Source of the DNA: Methanobacteriota archaeon
Lineage (GTDB): Archaea > Thermoplasmatota > Thermoplasmata > UBA10834
Length of the DNA stretch: 64,000 nt
Assembly (NCBI GenBank): GCA_020347565.1
Contig: CP070732.1
Coordinates: 861,216 to 925,215, forward strand
Direction of reading: 5' to 3'
Part shown: piece by piece, positions 1-64,000 of the stretch
How positions within the stretch are numbered: the first letter of the stretch is position 1
Layout of the letters: each line of letters starts with the position of its first letter
Position numbers and translations under genes: made by a program
Notes under the pieces: model-generated
Database searches by the model: none
What the model was told of the DNA's origin: nothing
Seen by the model: the letters and a program-made list of their open reading frames with translations, nothing else

Positions 1-84
1 CGTCATGGTCGAGGGGGCCATCAACGGTCCTAGCCTTGACTGGCCAATGGGTGTCGATTCTTTCCTAGATGTGCGCCCGCGCGC

Positions 85-143
85 GCGCTTATATAGGCGT
101 GACTGGCGCCAGTGCGTTTTTCACGAAACTTATATATATACTC
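85..143 (+). promoter_or_regulatory. Archaeal-type BRE/TATA elements upstream of surface-protein gene (two candidate TATA boxes, ~89-97 and ~129-140)
   Basis: Sequences 'gcttatatagg' and 'cgaaacttatatatatact' are the only AT-rich islands in an otherwise GC-rich region. The second box sits ~35-40 nt upstream of the ATG at 174. Confidence 0.4.
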
Positions 144-173
144 CAAGAAATAATGGCCTGGGATGGGACGCCT

Positions 174-2624
174 ATGAAAGACAGGATTCTAAGTGTAGCG
201 GTTGCGCTGAGCCTCTTGGCCGTAGTGTTTGTCGCGGTTCCGTCGCCGACGGAAGCGGCAGTCCACTACACGGGAACAGTGCAAGCGACGGACGACTCTG
301 GAGACCAAAAAGACGTGTATTGGCGCGGCGACCCCGTGTATGTGGCGGTGGAATCGTTCGAGGACGGGAACGCGTCCAACGAGACCATCGTCGTAGAGCT
401 GGTGAATCAGGACGGCGTGGAGCTGAACTCCTTCCTGGCCTGGACGGGTGTGTCGGAGACCGGCCTCTATGAGAGCTGGACGGATCCGCCCATACAGTGG
501 CTCAGCACATGGGCCACCATCAGCGGGGAGTTCGCGATCTACGATGTCGTGGTGAAGGTGCTTGACGGCCCTGAGTACGAAATCGCCAGAACGCAGATAA
601 CCGTCCGTAACGAAGGACTGACACTGGAGCCTCCGAACTGGGGCAGCTACTACCCTGGACAGGAGGTGAATATAACCCTCGTAACCAGTGAGGAGGATGA
701 CTTCTACATCCAGCTGGTGAACGACACCTACGAAGACTTCTACCTCAACGAGTCAAACCAGGACCCGGGCGACGAGGGTTACTGGCAATATACATGGATA
801 ATAGACAACCGCACACCCGACGGCACGTACATGCTGAACATCAGGGACGATAGCGACGATATCATCTGGTACACCGAGTGGGTGACGATCGCCAAGTACG
901 TGCTACTCGCGGACACCGACGCGACCTGGGTGCTCCCCGGGGAGATCGTCGCGGTGGTCTATGACGTGGTTGAGATCGCCACGCTGACGCACTACGCGGG
1001 CGTGTCGATAGAATGGAACGCAGTGTACTTCGACGAGGATGGCGACGAGGTCGTCGACACCGGCGCGACCGATGTGTCGCATGGCACCATCTATTATCAG
1101 GTGGCCGATGACATAGCGCTCTGGTCCGACATCGACATGATGATATGGGCCAACGAAAGCGATGAGAGGTCGAGCGACGAATGGCTGTGGTTCACCGTTG
1201 GCGTGCTGAGCGTGGACCTGGACGTGGATGACGGCCCGCACGTGCCGGGAGACGCTGTGAGCGTCGATGTCCAGGCCTTCGTGGGGAACGACGAGCTCTC
1301 AGGAGCCCAGGTTGACCTCAGTGTGTGGATGGACGGCACGGAGCTCGACCAGTACAGCGCATCCGGCATGATAACGGACATGACAGGCACGGTCGTTTAC
1401 GACTTCATGCTGGACACGGACTCGCAGAAAGGCACCTACATCGTCGAGGTTACGGTGTCGAAGCTGGGCTTCGAGGTAACCACGATGGCCACCTTCGAGG
1501 TCGAGTGGACCGGAGCCCTGTGGGTGGAGTTCTCCAAGGACTACTACTTCAGCGGACAGGAAGCATCCTTCGACTTCAAGGTCGTATGGAACAACGAGGA
1601 GGTGCTGGAGCCCACGTCCGTGTACTACGAGGTCGTCGGCGTCACAGGGCTTCTGAAGACGGGCAACACGACGACCGGTCACGGAAATTGCCAGATACCT
1701 GACGGCTATGTCGGCTGGATTGAGGTCTACGCCACGACGATCCTGAACGGCTACTGGCTCAGCGACTGGGACGACGCGGACGTATACATGGCGGATGTCA
1801 TCCTGGTGCCCATGAAGGAGACGTACCGCGCGGGCGACACCGTAACCTGGCTCTATGAGATAGTCGGCACGATGGACGACAACTCGAGCATAGCCTACGT
1901 CGTGGTCGACGACGATGATGTCAGGGTGGCGCAGGCCACGATGATGTACACTCCTGCTGGCTCGATATCCTTCGACGTTCCCGAGACCTACCCGTCGGAC
2001 TCGTACACCATGGAGCTCACCCTCGATGATGGGTTGGGCCACATCGCGTACACATCTTCGACCGTATGGCTTTACGCCAACTACGAGATACATGTGTGGC
2101 TGGAGTCTAGCGCGGGCTTCGCGTCCAACGCGTACGAGGCCGGCGCGACGCTCGTAGTCGGATACAGCATAGAGGCCGTCGGCGTCGAACACCTCGACCT
2201 GTACGCGATATGGTTCGAGTCGAGCGACGACTGGGTCGACCACAGCGTCCTTGTGACCGAGGCGACCGGGACATTCGAGTACCAGGTAGACGAGAACGCG
2301 GTGGACGGCGACTACTGGCTGTACGTGGACCTGCAGGACCCCGTGAGCGACTCCTGGCTGTCCTGGGACGGCGTGGGCTACTCCGTCCAGGCCGACCAGT
2401 CCACATGGGACAGGGATGTTGCGGGACTGAGCTTGTTCGAGATGACCGTGCTCTTCCTGCTGGTCGTGATGGTCATACTGCTGATTATCGTGCCCTTCCT
2501 CAAGGGTAGGGCTGGTGCCGAGAAGCCTCCGAAGCCGCGGTCAATGGAGCACGTACCGCCAGAGGAGCCGGAGCCGGCCGAGGAGCCTCCGCCCGCGCCC
2601 GAAGAGGAACCCCCGAGTTCCTGA
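174..2624 (+). CDS. Large secreted acidic cell-surface (S-layer/adhesin-like) glycoprotein with C-terminal TM anchor and Pro/Glu-rich cytoplasmic tail
   Basis: The ORF spans 69..2624. Starting at ATG 174 gives a classic signal peptide, MKDRILSVAVALSLLAVVFVAVPSPTEA|AV. The protein is very D/E-rich with many N-x-S/T sequons. A C-terminal hydrophobic helix (LFEMTVLFLLVVMVILLIIVPFL) is followed by KGRAGAEKPPKPRS and a PEEPEPAEEPPPAPEEEPP tail. The start is ambiguous (153 or 174). Confidence 0.6.
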   Translation: MKDRILSVAVALSLLAVVFVAVPSPTEAAVHYTGTVQATDDSGDQKDVYWRGDPVYVAVESFEDGNASNETIVVELVNQDGVELNSFLAWTGVSETGLYESWTDPPIQWLSTWATISGEFAIYDVVVKVLDGPEYEIARTQITVRNEGLTLEPPNWGSYYPGQEVNITLVTSEEDDFYIQLVNDTYEDFYLNESNQDPGDEGYWQYTWIIDNRTPDGTYMLNIRDDSDDIIWYTEWVTIAKYVLLADTDATWVLPGEIVAVVYDVVEIATLTHYAGVSIEWNAVYFDEDGDEVVDTGATDVSHGTIYYQVADDIALWSDIDMMIWANESDERSSDEWLWFTVGVLSVDLDVDDGPHVPGDAVSVDVQAFVGNDELSGAQVDLSVWMDGTELDQYSASGMITDMTGTVVYDFMLDTDSQKGTYIVEVTVSKLGFEVTTMATFEVEWTGALWVEFSKDYYFSGQEASFDFKVVWNNEEVLEPTSVYYEVVGVTGLLKTGNTTTGHGNCQIPDGYVGWIEVYATTILNGYWLSDWDDADVYMADVILVPMKETYRAGDTVTWLYEIVGTMDDNSSIAYVVVDDDDVRVAQATMMYTPAGSISFDVPETYPSDSYTMELTLDDGLGHIAYTSSTVWLYANYEIHVWLESSAGFASNAYEAGATLVVGYSIEAVGVEHLDLYAIWFESSDDWVDHSVLVTEATGTFEYQVDENAVDGDYWLYVDLQDPVSDSWLSWDGVGYSVQADQSTWDRDVAGLSLFEMTVLFLLVVMVILLIIVPFLKGRAGAEKPPKPRSMEHVPPEEPEPAEEPPPAPEEEPPSS

Positions 2625-2761
2625 TCGGTGCACGAGACGCACAGACCATAAACCCCTTCGCCGAAACCCCTTCTCCTATTCTTCTCACGCGGGCGCCTGT
2701 ACAGGGGTCCGTTGGGCGGTGATGGCAAAGCATTATACTCCGTTCGCTCCATCACGCGACA

Positions 2762-4066
2762 ATGGCCACCCGTGAGAAGGCCGCGGTCATCGGCCTGGGA
2801 TATGTCGGCATACCCCTGGCGTCCCTCCTGGCGGACAGGGGCTACGCCGTTGTGGGCATGGACATAGACCCACAGCGCGTAGGCGACGTCAACGAAGGGC
2901 GCGTGCCCCTAAAGGGAGACGAGCCGGACCTTCAGCCTCTGCTCGCGAAGGTCGTGAGGAAGGGCTGGCTTAAGGCTTCCGAGGACTTCGGTGGGTGCAG
3001 ACAGGCGAAGACCGTTTTCGTGTGCGTCGATACGCCGGTCGACGAGCAGATGCGGCCCGACAACCGTCGGATGATTGCCGCTGCGAAGCGCATCGGCGAG
3101 AACCTTTCGAAGGGGACGATGGTGGTCGTCGAGTCGACCGTCGCGCCAGGGACGATGCTGGGGACCGTGGCGCCGATCATCGAAGGCACGAGTGGACTTC
3201 GCCTCGGAAGGGACTTCAAGCTGGCGCACTGCCCAGAGAGGGTGATGCCTGGAAGGCTCCTGCACAACCTGACGAACTACGACCGCGTGCTGGGCTCCCT
3301 CGACGACGAGAGCGCGAGGAGGGCGGAGGCCATCTACTCGAAGCTCACGGCTGGCGAGCTGCACAGGACTGGGCTCACGACAGCGGAGGTCGTCAAGACG
3401 GCGGAGAACGCCTACAGGGACGTGCAGATAGCCTTCGCGAACGAGGTCTCGTCCATATGCGAGAAGCTCGGCGTTGACGCGTTCGAGGTGAGGAAGCTCG
3501 TGAACACCTCGCCATTCAGGGACATGCACCTCCCCGGTGCGGGCGTTGGCGGGCACTGCCTGCCGAAGGACCCTTGGCTGCTCGCCTTCGGGGGACGCGA
3601 GGCGCAGCCCGTGCTGATACCGACCGCGCGCATGATCAACGACGGCATGCCGTTCCACGTGGCCGAGCTCACCGCGGACGCCCTCAGGCGCATGAAGGTC
3701 AGGAGGGCCTCCGCGGTGGTGGCGGTTCTCGGCGCGTCGTACACGGGCGACGCTGGAGATATCAGGAACTCGCCTACGGCCTCGCTTATATCTTGTCTCG
3801 AGGGCGTGAAGGAGATACGCGTCCACGACCCGTTCGTGGACGACCTCTACGGGGTCAACGTGCTCCGCAGGGCGCCGGACGCGCTCAAGGGTGCCGACGT
3901 CGCGGTCTTCATGGTAGCGCACAAGGAGTACGCCAGACTGACGCCATCGACGCTTAAGAAGCACATGCGAAGGCTGGCGGTCGTCGACGGCAGGAACCTG
4001 TTCTCGGAGAAGAGGATGACGAAGGCAGGCTTCGTCTACCGGGGAGTGGGCAAGGGCCTCAGCTGA
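2762..4066 (+). CDS. Nucleotide-sugar 6-dehydrogenase (UDP-glucose/UDP-GlcNAc/UDP-ManNAc dehydrogenase family, WbpA/WecC-like)
   Basis: The N-terminus has a Rossmann motif (AAVIGLGYVGIPLA). The catalytic-Cys motif GGHCLPKDP is present. Length (434 aa) and domain order are typical of UDP-sugar 6-dehydrogenases. Confidence 0.85.
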   Translation: MATREKAAVIGLGYVGIPLASLLADRGYAVVGMDIDPQRVGDVNEGRVPLKGDEPDLQPLLAKVVRKGWLKASEDFGGCRQAKTVFVCVDTPVDEQMRPDNRRMIAAAKRIGENLSKGTMVVVESTVAPGTMLGTVAPIIEGTSGLRLGRDFKLAHCPERVMPGRLLHNLTNYDRVLGSLDDESARRAEAIYSKLTAGELHRTGLTTAEVVKTAENAYRDVQIAFANEVSSICEKLGVDAFEVRKLVNTSPFRDMHLPGAGVGGHCLPKDPWLLAFGGREAQPVLIPTARMINDGMPFHVAELTADALRRMKVRRASAVVAVLGASYTGDAGDIRNSPTASLISCLEGVKEIRVHDPFVDDLYGVNVLRRAPDALKGADVAVFMVAHKEYARLTPSTLKKHMRRLAVVDGRNLFSEKRMTKAGFVYRGVGKGLS

Positions 4067-4946
4067 GCAGCTCCTCGAGCCCCTCCCTGAGAGATATCCT
4101 AGGCACGAATCCGAAGGTGTCGTAGGTCTTCTTCATGTCAGCGACGCTGTGCCGTATGTCGCCAGTCCTCGGAGCTACATGCTCAGGCTCCAGGTCTAGC
4201 CCGCGTATCGATATCACGAGCCTCGCCAGGTCGAGCACGCTCGTGCGGTCGCCAGTGCCGCAGTTGAACACCTGACCGGAGTGTCCCTCCGCCTCCGCTA
4301 CCGTCCCCACGAACGCGGCTACGTCCTTCGCATGAATGAAATCTCTCGTCTGCAGGCCGTCGCCCTCGATTAGTGGTGGCTTGCCCTCCGCCACACGCCT
4401 GGTGAACTTGGTGATGACGCCCGAGTACGGGCTGTCTGGGTCCGCTCGCTCCGAGTAGAAGTTGAACGGCCGTATCGCCACGACCTCCATCTCGTGCGAG
4501 CTGGCGTACGCGACAGCGAAGCGCTCTCCCGCGAGCTTGCTCGCGCCGTAGTTGCTGGTGGGCTCCGTCGGATGTTCCTCGTCTATCGGCACGCGTCTCG
4601 GGTCGCCCAGAACCGCAGCGCTTGACAGATAGACGAACCTGCGCACGCCTGCCTCGGCGGCTTCGTGGAGCATGTTGATCGTGCCGATCACGTTCGTCTC
4701 GGCGTCGGTCACCGGGTCCACCATCGACCGTTCCACGCTCACCTGGGCGGCGCAGTGGACTACCACCTCGACGCCGGCAACGGCCTCCCTCACATCGGCC
4801 CGGCGTCTCACGTCGCCGATTATCGATTCGAGCCCCTCGACGCGACCGAGGAGCAGGTCAAAGCCGAGCACATCGTGCCCGTCGTACATGTGCTCGCAAA
4901 CGTACGATCCCAGCTGGCCGGAACTGCCCGTCACGAGCACCCTCAT
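4059..4946 (-). CDS. NAD-dependent nucleotide-sugar epimerase/dehydratase (SDR family)
   Basis: The protein begins MRVLVTGSSGQLGSYV, a glycine-rich NAD-binding motif. It carries the catalytic YGASK (YxxxK) motif. Its 3' end overlaps the convergent dehydrogenase gene by 8 nt. Confidence 0.8.
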   Translation of the reverse strand: MRVLVTGSSGQLGSYVCEHMYDGHDVLGFDLLLGRVEGLESIIGDVRRRADVREAVAGVEVVVHCAAQVSVERSMVDPVTDAETNVIGTINMLHEAAEAGVRRFVYLSSAAVLGDPRRVPIDEEHPTEPTSNYGASKLAGERFAVAYASSHEMEVVAIRPFNFYSERADPDSPYSGVITKFTRRVAEGKPPLIEGDGLQTRDFIHAKDVAAFVGTVAEAEGHSGQVFNCGTGDRTSVLDLARLVISIRGLDLEPEHVAPRTGDIRHSVADMKKTYDTFGFVPRISLREGLEELLS

Positions 4947-4992
4947 GTCACACCGTCCACGTCCGCTTCACCGCCTTTTCGCGCCGATCACG

Positions 4993-5970
4993 TCACCTGA
5001 CCGCCTGCTTGCCCCCGGTCCTCATGGACCGCAGCGCCGCGTAGGCGACCTTCAGCGTGGTCAGGGCGCTCTCGCCGGTCACGAGCGGGTCCACGCCATT
5101 GTCGATCGCACCGAGGAAGTCACCTATCTCTCGCTTCAGTGGCTCCTCCTTGCGAAGGGCTATGCGTCTGAGGTCGAACTCGATTGGCACCTCGTACAGG
5201 TTGCCGGTCTCGAGCTGCTTGAAGGACGACGAGCACACGAGGGCGCTCTGGTCCATGTAGTCGACTTCGACGTAGTTCTTGCTGCAAGTCAGCGAGAGCT
5301 TCCGAACCTTCATCGGAGTCAGCCAGTTCACCTCGATGAAGCCGGTTTCGCCTCCTTCGAAATCGATGAGTATGTTCGCGTGGTCTTCGTACTTCGTGCC
5401 CGCGCTCTTCCCCCCGAGGGCGTACACCGATCGCGGCGGCTTCGCGACGATGTGCTGCAGCACATCGATGTCGTGGATACCAAGATCCATGACAACCCCG
5501 ACGTCACGTATCCTCGTGGGCATGGATGACACGCGCCTGGTCGCGGCGGTGATCAGCTCGCCATAGGCCTTCGACTTGATGCTCCTCCGGGCGAAGTCGA
5601 CCGCGGGGTTGTGCCTCTCGGTGAACCCGCCGGCGAGGACGACCTTCTGTCGCCTGGCAAGCGACTCGAGCGCGGCGAGCTTCTTCGGGTCGCCTGTCAT
5701 AGGCTTCTCGAGCAGCACATGCTTTCCCAGCTTGAGCGCCTCCGTGGCGATCCGGCTGTGCGTCGTCGTCGGCGTCACGACCGTCACGGCGTCGAAGTCG
5801 CGCCTCAGGAGCTCCCTGTAGCTTAGGAAGTGCTTGACGGAAAACCGCTTTCCGATAGCCTTCGCCACGCCCGGCGCGGTATCCGCGACACCGCCGAGGA
5901 GGCCCATCTCGGACAGTATCCTGGCATGGTTGCGTCCCATGGACCCCACACCGATGACGCCTACGTTCAT
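4993..5970 (-). CDS. Gfo/Idh/MocA-family NAD(P)-dependent oxidoreductase (WbpB-like)
   Basis: The protein begins MNVGVIGVGSMGRNHARIL and contains the EKP motif (HVLLEKPM). The start was set to the internal ATG at 5970. The upstream 50 codons of the ORF have no homology-like content. Confidence 0.75.
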   Translation of the reverse strand: MNVGVIGVGSMGRNHARILSEMGLLGGVADTAPGVAKAIGKRFSVKHFLSYRELLRRDFDAVTVVTPTTTHSRIATEALKLGKHVLLEKPMTGDPKKLAALESLARRQKVVLAGGFTERHNPAVDFARRSIKSKAYGELITAATRRVSSMPTRIRDVGVVMDLGIHDIDVLQHIVAKPPRSVYALGGKSAGTKYEDHANILIDFEGGETGFIEVNWLTPMKVRKLSLTCSKNYVEVDYMDQSALVCSSSFKQLETGNLYEVPIEFDLRRIALRKEEPLKREIGDFLGAIDNGVDPLVTGESALTTLKVAYAALRSMRTGGKQAVR

Positions 5971-6076
5971 GTCCGAGCAATCGCCATGGACGATAATAAC
6001 TCTTGGGTATGGGGGACGGTAGAGCGGCGTGAAAGGATAAAATACGCAGCGCGGGATATCATGGCGGGTCTTAGGC

Positions 6077-6265
6077 ATGAAGAAGAAGCTGATGGAGATA
6101 CTCGCGTGTCCCGTGTGCAAGCATCACCCCCTGGAGCTGACGGTGACCAAGGAGGACGACAATGAAGTCCTTGAGGGGACGATCAGATGCTCGAAGTGCT
6201 GCATAGACTACCCCATCGAGGACGGCATACCGAACATGCTGCCGCCCGAACGCACCGGTCAGTGA
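6077..6265 (+). CDS. Trm112-family small zinc-finger protein (methyltransferase activator)
   Basis: The 62-aa protein reads MKKKLMEILACPVCKHHPLELT...IRCSKCCIDYPIEDGIPNMLP. This is the canonical Trm112/UPF0434 pattern. A TATA-like 'gataaaatac' lies ~30 nt upstream. Confidence 0.7.
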   Translation: MKKKLMEILACPVCKHHPLELTVTKEDDNEVLEGTIRCSKCCIDYPIEDGIPNMLPPERTGQ

Positions 6266-6720
6266 TCCGCGTCGCTCCTGGGCCGGTGTTCCAGCACCCA
6301 GCGCAGCAGCTCCGTGCTCCTGCACGCGGCCTCCTCCAGCTCCTTCTCCAGTGCATCCTTCTGGTCCGACCTGAAGGCCAGCCCGGACGGCAGGTCGTAC
6401 TCGAACCCGAACGTTATGAGGACCCTGCCGCCCAAGTCCTTGAACTCCCACTCCAGGCGCAGCCGCACGCCCTTCGTGGCCTTGATCACCAGCCTGCGGT
6501 TCTTCGCGAACTCGGTCACGTCCAGCGTCGTCCTGAGCTGCAGCTTGCCCAGGGCTATCGTGGCGTCGAGTGAAGTTCCGGGGCCGTACTGGACGAAGCT
6601 CGTCGGCTCGAGGTTGGAGAACATGGGCAGCCAGCTCTGGAAGTTCTTCCAGTCAGCCACGTACTCGAAGGCGTCTTCGACCCTGGAAGCTACCGATAGT
6701 CTGCGCCTGCAGGAAATCAT
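6259..6720 (-). CDS. SRPBCC (START/Bet v1/polyketide cyclase-like) ligand-binding protein
   Basis: The N-terminus ...LSVASRVEDAFEYVADWKNFQSW fits the SRPBCC 'I.A..E.VF..L.D..N' pattern. Length is ~153 aa. The ATG at 6720 was chosen over the GTG at 6732. Confidence 0.55.
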   Translation of the reverse strand: MISCRRRLSVASRVEDAFEYVADWKNFQSWLPMFSNLEPTSFVQYGPGTSLDATIALGKLQLRTTLDVTEFAKNRRLVIKATKGVRLRLEWEFKDLGGRVLITFGFEYDLPSGLAFRSDQKDALEKELEEAACRSTELLRWVLEHRPRSDADH

Positions 6721-6744
6721 CAGTAACGGCACATGGAACTAGGC

Positions 6745-6760
6745 CGTTGATATATATCCA
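6745..6760. promoter_or_regulatory. TATA box (ttgatatatatcc) in divergent intergenic region
   Basis: This palindromic AT-rich box sits ~30 nt from the minus-strand SRPBCC start (leaderless-type spacing). It lies 110 nt upstream of the PIG-L operon. Confidence 0.4.
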
Positions 6761-6866
6761 TTGCTGAGCGCACACACGAGGCATGAACCGGAGGGCCACA
6801 CAGGTAGTGGGATTTTTATGCGAGGTAATCCGTTCTCCCACCGTCTGCAAGAATGGATGGTTGATT

Positions 6867-7502
6867 ATGAGCGATGGTAGAACGGTTCTGGTCCTGGCAC
6901 CGCACACCGACGATGGTGAACTGGGCTGCGGGGGCACCATAGCGAAGGAGGTCGAGCGCGGCAGCGAGGTTATCTACGTGGCGTTCTCGTCCGCAGACAG
7001 GTCGCTTCCCGAAGGCTATCCGAAAGGCACGCTCAAAAAGGAGCTGACATGCGCCACCAAGGTGCTGGGCGTGCGGAAGGACCATGTGGTGTGCTACGAT
7101 TACGACGTCAGGAACTTCCACGTCAAGCGCCAGGACATACTGGATGAAATGCTCAGGCTCCGGGAGGAGTACGGCCCCACCGTCGTCTTCGCTCCCTCGC
7201 TGAACGACCTCCACCAGGACCACAAGATAGTCGCCGAGGAGGCGAGGCGCATGTTCAAGCGGACATCGATCCTCGGCTACGAGATGCCCTGGAACAACAT
7301 CAGCTTCGACACGCTCTCCTTCTCCGTCCTGGAGAAGAGGCACGTGGACCAAAAGGTCGAGGCGCTGAAATGCTATGAGAGCCAACGCCACAGGGCCTAC
7401 CTGAACAGCGATTTCATCAACAGCTTGGCGCTCGCCAGGGGAGTCCAGGTATCGGTCCCCTACGCCGAGGCGTTCGAGGTCGTACGGTGGATAATGCCAT
7501 GA
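6867..7502 (+). CDS. PIG-L/LmbE-family N-acetylglucosaminyl deacetylase
   Basis: The protein has the VLVLAPHTDDGELGCGGTIAK motif, the PIG-L signature HPDDxE region. Its stop overlaps the next start (ATGA). Confidence 0.75.
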   Translation: MSDGRTVLVLAPHTDDGELGCGGTIAKEVERGSEVIYVAFSSADRSLPEGYPKGTLKKELTCATKVLGVRKDHVVCYDYDVRNFHVKRQDILDEMLRLREEYGPTVVFAPSLNDLHQDHKIVAEEARRMFKRTSILGYEMPWNNISFDTLSFSVLEKRHVDQKVEALKCYESQRHRAYLNSDFINSLALARGVQVSVPYAEAFEVVRWIMP

Positions 7503-8581
7503 GCAGCGAAGCCCTGGGACGCGTCTCAGTACTGGTCACCGCCGTCGGGGCGCCCGGCGCGGCGGGCATCATCAGCGCGCTTCGCAGGAACGGCGAGCGC
7601 GAGACTTCCGTGTTCGGCGTGGACATGAACTCCCAGGCTTCGGGAAAGGCATTGGTGGACGGCTTCTCGAAGGTGCCGAAGGGCAACGACCCCGGGTTCA
7701 TCGATGATATCATCGACGCAAGCCACGAGTTCGATGTCGGCGTGATCCTCCCGCTCTCTACGGAGGAGCTTCTGGCCTTCGCGTCCGCGAAGGACCGCAT
7801 ACGCGAATCGACAGGCGCCGTCACAGTGGTGAGCGCGAAGGACGCGATCGCCGCATCCAACGAGAAGGGTAAGCTGTTCACTAGACTGGCGTCGGCCGGG
7901 GTGCCAGTGCCGGAACACTCCGTCGTGCGGTCGCCCGCGCAGCTGAGGCGGGCGTGCGCCGAGCTTGGCCACCCTGGCCTCCCGGTCTGCATGAAACCGT
8001 CGTTCGCCCACGGCGGCAGGGGGTTCAGGGTCATCGAGGACTCGGCACCGACGGACGATACACTGCTCAGGCGGAAGCCCGAGAGCGCGTCGATATCCCT
8101 CGTCGAGGCGGAGCGACTGCTCGCGGGCCTGGAGAGCCCTCCAGAGATGCTCGTGATGGAGTTCCTTCCCGGTCGGGAGTACAGCGTCGACCTGCTCTGT
8201 TCGAAGGGCGAGATGCTCGTGGCGATACCGAGGTCGAGGGACGAGATACGGTCGGGCATAAGCTTCCGGGGAACCGTAGTCGACCGCGACGACGCGGTCG
8301 ACGTCTGCCGCAGGGTTTGCGATACGATGGAGTTCGACGGGCCCATCGGGGTGCAGTTTCGCGAGGACAGGGATGGCGCGCTCAAGGTGCTGGAGATCAA
8401 CCCTCGTCTGCACGGCAGCGTCGCGCTGTCGGTCGCTGCCGGCGTGAACGTGCCGTATCTGGCCGTCAAGGGTGCGCTGAACGAGCCGTTTGACATCCCA
8501 CCCATCAGGTACGGCACGACGATGACCAGGTACTGGGGTGCGACCTTCCATGACAAGGATGGACTTCCACATACACTCTGA
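7499..8581 (+). CDS. ATP-grasp domain protein (carbamoyl-phosphate-synthase-like carboxylate-amine ligase fold)
   Basis: A glycine-rich N-terminal domain is followed by a typical ATP-grasp core (…CMKPSFAHGGRGFRVIED…LVMEFLPGREYSVDLL…EINPRLHGS). The ATG at 7499 overlaps the PIG-L stop (ATGA). Confidence 0.65.
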   Translation: MSSEALGRVSVLVTAVGAPGAAGIISALRRNGERETSVFGVDMNSQASGKALVDGFSKVPKGNDPGFIDDIIDASHEFDVGVILPLSTEELLAFASAKDRIRESTGAVTVVSAKDAIAASNEKGKLFTRLASAGVPVPEHSVVRSPAQLRRACAELGHPGLPVCMKPSFAHGGRGFRVIEDSAPTDDTLLRRKPESASISLVEAERLLAGLESPPEMLVMEFLPGREYSVDLLCSKGEMLVAIPRSRDEIRSGISFRGTVVDRDDAVDVCRRVCDTMEFDGPIGVQFREDRDGALKVLEINPRLHGSVALSVAAGVNVPYLAVKGALNEPFDIPPIRYGTTMTRYWGATFHDKDGLPHTL

Positions 8582-9281
8582 CTACTCCGACGGCACCGCC
8601 TCGCTCGAGGACATCGTCACCGAGGCGCTCAGATGGCGGCTCGAGGCGATAGGTATCGTCGACCACGTGAGAGGCGACGCCGACTGGCTCGCCGACAGGC
8701 AGCGCCAGATCGACGAGCTCAGGGGGGAGCACGGGGACGAATTGGAGATATTCTCGGGCATAGAGGTGAAGGTGAGAGACGAGGAGGGGGCGCTGAACGT
8801 GCTCCCGCAGGCGACTGAGAAGGTGGATTTCGTGATTGCATCGTTCCACGGGGTCCCGAGGAGCGTCGAGGAGCGCATGGAAGGAGGAGACAGGGACGCG
8901 CTCGTCGACTGGTGGCACAGCTGCACACGCATTCTCTTGGACTGCGGGCACGACGCCCACATATTGGGGCACCCGGACAGGATACTGGTCGACCGAGCGC
9001 TCTCCGTCGGGTCGGCGCGGATGAAACGCCTTGTGGAGCAGGCGCTGGCGTCGCGCATGTTCCTCGAATGGAACCCTGCAGCGGCCTATCCCGTACAGCC
9101 TTTCGCGACCGCGCTGGCAGAGCGCGGCGCCCCAAACGTCACCTATGGCAGCGACGCACACTCGACATCGGAACTGACGGACGCGCTCCGCGCGAGGACC
9201 GACTACGAGGCGGGAATAGTCGAGCGCGGGAACCAGGCCTTCCTGTCCATCCTGAGGGAAGATCGCGGCGACCTGTCCTGA
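8559..9281 (+). CDS. PHP-domain (polymerase/histidinol-phosphatase) metal-dependent phosphoesterase
   Basis: The protein begins MDFHIHSDYSDG, the PHP motif 1, and contains further His/Asp motifs (IVDHVRG, SFHGVP, GHPDR). It overlaps the ATP-grasp 3' end by ~23 nt. Alternative starts are at 8538 and 8550. Confidence 0.7.
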   Translation: MDFHIHSDYSDGTASLEDIVTEALRWRLEAIGIVDHVRGDADWLADRQRQIDELRGEHGDELEIFSGIEVKVRDEEGALNVLPQATEKVDFVIASFHGVPRSVEERMEGGDRDALVDWWHSCTRILLDCGHDAHILGHPDRILVDRALSVGSARMKRLVEQALASRMFLEWNPAAAYPVQPFATALAERGAPNVTYGSDAHSTSELTDALRARTDYEAGIVERGNQAFLSILREDRGDLS

Positions 9282-9405
9282 AGAGGGGGCAAGGCACAGA
9301 TTAGGACATCGCCCGCACAGCGGCGGCCAACAGATTGATATGCAGGAAGAAGCCGTCACCGTTCCGTCGTCCGGAGATGTCCATCGAGGACGAATGGTGA
9401 ACGGA

Positions 9406-10974
9406 ATGAAGATCCTCGTCGCCGACGAGATATCCGAGACTGGAGTGCAGACGCTGAAGGCCGAGGGCTACGAAGTCGACGTGAAGACGGGCATGGACGA
9501 GGACGAGCTGTCGACCGTGATCGGCGGCTACGATGTGCTCATAGTCAGAAGCGCGACGAAGGCCACTCGAAAGGTGATAGAGGCATCGACCCTGAAGGTC
9601 ATAGGCCGCGCGGGCATTGGCGTCGACAACATCGACGTGGATGCCGCGACCGAGCGCGGAATACTCGTGATGAACGCGCCGTCCGGGAACGTGGTATCGA
9701 CGGCGGAGCTGACGATCGGGCTGATATTCGCCGTTGCCCGCAGGATAGCCGAGGCGGACGCCTCCCTGAGGAGGGGCGAATGGAAGCGCAAGGAGCTGAA
9801 GGGCGTCCAGGTATCCGGGAAGACCCTCGGCATAATAGGTCTCGGCAGGGTCGGAGCCGAAGTGGCGAAGCGCGCTGCGGCGCTGGGCATGACGGCCATC
9901 GCGTTCGACCCGCTCGTATCGCCCGAGGTCGGCGTGAAGCTGCACGTCAGACTCGTCGGCCTGGACAGGCTGCTCCGGGAATCGGACTTCGTGTCGATAC
10001 ACGCTCCGCTAACGCCTCAGACAAAGGATCTGATAGGCAGGGTCGAGCTCTCGAAGATGAAGAAGAGCGCCGTGCTCATCAACTGCGCCCGTGGCGGAGT
10101 CGTCAATGAGGACTCGCTTCATGACGCCCTATCGGAGAGGACCATCGCGGGCGCTGCCCTCGATGTATACTCGAAGGAGCCGCCCAAGGAGTCGCCTCTT
10201 CTGAAGCTGCCGAACATCGTGCTGACGCCCCACCTCGGCGCCTCGACCAAGGAGGCGCAGGAGGATGTCGGGGCGGAGATAGCCGAGCAGATCATCGCAT
10301 ATGTCGGGAGCAACGAGGTCAGAAACGCAATCAACCTTCCGGCCAAGCTCGACCCGGAGATAGTGCCGTTCATGCCGCTCGCCGAGAAGCTGGGCACGCT
10401 CATAGCCCAGCTTGGCCAGTGCTCCGCAGGCAAGGTCGAGATATCATGCCTTGGGGAGCTGGCCCAGAAGGACACGCGCATCGTGTCCGCTTCGGTCATG
10501 ACAGGCATGCTCAAGCCCATATCGGAGGAGCTCAACGTCAACTACATAAACGCGATCGAGATGGCCAGGGCAAGAGGGATAGAGGTCGTCTCCTCCTCGA
10601 GCGAGGAGGGGGGACGGTACAGGGACCTCATACGCGTCGTGCTGCACACGAACGGCGAGGCGACGTCCGTCGCTGGGACGCTCTTCGCGGACAAGGGCGC
10701 CAGGGTTGTCGAGATAAACGGAAGCGTCGTCGACATCGAGCCTGAGGGCAGCTTCCTGCTGATAGGACACGAGGACAAGCCCGGCATGATCGGCAGCGTG
10801 GGGACGATACTCGGAGACCACGACGTCAACATCGCGAGCATGGAGGTCGCCCGAAAGGTGGTGCGTGGACCTGCCACGATGATAATCGCCATCGATGAGG
10901 AGCTGGACCGCGAGGTACTCGACAAGGTGCGGTCGATCAGAGACCTCAAGAGCGCAACCTACATCAGATTGTAG
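9406..10974 (+). CDS. serA: D-3-phosphoglycerate dehydrogenase (type I, with C-terminal ACT domain)
   Basis: The protein begins MKILVADEISETG. It has the 2-hydroxyacid dehydrogenase NAD-binding motif GIIGLGRVG and the catalytic region ...NCARGGVV...TPHLGAST. An ASB+ACT C-terminus brings it to 523 aa. Confidence 0.85.
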   Translation: MKILVADEISETGVQTLKAEGYEVDVKTGMDEDELSTVIGGYDVLIVRSATKATRKVIEASTLKVIGRAGIGVDNIDVDAATERGILVMNAPSGNVVSTAELTIGLIFAVARRIAEADASLRRGEWKRKELKGVQVSGKTLGIIGLGRVGAEVAKRAAALGMTAIAFDPLVSPEVGVKLHVRLVGLDRLLRESDFVSIHAPLTPQTKDLIGRVELSKMKKSAVLINCARGGVVNEDSLHDALSERTIAGAALDVYSKEPPKESPLLKLPNIVLTPHLGASTKEAQEDVGAEIAEQIIAYVGSNEVRNAINLPAKLDPEIVPFMPLAEKLGTLIAQLGQCSAGKVEISCLGELAQKDTRIVSASVMTGMLKPISEELNVNYINAIEMARARGIEVVSSSSEEGGRYRDLIRVVLHTNGEATSVAGTLFADKGARVVEINGSVVDIEPEGSFLLIGHEDKPGMIGSVGTILGDHDVNIASMEVARKVVRGPATMIIAIDEELDREVLDKVRSIRDLKSATYIRL

Positions 10975-11022
10975 ACAGCTTATACCCCCGCCGGGGACTC
11001 CTTGGCAGGAAGAACCAAGCAC

Positions 11023-11616
11023 ATGACGCCCGAGGGCGGGAACGGCAGTTCCAAGCCTGTACGGATACGCATACGCGAGGCGGGGGAGGACGACCTCGAC
11101 GAGATCGTCGACCTCTGGGAGGAGCTCGTCGAACACCATCAGACTTACTCTGACCACTTCACTCTATCGAGGAACGGACGTGAGATATGGGAGGAGTATC
11201 TCCGCGAGAAGTTCTCTGAGCCGAGCACGAAGCTGATCGTCGCTGAGGAGAACGACGGGCTCGTGGGTTTCATGCTCTGCCTACTCGACCCGGCGCGGCC
11301 GATATTCAAGGAGAAGGCCGTGGGCCTGGTGTCCGACGCGTACGTCGTGAAGAACAGGCGCAAGAAGGGCGTCATGAAGGAGATGCTGATCGTCGCCCTG
11401 AGGTGGTTCGAGAAGAACAGGATCAGGACGGCCGAGGTCAGCATCCTGCCGGCCAACCTCGAGGCGAGAGCGGCCTGGGTGCAGCTCGGTTTCAAGCCCT
11501 TCATGATAAGGAAGAGGATGGACCTACGGAGCCGGCCGGCGAGGACGCTGATAGAGGGCAAAGCAAAGAGCAAGGCCAAGAGGGTAGTCAGAAGGGATAG
11601 GGTGAAAGACGGCTGA
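11023..11616 (+). CDS. GNAT-family N-acetyltransferase
   Basis: The acetyl-CoA binding region reads ...VVKNRRKKGVMKEML.... The GNAT core is followed by a basic C-terminal tail. The ATG at 11023 was preferred to the TTG at 11002. Confidence 0.6.
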   Translation: MTPEGGNGSSKPVRIRIREAGEDDLDEIVDLWEELVEHHQTYSDHFTLSRNGREIWEEYLREKFSEPSTKLIVAEENDGLVGFMLCLLDPARPIFKEKAVGLVSDAYVVKNRRKKGVMKEMLIVALRWFEKNRIRTAEVSILPANLEARAAWVQLGFKPFMIRKRMDLRSRPARTLIEGKAKSKAKRVVRRDRVKDG

Positions 11617-11650
11617 AGGTGTTTGGACGACGCGGCGTCTCGGGGCCCGC

Positions 11651-12802
11651 TCAGGCGAGGGCCTTCTTGATCCTTCCAAGGCCCTTCGCGATGCTCTCCC
11701 TGTCCGTCGCGTAGGATATCCTGAGGTGCTTCTCGCCAGCCTCGCCGAACGCGGCGCCACCGGTGACGGCGACCTCGGCCGTGTCCATCAGGCTCAGGGC
11801 CATCTCCTGGGACTTCATCGGGCCATCATACCCGGGGAAGGCGTAGAATGCTCCCTTGGGCACGTCGCAGTGAAGCTGCGGTATCTCGCCAAGAAGCTTC
11901 ATGACGAGATCCCTGCGCTCCTTGAACTCCTTGACCATCGCCTCGACCGGCTCGTTCGGCCCCTTGAGCGCCGCGAGGCCGCCGTACTGGGCGAAGGTCG
12001 TGACATGCGTGATCGAATGCTGCTGCACCTTGCTGACCGCCTTGAACAACGGCTTGGGAGCTATGAGCCAGCCCATGCGCCAGCCCGTCATCGCGAAGGT
12101 CTTCGAGAAGCCGCTCACGGTCACGGTTCTGTCGAACATCCCGGGCTCGGCGGCGATCGAGTAGTGCTTGTGACCGTCGAAGATTATCTTCTCATACACC
12201 TCGTCGGATAGCACGACCAGGTTGTGGTCCTTGGCCAGGTCGGCGATTCCCCGCACATCCTCTTTGGTCGCAACTGAACCGCAGGGGTTGGACGGAGAGT
12301 TGAGCAGTATCATCTTCGTCTTGGGCGTTATCATCTCGGCGACGGCGCCTGGAAGGACTCGCCATTCGTCGTCCTGCGATGTCTTGACCGGAACCGCCCT
12401 GCCGCCGGCAAGGGCAGTCGCCGGCTCGTACGTGACCCACGACGGGTCCGGTATGATGACTTCCTCGCCAGGGTTGACGGTCGCCAGTATCGCCTCGAAT
12501 ATCGCGTGCTTGCTCGGCGCGACGAGCACGTTGGACGATTCGCAGGGGATGCCGTTGCCCGACTTGGCGGTGTCGGCGATGGCCTCTCTCAGCTCTGGAA
12601 GCCCAGCGGCGTTCAGGTACCTCGTCCTGCCCTCGTCGAGCGCCTTCTTCGCCGCCTCGACGATGTGCTCAGGTGTATCGAAATCGGGCTCTCCAACGGT
12701 GAAGGAGATGATCTTCTTGCCCTCGGCCTTCTTCTGGCCGGCCAGCTCCTTCATCTTCATCGTTCCTGACTCTTTCACCCGTTCTATCCGTTCCGCGATC
12801 AT
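11651..12802 (-). CDS. Class I/II PLP-dependent aminotransferase (aspartate aminotransferase-like)
   Basis: The protein begins MIAERIERVKESGTMKMKELAGQKKAEGKKIISFTVGEPDFDTP. An NP.G motif (LLNSPSNPCGS) and the lysine motif SGFSKTFAMTGWR are present. A 'tttatatt' TATA lies ~35 nt upstream. Confidence 0.8.
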   Translation of the reverse strand: MIAERIERVKESGTMKMKELAGQKKAEGKKIISFTVGEPDFDTPEHIVEAAKKALDEGRTRYLNAAGLPELREAIADTAKSGNGIPCESSNVLVAPSKHAIFEAILATVNPGEEVIIPDPSWVTYEPATALAGGRAVPVKTSQDDEWRVLPGAVAEMITPKTKMILLNSPSNPCGSVATKEDVRGIADLAKDHNLVVLSDEVYEKIIFDGHKHYSIAAEPGMFDRTVTVSGFSKTFAMTGWRMGWLIAPKPLFKAVSKVQQHSITHVTTFAQYGGLAALKGPNEPVEAMVKEFKERRDLVMKLLGEIPQLHCDVPKGAFYAFPGYDGPMKSQEMALSLMDTAEVAVTGGAAFGEAGEKHLRISYATDRESIAKGLGRIKKALA

Positions 12803-12902
12803 ACTTGTCGCCCACTGGGGCAGGCGCGACACCAATATAAAGCATTAGTGCCCAGATTTCGGCAGGGCAACGGCGAGTAGCCGGCTGCACGGAAACCCTA
12901 TT

Positions 12903-13928
12903 ATGTCGATAGTGCCTTCGAACGGTCCGATGCCTCTGAAGACGGGCAAGTTGCCGCCTCGACTGCTTGCCAGGAGCCTGCGTCACCTGGGCGCCAGGGA
13001 CGGGCGCGTGGTCGTTGGTCCTAAGCTGGGAGAGGACGCGTCGGTCGTGCGCCTGGGCGGGCAGCTCATCGTCCTCAAGACAGACCCAGTGACGTACGCC
13101 TCCGACCTGATAGGGTGGTACGCCGTCCACGTCAACGCCAACGACGTCGCAACGAGGGGCGCGACGCCAGCCTGGTTCCAGGCCGTCGTCCTGCTTCCTG
13201 AAGGCAGCGACGAGGCGTTGCCGGAGAAGATATCGAGGCAGATATCCTCTGCGTGCGAGGACATAGGCGTGGCGGTGACCGGCGGACATACGGAGGTCAC
13301 GCCCGGCATACCCAGCCCCATCGTCGTGGGAGACATGCACGGCGTACTCGGCAGACGCAGGCCTGTGCTCACGTCAGGCGCGCGCGTTGGCGACGCGATC
13401 GTGCTGACCAAGGCGGCCGGGATAGAGGGCACGGCGACCCTAGCGCGCACGAAGCGCCAGGAGCTCGTCGGTCCGCTGGGCAAGCGGCTCGTGGACCGAG
13501 CGTCCAAGTTCCTCTTCAACCCAGGGCTGTCAGTCATCCCAGAGGCGAAGGAGGCGCTGTCGTTCAGCGTGAGGGCGATGCACGATCCCACAGAGGGGGG
13601 CGTCCTCATGGGCGTGTACGAACTGGCATCTGCCTCCGGGAGGTCGGTCGAGCTGCGGGCCGATGACGTCCCAGTGCTCGACGAGACGAGGATTATCTGC
13701 GATTTCTACGACATCGACCCCTTAGGACTACTGGGCTCCGGAGCGCTCCTCGCGACGTTCAGGCCGCCGGACGCCGACAGGTATTTGGACGCTCTGGCCG
13801 ACGGAGGCGTCGAAGCGACGGTGATAGGCAGCGTCGTATCTGGAAAGAACAGGAGCTCGATCGTCAGGGACGGAACGGTCAGGCGGCTTTCTTCTTGCGA
13901 GCGGGACGAGCTGCTGAAGACCTCTTAG
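12903..13928 (+). CDS. AIR-synthase-related (PurM-like superfamily; HypE/ThiL-like) protein
   Basis: The N-terminal domain motif ...GEDASVV...ANDVATRGATP... and the C-terminal domain are arranged as in PurM-fold ATPases. The 3' end overlaps convergent nep1 by 49 nt. Confidence 0.6.
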   Translation: MSIVPSNGPMPLKTGKLPPRLLARSLRHLGARDGRVVVGPKLGEDASVVRLGGQLIVLKTDPVTYASDLIGWYAVHVNANDVATRGATPAWFQAVVLLPEGSDEALPEKISRQISSACEDIGVAVTGGHTEVTPGIPSPIVVGDMHGVLGRRRPVLTSGARVGDAIVLTKAAGIEGTATLARTKRQELVGPLGKRLVDRASKFLFNPGLSVIPEAKEALSFSVRAMHDPTEGGVLMGVYELASASGRSVELRADDVPVLDETRIICDFYDIDPLGLLGSGALLATFRPPDADRYLDALADGGVEATVIGSVVSGKNRSSIVRDGTVRRLSSCERDELLKTS

Positions 13929-14649
13929 ACGCCTTCTTCTCGGCCTTCTTCGTCCCCGCTCCAGCGGCTCCGGACGATTCGACCACTTCGAGCGCGCGGA
14001 GCGCCTTCGAGGCGACCGTCCACGCCTTCATCACGCGCTTCCCGACCGACACGCGTCTCGGATTCAGCTTCTTCATGTCCGAACTGAACGTGCCCTTCGA
14101 GAATCCGCCGAATATGAGCACGATCCTTTCGCCTCCGCAGGACGACACGACGTCCTCGAGCGGCGCATCCTCCCCCTCGGGGCCCAGGACGATCACTTCG
14201 TCCGCCTTGAGGGCGTTCACGAGCATCTCGAGCGGCACGTTCTGGCGGAGCTCGAGGAGGGCGTTTTCCCTCGACGGCACCACGTGTTGCTCGAATAGCT
14301 GCTCTATCAGCCCGACGAACCTGATGTAGTTCGGCGGAAGCCTCGTCTCCGGGTTGACTGCTATCACATCGTCGTTGCGTGTGTGAACGAATACCTTGAG
14401 CTTGCGTGCGGCGTTGACGTCGCTGTCCAGGCACAGCAGCAGCGATAGGTGCACTATGTCCGGCCGTCCCCTGCGCTCCCCGTCGGGCAGCTTGCCGAAC
14501 GCCGGATGATGGTGCGATGCGTCGAGGAGCATCTTCTTCGGGTCCTTGCTCCGCGCGCGGGCGCTATTCAACACGCAACGCTCCGTCACTATCTCCTCGG
14601 GTATGAGCTCGAGTTCGCCGTCGGCCAATATGATGATGTACTCCCTCAC
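13879..14649 (-). CDS. nep1: Ribosomal RNA small-subunit pseudouridine N1-methyltransferase Nep1 (EMG1, SPOUT) with Lys-rich C-terminal extension
   Basis: The protein contains ...MRGRPDIVHLSLL...KVFVHTRNDDVIAVNPETRLPPNYIRFVGL...KAWTV, matching archaeal Nep1 (MJ Nep1: GRPDIIHISLL...INPETRLPRNYFRFLGV). The GTG start at 14649 has an upstream GAGGT. Its GTGA overlaps the purP stop. A 33-aa K/A-rich tail follows the Nep1 core. Confidence 0.8.
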   Translation of the reverse strand: MREYIIILADGELELIPEEIVTERCVLNSARARSKDPKKMLLDASHHHPAFGKLPDGERRGRPDIVHLSLLLCLDSDVNAARKLKVFVHTRNDDVIAVNPETRLPPNYIRFVGLIEQLFEQHVVPSRENALLELRQNVPLEMLVNALKADEVIVLGPEGEDAPLEDVVSSCGGERIVLIFGGFSKGTFSSDMKKLNPRRVSVGKRVMKAWTVASKALRALEVVESSGAAGAGTKKAEKKASKRSSAARPARKKKAA

Positions 14650-15716
14650 GTCAAGACCTCTTTCAGACGGTTGTTGTTCCCGGCGCGGCGTATCTCCTGG
14701 GCGATTCGCCGACCAGTCGACAGCCCAGGTTCTATCAGGTCCGAATAGGGCGACCCGGATATGAACGGGTTCGTCCCGGCGACTATGCGGGACGATATCT
14801 CGAAGACCTTTATCCTCATGTCGTCCGTGACGATGCACTCCAAGCAGAAGGGGCCGAGCATGCCGTCGAACAGGTCTATCGACTTCTCGACGACCTTCTC
14901 GCCCAGCTCGAGCAGCTTGGGCAGGAGCGACTCCCTGAGGACGACCGGCACGTTGCCAGTCACGACGAAGGTCGGGAAGAAGCCGAGCTTCTTCAGCTCC
15001 TCCTGCGCACCCAGCTTGTACATCTCGTCGATGTTCGACTCGTCCCTCCTGTCAACGCTGAGCATCTCGAGGACGCCCTTCCTGAGCCGGTAGCCGTCCT
15101 CGCGAATGGGTGAGTAGAAGTAGTGCACGTAGTACCTCGTGCCGAGGATGTACTCCTGAATCGAGAACTTCTGAGCGTGGTCGATGCCCAGCTTGAAGTC
15201 CGGGTAGTCCTTCGCGATGAAGAACCCGCGGCCTCCCTTTGCGCCGTCGTACTTGACCAGGACAGGACGATCGATCATCTTGGGGTCGTCGATCCTGCAT
15301 GGCATCTCGACGCCGGCGGAGGTCAGCCACTCCCTCTCCTTCTCGCGGTTGCTCTCCCATTCGAGCACGCGCCTGTTGCCGAACGTGGGCACCTCGAGCA
15401 TCTCGAAGCTCCTGGGCGTCATGTACTCGACGAACGACCCGTGCGGGATTATGACGACGTTCCTCTCGACCAGCTCGGAGGCCCTATCGAGCAGGTCGGT
15501 GTATGAGGCGACCTCGAAGAACTCATCCGGCTTGCCTCGCGGGAAAGCCTCGTAGAACTTGATGTTCTGACCGATGTTGATGCCGAGGGTCTTGAAGCCC
15601 TCCTTGCGCGCACCGTCAAAGATCTGCAGAGAAGTGTGGGAACAGGCCGTGGCGATGACGACCTCTTCGGGGTCGTAGCCATCGATTATCGAACCGATCT
15701 TCTCCTTCGGAACCAT
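14646..15716 (-). CDS. purP: 5-formaminoimidazole-4-carboxamide-1-beta-D-ribofuranosyl 5'-monophosphate synthetase (archaeal FAICAR synthetase, ATP-grasp)
   Basis: The protein begins MVPKEKIGSIIDGYDPEEVVIATACSHTSLQIFDGARKEGFKT, matching the conserved PurP N-terminus (...IATLGSHTSLHILKGAK.EGF...). Length is 356 aa. Confidence 0.88.
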   Translation of the reverse strand: MVPKEKIGSIIDGYDPEEVVIATACSHTSLQIFDGARKEGFKTLGINIGQNIKFYEAFPRGKPDEFFEVASYTDLLDRASELVERNVVIIPHGSFVEYMTPRSFEMLEVPTFGNRRVLEWESNREKEREWLTSAGVEMPCRIDDPKMIDRPVLVKYDGAKGGRGFFIAKDYPDFKLGIDHAQKFSIQEYILGTRYYVHYFYSPIREDGYRLRKGVLEMLSVDRRDESNIDEMYKLGAQEELKKLGFFPTFVVTGNVPVVLRESLLPKLLELGEKVVEKSIDLFDGMLGPFCLECIVTDDMRIKVFEISSRIVAGTNPFISGSPYSDLIEPGLSTGRRIAQEIRRAGNNNRLKEVLT

Positions 15717-15736
15717 TAACCGATGAATTCGACACC

Positions 15737-15751
15737 CTGATATAAAAGTTG
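15737..15751 (-). promoter_or_regulatory. TATA box (minus-strand sense cttttatatcag) for purP-nep1 operon
   Basis: The AT-rich box lies ~25 nt upstream of the purP ATG (15716). This is consistent with a leaderless archaeal transcript. Confidence 0.45.
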
Positions 15752-15969
15752 TCACGGACCATATAAGTGCATTGACATCGAGGTCAGTGTGCCAGAATGC
15801 TCAATTCTGAGCTGCCTGACGGCGAACTGGCGTACATTGCCTCACGGACACGGCCAATCTTTTTATAACATATTCCCATAAGATTACGCACTGCTCAGAC
15901 GCTTCACGGACGGACTGTTACACCCTGTCCGTAGCCGCTGCGCACTAACTCGTTGAGGGGGGTCGTCGG

Positions 15970-17088
15970 TTGCCCAAGAGGAAATCATCTGCAGAGGGGA
16001 AGCCCACCTTCGCCGTATTGGGGGCGGGACACGGAGGTCTCGCCATGGCGGGGCACCTCGCGCTCATGGGCTTTCCCACGCACCTGTGGAACCGGTCGAA
16101 GGAGAAGATCGACCACGTGGAGGACCGAGGCGGCATCGACGTCATGGGTGTGGTCGAGGGCTTCGGCAGGCTCGAGCTGGCCACGGCGGACATGAAGGAG
16201 GCGCTGAGCGGGGCGGACATCGTAATGATCGTCGTCCCGGCTTCCGGTCACAAGGACGTAGCCGAGAAGTGCGCGAGGCATCTCAAGCAGGGGCAGCACG
16301 TGGTGCTCAACCCGGGAAGGACTTTCGGCGCCCTGGAGTTCCTCCAGACGCTTCGGAACAAGGGTGTCAGGGGACCGTCCACCGTCTCCGAGGCGCAGAC
16401 CTTCATATACGTTTCGAGGCACACGGACTTCGCCAGCTCTCACATCATGCAGATCAAGAACTCGGTCGCGATGGCCACGATACCTGCGCACAGGACGCCG
16501 AAGGTGCTGAAGGTTGTTACCAGGGCGTTCCCCCAGTTCGTGCCTGCGAGCAACGTGCTGGAGACGAGCCTGGACAACGTCGGCGCGGTCTTCCATCCGA
16601 CCCTCACGCTGCTGAACGCCACGAGGATCGAGTCGACGCATGGCGACTTCGAATACTATCTGGAGGGCGTAACACCGTCGACCGCGAGGATCCTCGAGGC
16701 CGCTGACGCCGAGAGGGTGGCCCTTGGAACGGCGCTCGGCGTGAGGCTGCACACCGCCCGGGAGTGGCTCTACCTGTCCTACGACTCGCCCGGCAGAACG
16801 CTCTACGAGGCCATACAGGCCACACCCGGATACAAGGGCGTGCGGGCCCCGGCTACCCTGACGCACAGGTACATCCTCGAGGACGTCCCGATGAGCATAG
16901 TGCCGATGGTCTCCGTCGGCCGTCAGCTCGGTGTCGAGACGCCGACGCTCGCATCCCTCGTGAACCTGGCCTCGCTGATACACGACAACGATTTCTGGAA
17001 GTCCGGCCGTACGGCTGAGCGGGTGGGGCTGGCCGGAAGGTCGGTGAAGGACATCAGGCTCCTCGCCGTGGAGGGGGCGCGCTCATGA
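15970..17088 (+). CDS. Opine (octopine/nopaline) dehydrogenase-family NAD(P)-dependent oxidoreductase
   Basis: A TTG start is followed by an N-terminal KPTFAVLGAGHGGLAMAGHLALMGFPTHLWNRS Rossmann motif. The ~370-aa length and the C-terminal helical domain are typical of the opine-DH family (the same family as CntM/ODH). A strong GAGGGGGG Shine-Dalgarno lies 10 nt upstream. Confidence 0.65.
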   Translation: MPKRKSSAEGKPTFAVLGAGHGGLAMAGHLALMGFPTHLWNRSKEKIDHVEDRGGIDVMGVVEGFGRLELATADMKEALSGADIVMIVVPASGHKDVAEKCARHLKQGQHVVLNPGRTFGALEFLQTLRNKGVRGPSTVSEAQTFIYVSRHTDFASSHIMQIKNSVAMATIPAHRTPKVLKVVTRAFPQFVPASNVLETSLDNVGAVFHPTLTLLNATRIESTHGDFEYYLEGVTPSTARILEAADAERVALGTALGVRLHTAREWLYLSYDSPGRTLYEAIQATPGYKGVRAPATLTHRYILEDVPMSIVPMVSVGRQLGVETPTLASLVNLASLIHDNDFWKSGRTAERVGLAGRSVKDIRLLAVEGARS

Positions 17089-18743
17089 GGGTGCTTGCAG
17101 CATCCGTTGGCAACTGCGTGCACGTCGCGGGGGTGCAGGCGTTCCTCGACGTGGCCCGGTCTTTCGGCTACGAGACCGTGTTCCTCGGCCCCGCCATGCC
17201 GATCGACAAGCTCACAGGGGCGATAAAGCAGCACGAGCCCGACCTGGTAGCGCTCAGCTACAGACTCAGCGAGGAGAGCGCCAAGGCCGTGTTCGAAGAC
17301 CTGAGGAAGGCGCTCGACAGCAACCCGGACATCGCCGGGAAGAGGTTCCTGTTCGGCGGGACACCGCCCGTCGCCCGACTTGCGCGCGAGTCGGGCATGT
17401 TCGAAGCGGCTTTCGACGGTAGCGAGCCCTTGGAGGTGACGATGGCCGTCCTCAGGGGCAGCGCGGCCGCCCAGGAGGACAGGGTCATGGGCGATACGCT
17501 GATGACACGTCTGCAGACGAACCATCCCTTCCCGCTCATCAGACATCACTTCGGTCAGCCGGACCTTCAGGAGACCATCGACGGCGTGCGGAGGCTGGCT
17601 GAGAGCGGCGCCCTTGACGTCATATCTATCGCCCCTGACCAGAACGCCCAGGAGTCGTTCTTCCGCCCAGACGAGATGGATTCCTCGCTCGCGGGTGCCG
17701 GAGGGGTGCCTCTGAGATCGCAGGACGACCTTGAGGCCCTGTACCAGGCCGCGCAGACGGGCAACAAGCCGTTGCTCAGGTGCTACAGCGGCACGAGGGA
17801 TCTCATCAAATGGGGTGGGATGCTCAAGGAGACCATCAAGGTCGCGTGGGGCGCCGTCCCACTGACATGGTACAGCGAACTGGACAGCAGGTCGAAGCGC
17901 CCGTTGCTGGATGCGATCAAGGAGAACCAGAAGGCCATCAGATGGTATGCGAAGAACGACATCCCGGTGGAAGTGAACGAGTCGCACCAGTGGGCCCTCA
18001 GGAGATCCGGCGACACAGTCGAGCTCGCGACCGCGTATCTTGCGGCGCACAACGCCAAAGCGCTTGGCGTGAGGAACTACGTGTGCCAGTTCATGTTCGA
18101 CACACCGAGGGGAATCTCGCCGGCTATGGACCTCGCGAAGATGTTCGCCAAGCTTGACCTCGTCGAGTCGCTCTCCGACGTCAACTTCAACGTCATCAGG
18201 ATGGTCCGTTCAGGACTGTCGTCATTGTCACCAAAGCCCAACCTCGCCAAGGGACAGCTCGCGGCGTCGATATACTCCGCAATGGCGCTCAAGCCACACA
18301 TAGTCCACGTCGTGGGCTACTCAGAGGCCGACCATGTCGCCACCGCCGACGAGATAGTGGAGAGCTGCGAGCTCGCCAACGGTGTCATCAGGAAGGCTCT
18401 GCTGGGGGTTCCGACGCCCGAGACCGACCCCGCTGTGGCGGAGCGAAAGGCCCAGCTCCTGGCGGATGCCCGGTTCCTGATCGAGGCCATCAAACGCCTC
18501 GAACAGGTGAACACCCACGACCCCCTCATAAGGCCGGAGGTCATCGCGACGGCGATAAAGGAGGGAATCCTGGACGCCCCTGACCTGAGGGGCAGCAGGG
18601 TTGCGAGGGGACGGATCACGACTGCGATGGTCAACGGGGCCTGTGTCCCCGTCGACAGCGCCACCGGCAGGGCGCTATCCGAGAAGGAGAGGATCGACGA
18701 GATAGCCATAAGCGAGAAGGACTTGGACCTGGCGGAGATATAG
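17085..18743 (+). CDS. Glutamate-mutase-like fusion protein: N-terminal GlmS-like B12-binding Rossmann domain (variant C-x-H-x-x-G motif) plus ~420-aa C-terminal domain (possibly GlmE-like TIM barrel)
   Basis: The N-terminus RVLAASVGNCVHVAGVQAF...LGPAMP...PDLVALSYRL...FLFGGTPP aligns to the GlmS sequence IVLGVIGSDCHAVGNKIL...SSLYG...LLYVGGN as I recall it. The remainder has weak, order-consistent resemblance to GlmE, also judged from my memory of that sequence. The start overlaps the opine-DH stop (ATGA). Confidence 0.45.
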   Translation: MRVLAASVGNCVHVAGVQAFLDVARSFGYETVFLGPAMPIDKLTGAIKQHEPDLVALSYRLSEESAKAVFEDLRKALDSNPDIAGKRFLFGGTPPVARLARESGMFEAAFDGSEPLEVTMAVLRGSAAAQEDRVMGDTLMTRLQTNHPFPLIRHHFGQPDLQETIDGVRRLAESGALDVISIAPDQNAQESFFRPDEMDSSLAGAGGVPLRSQDDLEALYQAAQTGNKPLLRCYSGTRDLIKWGGMLKETIKVAWGAVPLTWYSELDSRSKRPLLDAIKENQKAIRWYAKNDIPVEVNESHQWALRRSGDTVELATAYLAAHNAKALGVRNYVCQFMFDTPRGISPAMDLAKMFAKLDLVESLSDVNFNVIRMVRSGLSSLSPKPNLAKGQLAASIYSAMALKPHIVHVVGYSEADHVATADEIVESCELANGVIRKALLGVPTPETDPAVAERKAQLLADARFLIEAIKRLEQVNTHDPLIRPEVIATAIKEGILDAPDLRGSRVARGRITTAMVNGACVPVDSATGRALSEKERIDEIAISEKDLDLAEI

Positions 18744-18775
18744 AGCCGTGGTCGTCTGACGGAGTTGCAGCTGAG

Positions 18776-20248
18776 ATGGAAGGAATAGCCGGTACGTACG
18801 GACACGAAGACTGTGCCCTGGTAGGCAGAATGCTGAGGAAGCTGAGGCATCGCGGGCCGGGCAGGAAGAGGATCCACGCCGACGACGGCCTCGTGCTCGG
18901 CGCGCGGGCGGCGGTCACGGATTCGGCCGTGAGGAACACCCCGATGGCGGAGAGGGACGGCGTTGTCGTCGCCAGCGACTCGTACATATTCAACAGGCAG
19001 GCGCTCCGAACGGCGTTCGCCCCCGAGGCGAGTGCCGCCGCGTCCGATGCCGAGCTCCTTCTGGGCATGTACGAGGACCTCGGGACCGACATGTTCGGAT
19101 ACATCGACGGCGCCTATGCCGTCGCCATCGCGGACGGACGGAAGACCGTGCTGGCCAGGGACAGGTACGGCATCAAGCCGCTCTACCTCTCGGGCGGCGT
19201 GAGGAGGGGTACCTTCTCGTCCGAGATGAAGTCGCAGCTGCTCGCCAAGCAGGACTTCATACCGTTCCCGCCAGGCAAGGTCATGGTCAAGGGCAAGGGC
19301 GTGACGCCTGTGAGACAGAAGACGACCTACGTCGCCCGAGTGGCCGGTGACGCCGGCGCGAAGGCGCTGAGGTCGACGCTGATGGGGGCTACCCAGGCGG
19401 CTCTCGAGGACGGTGACAGGGCGAACATACTCCTGAGCGGAGGCGTGGACAGCAGCGCTATCGCTGCTGCGGCGTCCTGCCTTACGGACGACATCGACAC
19501 CGTGTGCGTCGCCTACGAGGGTGGGACCGACGCGGACATGGCTAGGAAGGTCTCCGAAGAGCTGGGAACGGACCACAGGGAGAGGGAGTACGAGGAGGAC
19601 GAGATGCTCGACCTGCTGGACGAGGTCGTCTACTCGGCCGAGACTTTCGACTACCCGCTGGTGAGGAGCTGCATACCAAACTACATAGCAACCCACTCGT
19701 TCCCCGATAGGGACAGGATAACGCTGTGCGGCGAGGGGGGCGACGAAGTGTTCGCAGGGTACGACTACATGCGGGAGATCGCTGACGATGGCCGGCTGCG
19801 CCGCGAGAGGAAGCTCCTGCTCCGCGCAGGCCACCTGACCGGCTTCCACAGGGTCGACAGGATGACGTCGTCGGCGTCGCTCGACGGCAGGATGCCGATT
19901 ATGAGCAGGTCCGTCGTCGACCTAGGCCTTGGAATGAGCAGGAGCGCAATCCTCGGGAGTGACATCAGCGAGAGCAAGCTGGCGCTGAGGAAGGCGTTCG
20001 CCGACATGCTGCCCGATGAGGTCGTCACGAGGGAGAAGAAGCGCTTCAGCGACGGTGCGGGCTCCCTCACAGCGCTCGTCAGGAGGGCAGAGAGCTTGAT
20101 ATCGGACGCCGAGTTCGACAGGGAGCGCACGGCGTTGCCTGGGGACAGGATACGTACGAAGGAAGAGCTTCTGTATTACAGGACCTTCGCTAAGCACTTC
20201 GACTCGCCGAGCGCGACCAGAGCCGTTGGCTTCACGCCGAGGCCTTGA
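18776..20248 (+). CDS. Asparagine synthetase (AsnB)-family protein with degenerate N-terminal glutaminase domain (Cys2 replaced by Glu)
   Basis: The N-terminus is MEGIAG...LRHRGPG..., against canonical MCGI(A/F)G...HRGPD. The PP-loop ILLSGGVDSS is intact. Length is 490 aa. Confidence 0.75.
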   Translation: MEGIAGTYGHEDCALVGRMLRKLRHRGPGRKRIHADDGLVLGARAAVTDSAVRNTPMAERDGVVVASDSYIFNRQALRTAFAPEASAAASDAELLLGMYEDLGTDMFGYIDGAYAVAIADGRKTVLARDRYGIKPLYLSGGVRRGTFSSEMKSQLLAKQDFIPFPPGKVMVKGKGVTPVRQKTTYVARVAGDAGAKALRSTLMGATQAALEDGDRANILLSGGVDSSAIAAAASCLTDDIDTVCVAYEGGTDADMARKVSEELGTDHREREYEEDEMLDLLDEVVYSAETFDYPLVRSCIPNYIATHSFPDRDRITLCGEGGDEVFAGYDYMREIADDGRLRRERKLLLRAGHLTGFHRVDRMTSSASLDGRMPIMSRSVVDLGLGMSRSAILGSDISESKLALRKAFADMLPDEVVTREKKRFSDGAGSLTALVRRAESLISDAEFDRERTALPGDRIRTKEELLYYRTFAKHFDSPSATRAVGFTPRP

Positions 20249-20336
20249 GCTGCGTCGTCGGCCGCGCAGCCGGGGCCGTCGTCGATAGCTAGATGAAGGG
20301 GGTCGCGGATTCGGGCACGGCCGAGAGGGCGGACCG

Positions 20337-21257
20337 TTGAAGATATCGAAGAACGTCGCTTATGTCCTGATGGGGCTGGCGGCGCTTGCATGGGCTACGT
20401 CGGGCACGCTCACCGTGCTCGCCATAGACGAAGGGGCGACGGCGAACGTCATAGCCCTGTACTCGGAGATATTCAGCGTTGCCATGTTCTTCACCGCAAT
20501 ACTAATCATAGACCGACGCGCCTTCATGATTCGCCGGGCGGACTTCATCCCGTTCCTGCTGTTCAGCACGGTGACGGGGGCGCTTTTCTCGGTGGCATGG
20601 TACCACTGCATCGACCTCACTTCGGTGACTACCGCTGTTGTACTGCTGTGCTCGTATCCTAGCATAGTCACAGTGGCCTCGATATTCCTCCTCGGTGAGA
20701 GGATGACTGCCGCGAAGGCGGTTGCTCTGCCGACGACGTTCATCGGATGCGTCTTCGTTGCCGAGGCTTACGACGTCGAGGCGATTCGTGTCAACGCGCT
20801 CGGTATCGCGCTCGGCGTCTTCACCGCGTTCTGCGCCGCCGCGTACTACATCTGGGGCAAGAAGTTCCTGAAGCTGTACTCGCCGTATACCGTCGCGCTG
20901 TACTTCTCCGGCCTCATGCTGCCCGCGCTGGTGATACTGACCAACCCTGCGAAGTCGCTCCTCCCCAGCCTGTCGCCAACCGCCTGGCTGATCGTATTCC
21001 TCATAGGGCTCATACCCTGCACTGTCGGGTTCTTCATATCGATGGTCGCCCTTAAGCGCATAGAGGCCAGCAAGGCCAGCATCGTGGCCAGTCTAGAGCC
21101 GGTGATGGCTGTCGCGCTGGCGGTCATCATAGTGTCCGAGGCGGTCGGCGGGCTCCAGATGGTCGGTGTCGCGCTCGTCATCGTGGGCATACTGACCCTG
21201 CGCTTGGTGAGACGAGAGGATGAGGACGCCCCGGTCGAGGCGCCGGCGAAGAGATAA
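20337..21257 (+). CDS. EamA/DMT-superfamily transporter (10 predicted TM helices)
   Basis: The protein has two EamA-type repeats of hydrophobic helices. A TTG start has GAGAGGG 9 nt upstream. An alternative ATG lies at 20370. Confidence 0.75.
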   Translation: MKISKNVAYVLMGLAALAWATSGTLTVLAIDEGATANVIALYSEIFSVAMFFTAILIIDRRAFMIRRADFIPFLLFSTVTGALFSVAWYHCIDLTSVTTAVVLLCSYPSIVTVASIFLLGERMTAAKAVALPTTFIGCVFVAEAYDVEAIRVNALGIALGVFTAFCAAAYYIWGKKFLKLYSPYTVALYFSGLMLPALVILTNPAKSLLPSLSPTAWLIVFLIGLIPCTVGFFISMVALKRIEASKASIVASLEPVMAVALAVIIVSEAVGGLQMVGVALVIVGILTLRLVRREDEDAPVEAPAKR

Positions 21258-21330
21258 TCTCTTCGACGCGTCGGAAGGGTGGAAGGCAAACGGCATATAC
21301 GCATGCCGGCATCAGGTCAAGCAGAGTTCG

Positions 21331-22083
21331 ATGATCGTCACGCGCGTGCCTAGCGGCATTCCGGGCCTGGACACGGCGCTCCAGGGAGGCATACCCGTCA
21401 ACTCCGCACTGGCCCTCAGGGGCGAGGCGTCGAACTACTGCGAGGCTTTTCAGCAGCAGTTCGTGGTTGAGGGGCTGAAGCACGGTTCTCCAGCGATATA
21501 CTGCTGCACTTCCCGCCCGGTCGCGACCATAATAAGGAGCATGAGGCACCAAGGGTTCGACGTCAAGGAGTACATCGTCAACGACGAGCTGGTCTTCCTC
21601 GACTGCTACTCCGCCCACAAGCGAACTTCGGTCGCGGGCGTCGACAGCGACGTTCAGAGGAAGATAATAACCGTCTCGGACGCCGACGACGAGAAGATGC
21701 TCCAGAACGGTCTCGCCACGGCCGTCGAGAGGGTGCCAAACATCAAGGGCGTCAGGGCGGTGTGCGAGAACGTTCCAGGATCGCTCACGAATAAATCGCC
21801 GACCGAGATGATGAGATGGGGCAGGAGATCGTTCGGCGACCTGCGCGCCTTCCAGACGATCGTGCTCCACACGTTCCCCCACGGCGTACGCGAGGAGCTG
21901 TTCACGATGATGGCTTCCGACTTCGACGGCCTGTTCGAGCTCAAGGCGGAGAGAGGGCTCGATCGCGTGAGGTACTACCTCAGCATACCGAAAATGAGGA
22001 TGACCGTTCTGCCGCCTAAGATGCACGAACTCGACATCAACAACGGCGTCGTCACGCTGAAGACGATACAGAAGATCACATGA
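21331..22083 (+). CDS. KaiC/RecA-superfamily-like protein with degenerate Walker A (pseudo-ATPase)
   Basis: The N-terminus has the VPSGIPGLDTALQGGIPVNSALALRGEASNYCEAF motif. The KaiC-type GIPGLD..L.GG.P motif is kept, but the P-loop GxxGxGK(T/S) is replaced by RGEASNY. Confidence 0.5.
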   Translation: MIVTRVPSGIPGLDTALQGGIPVNSALALRGEASNYCEAFQQQFVVEGLKHGSPAIYCCTSRPVATIIRSMRHQGFDVKEYIVNDELVFLDCYSAHKRTSVAGVDSDVQRKIITVSDADDEKMLQNGLATAVERVPNIKGVRAVCENVPGSLTNKSPTEMMRWGRRSFGDLRAFQTIVLHTFPHGVREELFTMMASDFDGLFELKAERGLDRVRYYLSIPKMRMTVLPPKMHELDINNGVVTLKTIQKIT

Positions 22084-22091
22084 TGCGGCGG

Positions 22092-22457
22092 TCACTGCAG
22101 ATCGTTCAGCCAGTGGGCCACGAGCTCCTCGAAATCGTCCATCGAGACGGGCACGAGGTCGCCTGACACGTACTCGTCTACCGGGACCGAGTAGCTGAGC
22201 TGGGTGCCGTTCCTGAGGACCTTGATCATCATGTTGCCGTCGTACTCCTTGCATCTGATTCTCAGCTGCGTGCCATCCTTGAGCTCGTGCTGCATTTCGT
22301 AGTGCCCGTCGACCTTGTCGAGCCTGTGGGAGTCGATGAGGAACTTGATCGATATCGTCCTCGCGCCGTGGACCTTGACCAGGACCAGGCTCAAGGTAAT
22401 CACGAGTATCATGTCGCGGTCGATCGGCAATCCTGCCTCAGGAGACCCGGACTCCAT
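22092..22457 (-). CDS. Hypothetical small protein (beta-rich, 121 aa)
   Basis: The ORF has high GC3 codon usage typical of the genome. No recognisable motif was found. The start could be the ATG at 22412. Confidence 0.4.
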   Translation of the reverse strand: MESGSPEAGLPIDRDMILVITLSLVLVKVHGARTISIKFLIDSHRLDKVDGHYEMQHELKDGTQLRIRCKEYDGNMMIKVLRNGTQLSYSVPVDEYVSGDLVPVSMDDFEELVAHWLNDLQ

Positions 22458-22544
22458 CCATTCATCCTCAGCTGTCCGGCGATTATGTAGCTGGACTCCT
22501 TTAATTCTTTCTGGGTTAGAGCGTCGTCGGACACCTCCTCAGGC

Positions 22545-23063
22545 CTATCCGAACAATTCAACCTCGAACAGCTCGAACAACGAGAATATGAGTATCGCCC
22601 TGGTGATGCCAGCGAGGATGTTCACTACCACGAACCAGTGAACCTTCATGAGCTCGCCCTCCTTGTTGAGGATGGAGAAGATGTACAGCGGGATCGTGTC
22701 GACCATCCCGGGGATGGACATGATCGCGTACATCGCGACGTAGCCGTACTTCCTGATGAGCACATCGCTCTTCCTCAGGAGCCACTGGTACCAACGCCAT
22801 TTATGGGCATACCTGCCGACGGTCTCGTCGATTTTTCTGCCGAAGAAGAACACCGCGAGGGCGCCCGTGCCCTTCCCGAGGCCCATGACGACCGCCTTCA
22901 CTCCTATGTGTATGCCAGGATTGGCGACCAGTGCGATCTCCACTGGTATCGGGAGGAACACGGCGGCGGCGACGCAGAAGACGTAGAATATCAGGAGGTA
23001 AGTGAGCGGGTCGGCCTGGTTCGCCTCCAGGAACTCCATAAGTTGGCCTAGATAGTCCGTCAT
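22545..23063 (-). CDS. DedA/VTT-domain (TVP38/SNARE-associated) membrane protein
   Basis: Four to five hydrophobic helices are predicted. The motif ...GKGTGALAVFFFGRK... and the ...RKYGYVAMYAIMSIPGMVDTIPLYIFSIL region are typical of the DedA family. Confidence 0.6.
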   Translation of the reverse strand: MTDYLGQLMEFLEANQADPLTYLLIFYVFCVAAAVFLPIPVEIALVANPGIHIGVKAVVMGLGKGTGALAVFFFGRKIDETVGRYAHKWRWYQWLLRKSDVLIRKYGYVAMYAIMSIPGMVDTIPLYIFSILNKEGELMKVHWFVVVNILAGITRAILIFSLFELFEVELFG

Positions 23064-23236
23064 AGATATGTCACGGCAAACACCTTGGCTTACTTCTATG
23101 TTGCTGTGGAAACCCATCTTCGTGCGATGCCCGTGACAGGCGCTTTACGGGCTAGGCCAGAAAAATAAAAGACCGGGTGAATAAATGCCAAATGTATATA
23201 TGCACGTAACATCATCACCATGACTGGGATGTACCA

Positions 23237-23842
23237 ATGGCCAAGGCCGAGAGCAAAGATGCTGATTGGTTCGCTGCGCTCGACGAAGAGCTCGAGAAGA
23301 AGACCCTGGAGGTCACGGACAACACCGTCGAGCAGAACACGCAGAAGGTCGCAGTCAACAGGAGCCTCTTGGAGGACTTCTTCAGGATATGGTCCAGGTT
23401 CAACAAGATCAACGTTCACTACAGCATGGCACCCGAGAACTCGACATTCGCCCAGTTCGTGGTGTACCCCGAGGAATGGAACTTCAAGCCCGACTTCGAC
23501 TTCCTTGGCGTGGACAACGTCGCCCTCACGGACAGGACACAGGGGAGGGTCGGCGACTCCATCAAGGCGTGGTACTACAGTATCGACAGCAAGATGCACA
23601 TAAGGATGGTGTTCGAGTACTGCGAGGGGGAGCACTATTACAAGTATGCCGGTTGGAAGAGGATCTTCAGCCAGTACGTGCTGCTAGATGTGCCCGTCGG
23701 CAAGTTCGACCTCAAGAAGTACCATGAGATGCTCGCCAACACGGTGAAGGTGTGGTACGAGTCGCATCTGAGGAAGGACAGGGACATCATACTCAAGCAC
23801 ATACGGGACAAGTACGAAAAGGGCGAGACTTTCACGCAGTAG
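23237..23842 (+). CDS. Hypothetical protein (201 aa)
   Basis: The ORF has genome-typical codon usage. An AT-rich 'aaatgtatatatgcac' TATA box lies ~45 nt upstream. No motif was recognised. Confidence 0.45.
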   Translation: MAKAESKDADWFAALDEELEKKTLEVTDNTVEQNTQKVAVNRSLLEDFFRIWSRFNKINVHYSMAPENSTFAQFVVYPEEWNFKPDFDFLGVDNVALTDRTQGRVGDSIKAWYYSIDSKMHIRMVFEYCEGEHYYKYAGWKRIFSQYVLLDVPVGKFDLKKYHEMLANTVKVWYESHLRKDRDIILKHIRDKYEKGETFTQ

Positions 23843-23879
23843 CGTTCCCCCGTGTTCAGCATCTGCCAATTCCATTCGC

Positions 23880-24518
23880 TCAGCCGCGGGCCCCCTTGAT
23901 CAGCGTCCTGGACACCACACCGCCCACCACGGTCAGGTCCTCCGTGGGCAGTATCTTCGCAGCGCTCGCGTCGTACAGAATGCTCGCTGAGGCAGACACC
24001 TCGGAGTCACCGAGCCAGAGTATCACGGCCACTGGCAGCCTGTCGAAGAAACGGACCTTCACGCCGACTGTACCCACCTCCAACGGTTCAGCGTTCAGCT
24101 TGGCCGCCACACGCCTCAGGCGCTCCGGGCTGAGCCCGAACTCCTCGACCAGTGGGTCAATGGTCCTCGCCTTGAAGGCCGGGTAATACAGCGCCCCGCC
24201 TGACAGCTCGCGGAAGGAGATGAGGCGGTCGGTCAGCTGCGTCTTGGTCGCCCCGGCGAGGTAGTGCAGTATCAACACCTGAAGGAACCTGGGGACCTCG
24301 GGGCCACCCAAATCGCTGTACGTGACCGCCTTCCCGCTCAGGTCAACGAAGCACTCGTCGTTGAGCATGGCAAGGCGGAGAACTGAAGGTCTGCCGTCGA
24401 CGACCGCGCCGAGGTCCTCTGCCAGCTGCCGAGGGTCCAGTTCTTCCAGGGCGGCCCACGCGAGCTCAAGCGCGTCCGTCAAGGGCGCCTTTCTGCCCGA
24501 TCCGACCCGCACCGTCAT
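23880..24518 (-). CDS. Conserved hypothetical protein co-transcribed with acsE (possibly DUF3786-family, acs-cluster associated)
   Basis: The 212-aa protein has a start that overlaps the acsE stop (ATGA). The family assignment comes from my recollection that DUF3786 genes accompany acs operons. It was not verified. Confidence 0.45.
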   Translation of the reverse strand: MTVRVGSGRKAPLTDALELAWAALEELDPRQLAEDLGAVVDGRPSVLRLAMLNDECFVDLSGKAVTYSDLGGPEVPRFLQVLILHYLAGATKTQLTDRLISFRELSGGALYYPAFKARTIDPLVEEFGLSPERLRRVAAKLNAEPLEVGTVGVKVRFFDRLPVAVILWLGDSEVSASASILYDASAAKILPTEDLTVVGGVVSRTLIKGARG

Positions 24519-25291
24519 GCCCTCAGGAACGAAGGCGCGTAGAGCTTCCTGTTGAGGAGCACCTCCGCCGCCTTCACCACCTTCATGAGCTCGGCGTCGT
24601 TAGGGTCCACGATCGCCGCATCTAGGCCCCTCCCGAGCAGCATGGCGAGATATGTCCGGTTCAGCAGCGACCGCTCCTCCGCGCCGCTCGAGACGTTGCT
24701 GAGACCGACTACAGTCTTGGGCGACGGGTCGTTGAGCGTTCTGAAGGATGTTATCGCGTCGCATACGTCGGGGCACTGGCTCTGGGCGGCCGATATCGGC
24801 AGCACAACCGGGTCGAGGTACACCTTCTCCGGAGGTATGCCCTGGTCCATGGCCGTCGCGAGCAACAACATGGCAATCTCCGTACGCCCCTCCGCGGAGT
24901 TCGGTATGCCCTTCTCATCGATGGTGAGACAGACTATCTCGGCGTTATGCTCCTTCGCCAGTGGGAAGAACTTCTCCATGCGCTTCTGCTCTGCCGTGGT
25001 CGAGTTGATCAGGGGCTCGCGGTTGCACGCAGACAGCCCGGCCGTCTGCGTCTTGAGCCCGGGTGAGTCTATGCAAAGCTTGACGTCGGCCACGTCCTGG
25101 ATCGTCTTGACGAGCCACGCGATGGCCTCCTGGGCGTCGTCCCTTCCCGGACCGGTGTTGACGTCCAGCACGTCCGCGCCGCCCTCGATTTGCTCGTTCG
25201 CAAGTCCCTGGATGTACTTCTCGTCGCGATCGTCTATGGCCTTCGCGACCTGTGGGAACTGACCGTTGATCCTCTCGCCTATCACTATCAT
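24515..25291 (-). CDS. acsE: Methyltetrahydrofolate:corrinoid/iron-sulfur protein Co-methyltransferase (pterin-binding, DHPS-like)
   Basis: The protein reads MIVIGERINGQF...GADVLDVN...LCIDSP...INSTTAEQ...FPLAKEH...DPVVLPISAAQ...VGLSNVS...RTYLAMLLGRGLDAAIVDP. This is co-linear with Moorella AcsE (MLIIGERINGMF...LDLNVG...LCLDST...NSTNAERE...). Length is 258 aa. Confidence 0.9.
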   Translation of the reverse strand: MIVIGERINGQFPQVAKAIDDRDEKYIQGLANEQIEGGADVLDVNTGPGRDDAQEAIAWLVKTIQDVADVKLCIDSPGLKTQTAGLSACNREPLINSTTAEQKRMEKFFPLAKEHNAEIVCLTIDEKGIPNSAEGRTEIAMLLLATAMDQGIPPEKVYLDPVVLPISAAQSQCPDVCDAITSFRTLNDPSPKTVVGLSNVSSGAEERSLLNRTYLAMLLGRGLDAAIVDPNDAELMKVVKAAEVLLNRKLYAPSFLRA

Positions 25292-25427
25292 CTCTCAACC
25301 CCCGCCAATGGTTGTTTGAAGGCCATACACCGTTAGTCTGATATCAATCATTCGGCTCTCCGCGAAGCGCCTGGGACAGCACAACAGTTAATACCGATGC
25401 TAATCGATTGCTGGACGCTGGTCTCGG

Positions 25428-27338
25428 ATGTCTGGTGAGGAGGAGGGGACCCTTTGCACGGTGAGTTTCTCACCTGACGGCGTCGCCGTCGAGATGGTCA
25501 GAGGCACTACCATCCTCGAGGCCTGCAGAGCCGCTGGCATAGCCATAGACGCTGTCTGCGGAGGCACCGGCAAATGCGGCAGATGCAAGGTAAGGCCGAA
25601 GGGGCTTTTCGACCCCGGAGACACCTCCGCCCTCGCCGAGGAAGAACGGGAGTCCGGCGTGGTCCTGGCGTGCGAGACGTTGGTGACCGGCGACCTCGAA
25701 GTGGAGGTGCTGCCGCGCTCAAGGATACGCGAGCATCAAATCCTGACCAGGACGCTGGAGACGCCGGTCGTCAAGCTGTCGCCCTGGGTCAGGAAGGTTC
25801 TGCTGGAGCTCCCGAAGGCCACCCTCTACGACAACACGGCGGATTTCGAGAGGGTCCTGCGAGCGCTAGGCGATAGGAACCTCGAGATGCCCATAGTCAC
25901 GCTCCGCAACATGTCGAACGTCCTGCGGGAAGGCGGGTGGACCGTGACGGCGACGGTGGCCGACCTGAAGAGCAGAGGCGAGATAACGCGTCTCGAGCCC
26001 GGGGACAAGTGCGGCTGCCTCCTGGGGGTCGCGATCGACATCGGCACGACGACGGTCGTCGGGCAGCTTATCGACCTGCTGACGGGCGATGTGCTCGCCA
26101 GCGCATCCGAGTACAACAGGCAGATATCCAAGGGCGAGGACGTCATCGCGAGGATGATGTACGGCGAGGAGAACGGCGTTGGGGAGCTGACGGACCTCGC
26201 GAGAGAGACTGTCAACTCGGTCATCGGCAGGCTGCTGGAGGACACGTCGAAGGAGCGGGAGTGTCCCGTCACCGCCGTCGACGTCGTCGGTGCGGCCATC
26301 GCCGGCAACACGATAATGACGCACTTCTTCGTAGGCGTCGATACGCGCTTCATACGGCTCGAGCCGTACGTTCCCGTAGCCCATCACATGCCGCCGCGCA
26401 GCGGCCATGACCTCGGCATGGAGGCTCACCCATCCAGCGATGTGCTCCTGTTCCCGTCGAGGGCGGGCTACCTCGGCGGAGATGTCGTGGCAGACGTGCT
26501 CGCGAGCGGCATTCACAGGAGCGACGACCTCGCGATGCTGATAGACGTGGGCACCAACGGCGAAATCGTCCTCGGGTGCAGGGAGTGGCTCGTGTCCTGC
26601 GCGTGCTCCGCCGGGCCTGCGTTCGAGGGCGGGGAGGTGTCGTCCGGCATGAGGGCCATGCATGGCGCGATAGACAGCATACGCGTCAACCACGACTTCG
26701 CAACCTCGTACCATGTAATAGGCGATGAGCGGCCGAACGGCATCTGCGGGTCCGGGCTAATAGACCTGATCGCGGAGATGTACGAGAACGGCGTGATAGA
26801 CCGCAAAGCTCGGATACAGCGGCTCCAGACGGACAGGGTAAGGGAGGGCGAGGAAGGGCTGGAGTACGTCGTCGAGTTCCAAGGGAGCCTCGGCGAGGGC
26901 GCGACCGGTGACCTCGTCATAACCGACGCCGACCTGCAGAACGTCCTCAGGACGAAGGCCGCGATCTTCGGCGCAGCGACGGTCCTGCTCAGGAAGATGA
27001 GCGAAGACCTGGACGGCATCGACACGTTTGTGATCGCCGGGGGGTTCGGCAACCACCTCGACATAGACCGCGCCGTCTCTATCGGTATGTTCCCTGACAT
27101 ACCAAGGGACAAGTACAGGTTCATAGGCAACGGGGCCCTCGAGGGCGCGAGGCTCGCTCTGCTCTCAGAGGAGATGCGGAAGGACATGGTGGAGATATTC
27201 GACCAGATGACGTACATCGAGCTGAGCGTGGACAACGACTTCTACGACGAGTTCACCTCCTCGATGTTCATACCGCACACGGATCTCGCGAAGTTCCCCA
27301 GCTTCAAAGACAGAGGGTCACAGGAGACGGCGAGATGA
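25428..27338 (+). CDS. Reductive activator of corrinoid protein (RACo/AcsV): N-terminal [2Fe-2S] ferredoxin + ASKHA ATPase (DUF4445)
   Basis: The N-terminus carries plant-type ferredoxin cysteines (CGGTGKCGRCKV...C). The ~630-aa length matches RACo. The ATPase-like middle and C-terminus and the location inside the acs cluster also fit. Confidence 0.8.
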   Translation: MSGEEEGTLCTVSFSPDGVAVEMVRGTTILEACRAAGIAIDAVCGGTGKCGRCKVRPKGLFDPGDTSALAEEERESGVVLACETLVTGDLEVEVLPRSRIREHQILTRTLETPVVKLSPWVRKVLLELPKATLYDNTADFERVLRALGDRNLEMPIVTLRNMSNVLREGGWTVTATVADLKSRGEITRLEPGDKCGCLLGVAIDIGTTTVVGQLIDLLTGDVLASASEYNRQISKGEDVIARMMYGEENGVGELTDLARETVNSVIGRLLEDTSKERECPVTAVDVVGAAIAGNTIMTHFFVGVDTRFIRLEPYVPVAHHMPPRSGHDLGMEAHPSSDVLLFPSRAGYLGGDVVADVLASGIHRSDDLAMLIDVGTNGEIVLGCREWLVSCACSAGPAFEGGEVSSGMRAMHGAIDSIRVNHDFATSYHVIGDERPNGICGSGLIDLIAEMYENGVIDRKARIQRLQTDRVREGEEGLEYVVEFQGSLGEGATGDLVITDADLQNVLRTKAAIFGAATVLLRKMSEDLDGIDTFVIAGGFGNHLDIDRAVSIGMFPDIPRDKYRFIGNGALEGARLALLSEEMRKDMVEIFDQMTYIELSVDNDFYDEFTSSMFIPHTDLAKFPSFKDRGSQETAR

Positions 27339-28093
27339 ACTCGTTCACCATAGCGGTAGCAGGCAAGGGCGGCGTAGGCAAGACGACCTTCGCCGCGCTT
27401 GCGATAAGGCACCTTCATCACATCACGGGTGAGGTGATATTGGCCGTCGACGCCGATCCCAACGCCAACCTGCACGCGAAGCTCGGGACATCGCCGAGGA
27501 GGACCATCGGCGACATCAGGGAGGAGCTGCTCGTTGAGGCGGACCAGCTGCCTTCAGGAGTTACGAAGCAGGAGCATGTCGACTACCAGATACGGCTGGC
27601 GCTGGCTGAGGGCGACGGGTTCGACCTCCTGACGATGGGGAGGCAGGAGGGGCCTGGATGCTACTGCTATGTGAACAACATCCTCAGGACCTTCGTTGAC
27701 TCCCTATCCGAGAGATACGCTTACGTTGTAATAGACAACGAGGCGGGGATGGAGCACCTCAGCAGGAGGACGACGAGGACCTCGGACGTCCTGTTCGTCG
27801 TCTCCGACGCGTCGAAAGCAGCGGCGGACTCCGCGGTCAGAATCGCGGCGTTGGCAAAGGAAATGGATCTGGGCATAGGTAGGACCGCCCTGGTAAGGAA
27901 CATGCTCCCCCCCGACTCGGACGGGCAGGATGCGCCAGCGGGCTTCGATGCCGCATACGCCGTGACGGCCTCCGCGGCCATACGCTCCGGGAGCATGCGG
28001 AGCGAGTCCCTCCTCGACATACCCCAGCACGACCCCACATATCAGGACATATCGAAGGCCTTGGACGAGGAGAGAAAGCTGGCAAGGCAATGA
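27335..28093 (+). CDS. cooC: CO dehydrogenase/ACS nickel-insertion accessory ATPase CooC/AcsF (MinD/ParA family)
   Basis: The protein begins MNSFTIAVAGKGGVGKTT and has the LAVDADPNANL and CYCYVNNIL (CxC) motifs of CooC. The ATGA overlaps the RACo stop. Confidence 0.85.
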   Translation: MNSFTIAVAGKGGVGKTTFAALAIRHLHHITGEVILAVDADPNANLHAKLGTSPRRTIGDIREELLVEADQLPSGVTKQEHVDYQIRLALAEGDGFDLLTMGRQEGPGCYCYVNNILRTFVDSLSERYAYVVIDNEAGMEHLSRRTTRTSDVLFVVSDASKAAADSAVRIAALAKEMDLGIGRTALVRNMLPPDSDGQDAPAGFDAAYAVTASAAIRSGSMRSESLLDIPQHDPTYQDISKALDEERKLARQ

Positions 28094-28236
28094 CGCAGAC
28101 GTCGATCCGAACAGAAGTGACGTCGCGAGCATCCTGACGCTCGTCCGGCAGCGGGGACGGGCTGACTGGGCGCCTCAAGGTCCCGCAGGGGGCAATGGAA
28201 ACGCACGCACCAACGGTTTCCGTGCCGTGAACGGCT

Positions 28237-29562
28237 TCATGCCAGAGACTTCATCATCTTCGGCAGCCCGGACGACTCCCTCGGCCCGACGGTCACCTTG
28301 AGGTCGGTCAGCTCGTTCAGCTTGCCGCTCATTCTGCTAACCATGCCCGGGATGATGATCTCGTTCCTGTTGCTCTTCTCCTTGACCTTGAAGTCGTCCA
28401 CCGCCTTGGCTACCGACTCCGGCGTCATCTTGCCAGCGGCGAAAGCCGTCATGACGGACTGTCCCTCGGTATCCACCACGAGTAGCCACGCGGGCACCTT
28501 GCTCTTCTCTATGTCCGCACGCACGGTGAAGTACGTCAGCGAGAAGTTCGTGGTGAACATGACAGGCGACGACTCCGTCGGCTCGCCGACTGGGTACAGC
28601 CCTGGCTTGACCTGGATGGGCACTTGCGGGTCGGTGTATATGTTCTGTCTCAGGGCGAGGAGCGGATACACGAAATCCCTCGGCATCTCCTCCATCATGA
28701 TGGCGGATGCGTACTTCATCACGCCCAGTGAGGCATTCATCTTGTCCGCGGTCGACGACCCGAGCACCGCAATCGTCGGGAAGCCGAGCGGCCTGAATTT
28801 GCTCTTTATCGCGGCCCGGCGTATCACCGTCATGTTCTCAAGCATCTTCCCGGAGCTGTCGATCGGCGGCTCGAGGAGCACGTCGCTCAACCCGGCCTTC
28901 TTGGCTCGCTCCGACAGCTCGACGAGTTCGTCCAGGCCGGCGACACCACCTACCACGAGCGGGAGCGACCGGCCCTTCGCGAGTTCCGCCATCGCATCGA
29001 AGTTCGCGCCTGTCGCGCGGTAGAGCAACGGCTTCTTGTCGGCGCACGCATCCGCCGCCTTCGCCGCCAGCGCAGCGTCCTCGCACATCAGCACGATGGG
29101 AAGCTCCTTGCCTGCCGCGGCCTTGACGGCCTCGAGGTAGTCCTCCTCGCTTCCGGACGAGTGCCGCAGGGCCACGGAGTCCACGCGCAGGATCTGACCC
29201 ACCCGCTCGAACGCCGCGGAATGGGCGTCATCGACCCTGGTCCGCATCGCCTCGAGTCCTGCGGAATCGTCGGCTATCAGGCCCAGCACGGTGGGGTTGT
29301 AGAAGGTCTTGTCGTGTCTGAACAGCTGCGTCTCGTCCCCCATCTTGACCGCCAGCTCGCCCGAGCCGATCGTGACGGAGCGGATCGGCGGAGCACCGCT
29401 CTCCTCGAGCTGAGCCTTCGCCTCATCGCTGACGGACGGACAGGCCTCGAGGGACACTTTCTGGTTGGCCAGCTGCATAGCGAATGCGAGGCAGGTTGGA
29501 AACTTGCACTCTCCGCAGTTCGTCTTCGGGAGCAGTTTGTAGATCTCCATCGCAGTCGGCAT
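28237..29562 (-). CDS. acsC: Corrinoid iron-sulfur protein large subunit (AcsC/CdhE)
   Basis: The N-terminus is MEIYKLLPKTNCGECKFPTCLAFAMQLA, the [4Fe-4S] motif of the CFeSP large subunit. A TIM-barrel and B12-binding C-terminus follow. A GGAGG Shine-Dalgarno lies inside the acsD 3' end, with a 1-nt gap. Confidence 0.88.
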   Translation of the reverse strand: MPTAMEIYKLLPKTNCGECKFPTCLAFAMQLANQKVSLEACPSVSDEAKAQLEESGAPPIRSVTIGSGELAVKMGDETQLFRHDKTFYNPTVLGLIADDSAGLEAMRTRVDDAHSAAFERVGQILRVDSVALRHSSGSEEDYLEAVKAAAGKELPIVLMCEDAALAAKAADACADKKPLLYRATGANFDAMAELAKGRSLPLVVGGVAGLDELVELSERAKKAGLSDVLLEPPIDSSGKMLENMTVIRRAAIKSKFRPLGFPTIAVLGSSTADKMNASLGVMKYASAIMMEEMPRDFVYPLLALRQNIYTDPQVPIQVKPGLYPVGEPTESSPVMFTTNFSLTYFTVRADIEKSKVPAWLLVVDTEGQSVMTAFAAGKMTPESVAKAVDDFKVKEKSNRNEIIIPGMVSRMSGKLNELTDLKVTVGPRESSGLPKMMKSLA

Positions 29563-29563
29563 C

Positions 29564-30517
29564 TCACTCGCCTCCTGCCAGGGATTTGAGCGTATCCCTC
29601 AGCATCTTCACCGATTCGGGATGGCGCATCACCACGATGCCCGCCCCGGCTACCGCCGCCGAGAGAGCTGTGATCGTCTCCCAGTATATCCCGCGCATCT
29701 TCACGTCGCCGTGCTCCGGATTCTCCTCCAACGCCTCCGGCACGGTCCACGCGCACGAGCAGTCGCATATCATGGGCATCTGCAGCACGGGATCGCCAGA
29801 CAGCGCCCCGAGTCGCAGGCGTTCGATGTTCGAGTAGGAGTATTCCAATCCCATGCCGAGCGGCGCCATGAGCGGGTCCATGAGGATGTTCTCCGGTTTC
29901 ATGCCGAAGTCGAGCAGCAGGATGTTCATCTGCTTCGCAAGGTTGATGTCCAGGTTGGAGAACGCCACGATACCGTGGCCGTTCGCCATCGACGCGGCAG
30001 CGAGAGACTTGTATGCCTTCTCCTCGGCGAGCCCGAGAAACAGCCGCTCGCCCTTGGCAACGTTGGACACCTTCTCCATGACCTTCGCGTCCTTCTCCTC
30101 GAACCCGCACCCGTAAACTGCGAGCGGTAAAGCGGTCGTCTGAAGCACCTTCGACACGAGCGCCTCGAGCTCCTCAGCGGGCCTGTCCTCCTCCTCCGGA
30201 TTTGCGGATGCAAGCTTGAGGACGCACATATCCGCGCCCCACTCGGCCTCGCACTTCTTGGCCCATCCTGCTGGGTCGGCAAGCGACGGCCCCATCGTCT
30301 CCTGAAGACGCTCAGGCACCATCCGCATCGTGTCAACGACGTCCATCGCGACCAGCGGCATGGGCCCCGACTCCCCCTCGAACAGATGGAAGGGAAGGCC
30401 GTTCGACCCTCCCGCGACGAGCTTGGCGCGCCTGGTTCCCCCGTATTCCTTGGTCGCGCCTATCGCGACCTCCTTGATCCGTCCTCCAAACTTCTCCTTT
30501 GGCACTTCAAATCCCAA
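29564..30517 (-). CDS. acsD: Corrinoid iron-sulfur protein small subunit (AcsD/CdhD)
   Basis: The 317-aa TIM-barrel protein sits immediately upstream of acsC and downstream of the CODH/ACS gene. The start is TTG with AGGGGGA upstream. Confidence 0.85.
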   Translation of the reverse strand: MGFEVPKEKFGGRIKEVAIGATKEYGGTRRAKLVAGGSNGLPFHLFEGESGPMPLVAMDVVDTMRMVPERLQETMGPSLADPAGWAKKCEAEWGADMCVLKLASANPEEEDRPAEELEALVSKVLQTTALPLAVYGCGFEEKDAKVMEKVSNVAKGERLFLGLAEEKAYKSLAAASMANGHGIVAFSNLDINLAKQMNILLLDFGMKPENILMDPLMAPLGMGLEYSYSNIERLRLGALSGDPVLQMPMICDCSCAWTVPEALEENPEHGDVKMRGIYWETITALSAAVAGAGIVVMRHPESVKMLRDTLKSLAGGE

Positions 30518-30538
30518 GTCAGAATCCCCCTGCTAACC

Positions 30539-33500
30539 TCAATTGATCATCGGCGGCATCTTCAGCGCGGGATGGTCGACCTTGGCCATCCACTCGGTGA
30601 GCTCCTCAGGCGTGCGAGCGACCGTCTCGTCGGCGATCTTCTCGATGAAATCCGAGATGCCGAGCTCCTCGGCGCGTCTGGTCAGCTCTTCCTTCATGGC
30701 CTCCTTGAGGTCCTTCGGCATCCATACGATCCGCTCGAAACCGCCGTCCGCGGTGATGAACTTCCTGCTGACCAGGTACTTCCTCCCCACGCCTATGAAC
30801 CCGGGCGTCTGTATGCCTCCTCCGACAGAGCCTGCGAGCGTCGAGAACGTCATGCCGATGGGCGTCATGCCCGAGTACTCCCTGTTCACGACGACCACGC
30901 CCTGCAGGTCCGCGGACACCGCGACGATGCACTCGAAGCATCCGCAAGACGTCATCGGGTCGTCCATCATCGTGTACGCATTGAACTTCTGCAGCTTGCC
31001 CATGGTCTTCTCCGTCACCGCCTCGTTAACGCCGACCCATTGCCCCTTCACCTCGTCGATCACTTCCTTCTTGGGGACCGGGTTGTTCGGACCCGTAGGC
31101 GCGATCTGGTACGACGCCTTCGCGTCGAGCCAGTTAATGGCGCCGCACAGACCGAGCCTCTCCGGCGTGACGATGCACAGATGCCCTGGGGCGAAGCTCT
31201 GGCAGAGCGTGCACGTGTAGAACGTGTCCACCTTCTCGTCCGTGAGGTCGGCTATCCTCGCGTCCCTCTTGGCATACGCCTCGTTCGCCTCGTCGACGTG
31301 TTTCCTCAGCTCCGTCTCGTCCGTGACGATCTTGACCTCCACCTTCGACACTATCGCCCCGAACTCCTCCTTGAGCTTGGTCACCAGTACGTCCCCGATG
31401 TGCTTGAGCCTCAGCCCGGCCTTGACCGAACTCTTGCTCAGGCGGACCCACAGGAGGTTCCTCTGGCCCGTGTGCCAAGTGCCCTCGGCGAAGTTGACGA
31501 ACTGGTGTATGCGGCGCTCCAGCACGGACTCGAAGTCGTCCTGCATGTTCTTGCCGTACACGTTTACCAGTATGCCTAGGTGCGTGGACGAGCCCTCGGC
31601 CATCTCGTCGACGTCCTCGCCGATCAGAGTCACCTGGCCGTCCTTGACCTCCTCCGACCCGCTCATCTTCAGCAGCTCGAACGCCAGCGTCTTCGACGGA
31701 CCGCCAGCCTCGATGTGCATGTCCGGCCGCCTTATCGTCTCGCCTTCGAACGCCGGCCCGTAGGCGACTGGCAGGTCGACTGCCCCCAGCTTGATCCTGC
31801 AGCCTCGGATCTCGATCGCCGTGGCGATCATCTCGTCCAGGTTCTTCTGCACGACGTATTTGTCTGGGATGGGCTCGACTTCCTGGTCGGTTATCGTCGG
31901 CGAGCCGTTGAACATGACGGCGAACTCGGCCGCCACCTTGATGTGGTCGAGCGGGCCCATCTGCAGTACGAAGACCTTCGGCCGTTTGGAAAGGTAGTTG
32001 TACAGGCCCTCGCGGTCGCCCTTCTGTATGCCTCCGAAGGACAGCGCCGCCCTGATGGCGAAGTTCAAGCCATGAATCACCTGCGTGAACTCCCCCACCG
32101 GGTAGAGCATCCTGTCCAGTCCCATGGCGATGTTCTCGTCCTTCAGCTGCTTGATGATGTCATAGGTGGCGATGATGAGCATTCCCTTGTTCTGACAGTC
32201 GCGTATCATCGCCGCGAGCTTCTTCGGATCGGAGGCCTTGCCGACGAACACGGCAGCTCCGGGTATCGTGTCGTCTACGAACGCGATCCCGAGCTGCCTC
32301 AGTATCCTGTCGGGAACGAAGCCGCAGTACGGCGAGCCCTCGTACGGCGCGGGGTTGTCGATGTACTTGAGTGCCTCGACGATCTCCGCCGCCACCATGG
32401 TCGCCTCACCTGAGGCGACCGCTGCCTCGAACGTCGGCTCCTCTACTATCTTGCCCCGCACGTCGCCCAGCATCTTTGGCAGGTTGCCCAGTCGCGTGCA
32501 GTCCTCCCCGAGCCACGCGAACAGGCTCGGGAGCTGATAGCCCGTCTCGGGGAACTCTATCGTCTTGTCCGGCCCGTGCTTCCGCAGCGCGCGGCTGAGC
32601 AGGAAGTCGGCGTATCCGGTCGCGATGATCGAGCCCTCGACAGCCATCCTGTAGAGCTGCTCGTTCGTGACCTTGCCTTTGTCGGGAACGCACATCGCCT
32701 CCCGTTCGACCGCCGGGTCGGTGAGGTCCAGCTTCCATCGCCTGTACTCGATCGCCGAGTAGAGCCGCTTCGCCGCGACGACCGGGTCCTTCTCGAATAT
32801 GAAGTAGCCGCCGTAGACGTCCCTCGCAGTGTTCTCCAGCACTTCGGTCACGAGGGTGCTTCCATACAGGTAGTTGATCGTGCCGACATGGACGGGGAAT
32901 CCCATCGTGACGGCCCATGTTCCGATGGACACGGCCTTTTCGTGCATCGCCTCTGGGGCGGCCGCTACGAACGGTATCTGGTGGATGTCGACGCCCAGCC
33001 TGTTCGCGACCTCCGTCGCCAGGTTGGAGTACCTCGGGTTGTCGACGCACGAGCCGATATGCCACACGCAGGGCAGGCCGTCCACGCCCGCGGCCTCGCT
33101 CAGCTCGGAGAGGAACGACCTCAGCCCCTCACCGGCCGCCTCGCCAACCTTCGCCGGATCCATGAATCCTGCCTTGGCGAGCTCGATGGCGTTGCAGCCG
33201 GTCGCGAGCACCAGCACGTCCCTCTTGACCAGCTCCGCCACCATCGTGATGACGTCCTCGTCCTTCTCCGTACGAAGGTTCTTGCATCCAGCGAAGAGCG
33301 CCAGACCGCGGACCTTTCCGCTCATCATGTTGCTCACGATGTGCTGGAAGGGGTCGTCTGGATTCGCTTTTGAGAACAGCTCCCGCATCTGCTCCACGCT
33401 GAAGCCGGCGACGACCTTCGCAGGAGTGACGGTCGGCAAACGCCTCATGTCGCCCCTGCGCTTGTACGCCTCGAGCGCGAGCAGTAGTATCTCGCGAGCG

Positions 33501-34675
33501 GACTCGCGAGCGTGCTCCGGGATCACCTCTATGTGCGTGTCACCTACGAGACGTGCGGCCGCCTCCGTGCTAATCAGCCTCGTATGGGTGCACTTCGACA
33601 GCGCCGAGAGCGCCGGCAGGAAGCACTGGTAGTCCAGGACCATAGCGTCGAGCAGGCCGCTCAGCAGCACTAGCTCCTGCGCCATCACGTTCGACGCGAT
33701 CGGGATCCCCTTCCGCATGAGTATCTCGTTCCCGGTGCAGCAGACGCCGACGATGTTGAACCCTTCCGCGCCGGCCTTCTTCGCCTCATCCCTCATCTCG
33801 CGGGCGACATCGACCATGATGTCGCTGAGGATTGGGTTGTGGCCGTGCACGGCGACGTTGACGCTCTTCTCGTCGAGCACGCCGAGGTTCGCCTCGCTCA
33901 GGACGACCTTCGGCGTCCCGAAGAGCACGTCGCTCAGGTCGGACGATATCTGTGCGCCAGTGTAGTCCGCAAGTGCGCATCGGATGCCAGCGAAGAGCAT
34001 GGGCACGGGGTCCGCGTCCACGCCCATCGCGGTCCTGTGCATGACGTCGGTTATGACCGACTCGATGTTGTATGGCATGACACCGTGGGAGTCCCACAGG
34101 GCCATCCGCTTGTTGGTTACGGTGGACTTGAGGAACGATAGGGGCTCGTGCGTGTACCTCGAGTAATCGTCGAGGGCCGCGCGGGCCACATCACCGGCCA
34201 GCGCAAGCGTCTCCTTGCCATCGGCTTCGATGCCGAGTTTCTTCGCGATGGCCTGTAGCTTTGTGGGGTCCGTCACTGTGTAGTCTTTGGCCACGCCTCC
34301 CGAGACCTGCAGGAGGACCTCCGCAACCTCCTTGCCATGGTACGAGTGCGATGCGGTCCCGCCGACGATCATCCTGTCTATGTGCCTCGCTACGATCGTG
34401 TAGTCCTTTGCGCCACATATGCCCGTGGTCGGCTCCTTGCCCATTGGGTTGATTCTGCACGGACCCTGGAGGCATATCCTGCAGCACAAACCCAACTTGC
34501 CAAACCTGCACTGGGCGCCTTGGTTGTCCGCACGGTCGTACACTGTGCAGACCTCTTCCCCACGCAGCGTCGTGAACATCTCGCTGCAGCTGCCGTCCCA
34601 AAGCCCGGCAACCCTGTCCTTCTTGCCTTTCGCTGCGGTCTCGGTCGCCCGTGCCTCGCCTCCGTCCATCGTCAT
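30539..34675 (-). CDS. acsAB: Fused bifunctional carbon monoxide dehydrogenase (AcsA/CooS-like, aa ~1-600) / acetyl-CoA synthase (AcsB-like, aa ~600-1378)
   Basis: The N-terminus has the CooS motifs CRFGKLGLCCRICLQGPCRI and ...VAVHGHNPILSD.... The C-terminal ~780 aa are co-linear with Moorella AcsB, including the A-cluster motifs CTLCQSFAPGHLCIVTPERLGLCGAINWLDAKASY and PMTSCGCFECIV. It is one continuous 1378-codon frame. An AGGAG Shine-Dalgarno lies 8 nt upstream. Confidence 0.88.
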   Translation of the reverse strand: MTMDGGEARATETAAKGKKDRVAGLWDGSCSEMFTTLRGEEVCTVYDRADNQGAQCRFGKLGLCCRICLQGPCRINPMGKEPTTGICGAKDYTIVARHIDRMIVGGTASHSYHGKEVAEVLLQVSGGVAKDYTVTDPTKLQAIAKKLGIEADGKETLALAGDVARAALDDYSRYTHEPLSFLKSTVTNKRMALWDSHGVMPYNIESVITDVMHRTAMGVDADPVPMLFAGIRCALADYTGAQISSDLSDVLFGTPKVVLSEANLGVLDEKSVNVAVHGHNPILSDIMVDVAREMRDEAKKAGAEGFNIVGVCCTGNEILMRKGIPIASNVMAQELVLLSGLLDAMVLDYQCFLPALSALSKCTHTRLISTEAAARLVGDTHIEVIPEHARESAREILLLALEAYKRRGDMRRLPTVTPAKVVAGFSVEQMRELFSKANPDDPFQHIVSNMMSGKVRGLALFAGCKNLRTEKDEDVITMVAELVKRDVLVLATGCNAIELAKAGFMDPAKVGEAAGEGLRSFLSELSEAAGVDGLPCVWHIGSCVDNPRYSNLATEVANRLGVDIHQIPFVAAAPEAMHEKAVSIGTWAVTMGFPVHVGTINYLYGSTLVTEVLENTARDVYGGYFIFEKDPVVAAKRLYSAIEYRRWKLDLTDPAVEREAMCVPDKGKVTNEQLYRMAVEGSIIATGYADFLLSRALRKHGPDKTIEFPETGYQLPSLFAWLGEDCTRLGNLPKMLGDVRGKIVEEPTFEAAVASGEATMVAAEIVEALKYIDNPAPYEGSPYCGFVPDRILRQLGIAFVDDTIPGAAVFVGKASDPKKLAAMIRDCQNKGMLIIATYDIIKQLKDENIAMGLDRMLYPVGEFTQVIHGLNFAIRAALSFGGIQKGDREGLYNYLSKRPKVFVLQMGPLDHIKVAAEFAVMFNGSPTITDQEVEPIPDKYVVQKNLDEMIATAIEIRGCRIKLGAVDLPVAYGPAFEGETIRRPDMHIEAGGPSKTLAFELLKMSGSEEVKDGQVTLIGEDVDEMAEGSSTHLGILVNVYGKNMQDDFESVLERRIHQFVNFAEGTWHTGQRNLLWVRLSKSSVKAGLRLKHIGDVLVTKLKEEFGAIVSKVEVKIVTDETELRKHVDEANEAYAKRDARIADLTDEKVDTFYTCTLCQSFAPGHLCIVTPERLGLCGAINWLDAKASYQIAPTGPNNPVPKKEVIDEVKGQWVGVNEAVTEKTMGKLQKFNAYTMMDDPMTSCGCFECIVAVSADLQGVVVVNREYSGMTPIGMTFSTLAGSVGGGIQTPGFIGVGRKYLVSRKFITADGGFERIVWMPKDLKEAMKEELTRRAEELGISDFIEKIADETVARTPEELTEWMAKVDHPALKMPPMIN

Positions 34676-34994
34676 GCGAACAGCTCCTGCATGGCCGTGT
34701 CGTCAGGCAAGGGAGCCGTCGGGCCCCTGCGTCTGGGGTAGCATCACGCGGTCGATGGACGCATCAAACGGGATGTCGTCGAACGGCTTTCGAAAGGGTG
34801 TCCGGTCGTCACGTGCGCAGCGGCGACGCTGTTGAAGTCAAAGGTGACAACGGCACGCCGAACGGTAACATCTGCGCACATTGCTCTCAAACGCAGCCCC
34901 CACCAAGCGATTATCTGGCTCTACTCAACTGCGACAACGGCACTCGGCATTCGACGAATACAGATGCTACTTAAAAACATTGTCGTCTAGTCCA

Positions 34995-35025
34995 CATCGG
35001 CGCGCGCCGATGAGGGCGCGCCCTC
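34995..35025 (-). terminator. Two abutting perfect GC-rich palindromes (CATCGGCGCGCGCCGATG and GAGGGCGCGCCCTC) immediately after the cooC2 stop, followed on the mRNA by TGTTTTTAAG
   Basis: The palindromes were read directly from the sequence. Hairpins plus a T-tract resemble an intrinsic terminator or RNA-stability element between cooC2 and the acsAB promoter region. Confidence 0.35.
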
Positions 35026-35836
35026 ACACGGCGTCAGAAACCCTATCGAGCATGCGCTGAATCTCATTCGAGAGACCTCTAACGGGGGATTCCCAGTCCT
35101 TCGCGGCATCCATCTGGAAGACAGACCTACCTTCGATGTCGGCCCTCGCCACAACCTCGGACCGGGGGAGCGCGAAAGACAGCTCGAGGCCGTGCTCCGC
35201 CAGCATCGACCGTATGGCGCGCTCGTCATGCTCACCGGTCACGTGGTTGGCCACGACGGCCATCCTCTCCAAGCCCATCTCCCGGGCGAGGGCTGCGATC
35301 CTCCTGCCCGTGTCAACGGCCCTCGCGCTGGGCCCGACGACTATCAGCAGCAGGTCGACCCCTCTGCAGGTCGCCCTCCCAAACTGCTCCAGCCCTGCCT
35401 CCATGTCTACCAGGACCGCGTCGTCCCTCTCCAGTATAATGTGGTCGAGCAGCGCTCGCAGGATGGCGTTCTCGGGGCAGAAACAACCGCTGCCTGCAGC
35501 GCGAATCGTTCCCAGGACAACGAGCCTCACGCCGTCCGCGCCCTTGACGGAGTACGCATCCGGAATGTCATCGACCTTAGGGTTGAGCTTGTAGAAGGGA
35601 CCGGTCGTAGCGCCTGGCCTGGAGCCCGTGCGCTCCTCGATCAGGTCGAGCTCAGCCGAGATCGGCTTCGGAACTCGGTCGAGCGGCACTTCCAACACGG
35701 AGTGGAGATGCGAGGCGGGGTCCGCGTCGACTGCTAGCACCTTCATTCCGTCCCGAGCCCACACGCGGGCCAAGGAACCGACGACGGTCGTCTTGCCGAC
35801 GCCGCCCTTGCCGGCGACGGCTATCTTGTAGCCCAA
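35024..35836 (-). CDS. cooC: Second CooC-family Ni-insertion ATPase
   Basis: A TTG start gives the N-terminus LGYKIAVAGKGGVGKTTVVGSLA. The VLAVDADPASHL motif is present. A CxC-like 'GSGCFCPENAIL' motif fits CooC. Upstream ORF codons lack homology. Confidence 0.75.
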   Translation of the reverse strand: MGYKIAVAGKGGVGKTTVVGSLARVWARDGMKVLAVDADPASHLHSVLEVPLDRVPKPISAELDLIEERTGSRPGATTGPFYKLNPKVDDIPDAYSVKGADGVRLVVLGTIRAAGSGCFCPENAILRALLDHIILERDDAVLVDMEAGLEQFGRATCRGVDLLLIVVGPSARAVDTGRRIAALAREMGLERMAVVANHVTGEHDERAIRSMLAEHGLELSFALPRSEVVARADIEGRSVFQMDAAKDWESPVRGLSNEIQRMLDRVSDAV

Positions 35837-35841
35837 TCCAC

Positions 35842-36039
35842 TCAGCCCTTCCCTGGCTTTAGGAGTATCTCGTGCTTGACCAGGTTCGCCTCGTCGAGCA
35901 CGGCACCCTCCACGAGCTTGCGCTCCCCGAGGGTGTCCAAACATACTACGCCCTCCGGGACGATCATGACCTTCGCCGCCTCCTGCATTACCAGGGTGCG
36001 TTCGTCTCCGCTTACCAGATAGACTGCCGATTCACACAT
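35842..36039 (-). CDS. cooT: CooT-like small nickel-binding protein
   Basis: The 65-aa protein starts MCESAVYLVSG... (Cys2). Its size and alternating hydrophobic pattern resemble RrCooT (MCMAKVVLT...). It is co-transcribed upstream of cooC2. Confidence 0.55.
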   Translation of the reverse strand: MCESAVYLVSGDERTLVMQEAAKVMIVPEGVVCLDTLGERKLVEGAVLDEANLVKHEILLKPGKG

Positions 36040-36093
36040 GATGGTTGCTCCTAGCCCCACGGCGTCGTGATGGCTCCGGCCGCATCGCCGTGC

Positions 36094-36498
36094 TCAGTCG
36101 ACGGAATACTCAGCGATCTGCCCGATGACGGCCTTGGCGCCGTCATAGTCGTCTACGCCGAACACGAACCTGAGCTTATCGCCCTCCTGCCCGCTGAGGT
36201 AGCTCGTCTCGACTACCACACCGGCGCTGAGGAGCGCTCTGGCGGCCTTCATCCACTGCCCGGGCTTGTTGTACATCTGCACGACCAAGACCTTGCGCTC
36301 CTTGAAGGGCAGGTCGGACTTCATGAAGGTTCTCCTGCACTCCTCCTCGCAGCCGGTCAGGAACTTAATGACGTACTTGTCGTCAACCTTGGCGGTCGCT
36401 ATCGTGTCAAGGTTGACTTGGTGCTCGGCCAGGAGGCTTATCGCGTTCAGTAGGTTCTCGCTCGATCCGTCGACGGACAGCTCGAATTCCGTTGTCAT
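36094..36498 (-). CDS. ACT-domain protein
   Basis: The 134-aa protein has two beta-alpha-beta-beta-alpha-beta-like halves (…EFELSVDGSSENLLNAISLLAEHQVNLDTIAT… and …VLVVQMYNKPGQWMKAARALLSAGVVVETSY…). A GGGGGAG Shine-Dalgarno precedes the ATG at 36498. Confidence 0.5.
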   Translation of the reverse strand: MTTEFELSVDGSSENLLNAISLLAEHQVNLDTIATAKVDDKYVIKFLTGCEEECRRTFMKSDLPFKERKVLVVQMYNKPGQWMKAARALLSAGVVVETSYLSGQEGDKLRFVFGVDDYDGAKAVIGQIAEYSVD

Positions 36499-36747
36499 CG
36501 AAAACTCCCCCGAGGGCGTCTTTCCAGGATAATGCGATGCCATGTATATATTCTGTACCCAAGACGCTGCGATTGTCGACTCCGACACGGAGCGCGGTTG
36601 CCAGAACTCGTAACGTCGTGCGTGCTGCATCATAGCGTGCTATCACGGCTCTATCGATTGGCTTTCGAAACAGCGGACGGGTCGGCGATCGACCGCAAGC
36701 GAGATTACCACGTTCCATGCTACTGAGGATGAGAGGCTGAAAGGACC

Positions 36748-37524
36748 GTGCCGCCCAGGATCTCCTTTGACCACGTGGCAGATGTGTATGATGAGACGAG
36801 GGCGTATGCTCAAGGCGTGACGGACCTGATAGGCGAGGCGTTGGAGAGGGTCGTCTCGAAGGAGTCGCGACTGCTCGAGGTCGGCGTGGGCACGGGGCGG
36901 ACTGCCCACCCGCTGACTGAGAGGGGATTCGACATCACAGGCGTCGACATATCGACAGGGATGCTGTCGAAGGCGAGGGCCAAAGGCCTGAGGAGACTGC
37001 TCATCGCCGATGCGACAGCGCTCCCGTTCGCCGACCTCGCGTTCGACCATGTCCTCAGTGCGCACCTCACACATCTCATCAGCGATTGGCGCCATGCCCT
37101 GGCGGAGATAGGCCGCGTCGCGAGCGGGCTCTATCTTTCGGTCATCAACGAGAGGATAGGGTGCCAGGCCGAGGAGATGCAGAGGGCGTATGAGGATCTG
37201 TGCGCCGAGGACGGCTTCGAGGTGCGCCATCCGGGCATGAGGGAGAGGGAGATCGCTGACATCGTGGCACCGCTGAAGACGATCGACATCGCCGACAGCA
37301 CCGAGAGCGTCCCCGTGGAGAAGGCGATAGGGCGGTACAGGTCGAGGTGCTTCTCGGACCAGTGGAGCGTGCCGGACGACGTGCACGAGAACGCCATGAG
37401 GAAACTGGAGAGGATGTACGCTGGCGTTAAGGAACTGGACCGCAGGGAGAAGACCCGGCTCTTCATCTGGAGCGCAGGCTATATCCGGGAGTGCGCATCC
37501 GAGCCTGTGCGCACGCCCGAGTGA
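36748..37524 (+). CDS. Class I SAM-dependent methyltransferase
   Basis: SAM-binding motif I reads LLEVGVGTGRTAHPL. Motifs post I and II (DISTGML; RLLIADATALPFADLAFDHVL) follow. The start is GTG with an upstream GAAAGGA. Confidence 0.7.
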   Translation: MPPRISFDHVADVYDETRAYAQGVTDLIGEALERVVSKESRLLEVGVGTGRTAHPLTERGFDITGVDISTGMLSKARAKGLRRLLIADATALPFADLAFDHVLSAHLTHLISDWRHALAEIGRVASGLYLSVINERIGCQAEEMQRAYEDLCAEDGFEVRHPGMREREIADIVAPLKTIDIADSTESVPVEKAIGRYRSRCFSDQWSVPDDVHENAMRKLERMYAGVKELDRREKTRLFIWSAGYIRECASEPVRTPE

Positions 37525-37639
37525 AGCGGCCACTTTCGCCTGCCTGCAGCGAATCGCTTTATATCATCGGAGCTTGTGTATTCACCTGGCAGCAGAGTGT
37601 AACAAACGGCTGCCTGAACACACGCAGAGGGGGTTTCTG

Positions 37640-38959
37640 ATGGGAGAGAACAAACTAGCGCCCCATGTGGAGGACGTCGCCAGGGCGCTCGGGAGCAAGT
37701 TGTCTGAAGAGGAGATAGAGAGCGAGCTGAAGGAGTACATAGAGGTCTACAAGCTCACCATTCCCATGGCCAAGAAGACCATGGTGAAGAAGCACGGCGG
37801 CGATGCCAGCGCCTTCACGACCGGCTTCCAGAGGAAGCTGGCCGAGCTGAGACCGAACGAGCCGAACGTGGATTTCGTGGCGAGGGTGGTGACCGCGAAT
37901 GACAAGACGATCGAGGCCAAGGGCGAGAAGAGGCGGATAATGTACGGCCTGCTGGGAGACGACACGACCACGCTCCCCTACACCGTGTGGGAGCCCGAGG
38001 GGATGCAGCTGGAGAAGGGGGACGTCGTGTCTGTCAAGGGCGCGTACACCAGGGAGTACCGCGGAAGGGTCGAGGTGCACTTCGGAAACCGGGTCACTGT
38101 CCGCAGGGAGGACCCGGCGACCATAGACGCGTCGGATGTGGCGCAGGGGCCGCCCAAGGTCGTGACAATCAACCAGATACGGGACAGCATGGGCTACATC
38201 GAGGTGAAGGCGCGCGTGCTTTCCGTCGAGCCCAAGGACGTCACCGTGCAGGGCGAGGAGAAGACGATATACACCGGCACCATGGCCGACCAGACGGGAC
38301 GGATACAGTTCACTGCATGGTCAGACTTCCATCTGAAGCCAGGCGAGCTCGTCAAGATATCGAAGGCAACGGCCAAAAGCTGGAGGAGTATACCCCAGGT
38401 GAACTTCGATGACCGGGCGGAGCTGCTGCGCGTGAAGGAGAAGTTCCCGACGGCAGAGGAGCTCAGCAGGACGAGCATCGTGCCCATCTCGGACGTCGCT
38501 CAAAGAGGCGGCGCGGCGGACGTGTCGGTGAGAGGGACCATAGTCGAGGTCAGGGATGGCTCCGGCCTGATCATGCGCTGTCAGGAGTGCAAGCGGGCGT
38601 TGCAGAAGGGCACGTGCAAGGTTCACGGCCGCGTCGAGGGCTACCCCGACCTGAGGATAAAGGCTGTAATCGACGACGGGACTGGATCGGTCAGCACAGT
38701 GTTCGGCAGGGAGATAACTGAGAAGCTCATGGGCTTCACGCTCGACGAGTGCATGGACAAGGCACGGCAGGCGATGAACTTCGACGCCGTCAAGGATTCC
38801 CTAGACGAGGCGCTGCTGTTCAGAATAGTCGACATTGGAGGCAACGTAACGGCCGACGCGTACGGGCTTTCGATGATAGCCAAGGAGGCAGAGCTGGTGA
38901 CCCCAGACTCGAAGGAGGATATAGAGACCCTCCTCGTCGACCTGGAGGAAACGAAATGA
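37640..38959 (+). CDS. rpa: Replication factor A (RPA, ssDNA-binding) with tandem OB folds and C4 zinc ribbon
   Basis: OB-fold repeats (…VDFVARVV…; …GYIEVKARVL…; …VSVRGTIVEV…) and a zinc ribbon CQECKRALQKGTCKVHGRV are present. A GAGGGGGT Shine-Dalgarno lies before the ATG at 37640. Confidence 0.8.
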   Translation: MGENKLAPHVEDVARALGSKLSEEEIESELKEYIEVYKLTIPMAKKTMVKKHGGDASAFTTGFQRKLAELRPNEPNVDFVARVVTANDKTIEAKGEKRRIMYGLLGDDTTTLPYTVWEPEGMQLEKGDVVSVKGAYTREYRGRVEVHFGNRVTVRREDPATIDASDVAQGPPKVVTINQIRDSMGYIEVKARVLSVEPKDVTVQGEEKTIYTGTMADQTGRIQFTAWSDFHLKPGELVKISKATAKSWRSIPQVNFDDRAELLRVKEKFPTAEELSRTSIVPISDVAQRGGAADVSVRGTIVEVRDGSGLIMRCQECKRALQKGTCKVHGRVEGYPDLRIKAVIDDGTGSVSTVFGREITEKLMGFTLDECMDKARQAMNFDAVKDSLDEALLFRIVDIGGNVTADAYGLSMIAKEAELVTPDSKEDIETLLVDLEETK

Positions 38960-39873
38960 ACGCCCGCGAGGTCTCGTGGCGAGTCTTCGCGGACGAGTAC
39001 AGCTCATCGACCATGGAGTATCGGGGCGAGGGCGAGAAGCCCGTGTCGTACATCGTCACGCCGCTCGGCGCCAGGGTCAACCGCATGCTCGCCGTCGGCG
39101 TGATCACGGAGATCGAAGATGTCGGCGAGGGGGACAAGCCAAGGTACCGCGCACGCCTGGCCGACCTGACCGGGACGTTCTACATCTCCGCAGGGGAGTA
39201 CCAGCCGGAGGCCGCGACGGCGCTCTCGAAGATGTCGCCTCCGGCGTTCGCCGCGGTCGTTGGCAAGAGCCGTGCTTACTCGCCCGAGGAGGGCGTCAAG
39301 TACCTGAGCATCCGCCCGGAGCGGATAAGGGAGGTGGATGCCGCCACCAGAGACTACTGGGTGCTGGAGACTGCGAGGAGCACGCTCACGAGGATAGACG
39401 CGACGGGCGAGGCTGCTAGGATGAGCCAGCCGACGGCAGGCGAGATGATGCGCCTGGGATTCCCGGAGGGGCTGGCGGATGGTGTGGTGCTCGCGGCGGA
39501 GTACTACGGAGATGTCGACCTGGACAGGTTCAGAGGGGTCATCAGGGACGCCCTCAGGGCCGTCCTGCCGGACGGCGCGAGCGCGCCGAAGGCCCCGGAG
39601 GCCGAAAGGACGAAGGCGCCTGAAGAGGCCAGGCGCGAGGGCGCGGCCCGGGAGGAGATGCAGGAGCTCGAGGTCGGCGCGGACGAGGAGGAGACGGTAC
39701 TCGGCATCATCGACGCCCTGGCCGACGGGCCGAAGGGCGCCCAGTGGGAGAGGATAGTGGAAGCCGCCAAGGAGAAGAAGATCGACAAGGTAAGGCTCGA
39801 GGAGGTCGTCTCCGCGCTGCTGGACAAGGGGGACATATACGAGCCCGAACTCGGAATGATGAAGCGCATTTAG
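38956..39873 (+). CDS. RPA-associated protein (COG3390-like OB-fold protein) with acidic/basic C-terminal region
   Basis: The start overlaps the RPA stop (ATGA). An N-terminal OB-like domain is followed by a low-complexity E/A/R-rich segment. The assignment rests on memory of the RPA-RPAP gene pair in Euryarchaeota. Confidence 0.55.
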   Translation: MNAREVSWRVFADEYSSSTMEYRGEGEKPVSYIVTPLGARVNRMLAVGVITEIEDVGEGDKPRYRARLADLTGTFYISAGEYQPEAATALSKMSPPAFAAVVGKSRAYSPEEGVKYLSIRPERIREVDAATRDYWVLETARSTLTRIDATGEAARMSQPTAGEMMRLGFPEGLADGVVLAAEYYGDVDLDRFRGVIRDALRAVLPDGASAPKAPEAERTKAPEEARREGAAREEMQELEVGADEEETVLGIIDALADGPKGAQWERIVEAAKEKKIDKVRLEEVVSALLDKGDIYEPELGMMKRI

Positions 39874-39919
39874 AGAATAGACGCAAAGGGGTTTGCGAAG
39901 AAGACAGTCCAAGCCTCGA

Positions 39920-40369
39920 TCAATTGCCGAACTCGTCCTTCGATACCGCGACCAGTATGAGACCGATCAGCCCAAGTATCGACGGGATTGTCAGTATGCC
40001 CGCCAGCAACGCCAAGACGAAGTTCTTCTTCTGGGTCGCAAATATGCCGCCGAGCAACGCCAGTATTCCGAGGACGAGCACAACAGCTCCGCAGACTACC
40101 GCAGCCGCGCCTTCACCCACGTCGGCCCAGGACCAAAGGGCGCCACCGGCGACCATCAATCCTCCACCTATGAAGTACATGATGCTCGCGATGATTATCA
40201 GGATACCTCCCACGAGCGGCATAGCGCTGTCCTTCTTCTGGGTCTGCCCGGGTGCTGCCATCACCGCCCTGAAATCGTGTCCGCAGTAGGGACATACGTT
40301 CGCATCCCAGGAGATCGAACGTCCGCAGGACACGCAGTTCCTGGGTTGCTGGGATTGTGCTTCAGACAT
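39920..40369 (-). CDS. Zinc-ribbon + polytopic membrane protein (paralog 1)
   Basis: The protein begins MSEAQSQQPRNCVSCGRSISWDANVCPYCGHDFR, followed by ~4 TM helices, and ends ...LILVAVSKDEFGN. A GGAAAGGTGA Shine-Dalgarno lies upstream. Confidence 0.55.
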   Translation of the reverse strand: MSEAQSQQPRNCVSCGRSISWDANVCPYCGHDFRAVMAAPGQTQKKDSAMPLVGGILIIIASIMYFIGGGLMVAGGALWSWADVGEGAAAVVCGAVVLVLGILALLGGIFATQKKNFVLALLAGILTIPSILGLIGLILVAVSKDEFGN

Positions 40370-40468
40370 GGTTCACCTTTCCCTGTAGTGAGCGGTGTAT
40401 GCCAGGACACTGCTCATGCTACCCGAAGATACCTGGACATTATAAAACGGTTGGCATGTCCCACTGGT

Positions 40469-41002
40469 TCAGTAGTGGTATTCAGACTTCTCGAGGCGCT
40501 CCGCGGCCTGCTCGAACTCGTCCTTGGACAAGGCTACCAGTATAACCCCGATCAGCCCGAGGAGGCTTCCCACAAGGAACCCGAGGCCAACGAGTCCGAA
40601 TATGCCGCCCACCAAGGCGAGATAGAAATGTCTGCGCATGAGGGCGAACACGCCTCCGAGCACAGCTATGGTTCCGAAGACGAACTCCAGACCGCCGCAC
40701 ACGTTCAGTATTTCCTCAAGGTCTTCCAGAGAAATCTCACTCTGCGACACGGGCGTGTACCCAGCCTCTTCGAAGTCATCTGCGTCCATGCTGAGGTATA
40801 GTGCGCCCATGGCTATTGCCAGGAGGCCCGCGATGATTATCAGTGCGCCAGCAACGATAGGCTTCGCGCTCTTCACCACGACCGGCACGGGCTGCATCGC
40901 GCTTCTGTAGTCATGGCCGCAGTACGGACAGACGTTCGCATGCCAGTCGATCTTCCGTCCACAGGAAACACAGGTTCTCGGAGGCTGGCTCGGCTGAGGC
41001 AT
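40469..41002 (-). CDS. Zinc-ribbon + polytopic membrane protein (paralog 2)
   Basis: The protein begins MPQPSQPPRTCVSCGRKIDWHANVCPYCGHDYR, followed by TM helices and an acidic insert, and ends ...VILVALSKDEFEQ.... It is clearly paralogous to the downstream gene. An alternative start lies at 41047. Confidence 0.55.
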   Translation of the reverse strand: MPQPSQPPRTCVSCGRKIDWHANVCPYCGHDYRSAMQPVPVVVKSAKPIVAGALIIIAGLLAIAMGALYLSMDADDFEEAGYTPVSQSEISLEDLEEILNVCGGLEFVFGTIAVLGGVFALMRRHFYLALVGGIFGLVGLGFLVGSLLGLIGVILVALSKDEFEQAAERLEKSEYHY

Positions 41003-41109
41003 AGCCGACACGATACCTTCGCCGGATTCGTATGTCCCTCGCTCCATTCACGTCACCCACGCAGCTGGAACAGCATCCAGGCGTGTATTGCGATTGGCTA
41101 CGGAGTATA

Positions 41110-41676
41110 TCATGATTTCCGATTGTCGCCGACAGAATCGGTTTCCGACTGCTCTCGCTTCCTGTCAGCCTCATCCTTCAGCGCGACCAGGAATAGCGCA
41201 AGAAGCAGAGCCAGGGAGATGCCTGCGATGACGCCAGTGGTGATCCTCAGTGGGTTCGTCGATTCGTAATCGGTCACGGCCTGGAGCCCCCCATCGATTC
41301 CTATCGGTACCAGACCCAGTAGGAGCAAGAGGGGGTTCACGGACGTCGTGACGAACACGGCTACCCCCGATGCGACCGCGAGGCCGATGAAGAGCCCCAG
41401 GTCACGCGAGCAGAAAGGCATCTGGTTGCCGTTGAGGAAGTAGCTTCTCTCGGAGATCTGATGACATTGGCTGTCGCCGATCGTGTACACGGCTCTGGGC
41501 AGCAGGTCGAGGTCGGAGAACGCCTCCGCGTTGTCTCTCATCCCCACCACGCCCGAGAGGTCCGTCAGCGTACCCTCGGGGACAAGGTAAGGTGAAAGAA
41601 CGACGAGCACGAGCCACACAGACGTGACGACGAACATCATGAGCACTGCGAGAGATGTTATCCTCGGAAGGCGCAT
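41110..41676 (-). CDS. DUF2085-like membrane protein
   Basis: The protein has four TM helices and the conserved motif ...YTIGDSQCHQISERSYFLNGNQMPFCSRDLGLFIG.... The family assignment comes from memory of the DUF2085 motif. Confidence 0.5.
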   Translation of the reverse strand: MRLPRITSLAVLMMFVVTSVWLVLVVLSPYLVPEGTLTDLSGVVGMRDNAEAFSDLDLLPRAVYTIGDSQCHQISERSYFLNGNQMPFCSRDLGLFIGLAVASGVAVFVTTSVNPLLLLLGLVPIGIDGGLQAVTDYESTNPLRITTGVIAGISLALLLALFLVALKDEADRKREQSETDSVGDNRKS

Positions 41677-41705
41677 CGAGACCTTGATGATGAGCGGCCC
41701 TAATG

Positions 41706-42521
41706 TTACTTTTCAATCACAACGGCCGCGTACCCCACAACGTCGCGCATCGGCCTGACACCGCCCGATGTAGCCCACTTCAGGACGCGCGCCTTACCGC
41801 CTTCGCAAGCGGTCATCATGGCCATGACCGGCCCGTATCCACACATGGATATGCTCTCTTCCATGACGACGTCGTACAATCCCTTGACGTCCATGCGCTC
41901 GATTGCCTCCAGAGCCATGCCGTCCTTCTCGCGCGCCGTCTCGCTGGTGACGTAGTGCGAGAAGTCCGTGGACGCCACGACGATCGCGTCCTTGCCGCGC
42001 ACGGCGTCCCTGACCGTCTCGCCCAAGGATCTGGCGGCGTCGTAGTCCTGGAAGGCCATGCATATGGGGACGAACTTGAACTCCTCAGAGATGTACTGTA
42101 TGAACGGAAGCTGGACCTCGATGGAGTGCTCGTAATGGTGCGCCTTAGGGTCCACGTCCACGAGATCCTTTCTCATGGCTGCGGCAAGCTCCTGGTCCAC
42201 CTTTGCGACCCCCAGGGGCGTCTCGAAGTCCTCCATCGCCAGGGCGACGCCTGAGCCGCTCCCCGTGTGATTGGGACCGATGATGACGAAGGTACCGGGC
42301 ACGCCATCGGAGGCGATCGCGTCATACAGGTGTGCTGCGACGGGACCCGAGAACATCAGACCCGCGTGTGGGGAGACGCCCCCCAGTATGTTCCTGGAGC
42401 CGTTACCTTTCGAAGGCAAGTGCTGCGGCCCGATAGGACTCTTGAAGCATTCCTCGACCTCACGCCTGAGGCCCTTCTCGTCACCTGAGTAGAATTGACC
42501 AGCGACAGCGGGACTCCTCAT
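41706..42521 (-). CDS. MEMO1-family protein (AmmeMemoRadiSam system protein B)
   Basis: The protein begins MRSPAVAGQFYSGD. The motifs ...GGVSPHAGLMFSG..., ...VIIGPNH... and ...STDFSHY... are typical of the MEMO1/AmmeMemoRadiSam protein B family. A GGAG Shine-Dalgarno lies upstream. Confidence 0.8.
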   Translation of the reverse strand: MRSPAVAGQFYSGDEKGLRREVEECFKSPIGPQHLPSKGNGSRNILGGVSPHAGLMFSGPVAAHLYDAIASDGVPGTFVIIGPNHTGSGSGVALAMEDFETPLGVAKVDQELAAAMRKDLVDVDPKAHHYEHSIEVQLPFIQYISEEFKFVPICMAFQDYDAARSLGETVRDAVRGKDAIVVASTDFSHYVTSETAREKDGMALEAIERMDVKGLYDVVMEESISMCGYGPVMAMMTACEGGKARVLKWATSGGVRPMRDVVGYAAVVIEK

Positions 42522-42600
42522 GGATATTCAACTCCCTCGAGATACGGAGCTATGGCTCAGCACAAGTAATAGCTTTTTCCAATGTCGGTGTCGCGGCAGA

Positions 42601-43242
42601 CTACAACGACGCCTCGAAATCCTCTACCGGCATCTTGAAGTCATCGTCCGTTTTGATGGCGCCCCTTGCCCTGAGGACCTCGCGCGCGAGTAGCCAGTAG
42701 ATCGTCGCGAGCGCTCGCCGCCCCTTGTTGTTCGAGGGCACCACGAGATCGACGTTTCTGGTCTCGTTGTTGGCATCGCATATGGCCACGATAGGTATGC
42801 CTATGCTGAGGGCCTCCGACAGCGCCTGATCGTCCGCCGCAGGATCGGTCACGAGTACCATCTCCGGCTCCGCGAAGCCAGGCAGGATCGGATTGGTCAG
42901 CGAGCCCGGTACGAACCTGCCAGCGACGATCGAGGTGCCGACCGTCTTGGCGAAGACCTTCGCGGGCTTCTGGCCGTACTGCCTCGCCGACACCACGAGC
43001 ACTCGTTCCGGCTGAAACCGAGCGATGAATCTGGCGGCCACCCTGATGCGCTCATCCGTCTTCTTGACGTCTAATACGTACAGGCCGTCCGACCTGACCT
43101 TGAAAATGAAATCCTTCATGTCGGCGCTCTTCTGCTGAGTGCCGATGTGGACGCCGGACGTCAGGTACACGTCTTCCGGTATGAGAAGCCGCGACTCTGG
43201 CGCTTCCGTCTCACCCGTCTCCGGTATCGCCTGCTCTTCCAT
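42601..43242 (-). CDS. rps2: 30S ribosomal protein S2 (uS2), archaeal type
   Basis: The protein contains ...[13 protein letters not shown]...DGLYVLDV...[13 protein letters not shown]...TDPAAD..., the canonical uS2 motifs. Length is 213 aa. Confidence 0.9.
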
Positions 43243-43251
43243 CTGAAAACC

Positions 43252-43425
43252 TCAATCCTCTCGCTTGACAGTCATCGGTATCGCGCCCGTGTCGAACTCT
43301 ATTATGGATATCTCAATCGGGTCAATCATCTCGTCCGGTATGTCCACGAGCACCGGCGCGCCCATGCTGATCTGCAGCGCCCTGGCGCCGATGATCCTTG
43401 CCCTCTCAAACCGAGTATACCTCAC
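43252..43425 (-). CDS. rpoK: DNA-directed RNA polymerase subunit K (Rpo6/RpoK)
   Basis: The protein reads (GTG)[29 protein letters not shown].... This is the canonical RpoK core (compare MJ: [26 protein letters not shown]). It is 57 aa from the GTG with a GAGAGG upstream. The track ORF is longer (43560), and the start is uncertain. Confidence 0.7.
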
Positions 43426-43724
43426 AGTGGTGACCTCTCTGTGGAGGTATCCCCTAAAATATGGCCCCTTTATATACGTTTGGGGCGTGAGGGCTGTGCT
43501 GGTCGAATAGGCGAAGCTCGTCACGCTCGTCTGCAGGCTCGAGGCGCCGCCCCCCGACAAGAGCCTTTGCCTGCCCGTCCCGAGGCGCCCGTATGCAGCT
43601 TTCGCCTGATACGGTTATCGTATGCACATGTTCGAAATCGCCGTTTTCCGCGCCCGAATGCGCAGGTGAAACCACAACCGATTTATCAAGCGTTCGCTTA
43701 CAGCCAAGCAAGGAGAGCATTGTC

Positions 43725-45065
43725 ATGGCAGAAGTTCCCGACATCAAGGTGGAGCCTCCAGGCCCGGAGGCCAAGAAGGCTGTCGCAGCCGACGACGAAT
43801 GGCTCGTCAAGGCGACGAAGTCCTGGCCGCTCGTGTTCAAGAAGGCAGAAGGGGCTGTCATCGAGGACGTCGATGGCAACAGATACATCGACTTCTACGC
43901 CGGGGTTGGAGTGCTGAACGTGGGGGCTAGGCATCCAAAGGTCGTCGCAGCGGTGAAGGACCAGGTAGACAAGTACACGCACGTGGCAGGCACGGACTTC
44001 TACTGTCAGCTCCAGAACGAAGTGGCGGAGAGACTCGCCAAGTCCATACCAGGGGACAGGAGGATGGTCTTCTTCTCCAACACGGGCTCGGAGTCCTACG
44101 AGTCGGCAATCAAGATAGCCAAGTGGGCGACGAGGAAGCAGGTGATAATGGACTTCCTGGGCGCGTTCCACGGCAGGACCACAGGCTCGATGTCTCTGAC
44201 GGCGAGCAAGTGGGTCCAGAGGGAAGGATACACGGCGACCCTGATGCCCGGAGTCTACCATGTGCCATATGCTTACTGCTACAGATGCATGTACAACCTC
44301 GAGTACCCAAGCTGCGCGATGTACTGCGTCAAGGCTGTCGAGGACATCTACTTCGAGAACCAGATACCGCCGAGCGAGTTGGCCGCGATAAGCATGGAGG
44401 TCGTCCAGGGCGAAGGCGGCTACGTGGTACCGCCGAAGGAGTTCGTCAAGGGCATCTACGAGCTCACCAGAAAGCACAGGTGCCTTCTGATAGACGACGA
44501 GGTCCAGTCCGGCATGGGCAGGACAGGCAAGATGTGGGCGTTCGAGCATTTCGACATAGTTCCTGATATCGTATGCAGCGCAAAGTCGCTCGGAGGCGGC
44601 CTGCCGCTGGGCGCCACGATTGTCGACGCGAAACTCGCGTTCGACAGATATGGCAGGCATTCGAACACTTTCGGCGGAGCGTCTCTGTCGCACGCTGCTG
44701 CGCTCGCGACACTCGACGTCATCGAGGAGGAGAAGCTCCTGGACCGCGCAACGAAGCTGGGCGAGAAGACGAAGAAGAGGCTGGAGGAGATGCAGGACGA
44801 GTACGAGATCATCGGCGACACGAGAGGCGTCGGCATGATGCTCGCCCACGAGTTCGTTCAGAACAGGAAGACGAAGAAGCACGCCTCGAAGAGCAGGGAC
44901 AGGATCACGGAGATAGCCTTCAAGAAGGGCGTGATGCTGCTTCCGTGCGGCAGGTCCGTGGTGAGGTACATCCCACCCCTCAACATCCCCGAGGAGCAAC
45001 TCGACAAGGGCTTCGACATAGTCGAGGAATGCATCAAGACCGTGGACAAGGACCGGGCGGACTAA
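43725..45065 (+). CDS. Class III PLP-dependent aminotransferase (4-aminobutyrate/acetylornithine aminotransferase family)
   Basis: The protein contains ...DVDGNRYIDFYAGVGVLNVGARHPKVVAAVKDQ...LIDDEVQSGMGRTGKMWAFEH...CSAKSLGGGLPLGA..., the AT-III fingerprint including the Schiff-base Lys. A GGAGAG Shine-Dalgarno lies upstream. Confidence 0.85.
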   Translation: MAEVPDIKVEPPGPEAKKAVAADDEWLVKATKSWPLVFKKAEGAVIEDVDGNRYIDFYAGVGVLNVGARHPKVVAAVKDQVDKYTHVAGTDFYCQLQNEVAERLAKSIPGDRRMVFFSNTGSESYESAIKIAKWATRKQVIMDFLGAFHGRTTGSMSLTASKWVQREGYTATLMPGVYHVPYAYCYRCMYNLEYPSCAMYCVKAVEDIYFENQIPPSELAAISMEVVQGEGGYVVPPKEFVKGIYELTRKHRCLLIDDEVQSGMGRTGKMWAFEHFDIVPDIVCSAKSLGGGLPLGATIVDAKLAFDRYGRHSNTFGGASLSHAAALATLDVIEEEKLLDRATKLGEKTKKRLEEMQDEYEIIGDTRGVGMMLAHEFVQNRKTKKHASKSRDRITEIAFKKGVMLLPCGRSVVRYIPPLNIPEEQLDKGFDIVEECIKTVDKDRAD

Positions 45066-45110
45066 CATTCGCAGGCACGCCCCGCCCAGCACAAACCCGC
45101 TTGGCTTTCC

Positions 45111-45146
45111 GGCCCGGCGGAACGCCGGGCCATATTCCTTTTCGTC
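45111..45146 (+). terminator. Perfect 9-bp stem hairpin (GGCCCGGCG-gaa-CGCCGGGCC) followed by a T-rich tract (atattccttttcgtc)
   Basis: This was read directly from the sequence. It lies 46 nt downstream of the aminotransferase stop and looks like an intrinsic terminator. Confidence 0.5.
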
Positions 45147-45197
45147 TACCATTAAATACGACCATGAGTCTAGGTACGGCAAGGAAATGGTGACTCC

Positions 45198-45419
45198 ATG
45201 CCCGAAGAGCACATGATATCGGCGATGTACAGGATTCCCGTGGATAAGGTCAAAGCGGTGCAGAGAGCAGCATCAGGAAAGACACGATGCCCGAAATGCA
45301 GCTCACTCAACCCGGCCAATCGCAGATATTGCAGGGCCTGCAAAGCCAAGCTGTATCCGGTCGAAGAGGAGAACGACAGGATGTACGTGCTCGAGAAGCT
45401 CCAGGGCAAGGAGGATTGA
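45198..45419 (+). CDS. Small C4 zinc-ribbon protein (73 aa)
   Basis: The protein has a CPKC-x10-CRAC ribbon, an AAGGAAATGGTGA Shine-Dalgarno, and a TATA-like 'cattaaatacg' ~40 nt upstream. The CxxC-10-CxxC spacing is like ribosomal L40e, but the N-terminus differs. No assignment was made. Confidence 0.45.
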   Translation: MPEEHMISAMYRIPVDKVKAVQRAASGKTRCPKCSSLNPANRRYCRACKAKLYPVEEENDRMYVLEKLQGKED

Positions 45420-45492
45420 CCGAGGCTGCGGAAGAACCATGATGTCTCCTGAACTGCGTTCTACGGAGATAGGTTGAGATAGGAGGGAGGAA

Positions 45493-48405
45493 TTGCGCGA
45501 AGAAGGATCGCGCAGCATATGTCTAGCTGCGTTGGTCGGAGCTGTCGCACTGATATTGATGATCTCGACTGTTCCAGTGAAGCCGGTGAAGGCCGCGCTG
45601 CCTACGCTACAGGTCATCGACATCTATGCCGAGCAAGACACCTACGTCTCCGATGTGGTCGGATTCACGAACTGGAACTATGGCGGCGATGGGCTTCTGA
45701 AATGCGGATACTACACCACCTTCGAGATGGATTACGGCCACCGTTGCATACTGATTCAATTCGATATGGCCATACTGCCCGCAGACGCGGTGATCAGCTC
45801 GTCGAGTCTGCGCCTTACGCTGGAATCCGGTGGGGGCGAAGACCTCAACGTCCTGCGTGTCGCGTCCGCATGGGATGAGAGGTATGTCACATGGAACACG
45901 AAGCCGGACGTTGTTACCACGGACCCCGAGCTTCCGGTCACCATGTTTGTCGGCACCTCCTCGCTCACTGAGTACTCCGTATCCATCACTCCTTGGGTGG
46001 AGGACTGGCACAGCGAGACGACCGTGAACAACGGCCTCTGGCTTCAGCCGGAGGAGTGGGCTATTCTAGGCGACCCCTGCTACTTCTACAGCTACGACGG
46101 CGCTTGGACCGAGCCGGATGAGAACATGAGCAAGCTCAAGCATCCGAAGTTGCGAATAACCTTCACGTCAGCTACTGTCGTCGAACAGCCGCCTCCGCCC
46201 GACCCGCCACCGTGGCTCGACGACTACACGCCGCCAGAGGTGGAGATATCCATCGAGCCCTCGACTGACATCGCTCCCGACGACTTGGTCACCATAACCG
46301 CGGTGGCGACGGACGATACCTGCCTTGACCAGGCAACCTTGATGGTCGATCTGGCAATCGTCGACCAGGAGCTGATAGACTTCCACGTCCTGGACGCCAC
46401 GGAAGTGACGCTCACCTACTCGACGACCCTCGACTTCGGGGACCATCACATACAGGCATTCGCCAACGATCGGATGGCGCTATCCGGCGGAGACTACATC
46501 CTCAAGCATGTCGGCTCTAGGACACCTCCTTCGGTGATGGTCGCCTGCGAGACCGAACGCGTGATGCCTGAGGATGGTTCGGACATCGTGGCGACGGTCG
46601 TAGCGGAGGACTCCGAGGGAATCAAACGTCTGGTAGTTGGCCTCGAAAGGGCCGTCTGGGACCACGTCTCGTTCCCCGACCACTCGGAGGTGTTCGTCTT
46701 CTCGGAGCCGTATCCGAAATCGTTCTCAACCACTGTCACCTTGCCGAACCTGGACGTCCCGGGCTACGTGACGCCCAAGACGGACGCTACGAAGGTGGAG
46801 TGCCTCGCCTACGCGGATGATGTCGAGGACCTCTACACTATAGCCAGCGACAACGTAACGGTCGTGAGGCCCTATCAATGGGATTATGGGATAGCCTACC
46901 AGAACCCCACGGGCGGGCTCTCCTGGCAGCGATACGAGGACACCTTCGGACACGGGGAGCTCTGGGGCCCGGGAAGCCTGGAGTGGTGGAAGACCGCCGT
47001 GGCGAGATTCTGGTGGCCCATCTACGATGTGATGGCCAACAACGGCGAGTGCTTCGGCATGAGCATGTACAGCCTATGGCATCAAAGGAACGAGATACCC
47101 GTACCCGATAGCCTGACGGAACATGTGGGCGGCGACCTGCCACCGGCGCTTCCAGGATATAACGAGCAGAACTACGCCAGGAGGACCATTGAGAGGTGGC
47201 AGGGCGCGCAGATCTCGCAGGAGATCCTGTCCAAGTACATAGACCAGGTCGGCGACCAGCTGTCCGCGTCGAACGCCATAAGACCGTTCCTGTCCGGGCC
47301 GTTCCAACGCCTCATCGAGGATCTCGACAGGGGTGAGCCCGGTGTTCTCTACATGGCGGAGTACAGGGGTCTCGGTGGCGGTGTGACGGAGTGCGTTGGG
47401 GCTCATGCCGTCGTCCCGTGGCTCGTCGTCGAGACCGAGCCGAACGTGTGGAGGATCTACGTCTACGACTCAAACAGGCCTTACGCCAGCACGACCAACT
47501 CGACGGAGTACGACAACTTCGACCACTATCCATTCGTAGAGGTCAGCGAGGACGGCTACACGTGGAACATGGGCGACGAGACCTGGAACGACTACATCTG
47601 GTACGTGTCATACGAGAGCGTCCTGAGGAACGACTACGATTTGATGGACGGATGGCTCGTCGCGGCGACCGTCCTTCTCATGATCGTTGTGGTTGGCACG
47701 GTGCTGGCGATCGCGGGCGGCGTTCTAGTCACCATAAAGGCTCTTCTGCCGATCCCGTTGCCTCTCCCCATGGGAGCGCCCACGGCGCAGGGTATCGCGT
47801 TGCCCCTGGGACAGCCGTACGAGGTCGAGATCCGCGGGCAGGTGGACGCGGAGTACACCTGGGCAATGGCGGCAGATCACTCGACTTACTCCATCGCCAA
47901 CAAGAGCTGCAGCGACGGCAGCGTGGACGGGCTGACGCTCGACATCGATGACGATTGGAAGGGCTATTCGATGAGGCTCAAGCCTGGGCTGGTCGACGAC
48001 GACTTCGCCGTGGGCATGTCCCACGGGATAGGCGCGGAGGAGAGGGAGTACCTGATGGAGAACATATCGCTCCGAGAAGACGGGGACATGCAGACCTACG
48101 CGACACATGACGGTGATAGCCTCGTGATAGCCAACCACGGCACCGACGCCATCCCCGTGAAGGTGATGTTCAGGAGCAACAGGTCGAACGGAGAGGCGAC
48201 GGACGATATCGTCGTTCCCGCTGGTAAGCAGGTCGTCATCACGGTGGACTGGAGCGACCTGGCCAACTCGAGTGTCGAAGTGGATACGGAGGGCATAGGC
48301 GGGGAGCGGACGCCTCTGTTCATAATCGTCCTCGTGGTCGGCCTCGTCATCATAGCGGCGGCGGTGATATCCTACGTCGCATACAGGAGGAACAAGGCGG
48401 AGTGA
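45493..48405 (+). CDS. Large secreted surface protein with N-terminal DNRLRE-like domain, internal hydrophobic segment and C-terminal TM anchor
   Basis: A TTG start gives the signal peptide (L)REEGSRSICLAALVGAVALILMISTVPVKPVKA. The N-terminal domain contains ...SSLRLTLESGGGEDLNVLRVASAWDERYVTWNTKP..., resembling the secreted DNRLRE-domain pattern. The C-terminus FIIVLVVGLVIIAAAVISYVAYRRNKAE is a TM anchor. Confidence 0.55.
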   Translation: MREEGSRSICLAALVGAVALILMISTVPVKPVKAALPTLQVIDIYAEQDTYVSDVVGFTNWNYGGDGLLKCGYYTTFEMDYGHRCILIQFDMAILPADAVISSSSLRLTLESGGGEDLNVLRVASAWDERYVTWNTKPDVVTTDPELPVTMFVGTSSLTEYSVSITPWVEDWHSETTVNNGLWLQPEEWAILGDPCYFYSYDGAWTEPDENMSKLKHPKLRITFTSATVVEQPPPPDPPPWLDDYTPPEVEISIEPSTDIAPDDLVTITAVATDDTCLDQATLMVDLAIVDQELIDFHVLDATEVTLTYSTTLDFGDHHIQAFANDRMALSGGDYILKHVGSRTPPSVMVACETERVMPEDGSDIVATVVAEDSEGIKRLVVGLERAVWDHVSFPDHSEVFVFSEPYPKSFSTTVTLPNLDVPGYVTPKTDATKVECLAYADDVEDLYTIASDNVTVVRPYQWDYGIAYQNPTGGLSWQRYEDTFGHGELWGPGSLEWWKTAVARFWWPIYDVMANNGECFGMSMYSLWHQRNEIPVPDSLTEHVGGDLPPALPGYNEQNYARRTIERWQGAQISQEILSKYIDQVGDQLSASNAIRPFLSGPFQRLIEDLDRGEPGVLYMAEYRGLGGGVTECVGAHAVVPWLVVETEPNVWRIYVYDSNRPYASTTNSTEYDNFDHYPFVEVSEDGYTWNMGDETWNDYIWYVSYESVLRNDYDLMDGWLVAATVLLMIVVVGTVLAIAGGVLVTIKALLPIPLPLPMGAPTAQGIALPLGQPYEVEIRGQVDAEYTWAMAADHSTYSIANKSCSDGSVDGLTLDIDDDWKGYSMRLKPGLVDDDFAVGMSHGIGAEEREYLMENISLREDGDMQTYATHDGDSLVIANHGTDAIPVKVMFRSNRSNGEATDDIVVPAGKQVVITVDWSDLANSSVEVDTEGIGGERTPLFIIVLVVGLVIIAAAVISYVAYRRNKAE

Positions 48406-48408
48406 TGA

Positions 48409-50013
48409 ATGATGACGATCCACCGGCCTGCGTCTGCGGCTCTCGCGCTCTGCGCGATGATGGGGAGCCTAATCGCGCTCGCCATCCCGGCGGCTTCTGA
48501 GGGATATGTCACCGTATACACGGAAGACTTCGAAGGAGAGCCTGGCCCCGAATGGTACTCCACGGACTACAACTCGGACTCTGGCGCCGACTACTGGGGA
48601 ACGACAACATATAGGGAGCAGTCCGGCGAGAGGAGCGCGTGGTGCGCCCAAATTGGGAGCAGCAGCGTGAACTACCTGGCGAACAGCGTCAACCACTATT
48701 ACGACCAGGACATGCAGGCCGCGCTCGAGCTGTACGTGCCTGACATGTCGGGCTTCGAAACCGTGCAGGTGAGGTTCTACTTCTGGGCGGAGACCGGGAC
48801 CTACAACCTCAACGACTACTTCGAGGTCAGCGCGTGGACGGGCACCTACTGGCAGCACCTGTGGAAACAGCAGTCGGTGGTCACGGGCGGATGGGATTTC
48901 GTAGCCGTCCCGCTTCCGATGAACACGGTGTGGATCAGCTTCACGTTCCGGAGCGACGACGCCGTGGGCCTTGGCCCCTACGAAGGCGTGTACATCGATT
49001 CCGTGGACATCCGCGGCTGGGATTCCGCGCCTCCTGAGTCCATGCTCGACGAGCTCGACGAGTACTACGCGAGCGAGGTCGTTTACATGGCATACACAGC
49101 AGTCGACCGCGGCGGAAGCGGGGTCCAGTATGTCCAGCTGTTCCACTGCGTGGAGGGGGCGGGTAGCTATTCGATCTACTCCACGCCCTCGAACCCGGAC
49201 GGTCAGTGGTTCCCTGACGTGGACCCGCTGATACCGTTCGACTGCACCTATGCCAACGGCACAGGCGCGTATGACTTCTACGTTATCGCTGTGGACCTCG
49301 GGGGCAACGGGGAGGTGGCCACCACCATCCCGCAGACTTCAACCGTAATCGACGTGGCGCCTCCGGTGACAACCATGACCGTGAACGACCAGCCGTGGGA
49401 CGGCGGCTGGCTGAATGCGACCGCGATGATCGAGCTGAAGCCTTCGGATGAAGGAAGCGGCGTGGCTGAGACATGGTACAGTCTCGGCTCAGCCTCGTGG
49501 GCGGAATACGACGAGCGGCTTCAGCTGACCGAAGATGCAACGCTGAACCTCTCGTTCTACTCAATCGATAGGGCAGGGAACTCTGAGGCGGTCAAGACAT
49601 TCACGATGAGGATGGACGCGACGGCTCCCACGGCGAGTCTGATGGTCGCGGACAACGCGACGAGGGTGGAGAACCCGAACGTCAGCCTCGTATGGACCAG
49701 TGCGGACGACCTCAGCGGCATGGACTACTGCCTCGTGAAGGTGGACGACCGTGCGTTCGAGTACTTCAGCGGGGACTCCGGCATCGCTGAGATGCCTCGT
49801 CTGGAGGATGGCGGGCACACGGCGACGCTCAGGGCGTTCGACAACGCGGGCAACTGCATCGAGACGACAATCGGCTTCGAAGTCGACCTCGGGGAATCAG
49901 AATCAGGCCCACTCGGAGATGCCATGGGATGGATCGTCGCCTTGATAGTGATCGTCGTCGCCGCCTTGGCGGTCGTCCTGCTCATTCGGTTCCACGGTAG
50001 ATCATCCGGCTGA
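48409..50013 (+). CDS. Secreted surface protein with Ig-like (Big/chitobiase-C-like) repeats and C-terminal TM anchor
   Basis: The start is 3 nt after the previous stop. A signal peptide (MMTIHRPASAALALCAMMGSLIALAIPAASEG) is present. A repeat ...AETWYSLGSASWAEYDERLQL... resembles bacterial Ig-like domains. The C-terminal helix IVALIVIVVAALAVVLLIRFHGRSSG is a TM anchor. Confidence 0.5.
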   Translation: MMTIHRPASAALALCAMMGSLIALAIPAASEGYVTVYTEDFEGEPGPEWYSTDYNSDSGADYWGTTTYREQSGERSAWCAQIGSSSVNYLANSVNHYYDQDMQAALELYVPDMSGFETVQVRFYFWAETGTYNLNDYFEVSAWTGTYWQHLWKQQSVVTGGWDFVAVPLPMNTVWISFTFRSDDAVGLGPYEGVYIDSVDIRGWDSAPPESMLDELDEYYASEVVYMAYTAVDRGGSGVQYVQLFHCVEGAGSYSIYSTPSNPDGQWFPDVDPLIPFDCTYANGTGAYDFYVIAVDLGGNGEVATTIPQTSTVIDVAPPVTTMTVNDQPWDGGWLNATAMIELKPSDEGSGVAETWYSLGSASWAEYDERLQLTEDATLNLSFYSIDRAGNSEAVKTFTMRMDATAPTASLMVADNATRVENPNVSLVWTSADDLSGMDYCLVKVDDRAFEYFSGDSGIAEMPRLEDGGHTATLRAFDNAGNCIETTIGFEVDLGESESGPLGDAMGWIVALIVIVVAALAVVLLIRFHGRSSG

Positions 50014-50014
50014 C

Positions 50015-51202
50015 CTATGCCTCGCAGAGCCTCCGCACGGTCGAAAGGTATGCCTCCAGAGCCGCGGGCAGCTGGGAGATGGTGATTGCCTCTTCAGGCC
50101 TGTGATGTCTGGCCATATCGCCCGTCTCGCCAGGGCCCATGCATATCACCGGCAGGCCCGTCTCCTCCGCGACGATGTTGTCGTCGGCCTCGGAGACGCC
50201 GCACGCCAGGGTCGGCTTCGTGCCCGTGACCTCAGTCAGCGAATCGACCGCCGACCTGACAAGGGGTTCCTCGGCATCCGTCAGGTACGGTTTGTAGAAG
50301 TCGCCGGGCTCGTCCTTGAACTCGATGTCCACCTCGCACTCGAGCGAGAGTCTGGATACCAAGGCCTCCAGCTCCGGCAGGATGTCTATTCTCCCACCAG
50401 GTATGGTGCATCTGACAATGTTCACCACACACCTATCGGGCACGCTCAGACTTATGCCGCCTCCGTGTATGCTCAGGACTGTCTGCGTCTCCTTGAGTGG
50501 CTCGAGGGCGTCGGAGAATAGCCCCTCGGACTCAGAGAGGTTCATCTGCTCCAGGGCACATACCAGCCGCGAGGCGTCGACCGCCGCATTCTTGCCCATG
50601 TGCGGCGTCGCGCCGTGGGCCGACTGCCCGAGCACGTGGAAGTCGTAGTATGATCCGCCTCGGCGGGCGTTGGTGACAACGTGCAGGCCGCCGAACCCCT
50701 CGCCTATGATGACCGCTTCAGCGTTTCTGAAGACTCCTTCGCGTATCAGCGTCCTCGTCCCGATTCCAAGGTCCTCCTCCCCAGGGACAGCCTGGAACAC
50801 GACCCTGCGGCCGCGGAGCGCATCGGACCCGGCCAGCGTTCTGAACGTCATCATCAGCGCCGCCAGACCGCATTTCATGTCAAGGGCGCCGAGACCGTAC
50901 AGCATGCCATCCTCGACCTCGGCTCCGAAAGGATCGTGCTTCCATCCAGACATAACCTCGACGGTATCCATGTGCCCGTTCAATACGACCGACGGCGAAG
51001 CCGGGTCGCCGTGCTCAGCCACGATGCACGGGCCGTGATCGGGGACAGGCACCTTCCTCGGTTCGAATCCCCAATCGCTTAGACGACCGTATACGAAATC
51101 GGCGATCTCCGCCTCATGTGTGTAGACGCTCGGGATGCGTATCATCTCCTGAGACAGAGTGAGCAACTCATCCGCCCTCCCTCCGCTGCCAGGTTGCACC
51201 AT
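50015..51202 (-). CDS. M20-family metallopeptidase (ArgE/DapE/acetylornithine deacetylase-like)
   Basis: The N-terminus is ...ADELLTLSQEMIRIPSV... The metal-binding motifs ...VLNGHMDTV..., ...GLGALDMKCG... and ...GEE... match the M20 signature. The ATG at 51202 was preferred over the TTG at 51247. Confidence 0.75.
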   Translation of the reverse strand: MVQPGSGGRADELLTLSQEMIRIPSVYTHEAEIADFVYGRLSDWGFEPRKVPVPDHGPCIVAEHGDPASPSVVLNGHMDTVEVMSGWKHDPFGAEVEDGMLYGLGALDMKCGLAALMMTFRTLAGSDALRGRRVVFQAVPGEEDLGIGTRTLIREGVFRNAEAVIIGEGFGGLHVVTNARRGGSYYDFHVLGQSAHGATPHMGKNAAVDASRLVCALEQMNLSESEGLFSDALEPLKETQTVLSIHGGGISLSVPDRCVVNIVRCTIPGGRIDILPELEALVSRLSLECEVDIEFKDEPGDFYKPYLTDAEEPLVRSAVDSLTEVTGTKPTLACGVSEADDNIVAEETGLPVICMGPGETGDMARHHRPEEAITISQLPAALEAYLSTVRRLCEA

Positions 51203-51298
51203 CGTATCATACCAGCCTCGTGGACATACCACGACCAGGAGAGGCAAGATGATATTCGTCCTGAAAAGCCTTCTGACGCGGGGCTGCTATGCTCCTGT

Positions 51299-52864
51299 CT
51301 ACTCCATCCTCCTCAGGTTCCTGTATCCGAGCTGCAGAACGGCCAAACCCCCGATCCAGCTCAGCCCGAGGATTAGGAGCCATCCTTCGAGCTCCGCGAA
51401 GACGCCCAACAGCAACGCAGCGAAGAAATAGCCAAACATGAAGAAGAAGCCGACCATCACGTTCAACATCATGTCTGCTGGCCTCTCGCTGAACACCGGC
51501 ATCATGAGGAACAATCCGAGGGACATGGTCACAAGCGCGACAGAGAGAGCGGAGATGTACGCAGCGACCGCCAGCAGCTCCATCGCCTGTGGCTCCGGGG
51601 TGTTCATATGGGATATGAGCGTCGACAGCGCGGCCACGGGCAGGATGGTTATCGACCCCTGAACGATCCTGGCTTTGACGAGTCTCGGCTCTCCATTCGG
51701 CGCCTTCCTGTATATGAAAAGGTTCTCCTTTCCCCGGACGGTCACTTCTCCGATGATGAACCCGGACAGAAACGGCAGCAAGAACAGAAGCATCACGACT
51801 CCCATCTCCGAGTCCTCGGCGTCACCGAAGAACAAGGTGACTAGGAACACCAGGCCAACGACGTAGATGACCTTGGACGTGTTCTCGAGGCGTCTGCCAT
51901 AGTCCTTGAAGATGGCGACTACGAGCGAGCCGAAAGAGCCGCTGCCGCTGAGCCGCCTGACGGACCGATAGAACAGGCCCTCCGGCTTCGCCAGTTGGGA
52001 TGAGAGCCCTCGGATGTCTAGATTGTAAGCGCGGCCAGCCGCCTTGGAACCGAACCAGAGCAAACCAGGAAAGAGAGCGCACAGGCCGGCGAAGCTGATC
52101 GCGGACCTCAGCGAGATTGCGAGGCTGTCGCCAGGGTTGGCTGCTATGTCGACCACTATGTCCGCTCCCCACGAACTCGGCAACAGGTCCAGTGCGAGCG
52201 GGAGCAATCCCTCTGAACCTGTGTCGACGAGTGCGTCGTAGACCCCTCCGCGCATCAGCGCGTAGATCAGCGCCACCAACGGAAGGGCTATGGTCATTGA
52301 GAATGCCCTTCCGATGTCCTTGCCCCGCGCCGATGTGCCTATCTTGGCCCTGATTAAGGCAGCGAGTATGACGCCTATCCACATTGCGGACAGGAATGTG
52401 AGGGCGAACACTGCCAATATCACAGCCCCCTGAAGGATGGTGAGGCCCAACGGGACGAGCAGAGCAGCCATTATGGAGGCGGCCGCAACAATCGCAACCG
52501 TGTAGAATGGCACATCCCCTACGAATCTCCCGAGCAACACGTCCTTCGGCTCAATCGGGGCTGCGAGGAACACGTCGTAGTGTTCCTCCTGGGCCGCGTT
52601 CAGGGCGAAGTTAATCGGGAAGGTAACGAACAGGACGAAGAAGGTGAAAAGGAGGGTCTGAATGAACATGACGGCCACCTCGGAGACGAAGAACACCTCC
52701 AACTCGTCCGCGAACGTCTCGCCGAACCAAGGGACGATGTAGAATATGGCCAATATGACAGGGGCTGCCACCAGTATAGGGAATATCTTGCGGACGCTCC
52801 TGAAGCCGCTCGTTCTGACGCGATAGACGTTCTTCGCGACGACCAGCCACTTATGCCCCGGCAC
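51299..52864 (-). CDS. ABC-2-type transporter permease (multi-pass membrane protein)
   Basis: The 521-aa protein is highly hydrophobic with more than 10 predicted TM helices. A GTG start with a GGAGGGAG Shine-Dalgarno overlaps the 3' end of the upstream ATPase gene by 14 nt. Confidence 0.6.
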   Translation of the reverse strand: MPGHKWLVVAKNVYRVRTSGFRSVRKIFPILVAAPVILAIFYIVPWFGETFADELEVFFVSEVAVMFIQTLLFTFFVLFVTFPINFALNAAQEEHYDVFLAAPIEPKDVLLGRFVGDVPFYTVAIVAAASIMAALLVPLGLTILQGAVILAVFALTFLSAMWIGVILAALIRAKIGTSARGKDIGRAFSMTIALPLVALIYALMRGGVYDALVDTGSEGLLPLALDLLPSSWGADIVVDIAANPGDSLAISLRSAISFAGLCALFPGLLWFGSKAAGRAYNLDIRGLSSQLAKPEGLFYRSVRRLSGSGSFGSLVVAIFKDYGRRLENTSKVIYVVGLVFLVTLFFGDAEDSEMGVVMLLFLLPFLSGFIIGEVTVRGKENLFIYRKAPNGEPRLVKARIVQGSITILPVAALSTLISHMNTPEPQAMELLAVAAYISALSVALVTMSLGLFLMMPVFSERPADMMLNVMVGFFFMFGYFFAALLLGVFAELEGWLLILGLSWIGGLAVLQLGYRNLRRME

Positions 52865-53654
52865 TCCTCAGCTCCCTCCAGGACAGAAGCTCCTGCTTCT
52901 CAACGCCTCCCGTCAGTTCGATGTACGCTTTCTCGAGAGTCGGCTGACCTGATTTGGAGAGGAGTTCCTCCACGGTGCCCACGGCCACGAGGCGTCCGTT
53001 GTTGATTATCCCGATTCGATCGCACAGCTCCTCGACTATGGGCAGTATGTGGCTGCAGATGACTATCGTCTTGCCAGCGCCCTCGGATAGGTCCTTCATC
53101 AGATCTTTGACCATCAACGCTGCCCTGGGGTCCAGTGTTGAAGTCGGCTCGTCGAAGAAAAGCAAAGGGGGGTCATGAATCAACGCCGCCGCAATCAACA
53201 CCTTCTGCTTCATACCTCTGCTGTATCCCTCCAGAAGGTGGTTACGGCGTCCATGCAATCCGAAGAGCTCGAGCAGGCTCTCGATGCGCGTCGGCAACAG
53301 GTCCTTCGGCACGTCGTACAGTGACCCGATGAACTCCAGGAACTCCTCGGCGCTGAGCTTCTCGTACAGCCCAGGAGACTCTGCTAGAAGACCTGTTGTG
53401 CGCTTGACGCCGAGCTGGTCGGAGACTATATCATGCCCGTTGACAGACGCGGTACCGCCGGATGGACGGATTATGCAGTTGAGGAGCCGCACAGTGGTCG
53501 TCTTTCCCGCACCGTTGGGTCCCAGGAGGCCAAACGTCTCGCCCTCGCCTACCGTCAGACTAAGCCGATCCACAGCCTTTATGAGACCCTTCTTCGTCCC
53601 GTAGTGCTTGGACAGGTTCCTTGCCTCAACGGCGTTCCGTACCACGTGAACCAT
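52851..53654 (-). CDS. ABC transporter ATP-binding protein
   Basis: The protein has Walker A (GLLGPNGAGKTT), the signature LSGGMKQKVLIAAAL and Walker B (LLFFDEPTSTLD). The N-terminus is MVHVVRNAVEARNLSKHYG. An alternative GTG start lies at 53672. Confidence 0.85.
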   Translation of the reverse strand: MVHVVRNAVEARNLSKHYGTKKGLIKAVDRLSLTVGEGETFGLLGPNGAGKTTTVRLLNCIIRPSGGTASVNGHDIVSDQLGVKRTTGLLAESPGLYEKLSAEEFLEFIGSLYDVPKDLLPTRIESLLELFGLHGRRNHLLEGYSRGMKQKVLIAAALIHDPPLLFFDEPTSTLDPRAALMVKDLMKDLSEGAGKTIVICSHILPIVEELCDRIGIINNGRLVAVGTVEELLSKSGQPTLEKAYIELTGGVEKQELLSWRELRSAGA

Positions 53655-53806
53655 CTCTTGCTTCGGAGTCACTATCGCTGACAGCGCCCGGTTTCATTCG
53701 CAGTATAGAGAAATGCTACTAAACCCTTGCGCTAGCACCACGAAGAGGTCGCGCACGAGCGTTCACATCTTCAGGGGAGGCATCGTAAATGCGGAATCAG
53801 CACCAA

Positions 53807-55252
53807 CTATTCCTCAGGTATCGCCTTGGTATTGCTGAAGAACAGCGTCAGGAAGGCGCCTGTCGCCAAGAGCCCGGCCCCGATGCGGAATATCGTGCTG
53901 TATGAGCCGCCGTCCGGAAGAGCCTGCTCCGAAATCAGCACTGTGGCCACCGCGGGGCCGACCACCGCGCCGCAAGTCCTCACGATTATGTTCACGCCGG
54001 TGGCGATTCCAGTCTCCTCCTTGGGCGTGGAGATGACTATTATGTTTATCATCCCGACCATCGCACAGACTATGCCCGACCCCATTATCACGATGCCGAG
54101 GACGATATCGAGCTCGGTTGCATGGTTCAGGTCCAAGGCGATGAAGCCCGCTACCGCCAAAGTCATCCCAAACGTCGTCGGCCACTTGGGACCGAACTTC
54201 TTCACTGCTAAGCCTGCTGTCGGCCCGAGGATGAACATCAGAACAGACATCGGAAGGTTCAGCATGCCAATCCTGAGTGGTCCGAGGCCGAAGCTGTAAC
54301 TCGCGATGGCCGTTATCGTGAGCGACGCAGTGAACATCGCGAATCCGACCATGAACCCGATTGTGTTGGTCAACGCGATGTCTCTGATCTTCATGAGGGA
54401 GGGGCGGATGAGGGGGCTCTTGGCCCTCATCTGCCAGAGGGCGAACGAAAGCAGCCCAACTGCGGACGCTGCGAGCAGTGCGACGATCAAGGAATCCGTC
54501 CAGCCTCTGTTCCTCGCCTCAGTAGCACCTACAAGGAAGGTCACGAGAGTGAACCCGAGCAGAACTCCGCCGAGTATGTCCACCTTGGCCTTCAGCCTGA
54601 CCGTTGATTCTCGTACCTTGAACGCGACGACGACGGTCGCGAAGACTGAAAAGGGGACGACCGTATGGTACGTCCATTCCCAGCCCCAGTGCTCCGTGAC
54701 ATATCCGCCGACGACGAGACCGAAGGCGTTTCCCACGCCGAACATGGCCGATATCACACCCTGTGCAACGGCCATCTTGTCGTTCGGGAATTCGTCTCGG
54801 ATGATTGCGAAGGCGAGAGGGAAGGATGACATCCCGATTCCCTGGACGGCTCTGAAGAATATCATCAGGTATATCGAGTCGGACAGGTCCCTCGAGAAGC
54901 CTGTGACGGTCACCGCGACGCTGTATATCGAGAGTGCGATCAGGAGCATCTTCTTCTTGCCGTATATGTCGCCGAGCTTTCCGAAGATGGCGATTGCGAC
55001 GGCGGCCACGACAAGATACACGGTGACTATCCACGAACCGAGTGCGTAGTCCTCCTGGCCGAGGCCGAAGTCCTCCATCACCCAGGGGAGGGAGGGTATT
55101 GCCATTGCCTCAACGTACATCACCATGATGGCTATTGCTCCGAGAAGCAGCAGGAGGAATGTCGTGTAATCGTTCCCGAAACTGCTTCTGTTCGCAGGCA
55201 TTGAAGCGCCATCGGCTCTAACCTCGGAGGCGCACATCGACCTCACACTCAT
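53807..55252 (-). CDS. MFS transporter (DHA2-like, 14 TM)
   Basis: The MFS motifs G.....GKLGDIYGKKKML and the ...FRAVQGIGMS... region are present, with 14 hydrophobic segments. The start is uncertain (55252, 55237 or 55201). Confidence 0.75.
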   Translation of the reverse strand: MSVRSMCASEVRADGASMPANRSSFGNDYTTFLLLLLGAIAIMVMYVEAMAIPSLPWVMEDFGLGQEDYALGSWIVTVYLVVAAVAIAIFGKLGDIYGKKKMLLIALSIYSVAVTVTGFSRDLSDSIYLMIFFRAVQGIGMSSFPLAFAIIRDEFPNDKMAVAQGVISAMFGVGNAFGLVVGGYVTEHWGWEWTYHTVVPFSVFATVVVAFKVRESTVRLKAKVDILGGVLLGFTLVTFLVGATEARNRGWTDSLIVALLAASAVGLLSFALWQMRAKSPLIRPSLMKIRDIALTNTIGFMVGFAMFTASLTITAIASYSFGLGPLRIGMLNLPMSVLMFILGPTAGLAVKKFGPKWPTTFGMTLAVAGFIALDLNHATELDIVLGIVIMGSGIVCAMVGMINIIVISTPKEETGIATGVNIIVRTCGAVVGPAVATVLISEQALPDGGSYSTIFRIGAGLLATGAFLTLFFSNTKAIPEE

Positions 55253-55298
55253 CACGCTAACACCGAGCCGCTACTCAATTCTGATGCCGTTCATGCAT

Positions 55299-55314
55299 GG
55301 TACTTTAAATACCC
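55299..55314 (+). promoter_or_regulatory. TATA box (tactttaaatacc) ~25 nt upstream of HTH-regulator gene; divergent from MFS gene
   Basis: This is an AT-rich consensus-like TTTAAATA box. The spacing implies a leaderless transcript starting near 55334. Confidence 0.4.
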
Positions 55315-55333
55315 GCGGCGCGATTCGGCTCCG

Positions 55334-55984
55334 ATGAAGAAGATAGTGATCAGATGCCGCCCGCATAAGGAGATCTATGGCCCATACAACGCGGTGCTTG
55401 AGATGCTCGAGTCGTTCGAGATGCTCGACCTTCTGAAAGTGGACTTCGACAAGGGGGAGAAGGTCGGCCTCATAGAGTTGGAGCTCAAGGAAGGCATCGC
55501 TCTGGAGGATCTGCCCTTTCCTGAAGGATATGAGATTCTGAGCATCGTCAGACAGGAAGGCAACAAGTATGTTCTCATAGGCAAGGTGAAATCCCCTGGT
55601 GATATGATACCCATCTACAAGATGTTCGACCTCGACATCGTCTGGGCGCCGCCGATCCGCAAATCCAAGAACGAAGTTGTCATGGGGGCGATAGGCGACG
55701 AGGAGAACCTGAGGAAGTTGCTCCAGGCTATGGGGAGAATCGGCGACGTCATCGATGTCAGCGTAGTCAGCCCCAGCATCGAGCCCTACGACATGCTCTC
55801 GGGGCTAACGCGAAAGCAGAAGGAAGTGATCATAGCCGCGAAGGAGGCCGGGTACTACGACTACCCAAGGAGGATCAACGCTGAGGAGCTTTCCAGGAAG
55901 ATCGGCATAAGCAAGGCCACCACCCTTGAGCATCTCAGGAAGGCGGAGGGACGCCTGCTCTCGACCATCTTGGCAAGCTACTGA
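55334..55984 (+). CDS. HTH_10 (bacterio-opsin activator-type) family transcriptional regulator
   Basis: The C-terminus LTRKQKEVIIAAKEAGYYDYPRRINAEELSRKIGISKATTLEHLRKAEGRLL is the HTH_10/Bat-type helix-turn-helix. An N-terminal sensor-like domain precedes it. Confidence 0.65.
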   Translation: MKKIVIRCRPHKEIYGPYNAVLEMLESFEMLDLLKVDFDKGEKVGLIELELKEGIALEDLPFPEGYEILSIVRQEGNKYVLIGKVKSPGDMIPIYKMFDLDIVWAPPIRKSKNEVVMGAIGDEENLRKLLQAMGRIGDVIDVSVVSPSIEPYDMLSGLTRKQKEVIIAAKEAGYYDYPRRINAEELSRKIGISKATTLEHLRKAEGRLLSTILASY

Positions 55985-56001
55985 TTCGCGATATGTGCCG
56001 T

Positions 56002-56211
56002 TCAATATGTGGCCAACACGGCTCGACAGTCCTTGCACCTGTAGGCGTTGACACACCCTGGGGTATCGAACTTCGTCAATGGCACTCCGCCTGTCGACAC
56101 GAACCTCGGTTTCTGGCCGAACCACTCGAGGCGCGTCATGCCTTTTATCGACGTCGTCCCTGACGCCACGTAACCCCGTTCCATCAGCCCGTCGCAGTAA
56201 GGACACTTCAT
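56002..56211 (-). CDS. Small zinc-ribbon protein (DUF6487-like: MKCPYC...GY...W....C.DC)
   Basis: The 69-aa protein has CPYC and CKDC pairs and genome-typical codon usage. A GAGGAG lies immediately upstream of the ATG. Confidence 0.5.
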   Translation of the reverse strand: MKCPYCDGLMERGYVASGTTSIKGMTRLEWFGQKPRFVSTGGVPLTKFDTPGCVNAYRCKDCRAVLATY

Positions 56212-56562
56212 CTCCTCGCACCTTATACGTCATACCTTCGCTGCGCCGTCAATCCTTCGCCTAGGCCAAGCGCGCGGCGTGAGATGAGTATCCTAAGAAC
56301 GATATCTCCGTTCTCGAGCGAGAGCCTCATGGCGATTGCGTCATCGCAGGAGCGCATCTCTGACGGTATCTCAGGGTGTCTCCCTTTTCGGGCCCACTTT
56401 GTGCCCTCTAGACCCGCTTGTCACAAGTCCCTCGGATGGTGGTCTGCGAACCGGGTCAGCCACGCTCATCGTCAAGCACGCTCTCGGGGGTGAGCAGGTG
56501 CAACATCTACCGGCGACCCGCCTTGGCAGGCAAGCGATTCTTCCGGTTGGACGTGGAGCAAA

Positions 56563-58515
56563 TCACTCTCCGAGCGGACCCTTATCTCTCGTCTCGGTCC
56601 TCTGCCCCTTGGCTCGTCTCCTTCTCAGGAACACAGTAGCAGCGATGGCCGCAGAGACGACGACCACTCCAGCGATTACCGCAGGCCATGGTACATCCGT
56701 GCTCTTAGCCTCCCCTGGAACAAGGTCGAAGTAGAGCGGGTTCCCGGTCCAGAAATTGTCCACGCTCCTCCCGGGATGCGCCTCCCAATCGCCCCATCCG
56801 GTGAATGTGTCGGTCCTCCAGGCATATGTCTGGTCCACATAATTCAGTATGATATAGACGGCGTCGTTGTAGTGGATTCTCTGGCAGTTGTGGACGTACT
56901 CCCTCCGCTTCTCCACGTCGAACTCCTGGACAGATAGCGTGAAGTTCTCCTCGTACGCGGGGTTGTAGTACTTGTTGTCGCTCCAGCCTCCCCATGACAC
57001 CCATGACTGACAGAATAGCATGTACATCGGGTCGATATCCGCGCTCCAGTACCACACCGTTATATCGTACATGTAGCCGTAGGTCAGTGTGCCGAGTGCT
57101 GCTTCGGTCATTATGTCGAAGTAGATGTCCACCCCTATCTTTGCCCACTCGTTCTGCAGAAACATGACGATATCCTTCTCCTCGGGAGCCTCCTGCCTGA
57201 CCCCGACATGGTAGCTCAGGGGTGTACCCTCGTCGATCAAGTTCTGCTGCACTGCGTAGCTATCCGCGGTGCAGACCCTCACATCGGGCGATTCCGGAGT
57301 GTATCTGTATCCGCCAGCCTCGAGCAGTGCAGCGGCGGCGACTAGGTCGTACTCATAGAGCTCCTCTTCCGTGGGCTCGTAGTGCCATTCCTCGTTGACT
57401 GGTGGTATCATCGTCGTTCCTGGCTCTCCATATCCGAGGTAGTAATTGCTGTTGATGTGCTCCAGGTCAGTCGCCATCGTCAAGGCTCGACGAATGACTG
57501 GGTCGAGTCTCGAAGGGTTCGGACCCGCATTGTTCATGTTGAAGTTCGCTTCGCTCCAGTACTGTGTACACTTCGGGCTGTTGTGAGCGACGACGTCTCG
57601 GAGTTGTCCGCTCTCAACCTTGCCTTTGATTGTGTGGTATTCATGTGGGGGGAACTGCGCGACGTCTATGTCACCGTTCTCAAGTGCTATGGCCATGGCC
57701 GTCGCGTCATTGAAGAAGTGCATCTCAAGCCTGTCGAAATGTATCTCGGGATTTCCCTCTTTGTCCATCTGCCAATGGTAGTAGGGGTTCCTCTCGAAAG
57801 TCAAGATGTTGCCGTCTAGGAATTCCTCATAGATGTCTTCAGAAGCCATGAAAGGCCCGGTTCCCACTATGGGAGGGTCGTAACCATGGAACACGCCTTC
57901 CCAGTCGAAAGCGATGTCCGTCGGACTCCATTCCTTTAGCATGTGCTCGGGAAGAATCGGGATGCATATCATACGGGCATATGCCGCGGGCATGGGATCT
58001 TCCGTCGCCCTGTCGAAGTAGTGCACCCTGACGGTGTAGTCGTCTATCTTCTCGGAGTAGTTCATATAGTATGCGTACGGCTGGTACGCCCACATGGTGA
58101 CGTAGTTCTGGCAGTTCAGGTTGAACGTGAAGACGACGTCGTCAGCAGTCAGGCGTTCGCCGTCGTGCCATTTGGCGTTATCCGTGAACTCCATGATCCA
58201 CGCAGAGCCATAGGGCTCGTAGTCCTCGTCAACGTACCAGTCTGTGCAGAGATTGCCTATGATGTTCAGATCCTCGTCGAGACAGTGAGGGGTGTCATAG
58301 ACCAGACCGTAAAAGATGTATGCTGCGTCGACCAAGCCTATGTTCGGGTTCATGCTATCGACCTTCGCCAGAAATCCTATTCTGAGGACGTCGTCTGTCT
58401 CCCCCTCGGCCCCTTCGCTAATCAAGTTCATAACGAAGGCTATCGGCATCACGAGAGCGAAGGATACGACGAGGACTCCATACGCTCTGACTGACTTGCT
58501 GCTTCCGTAGTTCAA
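56563..58515 (-). CDS. ABC transporter substrate-binding protein, family 5 (Opp/Dpp/Nik-like), C-terminally membrane-anchored
   Basis: The ~650-aa protein has a TTG start with a GGGGGTG Shine-Dalgarno. A signal peptide-like N-terminus is present. The family-5 SBP fold signature (…KWHDGERLTADDVVFTF…) is seen. The C-terminal helix VIAGVVVVSAAIAATVFLRRRRAKG is a membrane anchor. No cognate permease or ATPase genes are adjacent. Confidence 0.75.
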   Translation of the reverse strand: MNYGSSKSVRAYGVLVVSFALVMPIAFVMNLISEGAEGETDDVLRIGFLAKVDSMNPNIGLVDAAYIFYGLVYDTPHCLDEDLNIIGNLCTDWYVDEDYEPYGSAWIMEFTDNAKWHDGERLTADDVVFTFNLNCQNYVTMWAYQPYAYYMNYSEKIDDYTVRVHYFDRATEDPMPAAYARMICIPILPEHMLKEWSPTDIAFDWEGVFHGYDPPIVGTGPFMASEDIYEEFLDGNILTFERNPYYHWQMDKEGNPEIHFDRLEMHFFNDATAMAIALENGDIDVAQFPPHEYHTIKGKVESGQLRDVVAHNSPKCTQYWSEANFNMNNAGPNPSRLDPVIRRALTMATDLEHINSNYYLGYGEPGTTMIPPVNEEWHYEPTEEELYEYDLVAAAALLEAGGYRYTPESPDVRVCTADSYAVQQNLIDEGTPLSYHVGVRQEAPEEKDIVMFLQNEWAKIGVDIYFDIMTEAALGTLTYGYMYDITVWYWSADIDPMYMLFCQSWVSWGGWSDNKYYNPAYEENFTLSVQEFDVEKRREYVHNCQRIHYNDAVYIILNYVDQTYAWRTDTFTGWGDWEAHPGRSVDNFWTGNPLYFDLVPGEAKSTDVPWPAVIAGVVVVSAAIAATVFLRRRRAKGQRTETRDKGPLGE

Positions 58516-58976
58516 CTCAAGAGCACCCCCTCAATGACGGATCTTCATCACCAGCTCCAAGGCATTAGGGCTGAGCAACAACGCGATTCCTATTTGCAGT
58601 GGCTCCCCAGACCAACATCGGACTCGCTTGGAGGCCGATGTCCTCTCTCTCCATTCCTCAGACCAATGCTCCGTATCATTCTCATAGAGTGAATACTTTC
58701 CCATGGACGCGTGCGATGCTCCGTCTTCACTCGGCAGTCCTTGTGAGGCGCGGCCTTCGTAACCGACGTCTGCGGCACAAACACGGGCCTTGTCGAACTC
58801 CTTGCGCCTTGCGAAGGGGTTTCCCGCGCAGCGGTCGGCCCGGTTCCATGCGAGACCAGAATCGCAGCTCGCGCAGAGCACCGGCATTCTAGATCGAAGC
58901 GGGTTTCGGTGAGAGGCGTTGCGTCCATTGAAATATCCGTAAGTCATCAGGAGGAAACCGACGTGGAAGTGACAAC

Positions 58977-60005
58977 TTGACGACGCAACCATTCCAGTTG
59001 CTATCGGACAAGTATCTCGAAGGCTTCAGATCCCAGTACTTGCCGCAGATACTTGACATGCTGTTGACCGAGGACGAGGCCGTCCTGCTGGAGAGATTAC
59101 CGGCTTCGGCGGAAGAAGTTGCACAGGTGACGGGACAGGACCCTGCATCAGTCTCGGATACTCTATCTCGCCTATGCGAGACCGGTCTCGTGCTTCGAGA
59201 GGAGGGAGACGGAGAACCGAAGTACGGACTCGACAAGGACATCCTGGATTCTCTGCTTCAGGATAGGAGGATCCGCTCCAGACTGAGCGACCCCGAAGAC
59301 CTTGACAGATTCCTTGGATTGTTCCGAGACCTGTTCGAGAACGAGCTGAAGCATGACGAGAAGTGGTCGAAGGTGATCATTCCTCAGGCTCGAGTGATAC
59401 CTATAGAGCGGACGATCACGATTAAATGGGGAGAGGTGATTCCGCAGGAACGCTTGTCGACTGTACTCGAAGAGGCAAGGGTCATTGCGCGGGCAGAATG
59501 CACGTGCAGGATCATTGAGAAGAACTGCGACCATCCGACCGATGTGTGCATACTGCTCAATGACTTCGCTGAGAACTTCATCGAGAGAGGTGCCGCTATG
59601 AGGATCACTAAGGAGGTGGCAACCGGCATTCTGAAGAGGACGGAGGACCTCGGTCTTGTGCATCAACTTAACAACACGGACTCTGAAGGATACGAGTTCA
59701 TATGCAGCTGCTGCAGCTGCTGCTGCATGGTCCTCAGGGCCATGACGACCCTTGGTAAGGAGGACATCTGCTATCAGAGTCGATACCTCGCGCGCGTGAA
59801 CCATGATGCATGTGCCGCATGCGGCGCGTGCGTCGAGCGGTGTCAGTTCGCAGCGGTCCGCCTCGACAGTGATCATGCGGAGGTGGACGACACAAGATGT
59901 TTCGGATGCGGGCTGTGCGCATCAGGTTGCCCCTCGGAGGCGATTGAGATGGTGTGCATCCGCGAGCCTGGGCACGTGACGGAGAGGCTCCAGATGACAA
60001 TCTGA
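58977..60005 (+). CDS. Winged-helix + Cys-rich + 2x[4Fe-4S] ferredoxin-domain protein (putative redox/metal-sensing regulator)
   Basis: A winged-helix-like segment (…AEEVAQVTGQDPASVSDTLSRLCETGLVLRE…) is followed by the Cys clusters ECTCRIIEKNCDHPTDVC and ICSCCSCCCMV. The C-terminus has two CxxCxxCxxxCP motifs (CAACGACVERC; CFGCGLCASGCP). The TTG start is of low confidence. Confidence 0.5.
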   Translation: MTTQPFQLLSDKYLEGFRSQYLPQILDMLLTEDEAVLLERLPASAEEVAQVTGQDPASVSDTLSRLCETGLVLREEGDGEPKYGLDKDILDSLLQDRRIRSRLSDPEDLDRFLGLFRDLFENELKHDEKWSKVIIPQARVIPIERTITIKWGEVIPQERLSTVLEEARVIARAECTCRIIEKNCDHPTDVCILLNDFAENFIERGAAMRITKEVATGILKRTEDLGLVHQLNNTDSEGYEFICSCCSCCCMVLRAMTTLGKEDICYQSRYLARVNHDACAACGACVERCQFAAVRLDSDHAEVDDTRCFGCGLCASGCPSEAIEMVCIREPGHVTERLQMTI

Positions 60006-60291
60006 AACCTGAATCGAGGCGGCAACATCACTTGAGACTGCCTGCCTTTCGAACGTGCTGCGCCGCCAGAGAGACACTGTGTATGTCGGACCCTGCGTGG
60101 CCCGCCGTCGGAAGACCACGTCACTCTCTGGATCCACAGCGTAGGCGCAGACGCCGAGAGCCTTCGCTCATGTCGAGTGGGTCGAAATCGGAGGATTGAA
60201 AAGGGAATCCCGGCCGTCTCTTAATCGACCGCGTATCGGCCTCGGCAGAAAAGATAATCAGTGGGTCCCTGCCTACCGAGGGACGAGAGAG

Positions 60292-61215
60292 ATGTGCAGG
60301 GATTCTACGTCCGTCGAGGGACGTGAACGGAACGTGCTGTTCTTCACGATGGCACGAAACCATGACGAACTCAACTCTGCAAGGCTGTTTGCGGAGAGCC
60401 TCAGAGAGTTCGGCGGCCAGCTGAACTCGAGTCCGATTTGGCTCTTCGAATACGAGGCCTCAAGCGATGACGACCAGCACCTGGCAGAGCTCGGTGTCGA
60501 CCCAGTCTCTGTCACGGTCCCAGATTCCATGAGAGGCTACGAGCTGGCAGCCAAAGTACACTCCTGCGCCGAGGCAGAGCGACTCGTTCCCCAACACATA
60601 GAATCGCTCGTCTGGATCAGCCCCGACAGCGTTGTCGTGAGCACGCCCGACCTCTACGTTCTAGATGAGAAGCATGATGTGGCGGTAAGACCGGTTCACG
60701 TCAAGAATGTCGGCCTGACCGCCGGTGAGCCCCTCGACGCCTACTGGTCCCGAATACTCGAGACCACCGGTGCGGAGTCCTCTGAGTTCTACGTCGAATC
60801 CTATGTCGACCACCAGCGCCTCAGGGGATACTTCAATTCGCATTCATACTGCGTTAGGCCGTCGCTGGGCCTGTTTCGACGTTGGTCTGAGTGCTTTGAG
60901 AGACTGGTGCATGATGGTGAATTCCAGTCTTCGTCCTGCTCTGATGACCTCAGCAGAATCTTCCTTCATCAAGCAGTGCTCAGCGCCCTCACGCTGTCGA
61001 TGGTGGATCATGATCGAATCAGGATTCTGCCGCCGGCCTATTGTTATCCCTATAACCTTCATTCCTCTGTCGCAGCGGGAGATAGAATCGACGCGCTCAA
61101 TCAGCTGACATCCTTTGTTTACGAGGATCTTTCAATAGACCCGGATCGAGTAGAAGACATCGAAATCAATGAACCACTGAGATCGTGGCTCAAAAACAAG
61201 GTGGGAGGGCTTTGA
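60292..61215 (+). CDS. Hypothetical protein (lower-GC segment)
   Basis: The ORF lies in a ~53% GC region. The ATG at 60292 is directly preceded by GAGAGAG. No family was recognised. Confidence 0.4.
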   Translation: MCRDSTSVEGRERNVLFFTMARNHDELNSARLFAESLREFGGQLNSSPIWLFEYEASSDDDQHLAELGVDPVSVTVPDSMRGYELAAKVHSCAEAERLVPQHIESLVWISPDSVVVSTPDLYVLDEKHDVAVRPVHVKNVGLTAGEPLDAYWSRILETTGAESSEFYVESYVDHQRLRGYFNSHSYCVRPSLGLFRRWSECFERLVHDGEFQSSSCSDDLSRIFLHQAVLSALTLSMVDHDRIRILPPAYCYPYNLHSSVAAGDRIDALNQLTSFVYEDLSIDPDRVEDIEINEPLRSWLKNKVGGL

Positions 61216-61480
61216 ACGTCTGTCTTGCGCTCGTTCGGAAGAGGCTTCGATGAGAGCCTTGGATGTCCCTCAGCGCAGATCACAAGAACTCTGCGGAGTT
61301 GTCTCAGTAATCAGGCACTGCTCACCTAGGCACTGGTCTTCTCACTTGCTTTCGAGGTATGACCTTCTCCACGGGAGCCCGGACCAAACAGTCTTCACCT
61401 CCTCTTGTGACGCCCCGGCTAGAGAGCTCTCTCTTGCCAGAGTGTTGATCTCTCATGGCTCTGGACCAAGGCTCAAGAGG

Positions 61481-61987
61481 TCATTCAAGCATCGGGAACC
61501 GCTTCACAAGGGACTGTTTGGACCACCAGCTTCCAAGCCCAAGCCATCGGCCAGCGCCGATTAACGCGAGCAGTATCAGTGCAAACATATACACGATATG
61601 ATCATCAAGGACTGGGTTGTTCTCCGGTGGAAGCCTAGATGACCACATTAGCAACATCAATGCAGCGCCGGACACGGCGGCCACCCTCATTCCGATGCCA
61701 AGTATGAGTGCAACCCCGAGTCCAAGCAGACCCAGCATGAACAAGGTGTCAACCGCTGCGCTTCCAGCGAGATCCTGATAGAATCCAGCGAGGGGGCCTG
61801 TAGCAGCATAGCTCAGAAAGCCGGATGTCGGAGATCCGCCGTTGATCCACGCACTTTCCGAGGCCGTAGCGTGTCCAAGCCCCAGTAGTTTGTCGAAGAA
61901 AGCCCAGATGAATGTCCATCCGAGGGCGAGCCGCAGAGCTGCCGCCACATATTGCTGCCCGGTATAATCAGGGAATGTAATTCTCAA
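61481..61987 (-). CDS. DoxX-family membrane protein
   Basis: Four TM helices are predicted. The N-terminal LRLALGWTFIWAFFDKLLG pattern is typical of DoxX. A TTG start has a strong AAGGAGGAAAGG Shine-Dalgarno. Confidence 0.5.
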   Translation of the reverse strand: MRITFPDYTGQQYVAAALRLALGWTFIWAFFDKLLGLGHATASESAWINGGSPTSGFLSYAATGPLAGFYQDLAGSAAVDTLFMLGLLGLGVALILGIGMRVAAVSGAALMLLMWSSRLPPENNPVLDDHIVYMFALILLALIGAGRWLGLGSWWSKQSLVKRFPMLE

Positions 61988-62813
61988 GACCTTTCCTCCT
62001 TTGAACGCTCAGACAGGCAATACAGCTCGGGGATATATGAATCTCGGGCCGAACCAGCGATGAAAGGCCGCAGCCGCTTGCCTCTCCCTGGGTTGCCGAC
62101 TCTGACCGTTCTCGTGATGATGGCGTCAGAGTGGCCGCGATGCTTACTCAGTCAGCTAAGAGTGGCACCAGCTATCTCAGCAGAGGACTGTTCTCGAGCA
62201 GATTGGGGAAGATACGCGCCTGAATGCAACGCAATGGCGCATGGCTAATGGTGATATCCAGGAACGGCTGATTGGTGTCTGTGTCATGTCATCAAATTGC
62301 CTCTTGGGCGCAGACCCAAAGGGGCCTCAGAGGAGCTATGACCGCGACCCCTTCAGCCTAACCGACGTCATCTCCGGGTGCACAGACTCTCGCCGACCGT
62401 GAACCGACTGCTCAGGTGGTCGTGCATCTGCTTGAAATCAGCTCTCGGCCTGTCCAGACGACAAGGCCGCGGCGTGGACATGATCCTTCGAGTCTACGAT
62501 CCACATGGCGAAGGGCCTGGACCTGAGGGACCTTGAGGTCTTCGACTGCTACCGCCCTTTGAAGTGTCTGCTCTGAGAGAAGAACCGACTGTGCGGGAAT
62601 CCGAAGAGCCCGGCGAGATTCCACGGTCTCATAGGAAGGGTGGACGAGACGAATGAGAGTATCAGAAACTACCCGACCAGGAGGTCAAGAGCCGAATCAA
62701 GGAAGAGGCCCAGATGATCAAGAAGGCCATAGTTATGCCGGGCTCCGCAGCATCGTCATATCTCTTCATAGTCGGCAAAGGGCAAAGGATGCAAGGGTTG
62801 GAGAAGAACTGGG

Positions 62814-62887
62814 AGCGGGCCCGGTGGGATTTGAACCCACGTCGTCGGCTCCGAAGGCCAAAAGGATGTCCGAACTACCCTACGGGC
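62814..62887 (-). tRNA. tRNA-Arg (anticodon TCG)
   Basis: Reverse complement: GGGCCCG-TA-GGGT-AGTTCGGAC-ATCC-TT-TTGGC-CTTCGGA-GCCGA-CGAC-GTGGG-TTCAAAT-CCCAC-CGGGCCC-G. It has a 7-bp acceptor stem, a canonical T-arm (GTGGG/TTCAAAT/CCCAC), and an anticodon loop CT-TCG-GA with U33. The D-arm register is slightly atypical. No encoded CCA. Confidence 0.75.
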
Positions 62888-63175
62888 CCAGAGACGAGAT
62901 TGCCCTGTCGTATATATCCTTTGCAGGCACGGCGGCCAAATGTGATTACATCCGATTCGAACAAGGGCTCCGTACGGCTCACATGTTCGTTTCAACGCCT
63001 GTGATCACACTCACCTGTCAAGCACAATGCTGATTCTCACCCGGGATAATCTGTCCCTTGTTAGGGACAGAAAATAATATATTGCCATCAAGTGAGTCAG
63101 TATAACACCCCCACCAACGCGGAATTGCAGCACTGTCTCACAGTCGATGACACAGATACAGCATAAGCGGTAGAC

Positions 63176-64000
63176 CATGACACCGAGCGGAATGAAGATA
63201 CTGTCGTGCCCAGCCTGCGGATACAGGGTTTCAGGATTAGAGGGAGCTTGCCCCCGCTGCGGGAAGGTGTTCGACAAGGACTCCAAGTTCGAATGTCCGT
63301 TCTGCGGCACCCTTGTCCCAGCGTCCGCCGACTCATGCCCGTCATGCCAGATAGACTACCTCGACTTCTCGAGCAAGGCGGAGAAGAAGCTACTGGACAA
63401 GGCGATGGACAAGATCCTTGAAGAGCTGGATTCTCTGATGGAGCCTGGCGAGGGGGGGCCCGTCTGTCCCAAGTGCAGCTCGCCATTAGACGCCCCAGGC
63501 GTCCGATGTCCTCACTGTGGATTCACCCCGAAAGCGAAGGACAAGCCCTCCGAGGAGATCCCTCCAGAACCTGAGGAGCCGCCAGCCTCCACGGATGCAC
63601 TGTGCCCCATATGCGGGGCGTGGGTGAAATCGGACGACCCATCCTGTCGGGAATGCGGTGCAGAGTTCGTTGCTGACGAAGGAGAAATGGTGGACGACGG
63701 CGAACTGGTCTACTGCCCCGTCTGCGATGAACCAGTGGGGTTCGACGTGACTCTGTGCCCTCACTGTGGCGCCGAGTTCGAAGAGGAGGAGGTACAGGAG
63801 CCTGAAATCGTCGAAGCTCCGCCTCAAGCTGAAAAGGCTCCGAGCCTGACGGCAGACGAAGAGGAGGTCGTCGAGGAGATGGACCTGGTCCCCCCGCCTC
63901 CCACAGACGTGCCAGTACGTCGGAGGACCCCTCCTGCACGACCAAAACCGGCGGAGAAGAGGCCTGGGAAGGCCCCGGCTGTAGTGATCCCTCGCCCCAA
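63176..64000 (+). CDS. Multi-zinc-ribbon protein (at least 5 tandem CPxCG...CxxC ribbons), 3'-partial at window end
   Basis: This ORF is not in the track because it has no stop in the window. The translation is MTPSGMKILSCPACGYRVSGLEGACPRCG...FECPFCGTLVPASADSCPSCQ...VCPKCSSPLDAPGVRCPHCG...LCPICGAWVKSDDPSCRECG...YCPVCDEPVGFDVTLCPHCG..., followed by an acidic/Pro-rich segment. Confidence 0.5.

Follow-up and report, generated by a model that had tools for sequence, protein, structure and literature searches.

A conserved cassette of PIG-L deacetylase, ATP-grasp ligase and phosphatase genes that may exchange N-acyl groups on surface-glycan amino sugars

Three co-directional genes on the + strand, at positions 6867–9281 of the window (the whole 64-kb stretch of DNA analyzed here), constitute one copy of a widespread, uncharacterized cassette and not a chance neighborhood. 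They encode a PIG-L/LmbE-family metal-dependent de-N-acetylase, a predicted ATP-grasp amide ligase, and a PHP-family phosphoesterase. We propose, with a probability of about one half, that the cassette acts on an amino sugar of a cell-surface glycan and swaps its N-acetyl group for another acyl group. Such a swap would alter surface charge, antigenicity, and recognition by phages or the immune system.

Gene structure and predicted products

We read the gene boundaries directly from the sequence and from the list of open reading frames. Gene 1 (6867–7502; ATG 6867, TGA 7502) encodes 211 amino acids, gene 2 (7499–8581; ATG 7499, TGA 8581) encodes 360, and gene 3 (8550–9281; TGA 9281) encodes 243, or 240 if translation starts at ATG 8559. 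Genes 1 and 2 share the stop/start sequence ATGA at 7499–7502, and the same 4-nt overlap is present in locus L001 and on a Halobaculum plasmid. The translationally coupled trio that the original prediction described, joined by stop–start overlaps, is thus seen in the sequence, and all three genes are real, with their catalytic residues intact. Genes 2 and 3 also overlap as predicted, but the predicted extent of about 23 nt (8559–8581) is probably too short. Three codons 5′ of ATG 8559 there is another in-frame ATG, at 8550, and the resulting 32-nt overlap (8550–8581) is more likely because the NCBI gene call for this MAG (P0229, 243 aa) and 14 gene 3 homologs (40–75% identity) begin there, the homologs all reading M-[TEDV]-[RK]-M-D-F-H with both Met residues invariant. 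The overlap measures 32 nt in the orthologous loci L001 and L003 as well. ATP-grasp and phosphatase genes overlap by 23–41 nt in L001, L003, L004, and L006, the partner in L006 being a HAD phosphatase, not a PHP. Longer antisense ORFs (7417–8556 and 8505–9359) were dismissed as high-GC shadows without homology support.

All three domain assignments of the original prediction exceed the Pfam gathering scores (GA). The gene 1 product is assigned to the LmbE/PIG-L de-N-acetylase superfamily by its match to PF02585 over residues 8–128 (69.8 bits, GA 28.2, 4.2e-19). The signature residues H13-x-D15-D16 and H116-Q117-D118-H119 are present and are 93–100% conserved in 58 cassette homologs; we take the motifs so defined (H-x-D-D near the N-terminus and H-x-x-H) to be the metal and catalytic motifs of MshB-type enzymes. 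The closest PDB sequences are 2ixd, 1uan, and diacetylchitobiose deacetylases. A BshB1, BshB2, or MshB-type identity was rejected, since the NCBIfam equivalog cut-offs were missed: the BshB1 model scored 66.6 bits against 182.5 and the BshB2 model 31.6 against 195.25, and the MshB model gave no match at E ≤ 0.01.

The gene 3 product is placed in the PHP phosphoesterase superfamily by PF02811 (54.9 bits, GA 26.4, 1.7e-14). Nine residues are at least 90% conserved in 30 PHP homologs (H4, H6, D11, H36, E69, H97, H138, D199, and H201, numbered from the 8559 start), and they presumably correspond to the nine-ligand trinuclear metal site of HisJ-type PHP phosphatases. An AF2 model of the protein (pLDDT 90.9) retrieved PolX PHP domains, histidinol-phosphate phosphatases, and YcdX in Foldseek (E 1e-10 to 1e-11). 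HisJ histidinol-phosphate phosphatase itself was rejected as an identity, with hisJ_fam scoring 46.7 bits against 90.2, over the N-terminal 99 residues only, and NF005996 scoring 24 against 133.

Fold and predicted nucleotide/Mg2+ residues place the gene 2 product in the ATP-grasp superfamily. It matches PF15632 ATPgrasp_Ter (120.5 bits, GA 29.1, 5.2e-35), PF21360 PylC-like_N (1.1e-8), ATP-grasp_3 (47.3 bits), and CPSase_L_D2 (36.7 bits), and K123, K166, E221, E299, N301, and R303 are conserved in 94–98% of 89 ATP-grasp homologs. The top Foldseek match to its AF2 model (pLDDT 91.6) is 2pn1 (E 4e-23), with PurK and biotin carboxylase next (about 1e-19); these bicarbonate-activating ATP-grasps point to no particular acid. 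The closest solved structure, 2pn1 from Exiguobacterium ('carbamoylphosphate synthase large subunit (split gene in MJ)'; phmmer 1.5e-9, TM 0.74/0.85), is a structural-genomics entry without an assigned function and is only 20% identical. By profile comparison the protein belongs to an uncharacterized family of the 'CPSase-like PRK12767' type, related to the five NCBIfam PRK12767 'carbamoyl phosphate synthase-like protein' sub-models yet outside them (best NF009402, 132.3 bits against 218). The family comprises about 3900 clusters at 50% identity (E ≤ 1e-30) in both prokaryotic domains; we found no specific annotation of it and no literature on it. PurK (25.4 bits against 318), biotin carboxylase (18–19 against 686–740), and the CPSase large subunit (37 against 1027) were each rejected. 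The original prediction had allowed that the ATP-grasp might turn out to be a housekeeping enzyme unrelated to its neighbors; instead, the PurK and biotin-carboxylase models reach 18–25 bits against 318–740, and other genomes keep the flanking genes. The Campylobacter jejuni Cj1438C type was also set aside, Cj1438C being described as TupA-like (PMC11800379), whereas a TupA-like family is absent from the seven Pfam matches at E ≤ 0.01.

Conservation and genomic context of the cassette

We collected 382 relatives of the ATP-grasp from GTDB species representatives and sampled the neighborhoods of 88 non-redundant loci representing over 10 phyla of archaea and bacteria; these loci share ancestry and are not independent, 13 of them, for example, being Bacteroidales with the same synteny. 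Looking at neighborhood conservation, as the original prediction called for, we found the complete adjacent trio in 32 of the 72 non-redundant loci having both flanks, spread over many phyla, with gene order and strand unchanged and the genes overlapping or only a few bases apart. The window trio has all the defining features: deacetylase, ATP-grasp, and phosphatase genes on one strand, with overlaps of 4 nt and 32 (or 23) nt. A PIG-L gene lies immediately upstream of the ATP-grasp gene in 40/80 loci and within 8 kb in 54/80, and in 46/77 the next gene downstream, on the same strand, encodes a phosphatase. A phosphatase gene is absent within 8 kb in 27/77 loci; either dephosphorylation is therefore not a constant part of the pathway, or its gene lies at another site. 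Carriers include Thermoplasmata, Methanophagales, Methanosarcinales, Thermococci, Hadarchaeum, Nano- and Woesearchaeota, Asgard archaea, and Halobacteria, and, among bacteria, Bacteroidales, Bacillota, Patescibacteria, Anaerolineae, and Planctomycetes. Such a scattered occurrence, in part on plasmids, is typical of genes for surface glycans.

Both flanking roles are filled by more than one fold. The downstream phosphatase is a PHP in 26 loci and a HAD in 20, and the ATP-grasps of the HAD-type cassettes belong to at least three separate groups, an interchange that points to phosphate-ester hydrolysis as the selected function of the third gene. On the other side, 18 loci that lack PIG-L carry c7u, an unrelated family of 250 amino acids with the motifs RHDVD and GHxIGLH and weak matches to CE4 deacetylases. 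c7u is linked to a CE4-like protein recognized by the VimE 'UDP-2,3-diacetamido-2,3-dideoxy-glucuronate deacetylase' model, and one protein, P0162, fuses such a CE4/VimE-like (c7u) domain to an ATP-grasp. With c7u replacing PIG-L, so that one or other of two unrelated de-N-acetylase folds is present in 72/80 loci, and with this fusion, the comparison argues that the ligase step depends on de-N-acetylation. One ligase family combined with interchangeable deacetylase and phosphatase folds in most of the sampled loci thus defines a concrete three-step reaction that is cheap to test.

The genes around the cassette in the 88 loci are overwhelmingly polysaccharide or glycan genes, including GT4 and GT2 glycosyltransferases, flippases, Wzy, phosphoglycosyl transferase, and AsnB-like amidotransferases. 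Wbp-type genes (WbpA/B/E/D, for 2,3-diacetamido uronic acids) occur in 37/88 loci, and an operon recurrent in Bacillota and Anaerolineaceae reads WbpA-WbpB-WbpD-WbpE-c7u-PIG-L-ATP-grasp-PHP-...-GT2-FemAB-like. Locus L004 encodes a PHP–GT2 fusion, and GT2 genes resembling polyprenyl-phosphate sugar synthases adjoin the cassette; both fit a product that is handed on to glycan assembly. Context thus strongly favors a surface glycan over the small glycoside that had been offered as the other possibility. The general logic of sugar-amine tailoring advanced in the original prediction stands, given the deacetylase in 72/80 loci, the phosphatase in 46/77, the fusion, and the glycan neighbors; its likeness to mycothiol/bacillithiol chemistry does not extend to membership, as BshB1 is far below its cut-off and an MshC/BshC-type ligase is absent. 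We also observed that the Bacillota operon holds CE4-like and PIG-L deacetylases together with a FemAB-like transferase, which blurs the division of labor and weighs against the proposed exchange.

A proposed N-acyl exchange and its alternatives

In the reaction that we propose, the PIG-L enzyme would remove the N-acetyl group of an amino sugar carried on a nucleotide or on polyprenyl phosphate. Its likely target would be a GlcNAc-derived sugar; a (2,3-di)acetamido uronic acid supplied by neighboring Wbp-type enzymes, losing its 2-N-acetyl, is one example. The ATP-grasp enzyme would then convert a small carboxylic acid into an acyl phosphate and couple it through an amide bond to the amine thus exposed. 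This acid may itself bear a phosphate ester, as do 3-phosphoglycerate and O-phosphoserine, in which case the PHP enzyme would strip the phosphate to leave an N-glyceroyl, N-seryl, or similar N-acyl sugar for incorporation into the glycan. We infer the order of the steps, the amine as nucleophile, and the phosphorylated acyl donor with its identity. The most specific version, in which 2,3-diamino uronic acids acquire unusual N-acyl groups without the involvement of tRNA, a phosphorylated C3 acid (3-phosphoglycerate or O-phosphoserine) being the donor and the phosphatase unmasking an N-glyceroyl diaminoglucuronic acid or an N-seryl sugar, we put forward only tentatively. The two acids are abundant phosphorylated C3 acids, and we know of no description of the biosynthesis of archaeal N-glyceroyl diaminoglucuronic acid. 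The N-glycan of Methanoculleus contains N-glyceroyl 2,3-diaminoglucuronic acid (PMC11407970).

The sugar could instead supply the carboxylate. In a uronic-acid amidation like that of Cj1438C/Cj1435, the ATP-grasp would activate the C6 carboxylate of a (Man/Glc)NAc-uronic acid for coupling to a phosphorylated amino alcohol or amino acid (O-phosphoserine, O-phosphothreonine, or ethanolamine-P), PHP would then remove the phosphate, and PIG-L would carry out an unrelated deacetylation on the same glycan. This reading is unlikely but has points in its favor: the C. jejuni precedent, in which an amide is formed with a phosphorylated amine at the expense of ATP and a dedicated phosphatase then acts, is proven, and Methanococcus N-glycans contain Thr-amidated ManNAcA. 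Also, a gene for a nucleotide-sugar 6-dehydrogenase is found close to the trio both in the window and in 16/88 loci, two such dehydrogenases accompany the ATP-grasp in haloarchaeal loci, serA adjoins the trio in the window, and a LysA/FslC-like decarboxylase, which recalls amine-forming steps, sits directly upstream of the ATP-grasp in 4 of the 5 loci carrying one. However, amidation leaves the coupling to a deacetylase (72/80 loci, two unrelated folds, one fusion) unexplained, most loci, including all those of Bacteroidales, are without a uronic-acid dehydrogenase nearby, and the TupA-like Cj1438C represents a different ATP-grasp family, with no match to a TupA model.

A soluble small molecule as the product, made by a mycothiol/bacillithiol-like or a kanosamine-like route, seems to us less probable still. 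In the former, a glycosyltransferase would make a GlcNAc glycoside of a phosphorylated acceptor, which is dephosphorylated, deacetylated, and acylated with an amino acid; in the latter, the cassette would work on sugar phosphates. Each mycothiol enzyme type indeed has a counterpart (PIG-L deacetylase, ATP-dependent ligase, phosphatase), a GT4 gene directly precedes PIG-L in about 22 loci, a GNAT gene follows serA in the window, the Bacteroidales block GT4-like/PIG-L/ATP-grasp/HAD adjoins housekeeping genes (GlyRS, NadB), and GFO, DegT, and HAD phosphatase genes together are the pattern of the kanosamine pathway too. Yet the upstream GT4 proteins are not one orthologous family, BshB1 and BshB2 fall far below cut-off, neither an MshC/BshC-type ligase nor an MshA/BshA equivalog was matched, most loci contain flippases, Wzy polymerases, phosphoglycosyl transferase, and many glycosyltransferases, and the distribution is sporadic and partly plasmid-borne. 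The folds closest to the ligase after 2pn1 (E ~1e-19) and the 'carbamoyl phosphate synthase-like' names of its NCBIfam neighbors could suggest bicarbonate activation, as in PurK, biotin carboxylase, or carbamoyl-phosphate synthetase, and N-carboxylation or carbamoylation of the sugar amine to a carbamate or, on a 2,3-diamino sugar, a cyclic urea. We regard this as highly improbable, as these similarities are generic to the fold (15–20% identity), all such models are far below cut-off, a phosphatase conserved as two folds would be left unexplained, and no N-carboxyl or carbamoyl sugar modification of this kind is known to us. Least credible of all is that three unrelated genes with housekeeping roles (a histidinol-phosphatase-like enzyme, a purine or biotin ATP-grasp) overlap through genome compactness. 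The genes downstream are housekeeping genes (serA, aspartate-aminotransferase-like, ThiL/HypE-like, Nep1, PurP) and the HisJ-family model matches weakly, but the trio order kept across domains of life already contradicts this explanation, the HisJ, PurK, and biotin-carboxylase cut-offs are widely missed, and a deacetylase–ligase fusion exists.

Related systems and flanking genes

If the cassette exchanges the N-acyl group of a glycan amino sugar, it would, by analogy, be an ATP-grasp counterpart of the VimE/VimA step in the Wbp/Vim pathway of Porphyromonas gingivalis and Tannerella forsythia (WbpA/B/E/D, VimE, VimA, VimF, WbpS), in which the 2-N-acetyl of the Wbp product is swapped for Ser or Gly (PMC7468200). 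There, as proposed here, the 2-amine of a 2,3-diacetamido uronic acid is freed by a de-N-acetylase before another enzyme re-acylates it; WbpA/B/E/D-type, AsnB-like amidotransferase, and GT4 genes recur around the cassette, with VimE-like and FemAB/VimA-like genes in some loci. The enzymes differ, however: the cassette deacetylase has the PIG-L/LmbE fold whereas VimE is a CE4, the acyl installer is an ATP-grasp ligase whereas VimA is a FemAB-like transferase, and the cassette adds a phosphatase. In Bacteroidota, secreted proteins are anchored to the sugar that the analogous Vim step produces, and if the N-seryl product is correct, archaea and Gram-positive bacteria could possess an analog of this P. 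gingivalis 'linking sugar'. The cassette could also supply the missing genes for orphan glycan structures, for example diamino uronic acids bearing N-glyceroyl or N-aminoacyl groups in archaeal N-glycans and in Gram-positive surface polymers.

Mycothiol and bacillithiol synthesis (MshA/MshA2/MshB/MshC/MshD; BshA/BshB/BshC) likewise uses a PIG-L deacetylase to expose the amine of a GlcNAc glycoside for acylation by an ATP-dependent ligase, and mycothiol synthesis further includes a phosphatase reaction and ends with a GNAT. GT4 genes often precede PIG-L in cassette loci as well; by contrast, the cassette ligase is an ATP-grasp and not of the MshC/BshC type, the context is polysaccharide assembly, and the comparison gave no sign of a thiol. 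The C. jejuni HS:2 capsule system, which comprises the C-terminal ATP-dependent amidoligase of Cj1438 and the HAD phosphatase Cj1435, shares a glycan-tailoring ATP-grasp amide, a phosphorylated co-substrate, and a dedicated phosphatase, features that for the cassette are proposed; HAD phosphatases replace PHP in 20 cassette loci. In that system, however, the sugar provides the carboxylate and the small molecule the amine, and there is no deacetylase. Bacillus cereus Pyl is reported to be an ATP-grasp that N-acylates an amino sugar (2-oxoglutaryl on UDP-yelosamine), and Neisseria meningitidis PglB2 is reported to transfer glyceroyl onto the amino sugar GATDH; we take the relevant PglB2 domain to be an ATP-grasp. 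Both resemble the proposed ligase in described function, putting a non-acetyl acyl group on an amino-sugar amine, but their amine comes from an aminotransferase instead of a deacetylase, and no phosphatase partner is described.

The genes flanking the trio are those originally named, nucleotide-sugar genes upstream and serA (9340–10974, + strand; SerA 3-phosphoglycerate dehydrogenase, TIGR01327 616 bits, cut-off 454) downstream. A GNAT acetyltransferase gene (11002–11616, + strand) follows serA co-directionally, with gaps of 58 nt between the trio and serA and 27 nt between serA and GNAT and no terminator-like site on the + strand. It is nevertheless doubtful that 9340–11616 belongs to the cassette operon. 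The SerA arrangement is kept only in close relatives (L001 and L013) and the GNAT in L001 only, and a functional tie to serA finds no support in the wider sample: among the 88 loci, full-length SerA adjoins the cassette only in the clade of the window (L001 and L013), two Ruminococcaceae loci having only a short SerA-family 2-hydroxyacid dehydrogenase. Of the Wbp/Vim set, the window has only WbpA-like and WbpB-like genes; the 64 kb contain no WbpE/WbpD-type (DegT, hexapeptide acetyltransferase), VimE-like, or VimA-like ORFs, and no glycosyltransferase gene adjoins the trio, absences that weigh against the proposed exchange. The WbpA/UDP-ManNAc dehydrogenase-like nucleotide-sugar 6-dehydrogenase (2762–4066, + strand; TIGR03026 364.5 bits, cut-off 189.8) also scores 368 bits with the archaeal UDP-ManNAc dehydrogenase model, below that model's cut-off. 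Its synteny with the trio is kept in L001, and it probably supplies substrate to the trio. The WbpB/UDP-GlcNAc 3-dehydrogenase-like gene, a Gfo/Idh/MocA oxidoreductase gene on the − strand (4993–6120; NF040723 272.7 bits, cut-off 450), probably starts near 5970, about 50 codons inside the ORF; its Pfam domain begins at residue 51, and the L001 ortholog has 325 amino acids.

Architecture of the three-gene cassette

The genes for the PIG-L de-N-acetylase (ATG 6867 to TGA 7502, 211 aa), the ATP-grasp amide ligase (ATG 7499 to TGA 8581, 360 aa) and the PHP phosphoesterase (ATG 8550 or 8559 to TGA 9281) run co-directionally on the plus strand. The stop codon of the first and the ATG of the second share the ATGA at 7499–7502, as the original prediction had it; both features were read in the sequence and in the ORF list. 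The second and third genes also overlap as predicted, but the proposed length of 23 nt, counted from ATG 8559, fared less well. Two in-frame ATGs, 8550 and 8559 (window 8550–8561), are available to the PHP gene. Since the NCBI call for this MAG (P0229, 243 aa) and all 14 aligned PHP homologues (40–75% identity) start at the position of ATG 8550, the latter with the N-terminal pattern M-x-[RK]-M-D-F-H, in which neither methionine varies, an overlap of 32 nt is the more likely. The orthologous loci L001 and L003 have the same 32-nt overlap. The longer antisense ORFs are shadows typical of DNA with 60.5% GC. Greedy ORF calling chose such shadows in high-GC loci, the window among them; therefore, all cassette counts below use HMM matches to stop-to-stop ORFs. 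A scan for sigma-70 promoters and terminators gave nothing over shuffle expectation, the sigma-70 model being one that does not apply to archaea.

The three domain assignments were borne out by Pfam, with scores well over gathering for PIG-L (69.8 bits), ATPgrasp_Ter (120.5 bits, together with PylC-like_N) and PHP (54.9 bits). In alignments of cassette homologues, the PIG-L protein retains H13-x-D15-D16 and H116-Q-D118-H119, which serve LmbE-type deacetylases as metal ligands and base. Nine conserved residues of the PHP protein (H4, H6, D11, H36, E69, H97, H138, D199 and H201, numbered from ATG 8559) fit the trinuclear site, with its nine ligands, that PHP phosphatases of the HisJ type possess, and the ATP-grasp protein keeps K123, K166, E221, E299, N301 and R303; its R174, R177, K193, R245 and R344 are conserved as well. 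AF2 models of the ATP-grasp and PHP proteins were confident (pLDDT 91.6 and 90.9, respectively). By Foldseek, the ATP-grasp model is nearest to the structural-genomics entry 2pn1, which lacks an assigned function (E 4e-23), followed by PurK and biotin carboxylase (about 1e-19), while the PHP model is about equally near the PolX PHP domains, histidinol-phosphate phosphatases and YcdX (E 1e-10 to 1e-11). The nearest relatives of the ATP-grasp protein itself are from Thermoplasmata, and P0001 is identical to it.

Curated libraries gave the three proteins generic names only, and none of them reached the cut-off of a curated equivalog model: the ATP-grasp protein scored 132 bits against 218 for PRK12767 ('CPSase-like'), and the PHP protein 46.7 against 90.2 for the HisJ family model. 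A housekeeping ATP-grasp enzyme, which the original prediction had named as the contrary assignment, does not apply here, as the PurK model gave 25 bits against a cut-off of 318.

Conservation and spread of the cassette

A GTDB scan with one genome per species yielded 382 ATP-grasp relatives, of which the best 80 were fetched for neighbourhood comparison; counts were made from 88 non-redundant loci with HMMs built from direct phmmer matches only. A word-indexed protein search had returned 56–57 relatives, compared with these 382, and full HMMER against 1.84 billion representatives returned 3,914 ATP-grasp clusters at E<=1e-30. PIG-L lies immediately upstream of ATP-grasp in 40 of 80 loci and within 8 kb in 54 of 80. 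A phosphatase follows immediately downstream on the same strand in 46 of 77 (26 PHP, 20 HAD), and the complete adjacent trio is present in 32 of 72 loci across many phyla.

The contexts of the cassette are diverse. They include a Thermoplasmata relative with full synteny to the window, a mobile-element-like contig with the order PIG-L, small ORF, ATP-grasp and PHP, a polysaccharide cluster in which PIG-L and ATP-grasp precede a fusion of PHP with a GT2 glycosyltransferase, and a Bacteroidota-type contig on which a HAD phosphatase replaces PHP. Carriers among the archaea are Thermoplasmata, Methanophagales, Methanosarcinales, Thermococci, Hadarchaeum, Nano- and Woesearchaeota, one Asgard archaeon and Halobacteria, and among the bacteria Bacteroidales, Bacillota, Patescibacteria, Anaerolineae and Planctomycetes; haloarchaeal plasmids and a few IMG/VR contigs also bear it. 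Although the locus counts are not phylogenetically independent (13 Bacteroidales loci, for example, have a common synteny), this breadth of phyla and contexts excludes the inheritance of a chance neighbourhood. Membership of the upstream GT4 in the core was considered and rejected; because the GT4s of different lineages form several unrelated groups and not one orthologous group, the core comprises three genes. Literature searches pairing ATP-grasp with PIG-L/LmbE or deacetylase found no description of the cassette, which we regard as a well-defined, widely distributed hypothesis and not as a surprise.

The PHP–GT2 fusion (552 aa) stands directly after PIG-L and ATP-grasp in two loci (L004, 9055–10713; L005, 3138–4796), in a cluster that includes Wzy, a sulfatase and a CapK-like adenylating enzyme. 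Whole or partial cassettes are also found on viral- or mobile-looking contigs (Logan contig SRR22387764_655377, which is L003, and the IMG/VR contigs L094–L100) with HNH nucleases, a weak DpdA match and runs of small ORFs; L094 and L096 carry three ATP-grasp paralogues and PIG-L. The GenBank phage collection contained no relative of the ATP-grasp protein.

Exchangeable partners and glycan gene surroundings

HAD-type cassettes occur in at least three separate ATP-grasp groups, namely Bacteroidales, Halobacteria and one Clostridia locus whose nearest ATP-grasp neighbours are PHP-type. As judged from these replacements, the conserved feature is predicted phosphate-ester hydrolysis, not the PHP fold. 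The deacetylase position varies in a similar manner. An unannotated family of 250-aa proteins, here called c7u, is found in 18 loci where PIG-L is absent, and PIG-L or c7u accompanies ATP-grasp in 72 of 80. The c7u family, which has no Pfam or NCBIfam model, has the invariant motifs RHDVD and GHxxGLH (GHxIGLH), matches CE4 deacetylases weakly and is related to the 'polysaccharide deacetylase' that adjoins the trio on a Halobaculum plasmid. The latter protein scores 65 bits, below the cut-off, against the NCBIfam VimE model ('UDP-2,3-diacetamido-2,3-dideoxy-alpha-D-glucuronate deacetylase'). In the metagenome protein P0162 (591 aa), c7u (E 4e-51) is fused to the N-terminus of ATP-grasp. We infer by this transitive identification that c7u is a deacetylase; its association with ATP-grasp is directly observed. 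The 72 of 80 loci, the CE4- and VimE-like links and the P0162 fusion together argue that the ligase would require the product of de-N-acetylation, that is, the freed amine.

The commonest neighbours of the cassette are GT4s, Gfo/Idh/MocA oxidoreductases, DegT aminotransferases, hexapeptide acetyltransferases and nucleotide-sugar dehydrogenases; AsnB-like amidotransferases, flippases and one phosphoglycosyl transferase are also seen, as are GT2s resembling polyprenyl-phosphate sugar synthases (AglJ, PpgS and ArnC models). Wbp-type genes are present in 37 of 88 loci and in 27 of 57 long loci. A recurrent Bacillota/Anaerolineaceae operon has the order WbpA-WbpB-WbpD-WbpE-c7u-PIG-L-ATP-grasp-PHP-FAD reductase-GT2-FemAB-like-DUF354 (L031, from Lachnoclostridium phytofermentans, and L034, L051 and L059); L045 shares it up to PHP, and L027 is without WbpD and WbpE in the tabulated genes. 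On the Halobaculum plasmid, this Wbp set is found together with a CE4-like deacetylase and the trio. In the window, the trio is indeed placed between nucleotide-sugar genes and serA: upstream are a WbpA-like dehydrogenase (2762–4066), an epimerase/dehydratase (4059–4946, minus strand) and a WbpB-like oxidoreductase (4993–6120, minus strand), and the 64-kb window contains no WbpE, WbpD, VimA-like or glycosyltransferase gene. On Haloferax mediterranei pHME505 (460628–461731; L092), neither PIG-L nor a phosphatase accompanies ATP-grasp, which has two nucleotide-sugar dehydrogenases and DUF354 to one side and a GT39 (GT-C) glycosyltransferase, followed by GlmS, an AsnB-like gene and GlmU, to the other.

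A putative route and its alternatives

The best-supported reading is that PIG-L would remove an N-acetyl group, ATP-grasp would form an amide on the freed amine at the expense of ATP, and the phosphatase would then strip a phosphate ester. Of the sugar-amine tailoring logic predicted for the trio, the deacetylase coupling and the phosphatase are conserved, while the order of steps and a phosphorylated acid are our proposal. Amino-sugar acylation of this kind has precedents: the ATP-grasp enzyme Pyl is reported to N-acylate an amino sugar with 2-oxoglutarate, and PglB2, which has an ATP-grasp domain, puts a glyceroyl group on one. As for the phosphatase, published accounts of the Campylobacter jejuni amidoligase domain Cj1438C and the phosphatase Cj1435 describe a phosphorylated co-substrate that is ligated first and dephosphorylated later. 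The same principle underlies the making of glycosylglycerates from 3-phosphoglycerate. By analogy with Cj1438C/Cj1435, the acid might enter as a phosphate ester, with 3-phosphoglycerate and O-phosphoserine as candidates, a proposal qualified by the 27 of 77 loci without a nearby phosphatase. A Methanoculleus N-glycan contains 2,3-diaminoglucuronic acid with acetyl and glyceroyl groups (PMC11407970); the glycan known for Methanoculleus marisnigri JR1 has an N-glyceroyl, N-acetyl diaminoglucuronamide. The closest functional model, again by analogy, is the Wbp/Vim pathway of Porphyromonas gingivalis and Tannerella forsythia. There, once UDP-GlcNAc(3NAc)A has been made by WbpA/B/E/D, VimE, a CE4 enzyme, takes off the 2-N-acetyl group, and the FemAB-like VimA puts on Ser in P. 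gingivalis and Gly in T. forsythia; the product is the sugar that anchors type IX secretion cargo (PMC7468200). The trio's proposed deacetylate-then-acylate order resembles Wbp/Vim and mycothiol synthesis and its ligate-then-dephosphorylate step resembles C. jejuni, but it joins both logics with a different ligase family and belongs to none of those families. The fusion of PHP with GT2, like the GT2 neighbours of ArnC/AglJ type, may point to a hand-over to lipid-linked assembly.

Coupling of an amine phosphate to C6 of a uronic acid as an amide, the C. jejuni type of reaction, would also account for the phosphatase and the nearby dehydrogenases; we consider this unlikely, as it leaves the deacetylase coupling unexplained and Cj1438C is of a different, TupA-like ATP-grasp family (PMC11800379). 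A soluble glycoside of the mycothiol, bacillithiol or kanosamine type is still less probable. The likeness to mycothiol and bacillithiol chemistry seen originally holds for the enzyme logic and not for family membership, since family models fail (BshB1, 66.6 bits against a cut-off of 182.5), and the gene surroundings are those of glycan assembly. Generic fold similarity is all that speaks for bicarbonate-dependent N-carboxylation by the ATP-grasp protein, which we hold to be very improbable, and the conservation of the cassette rules out the notion that the three genes are unrelated neighbours.

Returning to the deacetylation–ligation–dephosphorylation reading, the ligated acid probably differs between lineages, since a Ruminococcaceae variant carries a LysA/FslC-like decarboxylase instead; the acyl or amine partner in this branch may be another one. 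This PLP enzyme occurs in five loci (L078, L074, L083, L089 and L040), in four of them directly upstream of ATP-grasp and in L040 about 4 kb downstream; in L078 it is accompanied by a LicD-like phosphotransferase, a 2-hydroxyacid dehydrogenase and an aldolase-like protein. The Clostridioides difficile flagellin gene pair CD0241/CD0242, considered as a HAD and ATP-grasp precedent, was dropped, the published CD0242 being a nucleotidyltransferase.

serA and other features of the window

Downstream of the trio and co-directional with it are serA (9340–10974), a genuine PGDH (616 bits), and a GNAT gene, with gaps of 58 and 27 nt. This adjacency is suggestive of an acyl group derived from 3-phosphoglycerate or phosphoserine and is inseparable from synteny by descent. 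A full-length SerA neighbours the cassette in no clade but that of the window (close relatives L001 and L013). In two Ruminococcaceae loci the SerA-family protein is a short 2-hydroxyacid dehydrogenase, and the window continues downstream with housekeeping genes; serA was therefore not counted as evidence of a functional partner. The adjacent minus-strand aminotransferase is aspartate-aminotransferase-like.

Elsewhere in the 64-kb window, tRNA-Arg(TCG) (62815–62889, minus strand) is the only RNA gene (ARAGORN, Rfam). A 1378-aa ORF (30539–34675, minus strand) combines Prismane/CODH, CODH_A_N, CdhC and ACS_CODH_B_C domains in one polypeptide, an apparent fusion of CO dehydrogenase and acetyl-CoA synthase subunits, and a RACo-type corrinoid activator lies at 25428–27338. 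A co-directional block (15970–21257, plus strand) encodes an octopine/nopaline-dehydrogenase-like protein, a 552-aa protein with a B12-binding domain, an AsnB-like amidotransferase (490 aa) that is the window's sole WbpS-like candidate, and an EamA transporter. An 851-aa protein with a sub-threshold MG2 match (69–2624, plus strand), whose gene precedes the sugar genes in L001 as well, and two proteins encoded at 45493–50013 (plus strand; 970 aa with CBM96 and 534 aa with Big_13) are large, probably secreted and possible glycoprotein targets.

Follow-up and report, generated by a model that had tools for sequence, protein, structure and literature searches.

Organization and conservation of the locus

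The locus raises the question of which small molecule, if any, is produced by five co-directional genes that a preliminary description of the window (the whole stretch of 64,000 nucleotides analysed) read as one opine-type biosynthesis and export cluster. All five open reading frames lie on the + strand as described, and Pfam searches with all five proteins bear out the proposed families: an opine dehydrogenase (ODH, g1; 15970-17088; Octopine_DH, 3.9e-49), a B12-domain/GlmE-like mutase (MUT, g2; 17085-18743; B12-binding, 2e-08, residues 2-96 only), an AsnB-like enzyme (ASN, g3; 18776-20248; Asn_synthase, 9.9e-44, plus GATase_7), an EamA/DMT transporter (g4; 20337-21257; EamA, 9.5e-31, two repeats) and a KaiC-like protein (g5; open reading frame 21220-22083; KaiC PF06745, 2.9e-20). 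The described start signals are likewise present. ODH begins with a TTG at 15970, preceded by the Shine-Dalgarno-like GAGGGGGGT (15956..15972 including the start codon, + strand), and the MUT start overlaps the ODH stop in an ATGA at 17085-17088. The TTG start fits the ODH orthologue of 372 aa called on the sister contig L023; the orthologue on L022 is called at 347 aa. About 100 nt 5' of the ODH start, the TATA/BRE-like box CAATCTTTTTATAAC (15853..15869, + strand) is a candidate archaeal promoter of the cassette, judging from its sequence. Conservation of the CAATCTTTTTATAAC block extends to the orthologous leaders in L001 and L022; those of L032 and L035 have an AT-rich TTTAATAG block at the same place.

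To define the conserved unit, gene order was compared among 104 related loci, archaeal ones as well as loci of several bacterial phyla. In 97 of these, ODH and MUT cluster together; the two lie within 150 nt of each other in at least 82 of the 95 loci having room. ASN is adjacent in 69 of the 87 loci with enough sequence, in the order ODH-MUT-ASN and with gaps mostly of 0-30 nt, a recurrence far beyond chance. The host groups comprise Thermoplasmata, Bacillota, Bacteroidales, Armatimonadota and Anaerolineae; a Planctomycetota locus shows the MUT gene only, on a fragment at a contig end. Since other lineages have a Gln-dependent AsnB or a Ddl-like ATP-grasp ligase as the third enzyme, or lack one, ODH and MUT form the invariant core.

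The last two genes behave differently from the trio. EamA adjoins it in only seven loci, all from a lineage whose neighbourhood is fully syntenic, and the KaiC-like gene follows EamA only in five closely related archaeal loci. In that sub-lineage PurP, EMG1 and other flanking genes are syntenic too, whereas the trio of other archaeal lineages sits among different neighbours, with neither EamA nor the KaiC-like gene. The expected conservation of gene order thus holds for ODH-MUT-ASN and fails for EamA and the KaiC-like gene, and the proposed five-gene unit shrinks to its first three members. EamA is a neighbour outside the conserved cassette, possibly an exporter recruited in one lineage, and the KaiC-like gene is probably unrelated. 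The latter does have the degenerate P-loop ascribed to it, with ALRGEASNYCEAF at the Walker A site and no GxxxxGK[ST] in its sequence. Its start is most likely Met38 (21331), which would give a gene at 21331-22083 and a protein of 250 aa, the length of the orthologue in L022; the apparent 38-nt overlap of g4 and g5 is therefore probably not real.

Collectively, these data identify the genes at 15970-20248 as the archaeal form of a widespread three-enzyme cassette and support the idea of a conserved small-molecule pathway around a genuine opine dehydrogenase. Our literature search found no paper that describes an opine dehydrogenase, a B12 mutase and an AsnB-like enzyme together, in agreement with the earlier impression that the combination is undescribed.

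The opine dehydrogenase probably belongs to an acidic-amino-acid class

Among PDB matches, CENDH (1bg6) is closest to g1, at 1.1e-78 over the full length. The protein keeps the catalytic His, Arg-Tyr and Asp of the CENDH family and has the NADPH-type residues Asn41/Ser43. It is 73% identical to mODH-44 (Telek et al. 2024), 44-49% identical to characterised enzymes and 40% identical to ArODH. Furthermore, its Arg117 and the Gly of NVGAVFH align with ArODH positions 111 and 198, and among 98 cassette ODHs, 92 have an equivalent of this Arg and 94 an equivalent of this Gly. Arg111/Gly198 are experimentally proven determinants of Asp preference, and the double mutant swaps specificity (PMC10787698). 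Enzymes with this pair prefer L-Asp, also accept L-Glu and cysteate, and use pyruvate and mostly NADPH (PMC10787698). Through these two diagnostic residues, and resting on experiments with homologues, g1 is predicted to be an NADPH-type opine dehydrogenase of the acidic-amino-acid (L-Asp/L-Glu plus pyruvate) class. Asp may nevertheless not be the true substrate, since kcat/KM values of the characterised enzymes on L-Asp are low (0.04-1.5 s-1 mM-1; PMC10787698).

Family, fold, catalytic residues and the Arg111/Gly198 pair are common to g1, CENDH/ArODH and the mODH-45/47/48/49/55/582 enzymes of Telek et al. 2024. Those enzymes were presented as isolated biocatalysts, with no mention of gene context or physiological role (PMC10787698). 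The closest UniProt homologue of the characterised mODH-45 is the Anaerolinea thermophila ODH (93%; PMC10787698), and we find that its gene directly adjoins a MUT gene of 546 aa. What is new here is that such ODHs are linked with B12 mutase and AsnB-like genes.

MUT is a fused relative of glutamate mutase

In MUT, a GlmS-like B12-binding domain (aa 1-125) is fused to a GlmE-like TIM-barrel domain (aa ~145-540); the roughly 400 aa of g2 beyond the B12-binding domain have no Pfam match. GlmE, OraE and KamD are the nearest structural relatives. The GlmS and GlmE parts are separate subunits in glutamate mutase (1cb7) but joined in S-E order in MUT, and sequence searches reveal no similarity of the barrel to GlmE, with neither PF06368 nor any PDB sequence matched. 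The variant cofactor motif noted earlier in g2 is C11-x-H13-x-x-G16 in place of DxHxxG. Indeed, the Asp found in GlmS is a Cys in most MUT members, which makes cobalamin binding by MUT only putative. The OraSE/KamDE aminomutases hold PLP through a Lys, whereas MUT has no invariant Lys in its Rossmann domain. What sets MUT apart from all three systems is its obligatory partner, an opine dehydrogenase.

ASN keeps the synthetase site of AsnB

The g3 protein starts MEGIAG, with no in-frame start further upstream, so the glutaminase nucleophile Cys1 is indeed replaced by Glu, as had been described. Asn74->Asp, Gly75->Ser and Glu76->Tyr accompany this change. On the other hand, the PP-loop SGGVDSS and E348, D351, E352, Y357, R387 and K449 do not vary among 61 cassette ASN proteins. 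Judged by these residues, the glutaminase site of g3 is dead and the synthetase site is intact. The PP-loop adenylating domain and every synthetase residue examined are common to AsnB and ASN; they differ at AsnB Asp384, where ASN has Gly, Ala or Asn, and in the glutaminase domain, inactive or truncated in g3-type ASN.

In similarity searches, AsnB (1.3e-47) is a far better match to g3 than beta-lactam synthetase (3.8e-23) or CarA (7e-9). The g3 protein scores 310.7 against NF006949 (cut-off 499) and matches TIGR03104 (AsnO) at 1.7e-35, reaching neither the AsnB nor the AsnO cut-off. Among the cassette enzymes there are complete AsnB-type ones that depend on Gln: 11 ASN proteins keep the whole glutaminase site including Cys1, which is intact only in this Cys clade, and two of the Cys1 type exceed the NCBI AsnB equivalog cut-off. 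Other clades have E, Q, S, A, G or P at position 1, a variation that looks like relaxed loss of function rather than a new specialisation. AsnO of N-acetylglutaminylglutamine amide synthesis offers a precedent for an AsnB homologue that amidates a compatible solute.

A probable link of bacterial cassettes to osmotic and ionic stress

In 12 of 66 bacterial loci, a c-di-AMP riboswitch lies on the coding strand directly upstream of the first cassette gene and downstream of a promoter-like site. The matches score 72-111 bits (RF00379; cut-off 38), and promoter and terminator-like elements stand in the order expected of bona fide aptamers of the c-di-AMP (ydaO) regulon. ASN-type, DDL-type and pair-only cassettes are all represented. 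To our knowledge, the known members of that regulon are mostly transporters and cell-wall enzymes, and our literature search did not find a biosynthetic ODH-mutase operon reported as a member. At one locus (L078), an nhaA-I Li+/Na+ riboswitch precedes MscS-ASN-MUT-ODH. Genes recurring beside the cassette encode MscS (eight loci), MarC (eight) and MFS proteins (six); Na+/H+ exchangers are adjacent in four loci, and a DUF1646 gene in L015. Second messenger c-di-AMP is an established regulator of potassium and osmolyte homeostasis (PMC10117814). Against an osmotic reading stand the small share of bacterial loci that have this riboswitch and the fact that c-di-AMP riboswitches govern cell-wall and transport genes as well. 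Since no riboswitch was found in the archaeal window and the wHTH-CBS regulator is absent from this archaeal lineage, the stress link is transferred here from bacteria.

Alternative roles of the cassette

A catabolic or fermentative module, with MUT and ODH serving glutamate/aspartate fermentation or redox balancing, appears rather unlikely. Opine formation from pyruvate could serve to dispose of NAD(P)H, as it does in anoxic invertebrates; alternatively, the two enzymes could degrade an environmental N-carboxyalkyl amino acid, with the product excreted via variable transporters. GlmE, OraE and KamD all serve amino-acid fermentation beside dehydrogenases, ODHs are reversible, the carriers are mostly anaerobes of sediments and digesters, and exporter-type genes recur beside the cassette; glutamate pools are also linked to c-di-AMP and potassium homeostasis (PMC10117814). 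However, the surroundings show no conservation of further catabolic genes (ammonia lyases, CoA transferases, hydratases), and the third gene, which in 69 of 87 loci encodes an enzyme that spends ATP on amide formation, suits biosynthesis better than energy-yielding fermentation. Nor would such a module explain why MscS and Na+/H+ exchanger genes lie nearby or why a Na+/Li+ riboswitch occurs.

A role of the bacterial cassette in cell-envelope peptide metabolism is improbable. In this reading, a non-canonical amino acid, D-configured or branched, would be supplied or altered for the stem peptides of peptidoglycan; ASN would be a counterpart of the Bacillus AsnB that amidates mDAP, and the product would be ligated by the Ddl-like enzyme. 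Opine formation does create a D-configured centre, and in both L013 and L014 a Ddl-like ATP-grasp gene shares 4 nt with ODH; MurD, M14/M20 peptidases, GGT and a beta-lactamase-fold gene are nearby in some Bacillota loci, and c-di-AMP riboswitches are known to govern cell-wall as well as transport genes. Yet Thermoplasmata archaea, which lack peptidoglycan, conserve the cassette equally well, the Ddl-like partners occur in only 8 of 105 loci and stay below the D-Ala-D-Ala ligase cut-offs (193 versus 243 bits), and the commonest immediate neighbours do not include cell-wall genes.

The suggested metallophore, a polycarboxylate chelator exported by EamA, has very little chance of being correct. 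An opine-dehydrogenase-family enzyme is common to the staphylopine and pseudopaline (Cnt) clusters, the latter with an EamA/DMT exporter; g1 is genuine, EamA follows in this lineage, and N-(carboxyethyl)-aspartate-type products, as aminopolycarboxylates, might have some chelating potential. However, the noted absence of a CntL/nicotianamine-synthase-like gene was upheld by our search, and across 100 loci we find no conserved importer of the TonB, ABC or any other kind. The cassette also lacks CntK and metal-linked regulation, regulation, where readable, being by c-di-AMP and Na+/Li+ sensors, and it adds the B12 mutase and AsnB-like genes. Its ODH is of a different subfamily, and the CntM structure is absent among the PDB matches of g1. 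The restriction of EamA to one syntenic lineage and the weakening of chelation on amidation also argue against this role.

Cyclisation of an N-(carboxyalkyl) amino acid to a beta-lactam or other lactam is scarcely credible: ASN shares the loss of the Cys nucleophile with beta-lactam synthetase and CarA, and a (1-carboxyethyl) to (2-carboxyethyl) shift by MUT might give precisely the kind of substrate that beta-lactam synthetase takes, but g3 has Glu at beta-lactam synthetase Tyr348 and Arg at the position aligned to Glu382, and the AsnB-type residues, AsnB-level members and variable position 1 of ASN point elsewhere.

A proposed osmoadaptive pathway

In the pathway that we favour, ODH, with NADPH, would couple pyruvate to an acidic L-amino acid (L-Asp, L-Glu or a close analogue), giving an N-(1-D-carboxyethyl) amino acid. 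The translationally coupled MUT would then perform an adenosylcobalamin-type radical 1,2-rearrangement of this opine or of its amino-acid precursor, yielding an aspartate-like side chain by analogy with the fold-native glutamate <-> 3-methylaspartate skeleton reaction. MUT is placed at the level of fold; its chemistry and substrate, and the order of these first two steps, are inferred. Finally, ASN, as its intact active site suggests, would adenylate a carboxylate and convert it to an amide, thereby removing one negative charge. With the glutaminase half dead in this archaeon, the nitrogen would come from free ammonia, and EamA may export the product in this lineage. An unamidated Asp/Glu opine is a polyanion, which would be unusual compared with a classical neutral compatible solute.

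That the cassette makes a small, highly polar amino-acid derivative of the compatible-solute type, serving adaptation to osmotic or ionic stress, has in our estimate about an even chance of being right. In our best reading, its product would be an N-(carboxyethyl) acidic-amino-acid amide that serves osmoadaptation, with its detailed chemistry inferred from the enzymes.

Gene content and leader of the cassette

Five open reading frames follow one another on the plus strand, and their places and family assignments in the preliminary description are borne out by Pfam and NCBIfam. The opine dehydrogenase (ODH) gene g1 (15970-17088; Octopine_DH, 3.9e-49) opens with a TTG start preceded by GAGGGGGGT and meets g2 in an ATGA junction, both read in the sequence as had been reported. 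The g2 gene (17085-18743) encodes MUT, in which a B12-binding domain (residues 2-96) is followed by about 400 residues without a Pfam or NCBIfam match. The AsnB-like gene g3 (ASN; 18776-20248) carries Asn_synthase and GATase_7 domains, g4 (20337-21257) contains two EamA repeats, and g5 (21220-22083) is KaiC-like (PF06745, 2.9e-20). A start at Met38 (21331) is more probable for g5 and would give 250 aa, the length of the orthologue in the syntenic locus L022; the overlap with g4 is then probably only apparent. The P-loop of g5 had been called degenerate; indeed, Walker A (GxxxxGK[ST]) is absent and its position reads RGEASNYCEAF, so that this KaiC fold cannot hydrolyse ATP in the usual way.

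A conserved TATA-like box lies about 100 nt upstream of the cassette in the window. The ODH leader (15905-15945) contains a possible hairpin, ACGGAC...GTCCGT; at the equivalent place in the homologous locus L001 (about 2570-2610) a different hairpin, TCAGGGCG...CGCCCTGA, keeps the pairing while the sequence differs. Comparison of these two sequences gives at most a hint of a regulatory RNA structure in the leader.

The conserved unit comprises two or three genes

All ORFs were clustered in homologous loci retrieved from a scan of one genome per species (21 loci) and from a metagenome scan (80 loci). ODH is present with MUT in 97 of 104 loci and lies at most 150 nt from it in 82 of the 95 with room, most commonly in the order ODH-MUT-ASN with gaps of 0-30 nt. 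An AsnB-like gene adjoins MUT in 69 of 87 loci with room, a Ddl-like ATP-grasp ligase replaces it in 8 Bacillota loci, and the third gene is absent in 14 loci. In L013 and L014 the Ddl-like gene and ODH overlap by 4 nt. A "Ter operon"-type ATP-grasp (PF15632) adjoins the cassette in L045 (5481-6752) and L102 (6626-7825), which brings to three the kinds of ATP-dependent carboxylate-amine ligase in this slot.

The cassette occurs in Thermoplasmata, Bacillota, Bacteroidales, Armatimonadota and Anaerolineae; from Planctomycetota only a MUT gene was found, on a contig-end fragment. The Anaerolinea loci (L106 and L107, 6288-9110; L108, 6348-9107) have the reversed order, MUT then ODH, without ASN or the Ddl-like gene, and the cultured A. 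thermophila has this minimal MUT-ODH pair. In three Bacillota loci the cassette is closely followed by an array of 7-9 tRNA genes (L013, 10857-11491; L014, 9828-10561; L003, 12684-13817).

The EamA and KaiC-like genes follow the trio only in the window, L001, L022/23, L032 and L035-37. In this lineage PurP, EMG1, an aminotransferase and the downstream genes are syntenic as well, while other archaeal lineages have the trio in another place without EamA or KaiC and, instead, a wHTH-CBS regulator encoded divergently upstream of it. Two or three genes, and not the five first proposed, therefore make up the conserved unit: the gene order expected in relatives holds for ODH-MUT(-ASN), and for the last two genes it fails outside the syntenic lineage. 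As a separate observation, EamA and the P-loop-less KaiC-like gene after it (window 20337-22083) are conserved together as a pair in five loci of this archaeal lineage. Pairwise identities of MUT, ODH and ASN are moderately correlated (Spearman 0.43-0.62; 0.16-0.27 for distant pairs), a correlation that does not by itself prove co-inheritance.

The dehydrogenase carries the signature of acidic-amino-acid enzymes

The g1 product scores 167 bits on Octopine_DH (PF02317; cut-off 30), has the N-terminal Rossmann motif GxGxxG/A as GAGHGG (residues 18-23) and matches the Arthrobacter enzyme CENDH (ArODH; PDB 1bg6) over its full length at 1.1e-78. g1 keeps all of the catalytic residues His202, Arg292-Tyr293 and Asp297 (ArODH numbering), as do at least 95 of the 98 cassette ODHs. 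Arg117 and the NVGAVFH glycine of g1 fall at ArODH positions 111 and 198 and together form the signature of the acidic-amino-acid subclass; across the cassette ODHs, Arg occupies position 111 in 92 of 98 and Gly position 198 in 94 of 98. The NADPH-determining positions of g1 are Asn41 and Ser43.

The Arg111/Gly198 pair is shared with the mODH-type enzymes. Telek et al. characterized six hot-spring metagenomic ODHs that prefer L-Asp, also accept L-Glu, cysteate and homocysteate, and use pyruvate and mostly NADPH; reciprocal double mutants established that Arg at position 111 and Gly at 198 fix this preference (PMC10787698). Identity of g1 is 73% to mODH-44 and 44-49% to the characterized enzymes, values that are slight underestimates because the sequences were machine-read from the supplement of PMC10787698. 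Based on these diagnostic residues, g1 is predicted to be an acidic-amino-acid ODH acting on L-Asp or L-Glu with pyruvate and NADPH.

The gene context of the characterized ODHs is undiscussed in that study, which names a 93% identical homologue of mODH-45 in Anaerolinea thermophila (PMC10787698). In this genome a 546-aa B12-binding gene immediately precedes the homologue, an arrangement seen in another Anaerolinea genome too, so that the enzymes with published biochemistry are of the cassette type. The kcat/KM of these ODHs on Asp is low (0.04-1.5 s-1 mM-1; PMC10787698), which leaves room for a better natural substrate. An obvious candidate would be 3-methylaspartate, the product of glutamate-mutase chemistry; its (2S,3S) form is absent from the main text of PMC10787698.

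MUT combines a variant cobalamin motif with a GlmE-like barrel

An AlphaFold2 model of MUT, computed with 34 homologues in the alignment, has a mean pLDDT of 87. The model matches glutamate mutase E (1cb7_B) with a score of 31.0 over 368 aligned residues, ornithine 4,5-aminomutase OraE with 27.8 and lysine 5,6-aminomutase KamD with 27.7; methylmalonyl-CoA-type mutases reach about 21 and pterin/DHPS-type methyltransferase barrels about 15. Since the best matches are to 1cb7_B, OraE and KamD, the GlmE-type TIM-barrel and, with it, the "GlmS/E-like fusion" of the preliminary description are real at the level of the predicted fold. On the other hand, the label does not extend to sequence: g2 has no match to PF06368 (Met_asp_mut_E) at E<=0.01, and a search of the barrel against PDB sequences returned nothing meaningful, even by profile at E<=10. 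The MUT barrel thus resembles GlmE of the AdoCbl-dependent glutamate mutase in fold but not in sequence family.

In the candidate cobalamin motif, His13, Gly16 and Ser58 stand at canonical spacing, and Gly91-Gly92 follow Ser58 by 33 residues compared with 29-30 in MetH and GlmS. The departures from DxHxxG ... SxL ... GG are Cys11 for Asp and Arg60 for the Leu of SxL. The variant motif noticed earlier, CxHxxG for DxHxxG, is indeed that of most members, and L003, L008 and L015 have the canonical Asp; the two forms therefore appear interchangeable. His13 and Gly16 are invariant in both MUT alignments, Gly91-Gly92 only in the archaeal one; across lineages G91 is kept in about 90% and G92 in fewer. 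No invariant Lys was found in the Rossmann domain in either alignment, which argues against a PLP-dependent aminomutase mechanism.

The family is large: more than 5,800 candidate proteins score E<=0.001, those at E<=1e-30 fall into 242 clusters (50% identity), and anaerobic habitats contribute thousands of sequences. One barrel subfamily has a different N-terminus of about 190 aa (P0283, P0286, P0293 and others; 600-636 aa), and the barrel also occurs in very long multi-domain proteins (P0268 and P0270; 1226-1266 aa). In the window itself, positions 23880-27338, 2 kb downstream, hold a DUF3786 gene (minus strand), a pterin-binding MtrH/MeTr-like gene (minus) and a RACo/RamA-like reductive activator of corrinoid enzymes (plus), a set that resembles a module for corrinoid methyl transfer and reactivation. 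This organism clearly makes heavy use of B12.

The AsnB-like enzyme is a candidate amidating enzyme

The g3 product matches E. coli AsnB at 1.3e-47, beta-lactam synthetase (beta-LS) at 3.8e-23 and the carbapenam synthetase CarA at 7.3e-09. It begins MEGIAG, without an in-frame start further upstream, so residue 2 is Glu, in agreement with the reported replacement of the nucleophile Cys. The glutaminase site is also lost through Asn74 to Asp, Gly75 to Ser and Glu76 to Tyr. The synthetase residues shared with glutamine-hydrolysing AsnB, namely the SGGxDS PP-loop and E348, D351, E352, Y357, R387 and K449, are present in g3 and invariant in the 61 cassette ASNs of the AsnB alignment. Only a clade of 11 members retains R49, N74, G75 and E76 of the glutaminase site, together with Cys1, possibly the ancestral state. 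In the archaeal clade position 1 is E or Q, accompanied by N74D, G75S and E76Y, and in a third clade most of the N-terminal domain is gone.

A plain housekeeping asparagine synthetase was set aside for the window, since g3 has a dead glutaminase site and scores 310.7 bits on the AsnB equivalog model (NF006949), far below the cut-off of 499. This does not apply to the Cys clade, whose members in L016 (546.8 bits) and L021 (558.5 bits) pass the cut-off. The first reading of the locus had also considered a beta-lactam product, and g3 does match beta-LS; however, at the positions of the beta-LS catalytic dyad Tyr348-Glu382, g3 aligned to 1jgt has Glu and Arg and is closer to AsnB. By its residues, the simplest reading is that ASN would act as an amidating enzyme, glutamine-dependent with Cys1 and the glutaminase site, and using free ammonia where the domain has decayed. 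AsnB can use ammonia.

Riboswitches and neighbouring genes

In 12 of 66 bacterial loci the first cassette gene is immediately preceded, on its coding strand, by a c-di-AMP (ydaO) riboswitch (RF00379), with Rfam scores of 72-111 bits against a cut-off of 38. These 12 loci include cassettes of the ASN type, the Ddl type and the pair alone, and belong to several Bacillota, one Armatimonadota and metagenome-derived loci without taxonomic assignment. For instance, the leader of L076 runs from a promoter-like site through the aptamer and a terminator-like hairpin to ODH. In L078, an nhaA-I Li+/Na+ riboswitch precedes MscS-ASN-MUT-ODH. The window differs from these bacterial loci, with neither RF00379 nor another Rfam match near its cassette; a tRNA gene at 62816-62889 (minus strand) is the sole Rfam match at the gathering threshold in the 64 kb.

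MscS channels occur in 8 loci, directly adjoining the cassette in L021, L077 and L078; Na+/H+ exchangers adjoin it in 4 loci, and MarC is found in 8, MFS in 6 and DUF1646 in one. In 12 archaeal loci (L002, L026-L032, L035, L036, L038 and L039), a winged-helix (HVO_A0114-like) regulator with a CBS pair is encoded on the opposite strand upstream of ODH; the window, L001 and L022 lack it. Since CBS domains can bind adenosyl ligands as well as c-di-AMP, this regulator may play in archaea the part that the riboswitch has in bacteria. CBS domains are known c-di-AMP receptors, and c-di-AMP is an established master regulator of potassium and osmolyte homeostasis (PMC10117814). A T-box in L012, tried as a cassette regulator, was rejected: it belongs to an upstream class I aminoacyl-tRNA synthetase gene (Val_tRNA-synt_C arm, probably ValRS). 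A fluoride riboswitch in L040 (7487-7557), directly 3' of MUT and before a 211-aa gene, is probably an unrelated neighbour.

An opine metallophore, the other product first suggested, would have the ODH in common with the Cnt-type system. In that system CntL stands next to ODH together with an importer. No CntL-like (nicotianamine-synthase-like) gene or dedicated importer occurs among the annotated neighbours of L022, none among the 25 commonest families in the 138 immediate neighbours of 100 loci, and no metal regulator recurs beside the cassette among the loci examined.

Discussion

Collectively, the best-supported interpretation is that the cassette is biosynthetic and makes a small polar metabolite connected with osmotic or ionic stress. 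In the pathway that we propose, ODH would form an acidic amino acid carrying an N-(1-D-carboxyethyl) group, this opine or its precursor would be rearranged by the B12-type mutase, and ASN would amidate a carboxylate. The analysis shows the protein families, the predicted fold, the specificity-determining residues, the conservation and the bacterial regulation, whereas the mutase reaction, step order and amidation site, like the physiological role in the archaeon, are inferred. A fermentative or redox-sink role and a function in cell-envelope peptide metabolism are rival explanations. The metallophore and beta-lactam readings are the two least compatible with the evidence.

A bolder form of the biosynthetic interpretation is tentative, and we regard it as possible rather than probable. 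It would make the cassette an unrecognized route to a new class of stress-protective metabolites in archaea and at least five bacterial phyla, in which a new family of fused AdoCbl-type mutases either acts on an opine, rearranging this secondary amine, or supplies ODH with 3-methylaspartate, before the product is amidated. In bacteria, c-di-AMP and Na+/Li+ signals would act directly, through their riboswitches, on biosynthesis by this pathway. Although each part comes from a known family, the combination of genes, a mutase barrel that is an orphan in sequence and the coupling to both riboswitches appear undescribed. A search of the accessible literature found no paper linking these genes, as the preliminary description had supposed, and nothing relevant on a ydaO-opine link. 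Since Anaerolinea thermophila is cultured and has the core pair, the idea is directly testable.

If true, a large uncharacterized B12-type mutase family would gain a function, and the "orphan" Asp-preferring ODHs, already used as biocatalysts, would acquire a role in physiology. The c-di-AMP riboswitch regulon, otherwise mostly of transporters, would be extended by a biosynthetic pathway, and abundant, mostly uncultured anaerobes of the Thermoplasmata, Anaerolineae, Bacillota and Bacteroidales would be expected to contain a new small molecule.

Follow-up and report, generated by a model that had tools for sequence, protein, structure and literature searches.

The gene at 17085..18743 on the + strand of the window, the whole 64,000-nucleotide stretch of DNA that was analysed, encodes a putative single-chain adenosylcobalamin (AdoCbl)-dependent isomerase. 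It belongs to the superfamily of GlmE, the aminomutases and the acyl-CoA mutases, in which it appears to form a distinct family. Its B12-binding signature carries Cys where Asp is canonical, two residues before the predicted cobalt-ligating His, and this Cys marks a whole clade and is neither a random change nor peculiar to this protein. The gene is coupled to an opine dehydrogenase gene, and in some bacterial relatives the operon stands behind a c-di-AMP riboswitch. We put the chances at about even that the isomerase works in a c-di-AMP-controlled small-molecule pathway, probably one that makes a compatible solute. The features concerned are the following.

15970..17088, + strand: opine dehydrogenase gene, 372 aa (PF02317 Octopine_DH, 167 bits)
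17085..18743, + strand: B12 mutase-like protein gene, 552 aa, ATG start
17085..17459, + strand: N-terminal B12-binding Rossmann domain, residues 1-125, not preceded by a cap domain
17109..17132, + strand: G-N-C-V-H-V-A-G motif (GGC AAC TGC GTG CAC GTC GCG GGG)
17115-17117, + strand: Cys11 codon TGC
17121-17123, + strand: His13 codon CAC
17256..17267, + strand: S58-Y59-R60-L61, counterpart of the canonical S-x-L
17355..17360, + strand: G91-G92, counterpart of the GG in the B12-binding signature
17502..18404, + strand: GlmE-type TIM barrel, about residues 140-440
18405..18743, + strand: C-terminal extension of helical and beta structure, residues 441-552, which can be aligned with the GlmE C-terminus
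18776..20248, + strand: AsnB-like adenylating amide-forming enzyme, 490 aa (PF00733, GATase_7, GATase_6)
20337..21257, + strand: EamA/DMT-family transporter (PF00892, 107 bits)

Domain architecture and the Cys-x-His motif

The DNA codons give the open reading frame and the GNCVHVAG motif (G9 N10 C11 V12 H13 V14 A15 G16) just as the first-pass annotation described them. The N-terminal domain matches PF02310 (B12-binding) over residues 2-96 with 34.6 bits, above the gathering score of 32.1, and the family profile matches solved corrinoid-binding domains (4jgi, E=1.2e-7; the mutase 2yxb, E=1.1e-5). Profile alignment with a real GlmS (E. coli O157 ECs_0764) places C11 on Asp14, H13 on His16 and G16 on Gly19, and it sets G91-G92, within FLFGGTPP (residues 89-96), on the GG of LLYVGGN. 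The annotation had drawn the same pairing, and that register is therefore correct: the GlmS/MutS-like fold, the Asp-to-Cys change and the retained His and Gly all hold, and alignment does not restore a standard DxHxxG. A phmmer search of the window protein against PDB sequences gave marginal matches for the B12 domain (E about 0.1) and none for the C-terminal domain; a 40-sequence profile gave better B12-domain matches, with GlmE still out of reach by sequence; and with single GlmS and GlmE sequences as targets the hhalign probabilities were low, 28% and 21%.

The structure model places the motif in the loop that joins strand 1 (residues 2-8) to helix 1 (residues 15-26). H13 and G16 do not vary within the close family and show at least 90% conservation over the Cys and Asp clades, and G91-G92 is invariant in the closer alignment, A1. 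In the S-x-L counterpart, assigned by alignment to GlmS, Arg60 stands at the canonical Leu position, and SYRL is kept in both clades; this Arg could indicate an unusual nucleotide-tail pocket. A corrinoid protein of the MtaC or MetH methyltransferase type was considered and rejected, as neither a four-helix cap before the Rossmann domain nor a methyltransferase partner was found.

Cys11 is invariant in 17/17 relatives at 53-76% identity and in 102/102 sequences of the Cys clade, which covers Archaea and many bacterial phyla; C-x-H-x-x-G is thus a conserved trait of the subfamily. Among 79 full-length orthologues from species genomes, C-x-H is read directly in 69 and D-x-H in 2; the remaining 8 were missed solely through an over-extended ORF start. 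The family is present in at least 578 species genomes, and archaeal and bacterial orthologues are about 50% identical, which together point to strong selection. A distant sister clade retains D-x-H-x-x-G. Two orthologues (L059 and L067, 52-53% identity) have Asp in an otherwise unchanged motif, GNDVHVAG, and are nested among Cys-type sequences, while P0187 has Cys within an Asp subclade; this argument for repeated exchange uses an NJ tree that carries no support values. Both Cys and His are lost in P0141 and P0147. A co-variation scan found no second-shell position that switches with Cys/Asp, except between the two deep clades, which differ as V/T at 14, G/A at 91 and T/L at 93.

On the evidence of the clade-wide Cys, the DxHxxG of the sister clade and the two nested Asp orthologues, Cys11 is read as a working surrogate for Asp; that the remainder of the motif is unchanged in those orthologues is an argument for functional equivalence of the two residues. 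Most likely, the Rossmann domain binds a corrinoid base-off/His-on through His13, and Cys11 would do what Asp does in the canonical motif, hydrogen-bonding to the His ligand and tuning it. To our knowledge, the base-off/His-on enzymes characterised to date all put an acidic residue beside the ligating His, and the string "CxHxxG" is absent from the literature searched.

The fused C-terminal domain, in which only a weak GlmE resemblance had been seen at first, has GlmE as its top fold match in two fold searches, at 14% identity. A 16-sequence GlmE profile aligns with a probability of 67% over the C-terminal half of the barrel only; the N-terminal half is aligned by forced global alignment only and is left unaligned by local methods. 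The conserved barrel motifs are RHHFG (153-157), APDQNAQ (183-189), RCYSGT (232-237), WYSxLDxRS (262-270), ESHQW (299-303) and HVVGYSE (408-414). The last of these ends in E414, which is at least 90% conserved in both clades and aligns with E. coli GlmE Glu329, a residue that we take to be Glu330 in Clostridium numbering from a counted one-residue offset. An acidic residue binds the adenosyl ribose in glutamate mutase (Glu330), OAM (Glu338) and MCM (Glu370) (PMC4413051, PMC3958899). The TIM barrel would thus be predicted to hold the adenosyl group, with Glu414 at the GlmE Glu330 position, together with a carboxylate-bearing substrate.

Partner genes and the c-di-AMP riboswitch

The TGA stop of the opine dehydrogenase gene and the ATG start of the B12 gene overlap as ATGA (17085-17088). 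The B12 gene directly follows an opine dehydrogenase homologue in 76 of 80 species genomes, a sample biased towards the Cys clade because its loci were collected with A1 and not with the diverse alignment A2; such a homologue is also found upstream in the distant Asp-type relatives L008 and L009. Over its full length the dehydrogenase encoded in the window matches N-(1-D-carboxyethyl)-L-norvaline dehydrogenase (CENDH; 1bg6, E=1e-78). The only other conserved neighbour of the pair is the AsnB-like gene, which begins 32 nt after the B12 gene in the window and is near the pair in 39/80 loci. A Ddl-type ATP-grasp gene occurs in 6 loci, and P0135 is an ATP-grasp fusion.

The window AsnB-like protein starts MEGIAG and therefore has no N-terminal Cys nucleophile of the kind used by glutamine-hydrolysing asparagine synthases; this Cys is missing in 33/37 of the family's AsnB-like proteins. 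PDB matches are 1ct9 (E=1e-47) and beta-lactam synthetase 1jgt (E=4e-23). Other AsnB-like enzymes without Cys1, among them beta-lactam and carbapenam synthetase, likewise combine an AsnB fold with a dead glutaminase domain, by analogy implying that a carboxylate is adenylated and attacked by a nucleophile other than glutamine-derived ammonia. The substrate of beta-lactam synthetase is an N-(2-carboxyethyl) amino acid, a secondary-amine dicarboxylate that is itself opine-like. However, the match to 1jgt is far behind that to E. coli AsnB, there is no evidence of cyclisation, and the downstream enzyme could equally use free ammonia.

The EamA/DMT-family transporter is a possible exporter, loosely associated with the B12 gene; it lies 3' of the pair in 4 close relatives only (L013, L017, L019, L024). 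A scan of the window operon gave no notable sigma-70-type promoter or intrinsic terminator, as expected since the host is an archaeon. A corrinoid Fe-S protein, RACo and CODH/ACS are encoded 5-15 kb from the B12 gene, which marks the host as a corrinoid user.

An RF00379 c-di-AMP riboswitch stands directly upstream of the operon in 10 loci, nine from Bacillota and one from Armatimonadota, with 84-118 bits (gathering score 38); in one of them (L027) the gene order is AsnB-OpDH-mutase. This riboswitch class is linked to cell-wall metabolism and to osmoprotectant synthesis and transport (PMC7288161). In four loci (L025, L036, L040, L060) the pair is bordered by MscS channel genes of the same orientation, and Na+/H+ exchanger and CLC genes adjoin it in L031 and L004-L007. 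Scanning 19 bacterial loci with Rfam found no cobalamin riboswitch. The riboswitches and MscS neighbours of the bacterial operons make synthesis of a compatible solute or K+ counter-ion the likeliest purpose.

In such a pathway an N-(1-carboxyalkyl) amino acid would be made or cleaved by the co-translated opine dehydrogenase, and this compound or its precursor would undergo a radical 1,2-rearrangement on the mutase. A carboxylate may then be converted to an amide by the AsnB-like enzyme without glutaminase nucleophile or by a Ddl-type ATP-grasp ligase (about half of genomes). The product would most likely be a compatible solute or K+ counter-ion of an unusual and metabolically inert kind. The asnO-ngg pathway, which makes N-acetylglutaminylglutamine amide (NAGGN), offers a parallel: there an AsnB-like amidotransferase and an ATP-grasp ligase yield an amidated, charge-neutral compatible solute, and the window AsnB-like protein has a match to TIGR03104, though below threshold (122 bits, cutoff 570). 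In contrast to that pathway, no GNAT or Ngg homologue was found at the present module, and the core of B12 mutase and opine dehydrogenase has no counterpart in NAGGN synthesis.

A more far-reaching proposal is tentative. Together, opine dehydrogenase, Cys-His B12 mutase and the AsnB-like enzyme with its dead glutaminase domain might constitute a complete new pathway under c-di-AMP control, running from reductive opine synthesis through a radical 1,2-shift to amidation or lactamisation and yielding a new class of metabolically inert compatible solute, with Cys-His as a distinct, thiol-based form of axial-ligand tuning. One example of the shift would be X-CH(CH3)-COO- to X-CH2-CH2-COO-, where X is the amino-acid nitrogen; formally it is the same as 3-methylaspartate to glutamate. 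Users of the solute would be Thermoplasmata, Thorarchaeota and many anaerobic bacteria.

The same isomerase and opine dehydrogenase chemistry might instead be catabolic, in the fermentation of amino acids or opine-like secondary amines, or it might supply a building block for the cell envelope or a polysaccharide; we regard this as possible but rather unlikely. It accords with hosts that are mostly fermentative anaerobes and with the 70/80 loci that have no riboswitch, and cell-wall genes too are under c-di-AMP riboswitches. AsnB-like and Ddl-type enzymes are classic peptidoglycan enzymes, and the Asp-type pair in L009 lies within a glycan biosynthesis cluster. In addition, known B12 aminomutase pathways, those of lysine and ornithine fermentation, pair the mutase with an NAD(P) amine dehydrogenase. 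DAPDH is mentioned in this connection (PMC4413051). On the other hand, the neighbourhoods show no recurrent thiolase, ammonia-lyase or other enzyme for a subsequent catabolic step, and the MscS, Na+/H+ exchanger and CLC genes are a better fit to solute homeostasis. The pair is, moreover, common in Thermoplasmata, a class best known for wall-less organisms, and in Thorarchaeota.

Cofactor use and the known mutases

An altered use of the cofactor is improbable. The Cys might ligate the cobalt directly or control His-on binding as a redox or thiol switch, or the domain might be non-corrinoid or non-catalytic. Cys at this position is not known from any characterised B12 enzyme, its conservation throughout the clade speaks of very strong purifying selection, and a free thiol is stable in anaerobic hosts; the Arg in place of the S-x-L Leu and the joint loss of Cys and His in two relatives also suit such readings. 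However, the close Asp orthologues keep the rest of the motif, and the His, Gly, GG and ribose-binding Glu fit ordinary AdoCbl use. So do the accessory genes: P0150 and P0152, two relatives of the Cys type, each include a fused MutL/GlmL (PF13941; 256 and 277 bits), and a CobA/BtuR ATP:corrinoid adenosyltransferase gene adjoins the pair in L066 and L055, likewise Cys-type loci, these MutL and CobA neighbours being rare (2 loci each, plus the fusions). In the canonical fold, as seen in MetH, MCM and GlmS structures, the position that Cys11 occupies is found under the imidazole and not beside the cobalt, and the family alignments contain no conserved Cys cluster for an Fe-S site. The first-pass annotation had allowed for a different binding mode, another cofactor or a non-catalytic protein. 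None of these is favoured; the repeated Asp/Cys exchanges between close orthologues, the MutL fusions and CobA neighbours of Cys-type members and the conserved Glu at the GlmE Glu330 position favour ordinary His-on AdoCbl catalysis.

A fused glutamate mutase (EC 5.4.99.1; glutamate <-> 3-methylaspartate) is very improbable and was rejected, although the top fold match to GlmE, the alignment of the B12 domain with GlmS, the adjacent (GlmL in 2/80 loci) or fused MutL/GlmL of some relatives and a D-glutamate-cyclase-like gene within the L055 operon could be taken to favour it. PF06368 (Met_asp_mut_E) gives no match to the window protein at E<=0.1, and against its threshold of 26.6 the relatives P0135 and P0123 score 27.5 and 25.1 bits. 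Known glutamate mutase consists of GlmS and GlmE (1cb7, 1ccw, 1i9c), here fused in S-then-E order; besides the low identity to GlmE and Cys for Asp14, one substrate arginine is apparently replaced. In a forced global hhalign alignment (probability 45%), R232 falls on GlmE Arg149 and the conserved Q189 on Arg100, and the alignment is unreliable in the Arg66 and Glu171 regions; for the substrate-binding arginines and Glu171 we assume the roles given in the 1ccw/1i9c literature. Methylaspartate ammonia-lyase, the partner of GlmS/GlmE, occurs neither in 92 related loci nor in the window, tblastn finds true GlmS and GlmE genes in none of the 80 loci, and the partner here, opine dehydrogenase, has no role in the methylaspartate pathway.

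Scarcely credible, too, is a PLP- and B12-dependent aminomutase like OraSE (ornithine 4,5-aminomutase) or KamDE (lysine 5,6-aminomutase), and it was dropped: those enzymes anchor PLP on a Lys 11 residues past the cobalt-ligating His (His133/Lys144 in 5,6-LAM, His618/Lys629 in 4,5-OAM; PMC3958899), where this family has Ala24, invariant among close members, an OraS- or KamD-type accessory subunit is absent, and the domain order is the reverse of OraE.

Earlier prediction and biological meaning

The window protein is a member of the "Novel B12-dependent protein family" predicted by Zhang, Rodionov, Gelfand and Gladyshev (BMC Genomics 2009, 10:78; PMC2667541). That family was defined in 11 bacterial genomes from four phyla by a distant N-terminal B12-binding domain and an adjacent pfam02317 dehydrogenase, with D-Ala-D-Ala ligase and asparagine synthase genes nearby. 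All of these traits are reproduced here, so that the opine dehydrogenase linkage has been seen independently; the 2009 study made no comment on catalytic-domain fold, function or motif (PMC2667541). The literature searched holds no characterisation of the family since then, and on opine dehydrogenase with B12, or the ydaO/c-di-AMP riboswitch with opine or octopine, only the study of Zhang et al. 2009. New here are the extent of the family, Archaea included; the GlmE-type barrel; the replacement of Asp by Cys and its distribution over the clades; the AsnB-like enzymes without their nucleophile; the links to MutL and CobA; the c-di-AMP riboswitch; and the count of directly upstream opine dehydrogenase genes.

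About a dozen reactions of AdoCbl-dependent isomerases are known. The present family, which extends over at least 578 archaeal and bacterial species, has Cys in place of the acidic residue. It has cultured hosts (Caldanaerobacter subterraneus, Thermoanaerobacter thermocopriae, Tepidanaerobacter acetatoxydans and Fervidicola ferrireducens), its obligatory partner is closely related to an opine dehydrogenase that has been well studied, and its natural Asp revertants could serve directly as controls on what the Cys does. From the c-di-AMP riboswitch, osmotic or K+ stress suggests itself as the physiological condition in which the product could be sought. If the osmolyte reading is true, the c-di-AMP regulon would gain a biosynthetic output, a new reaction would join those that depend on B12, and anaerobes and archaea would have an additional reason for their corrinoid need.

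The Cys-His motif of the B12-binding domain

The mutase-like gene at 17085..18743 (+) encodes 552 aa, and DNA 17109-17132 (GGC AAC TGC GTG CAC GTC GCG GGG) reads G9-N-C11-V-H13-V-A-G16; the first-pass annotation was right in all details about the ORF and its G-N-C-V-H-V-A-G motif. Residues 2-96 match PF02310 (B12-binding) at 34.6 bits against a gathering score of 32.1, so the profile search does recover a B12-binding fold, and the remaining 420 aa have no Pfam or NCBIfam match. A GlmS alignment had been proposed in that annotation. Profile alignment of the family with E. coli O157 Sakai GlmS (locus L012, whose GlmS, GlmL and GlmE genes served as reference) gives the same register: C11 corresponds to Asp14, H13 to His16, G16 to Gly19, and G91-G92 to the GG of LLYVGGN. 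The structural interpretation of the protein is likewise supported. At S58-Y59-R60-L61 (window 17256-17267), the S-x-L that belongs to the nucleotide-tail pocket for B12 takes the form S-Y-R, Arg replacing Leu. SYRL is kept in the Cys and Asp clades alike, and the Arg may point to another lower-ligand base or to another contact with the tail.

The family is large, with 5808 matches at E<=1e-3 in a word-indexed search, 750 clusters when representatives at 50% identity were searched exhaustively, and at least 578 loci confirmed by genome scan in species-representative genomes. Hosts include Thermoplasmata, Thorarchaeota, a Thermococci MAG, Bacteroidales, Aminicenantes, Thermoanaerobacter, Caldanaerobacter and Tepidanaerobacter. 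G9, C11, H13 and G16 are invariant in an alignment of 17 relatives (53-76% identity), and [GS]x-C-[VI]-H-x-x-G is found in every relative down to ~37% identity. A distant clade (600-635 aa, 25-38% identity) carries the canonical motif as D-[AP]-H-T-[LQ]-G. C-x-H-x-x-G, for which a check had been suggested, is thus a conserved subfamily trait: position 11 is Cys in 102 and Asp in 19 members of a 123-sequence set. Besides position 11, the deep clades are separated in the B12 domain only at columns 14 (V/T), 91 (G/A) and 93 (T/L).

Asp and Cys seem to have replaced each other on more than one occasion, while the other motif residues stayed as they were. The sole two Asp carriers among close-clade orthologues, L059 (6983-8632) and L067 (5482-7131), read GNDVHVAG and are 52-53% identical to the window protein. 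Exchange is suggested by a rough NJ tree, which has no support values: both nest there among Cys-type sequences, and P0187, a Cys-type protein, clusters with an Asp subclade. Such a pattern would be expected if the two residues do the same job. In the barrel, positions 345-348 and 372 also set the L059 and L067 mutases apart from every Cys-type sequence. Two full-length members, P0141 (GDPKYTNE) and P0147 (GDGPRTGA), have neither the motif Cys nor the His and are possibly degenerate or B12-independent offshoots.

The catalytic domain and its links to B12

An AlphaFold2 model of the window protein (mean pLDDT 86, pTM 0.73) begins with a Rossmann domain (residues 1-125), which a linker of low confidence joins to an eight-stranded barrel and a helical/beta C-terminal part.

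Fold comparison of the model (scores)
Ornithine 4,5-aminomutase: 26.5
Lysine 5,6-aminomutase: 26.4
2-hydroxyisobutyryl-CoA mutase: 21.2
Methylmalonyl-CoA mutase: 19.0
Generic TIM barrels, including methyltransferase barrels: about 15-18

In sequence, the family profile matches the GlmE profile (E=5e-5, C-terminal half only), and the relatives P0135 and P0123 reach 27.5 and 25.1 bits against PF06368 (threshold 26.6). In a forced global alignment (probability 45%), with low-confidence residue equivalences in the barrel's first half, R232 pairs with GlmE Arg149 (PLLRCYSGTRD vs PVQVRHGTPD), Q189 with Arg100 (DVISIAPDQNAQ vs DLLPTTIDAYTR), and E414 with E. coli GlmE Glu329 (HVVGYSE vs a K-x-P-H-E segment). 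Arg149 and Arg100 are presumably arginines of the substrate claw, and Glu329 we take, by our own count with its one-residue offset, to be Glu330 of the Clostridium numbering. Glu330 binds the adenosyl ribose hydroxyls, as do Glu338 of ornithine 4,5-aminomutase and Glu370 of methylmalonyl-CoA mutase (PMC4413051, PMC3958899). E414 is conserved at >=90% in both clades. An orthologue of glutamate mutase was rejected: the window protein has no PF06368 match and 14% identity to GlmE, one claw arginine appears replaced by Gln (Q189 vs Arg100 in the forced alignment), and methylaspartate ammonia-lyase, whose absence argues against glutamate mutase, is missing from all related loci examined.

In both known PLP/B12 aminomutases, the lysine for PLP follows the ligating His at a distance of 11 residues (His133/Lys144, His618/Lys629; PMC3958899). 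The window protein has an invariant Ala24 at that place (His13+11), with no Lys, and is therefore not a PLP aminomutase of known type. A methyltransferase corrinoid protein is dismissed because the cap domain is absent and isomerases match the barrel far better.

Links to B12 use are found around and within the family. MutL/GlmL, which glutamate mutase loci encode between glmS and glmE, is fused to the Cys-type relatives P0150 and P0152 (PF13941, 256 and 277 bits). P0163 is a further mutase-MutL/GlmL fusion. Among 80 loci collected by a search that started from the Cys clade, a GlmL/MutL gene lies directly downstream of the mutase only in L059 and L067, both Asp-type. A CobA/BtuR ATP:corrinoid adenosyltransferase gene (PF02572, 208-221 bits) adjoins the pair of dehydrogenase and mutase genes in Cys-type L066 and L055. 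The window itself holds a Wood-Ljungdahl-type cluster at 24515-34675.

Wood-Ljungdahl-type cluster of the window
24515-25291, -, pterin-binding methyltransferase
25428-27338, +, RACo corrinoid activator
27335-28093, +, CooC/CbiA-like ATPase
28237-29562, -, CdhD-family corrinoid Fe-S protein subunit
29564-30517, -, second CdhD-family corrinoid Fe-S protein subunit
30539-34675, -, 1378-aa single ORF, CODH (Prismane) domain fused to ACS domains

With methyltransferase, RACo, corrinoid Fe-S protein and CODH/ACS at 24.5-34.7 kb, the host clearly uses corrinoids. MutL fusions, GlmL, CobA and host thus provide indirect evidence that points one way, namely that the Cys variant would still use B12.

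Partner genes

The opine dehydrogenase (OpDH, 15970..17088; PF02317, 167 bits) matches N-(1-D-carboxyethyl)-L-norvaline dehydrogenase (1bg6) over its full length at E=1e-78, and the ATG of the B12 gene overlaps its TGA stop. An OpDH homologue lies directly upstream of the mutase in 76 of the 80 species genomes (of the four exceptions, three are truncated loci) and also in two Asp-type relatives. Clustering of all neighbouring ORFs gave only three recurrent families: mutase, dehydrogenase and an AsnB-like protein. The AsnB-like gene (window 18776..20248) has a counterpart in 39/80 loci. Its product lacks the N-terminal glutamine-hydrolysing Cys in 33 of 37 cases, the window included (MEGIAG...), starting M-[EQSAT]-G-I-A-G instead of M-C-G-I (window 18776-18793; L014-L090). 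Its PDB relatives beta-lactam synthetase and carbapenam synthetase show the same loss of the Cys nucleophile.

Other partners are occasional. A Ddl-type ATP-grasp ligase occurs in 6 loci. P0135 fuses the mutase to a glutathione-synthetase/RimK-type ATP-grasp domain, and the mutase-like P0136 is weakly matched as a fusion to a Peptidase_M15-like domain. In L055, a Thermococci MAG, a D-glutamate-cyclase-like gene (6989-8074; PF14336, 233 bits) lies between the mutase and AsnB-like genes, with the CobA gene upstream (3304-3813), a possible hint of a glutamate-derived substrate. In the window, as in the relatives closest to it, an EamA transporter gene comes after these genes. It is followed by a KaiC/RecA-superfamily ATPase gene (21220-22083; synteny kept in L093, an 84%-identity relative) and a 201-aa ORF without a Pfam match (23237-23842).

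The same family had been flagged in 2009, always adjacent to pfam02317 and with genes for D-Ala-D-Ala ligase and for asparagine synthase in the vicinity (Zhang et al., PMC2667541). The searched literature yielded no later work on it or characterisation of it. What appears to be new is the replacement of Asp by Cys in the motif, the phylogenetic pattern of this replacement, and the link to c-di-AMP.

Regulation and proposed function

When bacterial loci were scanned with Rfam, c-di-AMP riboswitches (ydaO-type, RF00379; 84-118 bits, gathering score 38) turned up in 10/80 loci. Nine of these are Bacillota, and the cultured species Caldanaerobacter subterraneus (L077) and Thermoanaerobacter thermocopriae are among the ten. 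Each riboswitch is on the coding strand and precedes the first gene; the OpDH gene follows ~90-200 nt downstream in every locus but L027, where an AsnB-OpDH-mutase operon follows.

RF00379 riboswitches
L077 5654-5786
L084 5659-5790
L086 5659-5790
L050 5595-5769
L061 5663-5809
L088 5598-5765
L091 5609-5767
L080 3737-3900
L078 5487-5700
L027 250-382

The class is tied to cell-wall metabolism and to osmoprotectant synthesis and transport, and it mediates the repression of K+ uptake genes by c-di-AMP (PMC7288161). The literature searched contained no mention of an OpDH/B12 mutase operon as a target. Genes for MscS-family mechanosensitive channels lie 5-160 nt from the pair on the same strand in four loci (5-38 nt downstream of the mutase in three, just upstream of the dehydrogenase in one), and Na+/H+ exchanger and CLC genes adjoin it in L031 and L004-L007.

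MscS genes
L025 8632-9291
L036 8685-9743
L040 2891-4060
L060 4545-5708

The reading with the best support is that of an adenosylcobalamin-dependent isomerase which belongs to a distinct family and acts in one pathway with OpDH, often together with an amide-forming enzyme. The lower ligand would be His13, and Cys11 would take the place of Asp as its hydrogen-bond partner. From the regulation and from neighbours in a minority of loci we infer an osmolyte purpose; that the pathway is catabolic or serves the cell envelope is a substantial alternative. In L009 (407-13701), an Asp-type OpDH/mutase pair sits inside a glycan biosynthesis cluster with glycosyltransferases, an NDP-sugar epimerase, a DegT aminotransferase, a nucleotidyltransferase, a flippase and methyltransferases. 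Because of this setting, the distant clade may act in modifying a polysaccharide instead of producing a free solute.

Under the osmolyte reading, the pathway would yield a small molecule for osmotic or K+ homeostasis, a rearranged opine-type compound that would be amidated where the AsnB-like enzyme is present. Among compatible solutes, unusual skeletons evade catabolism and amidation takes away charge, and such a product would fit this logic on both counts.
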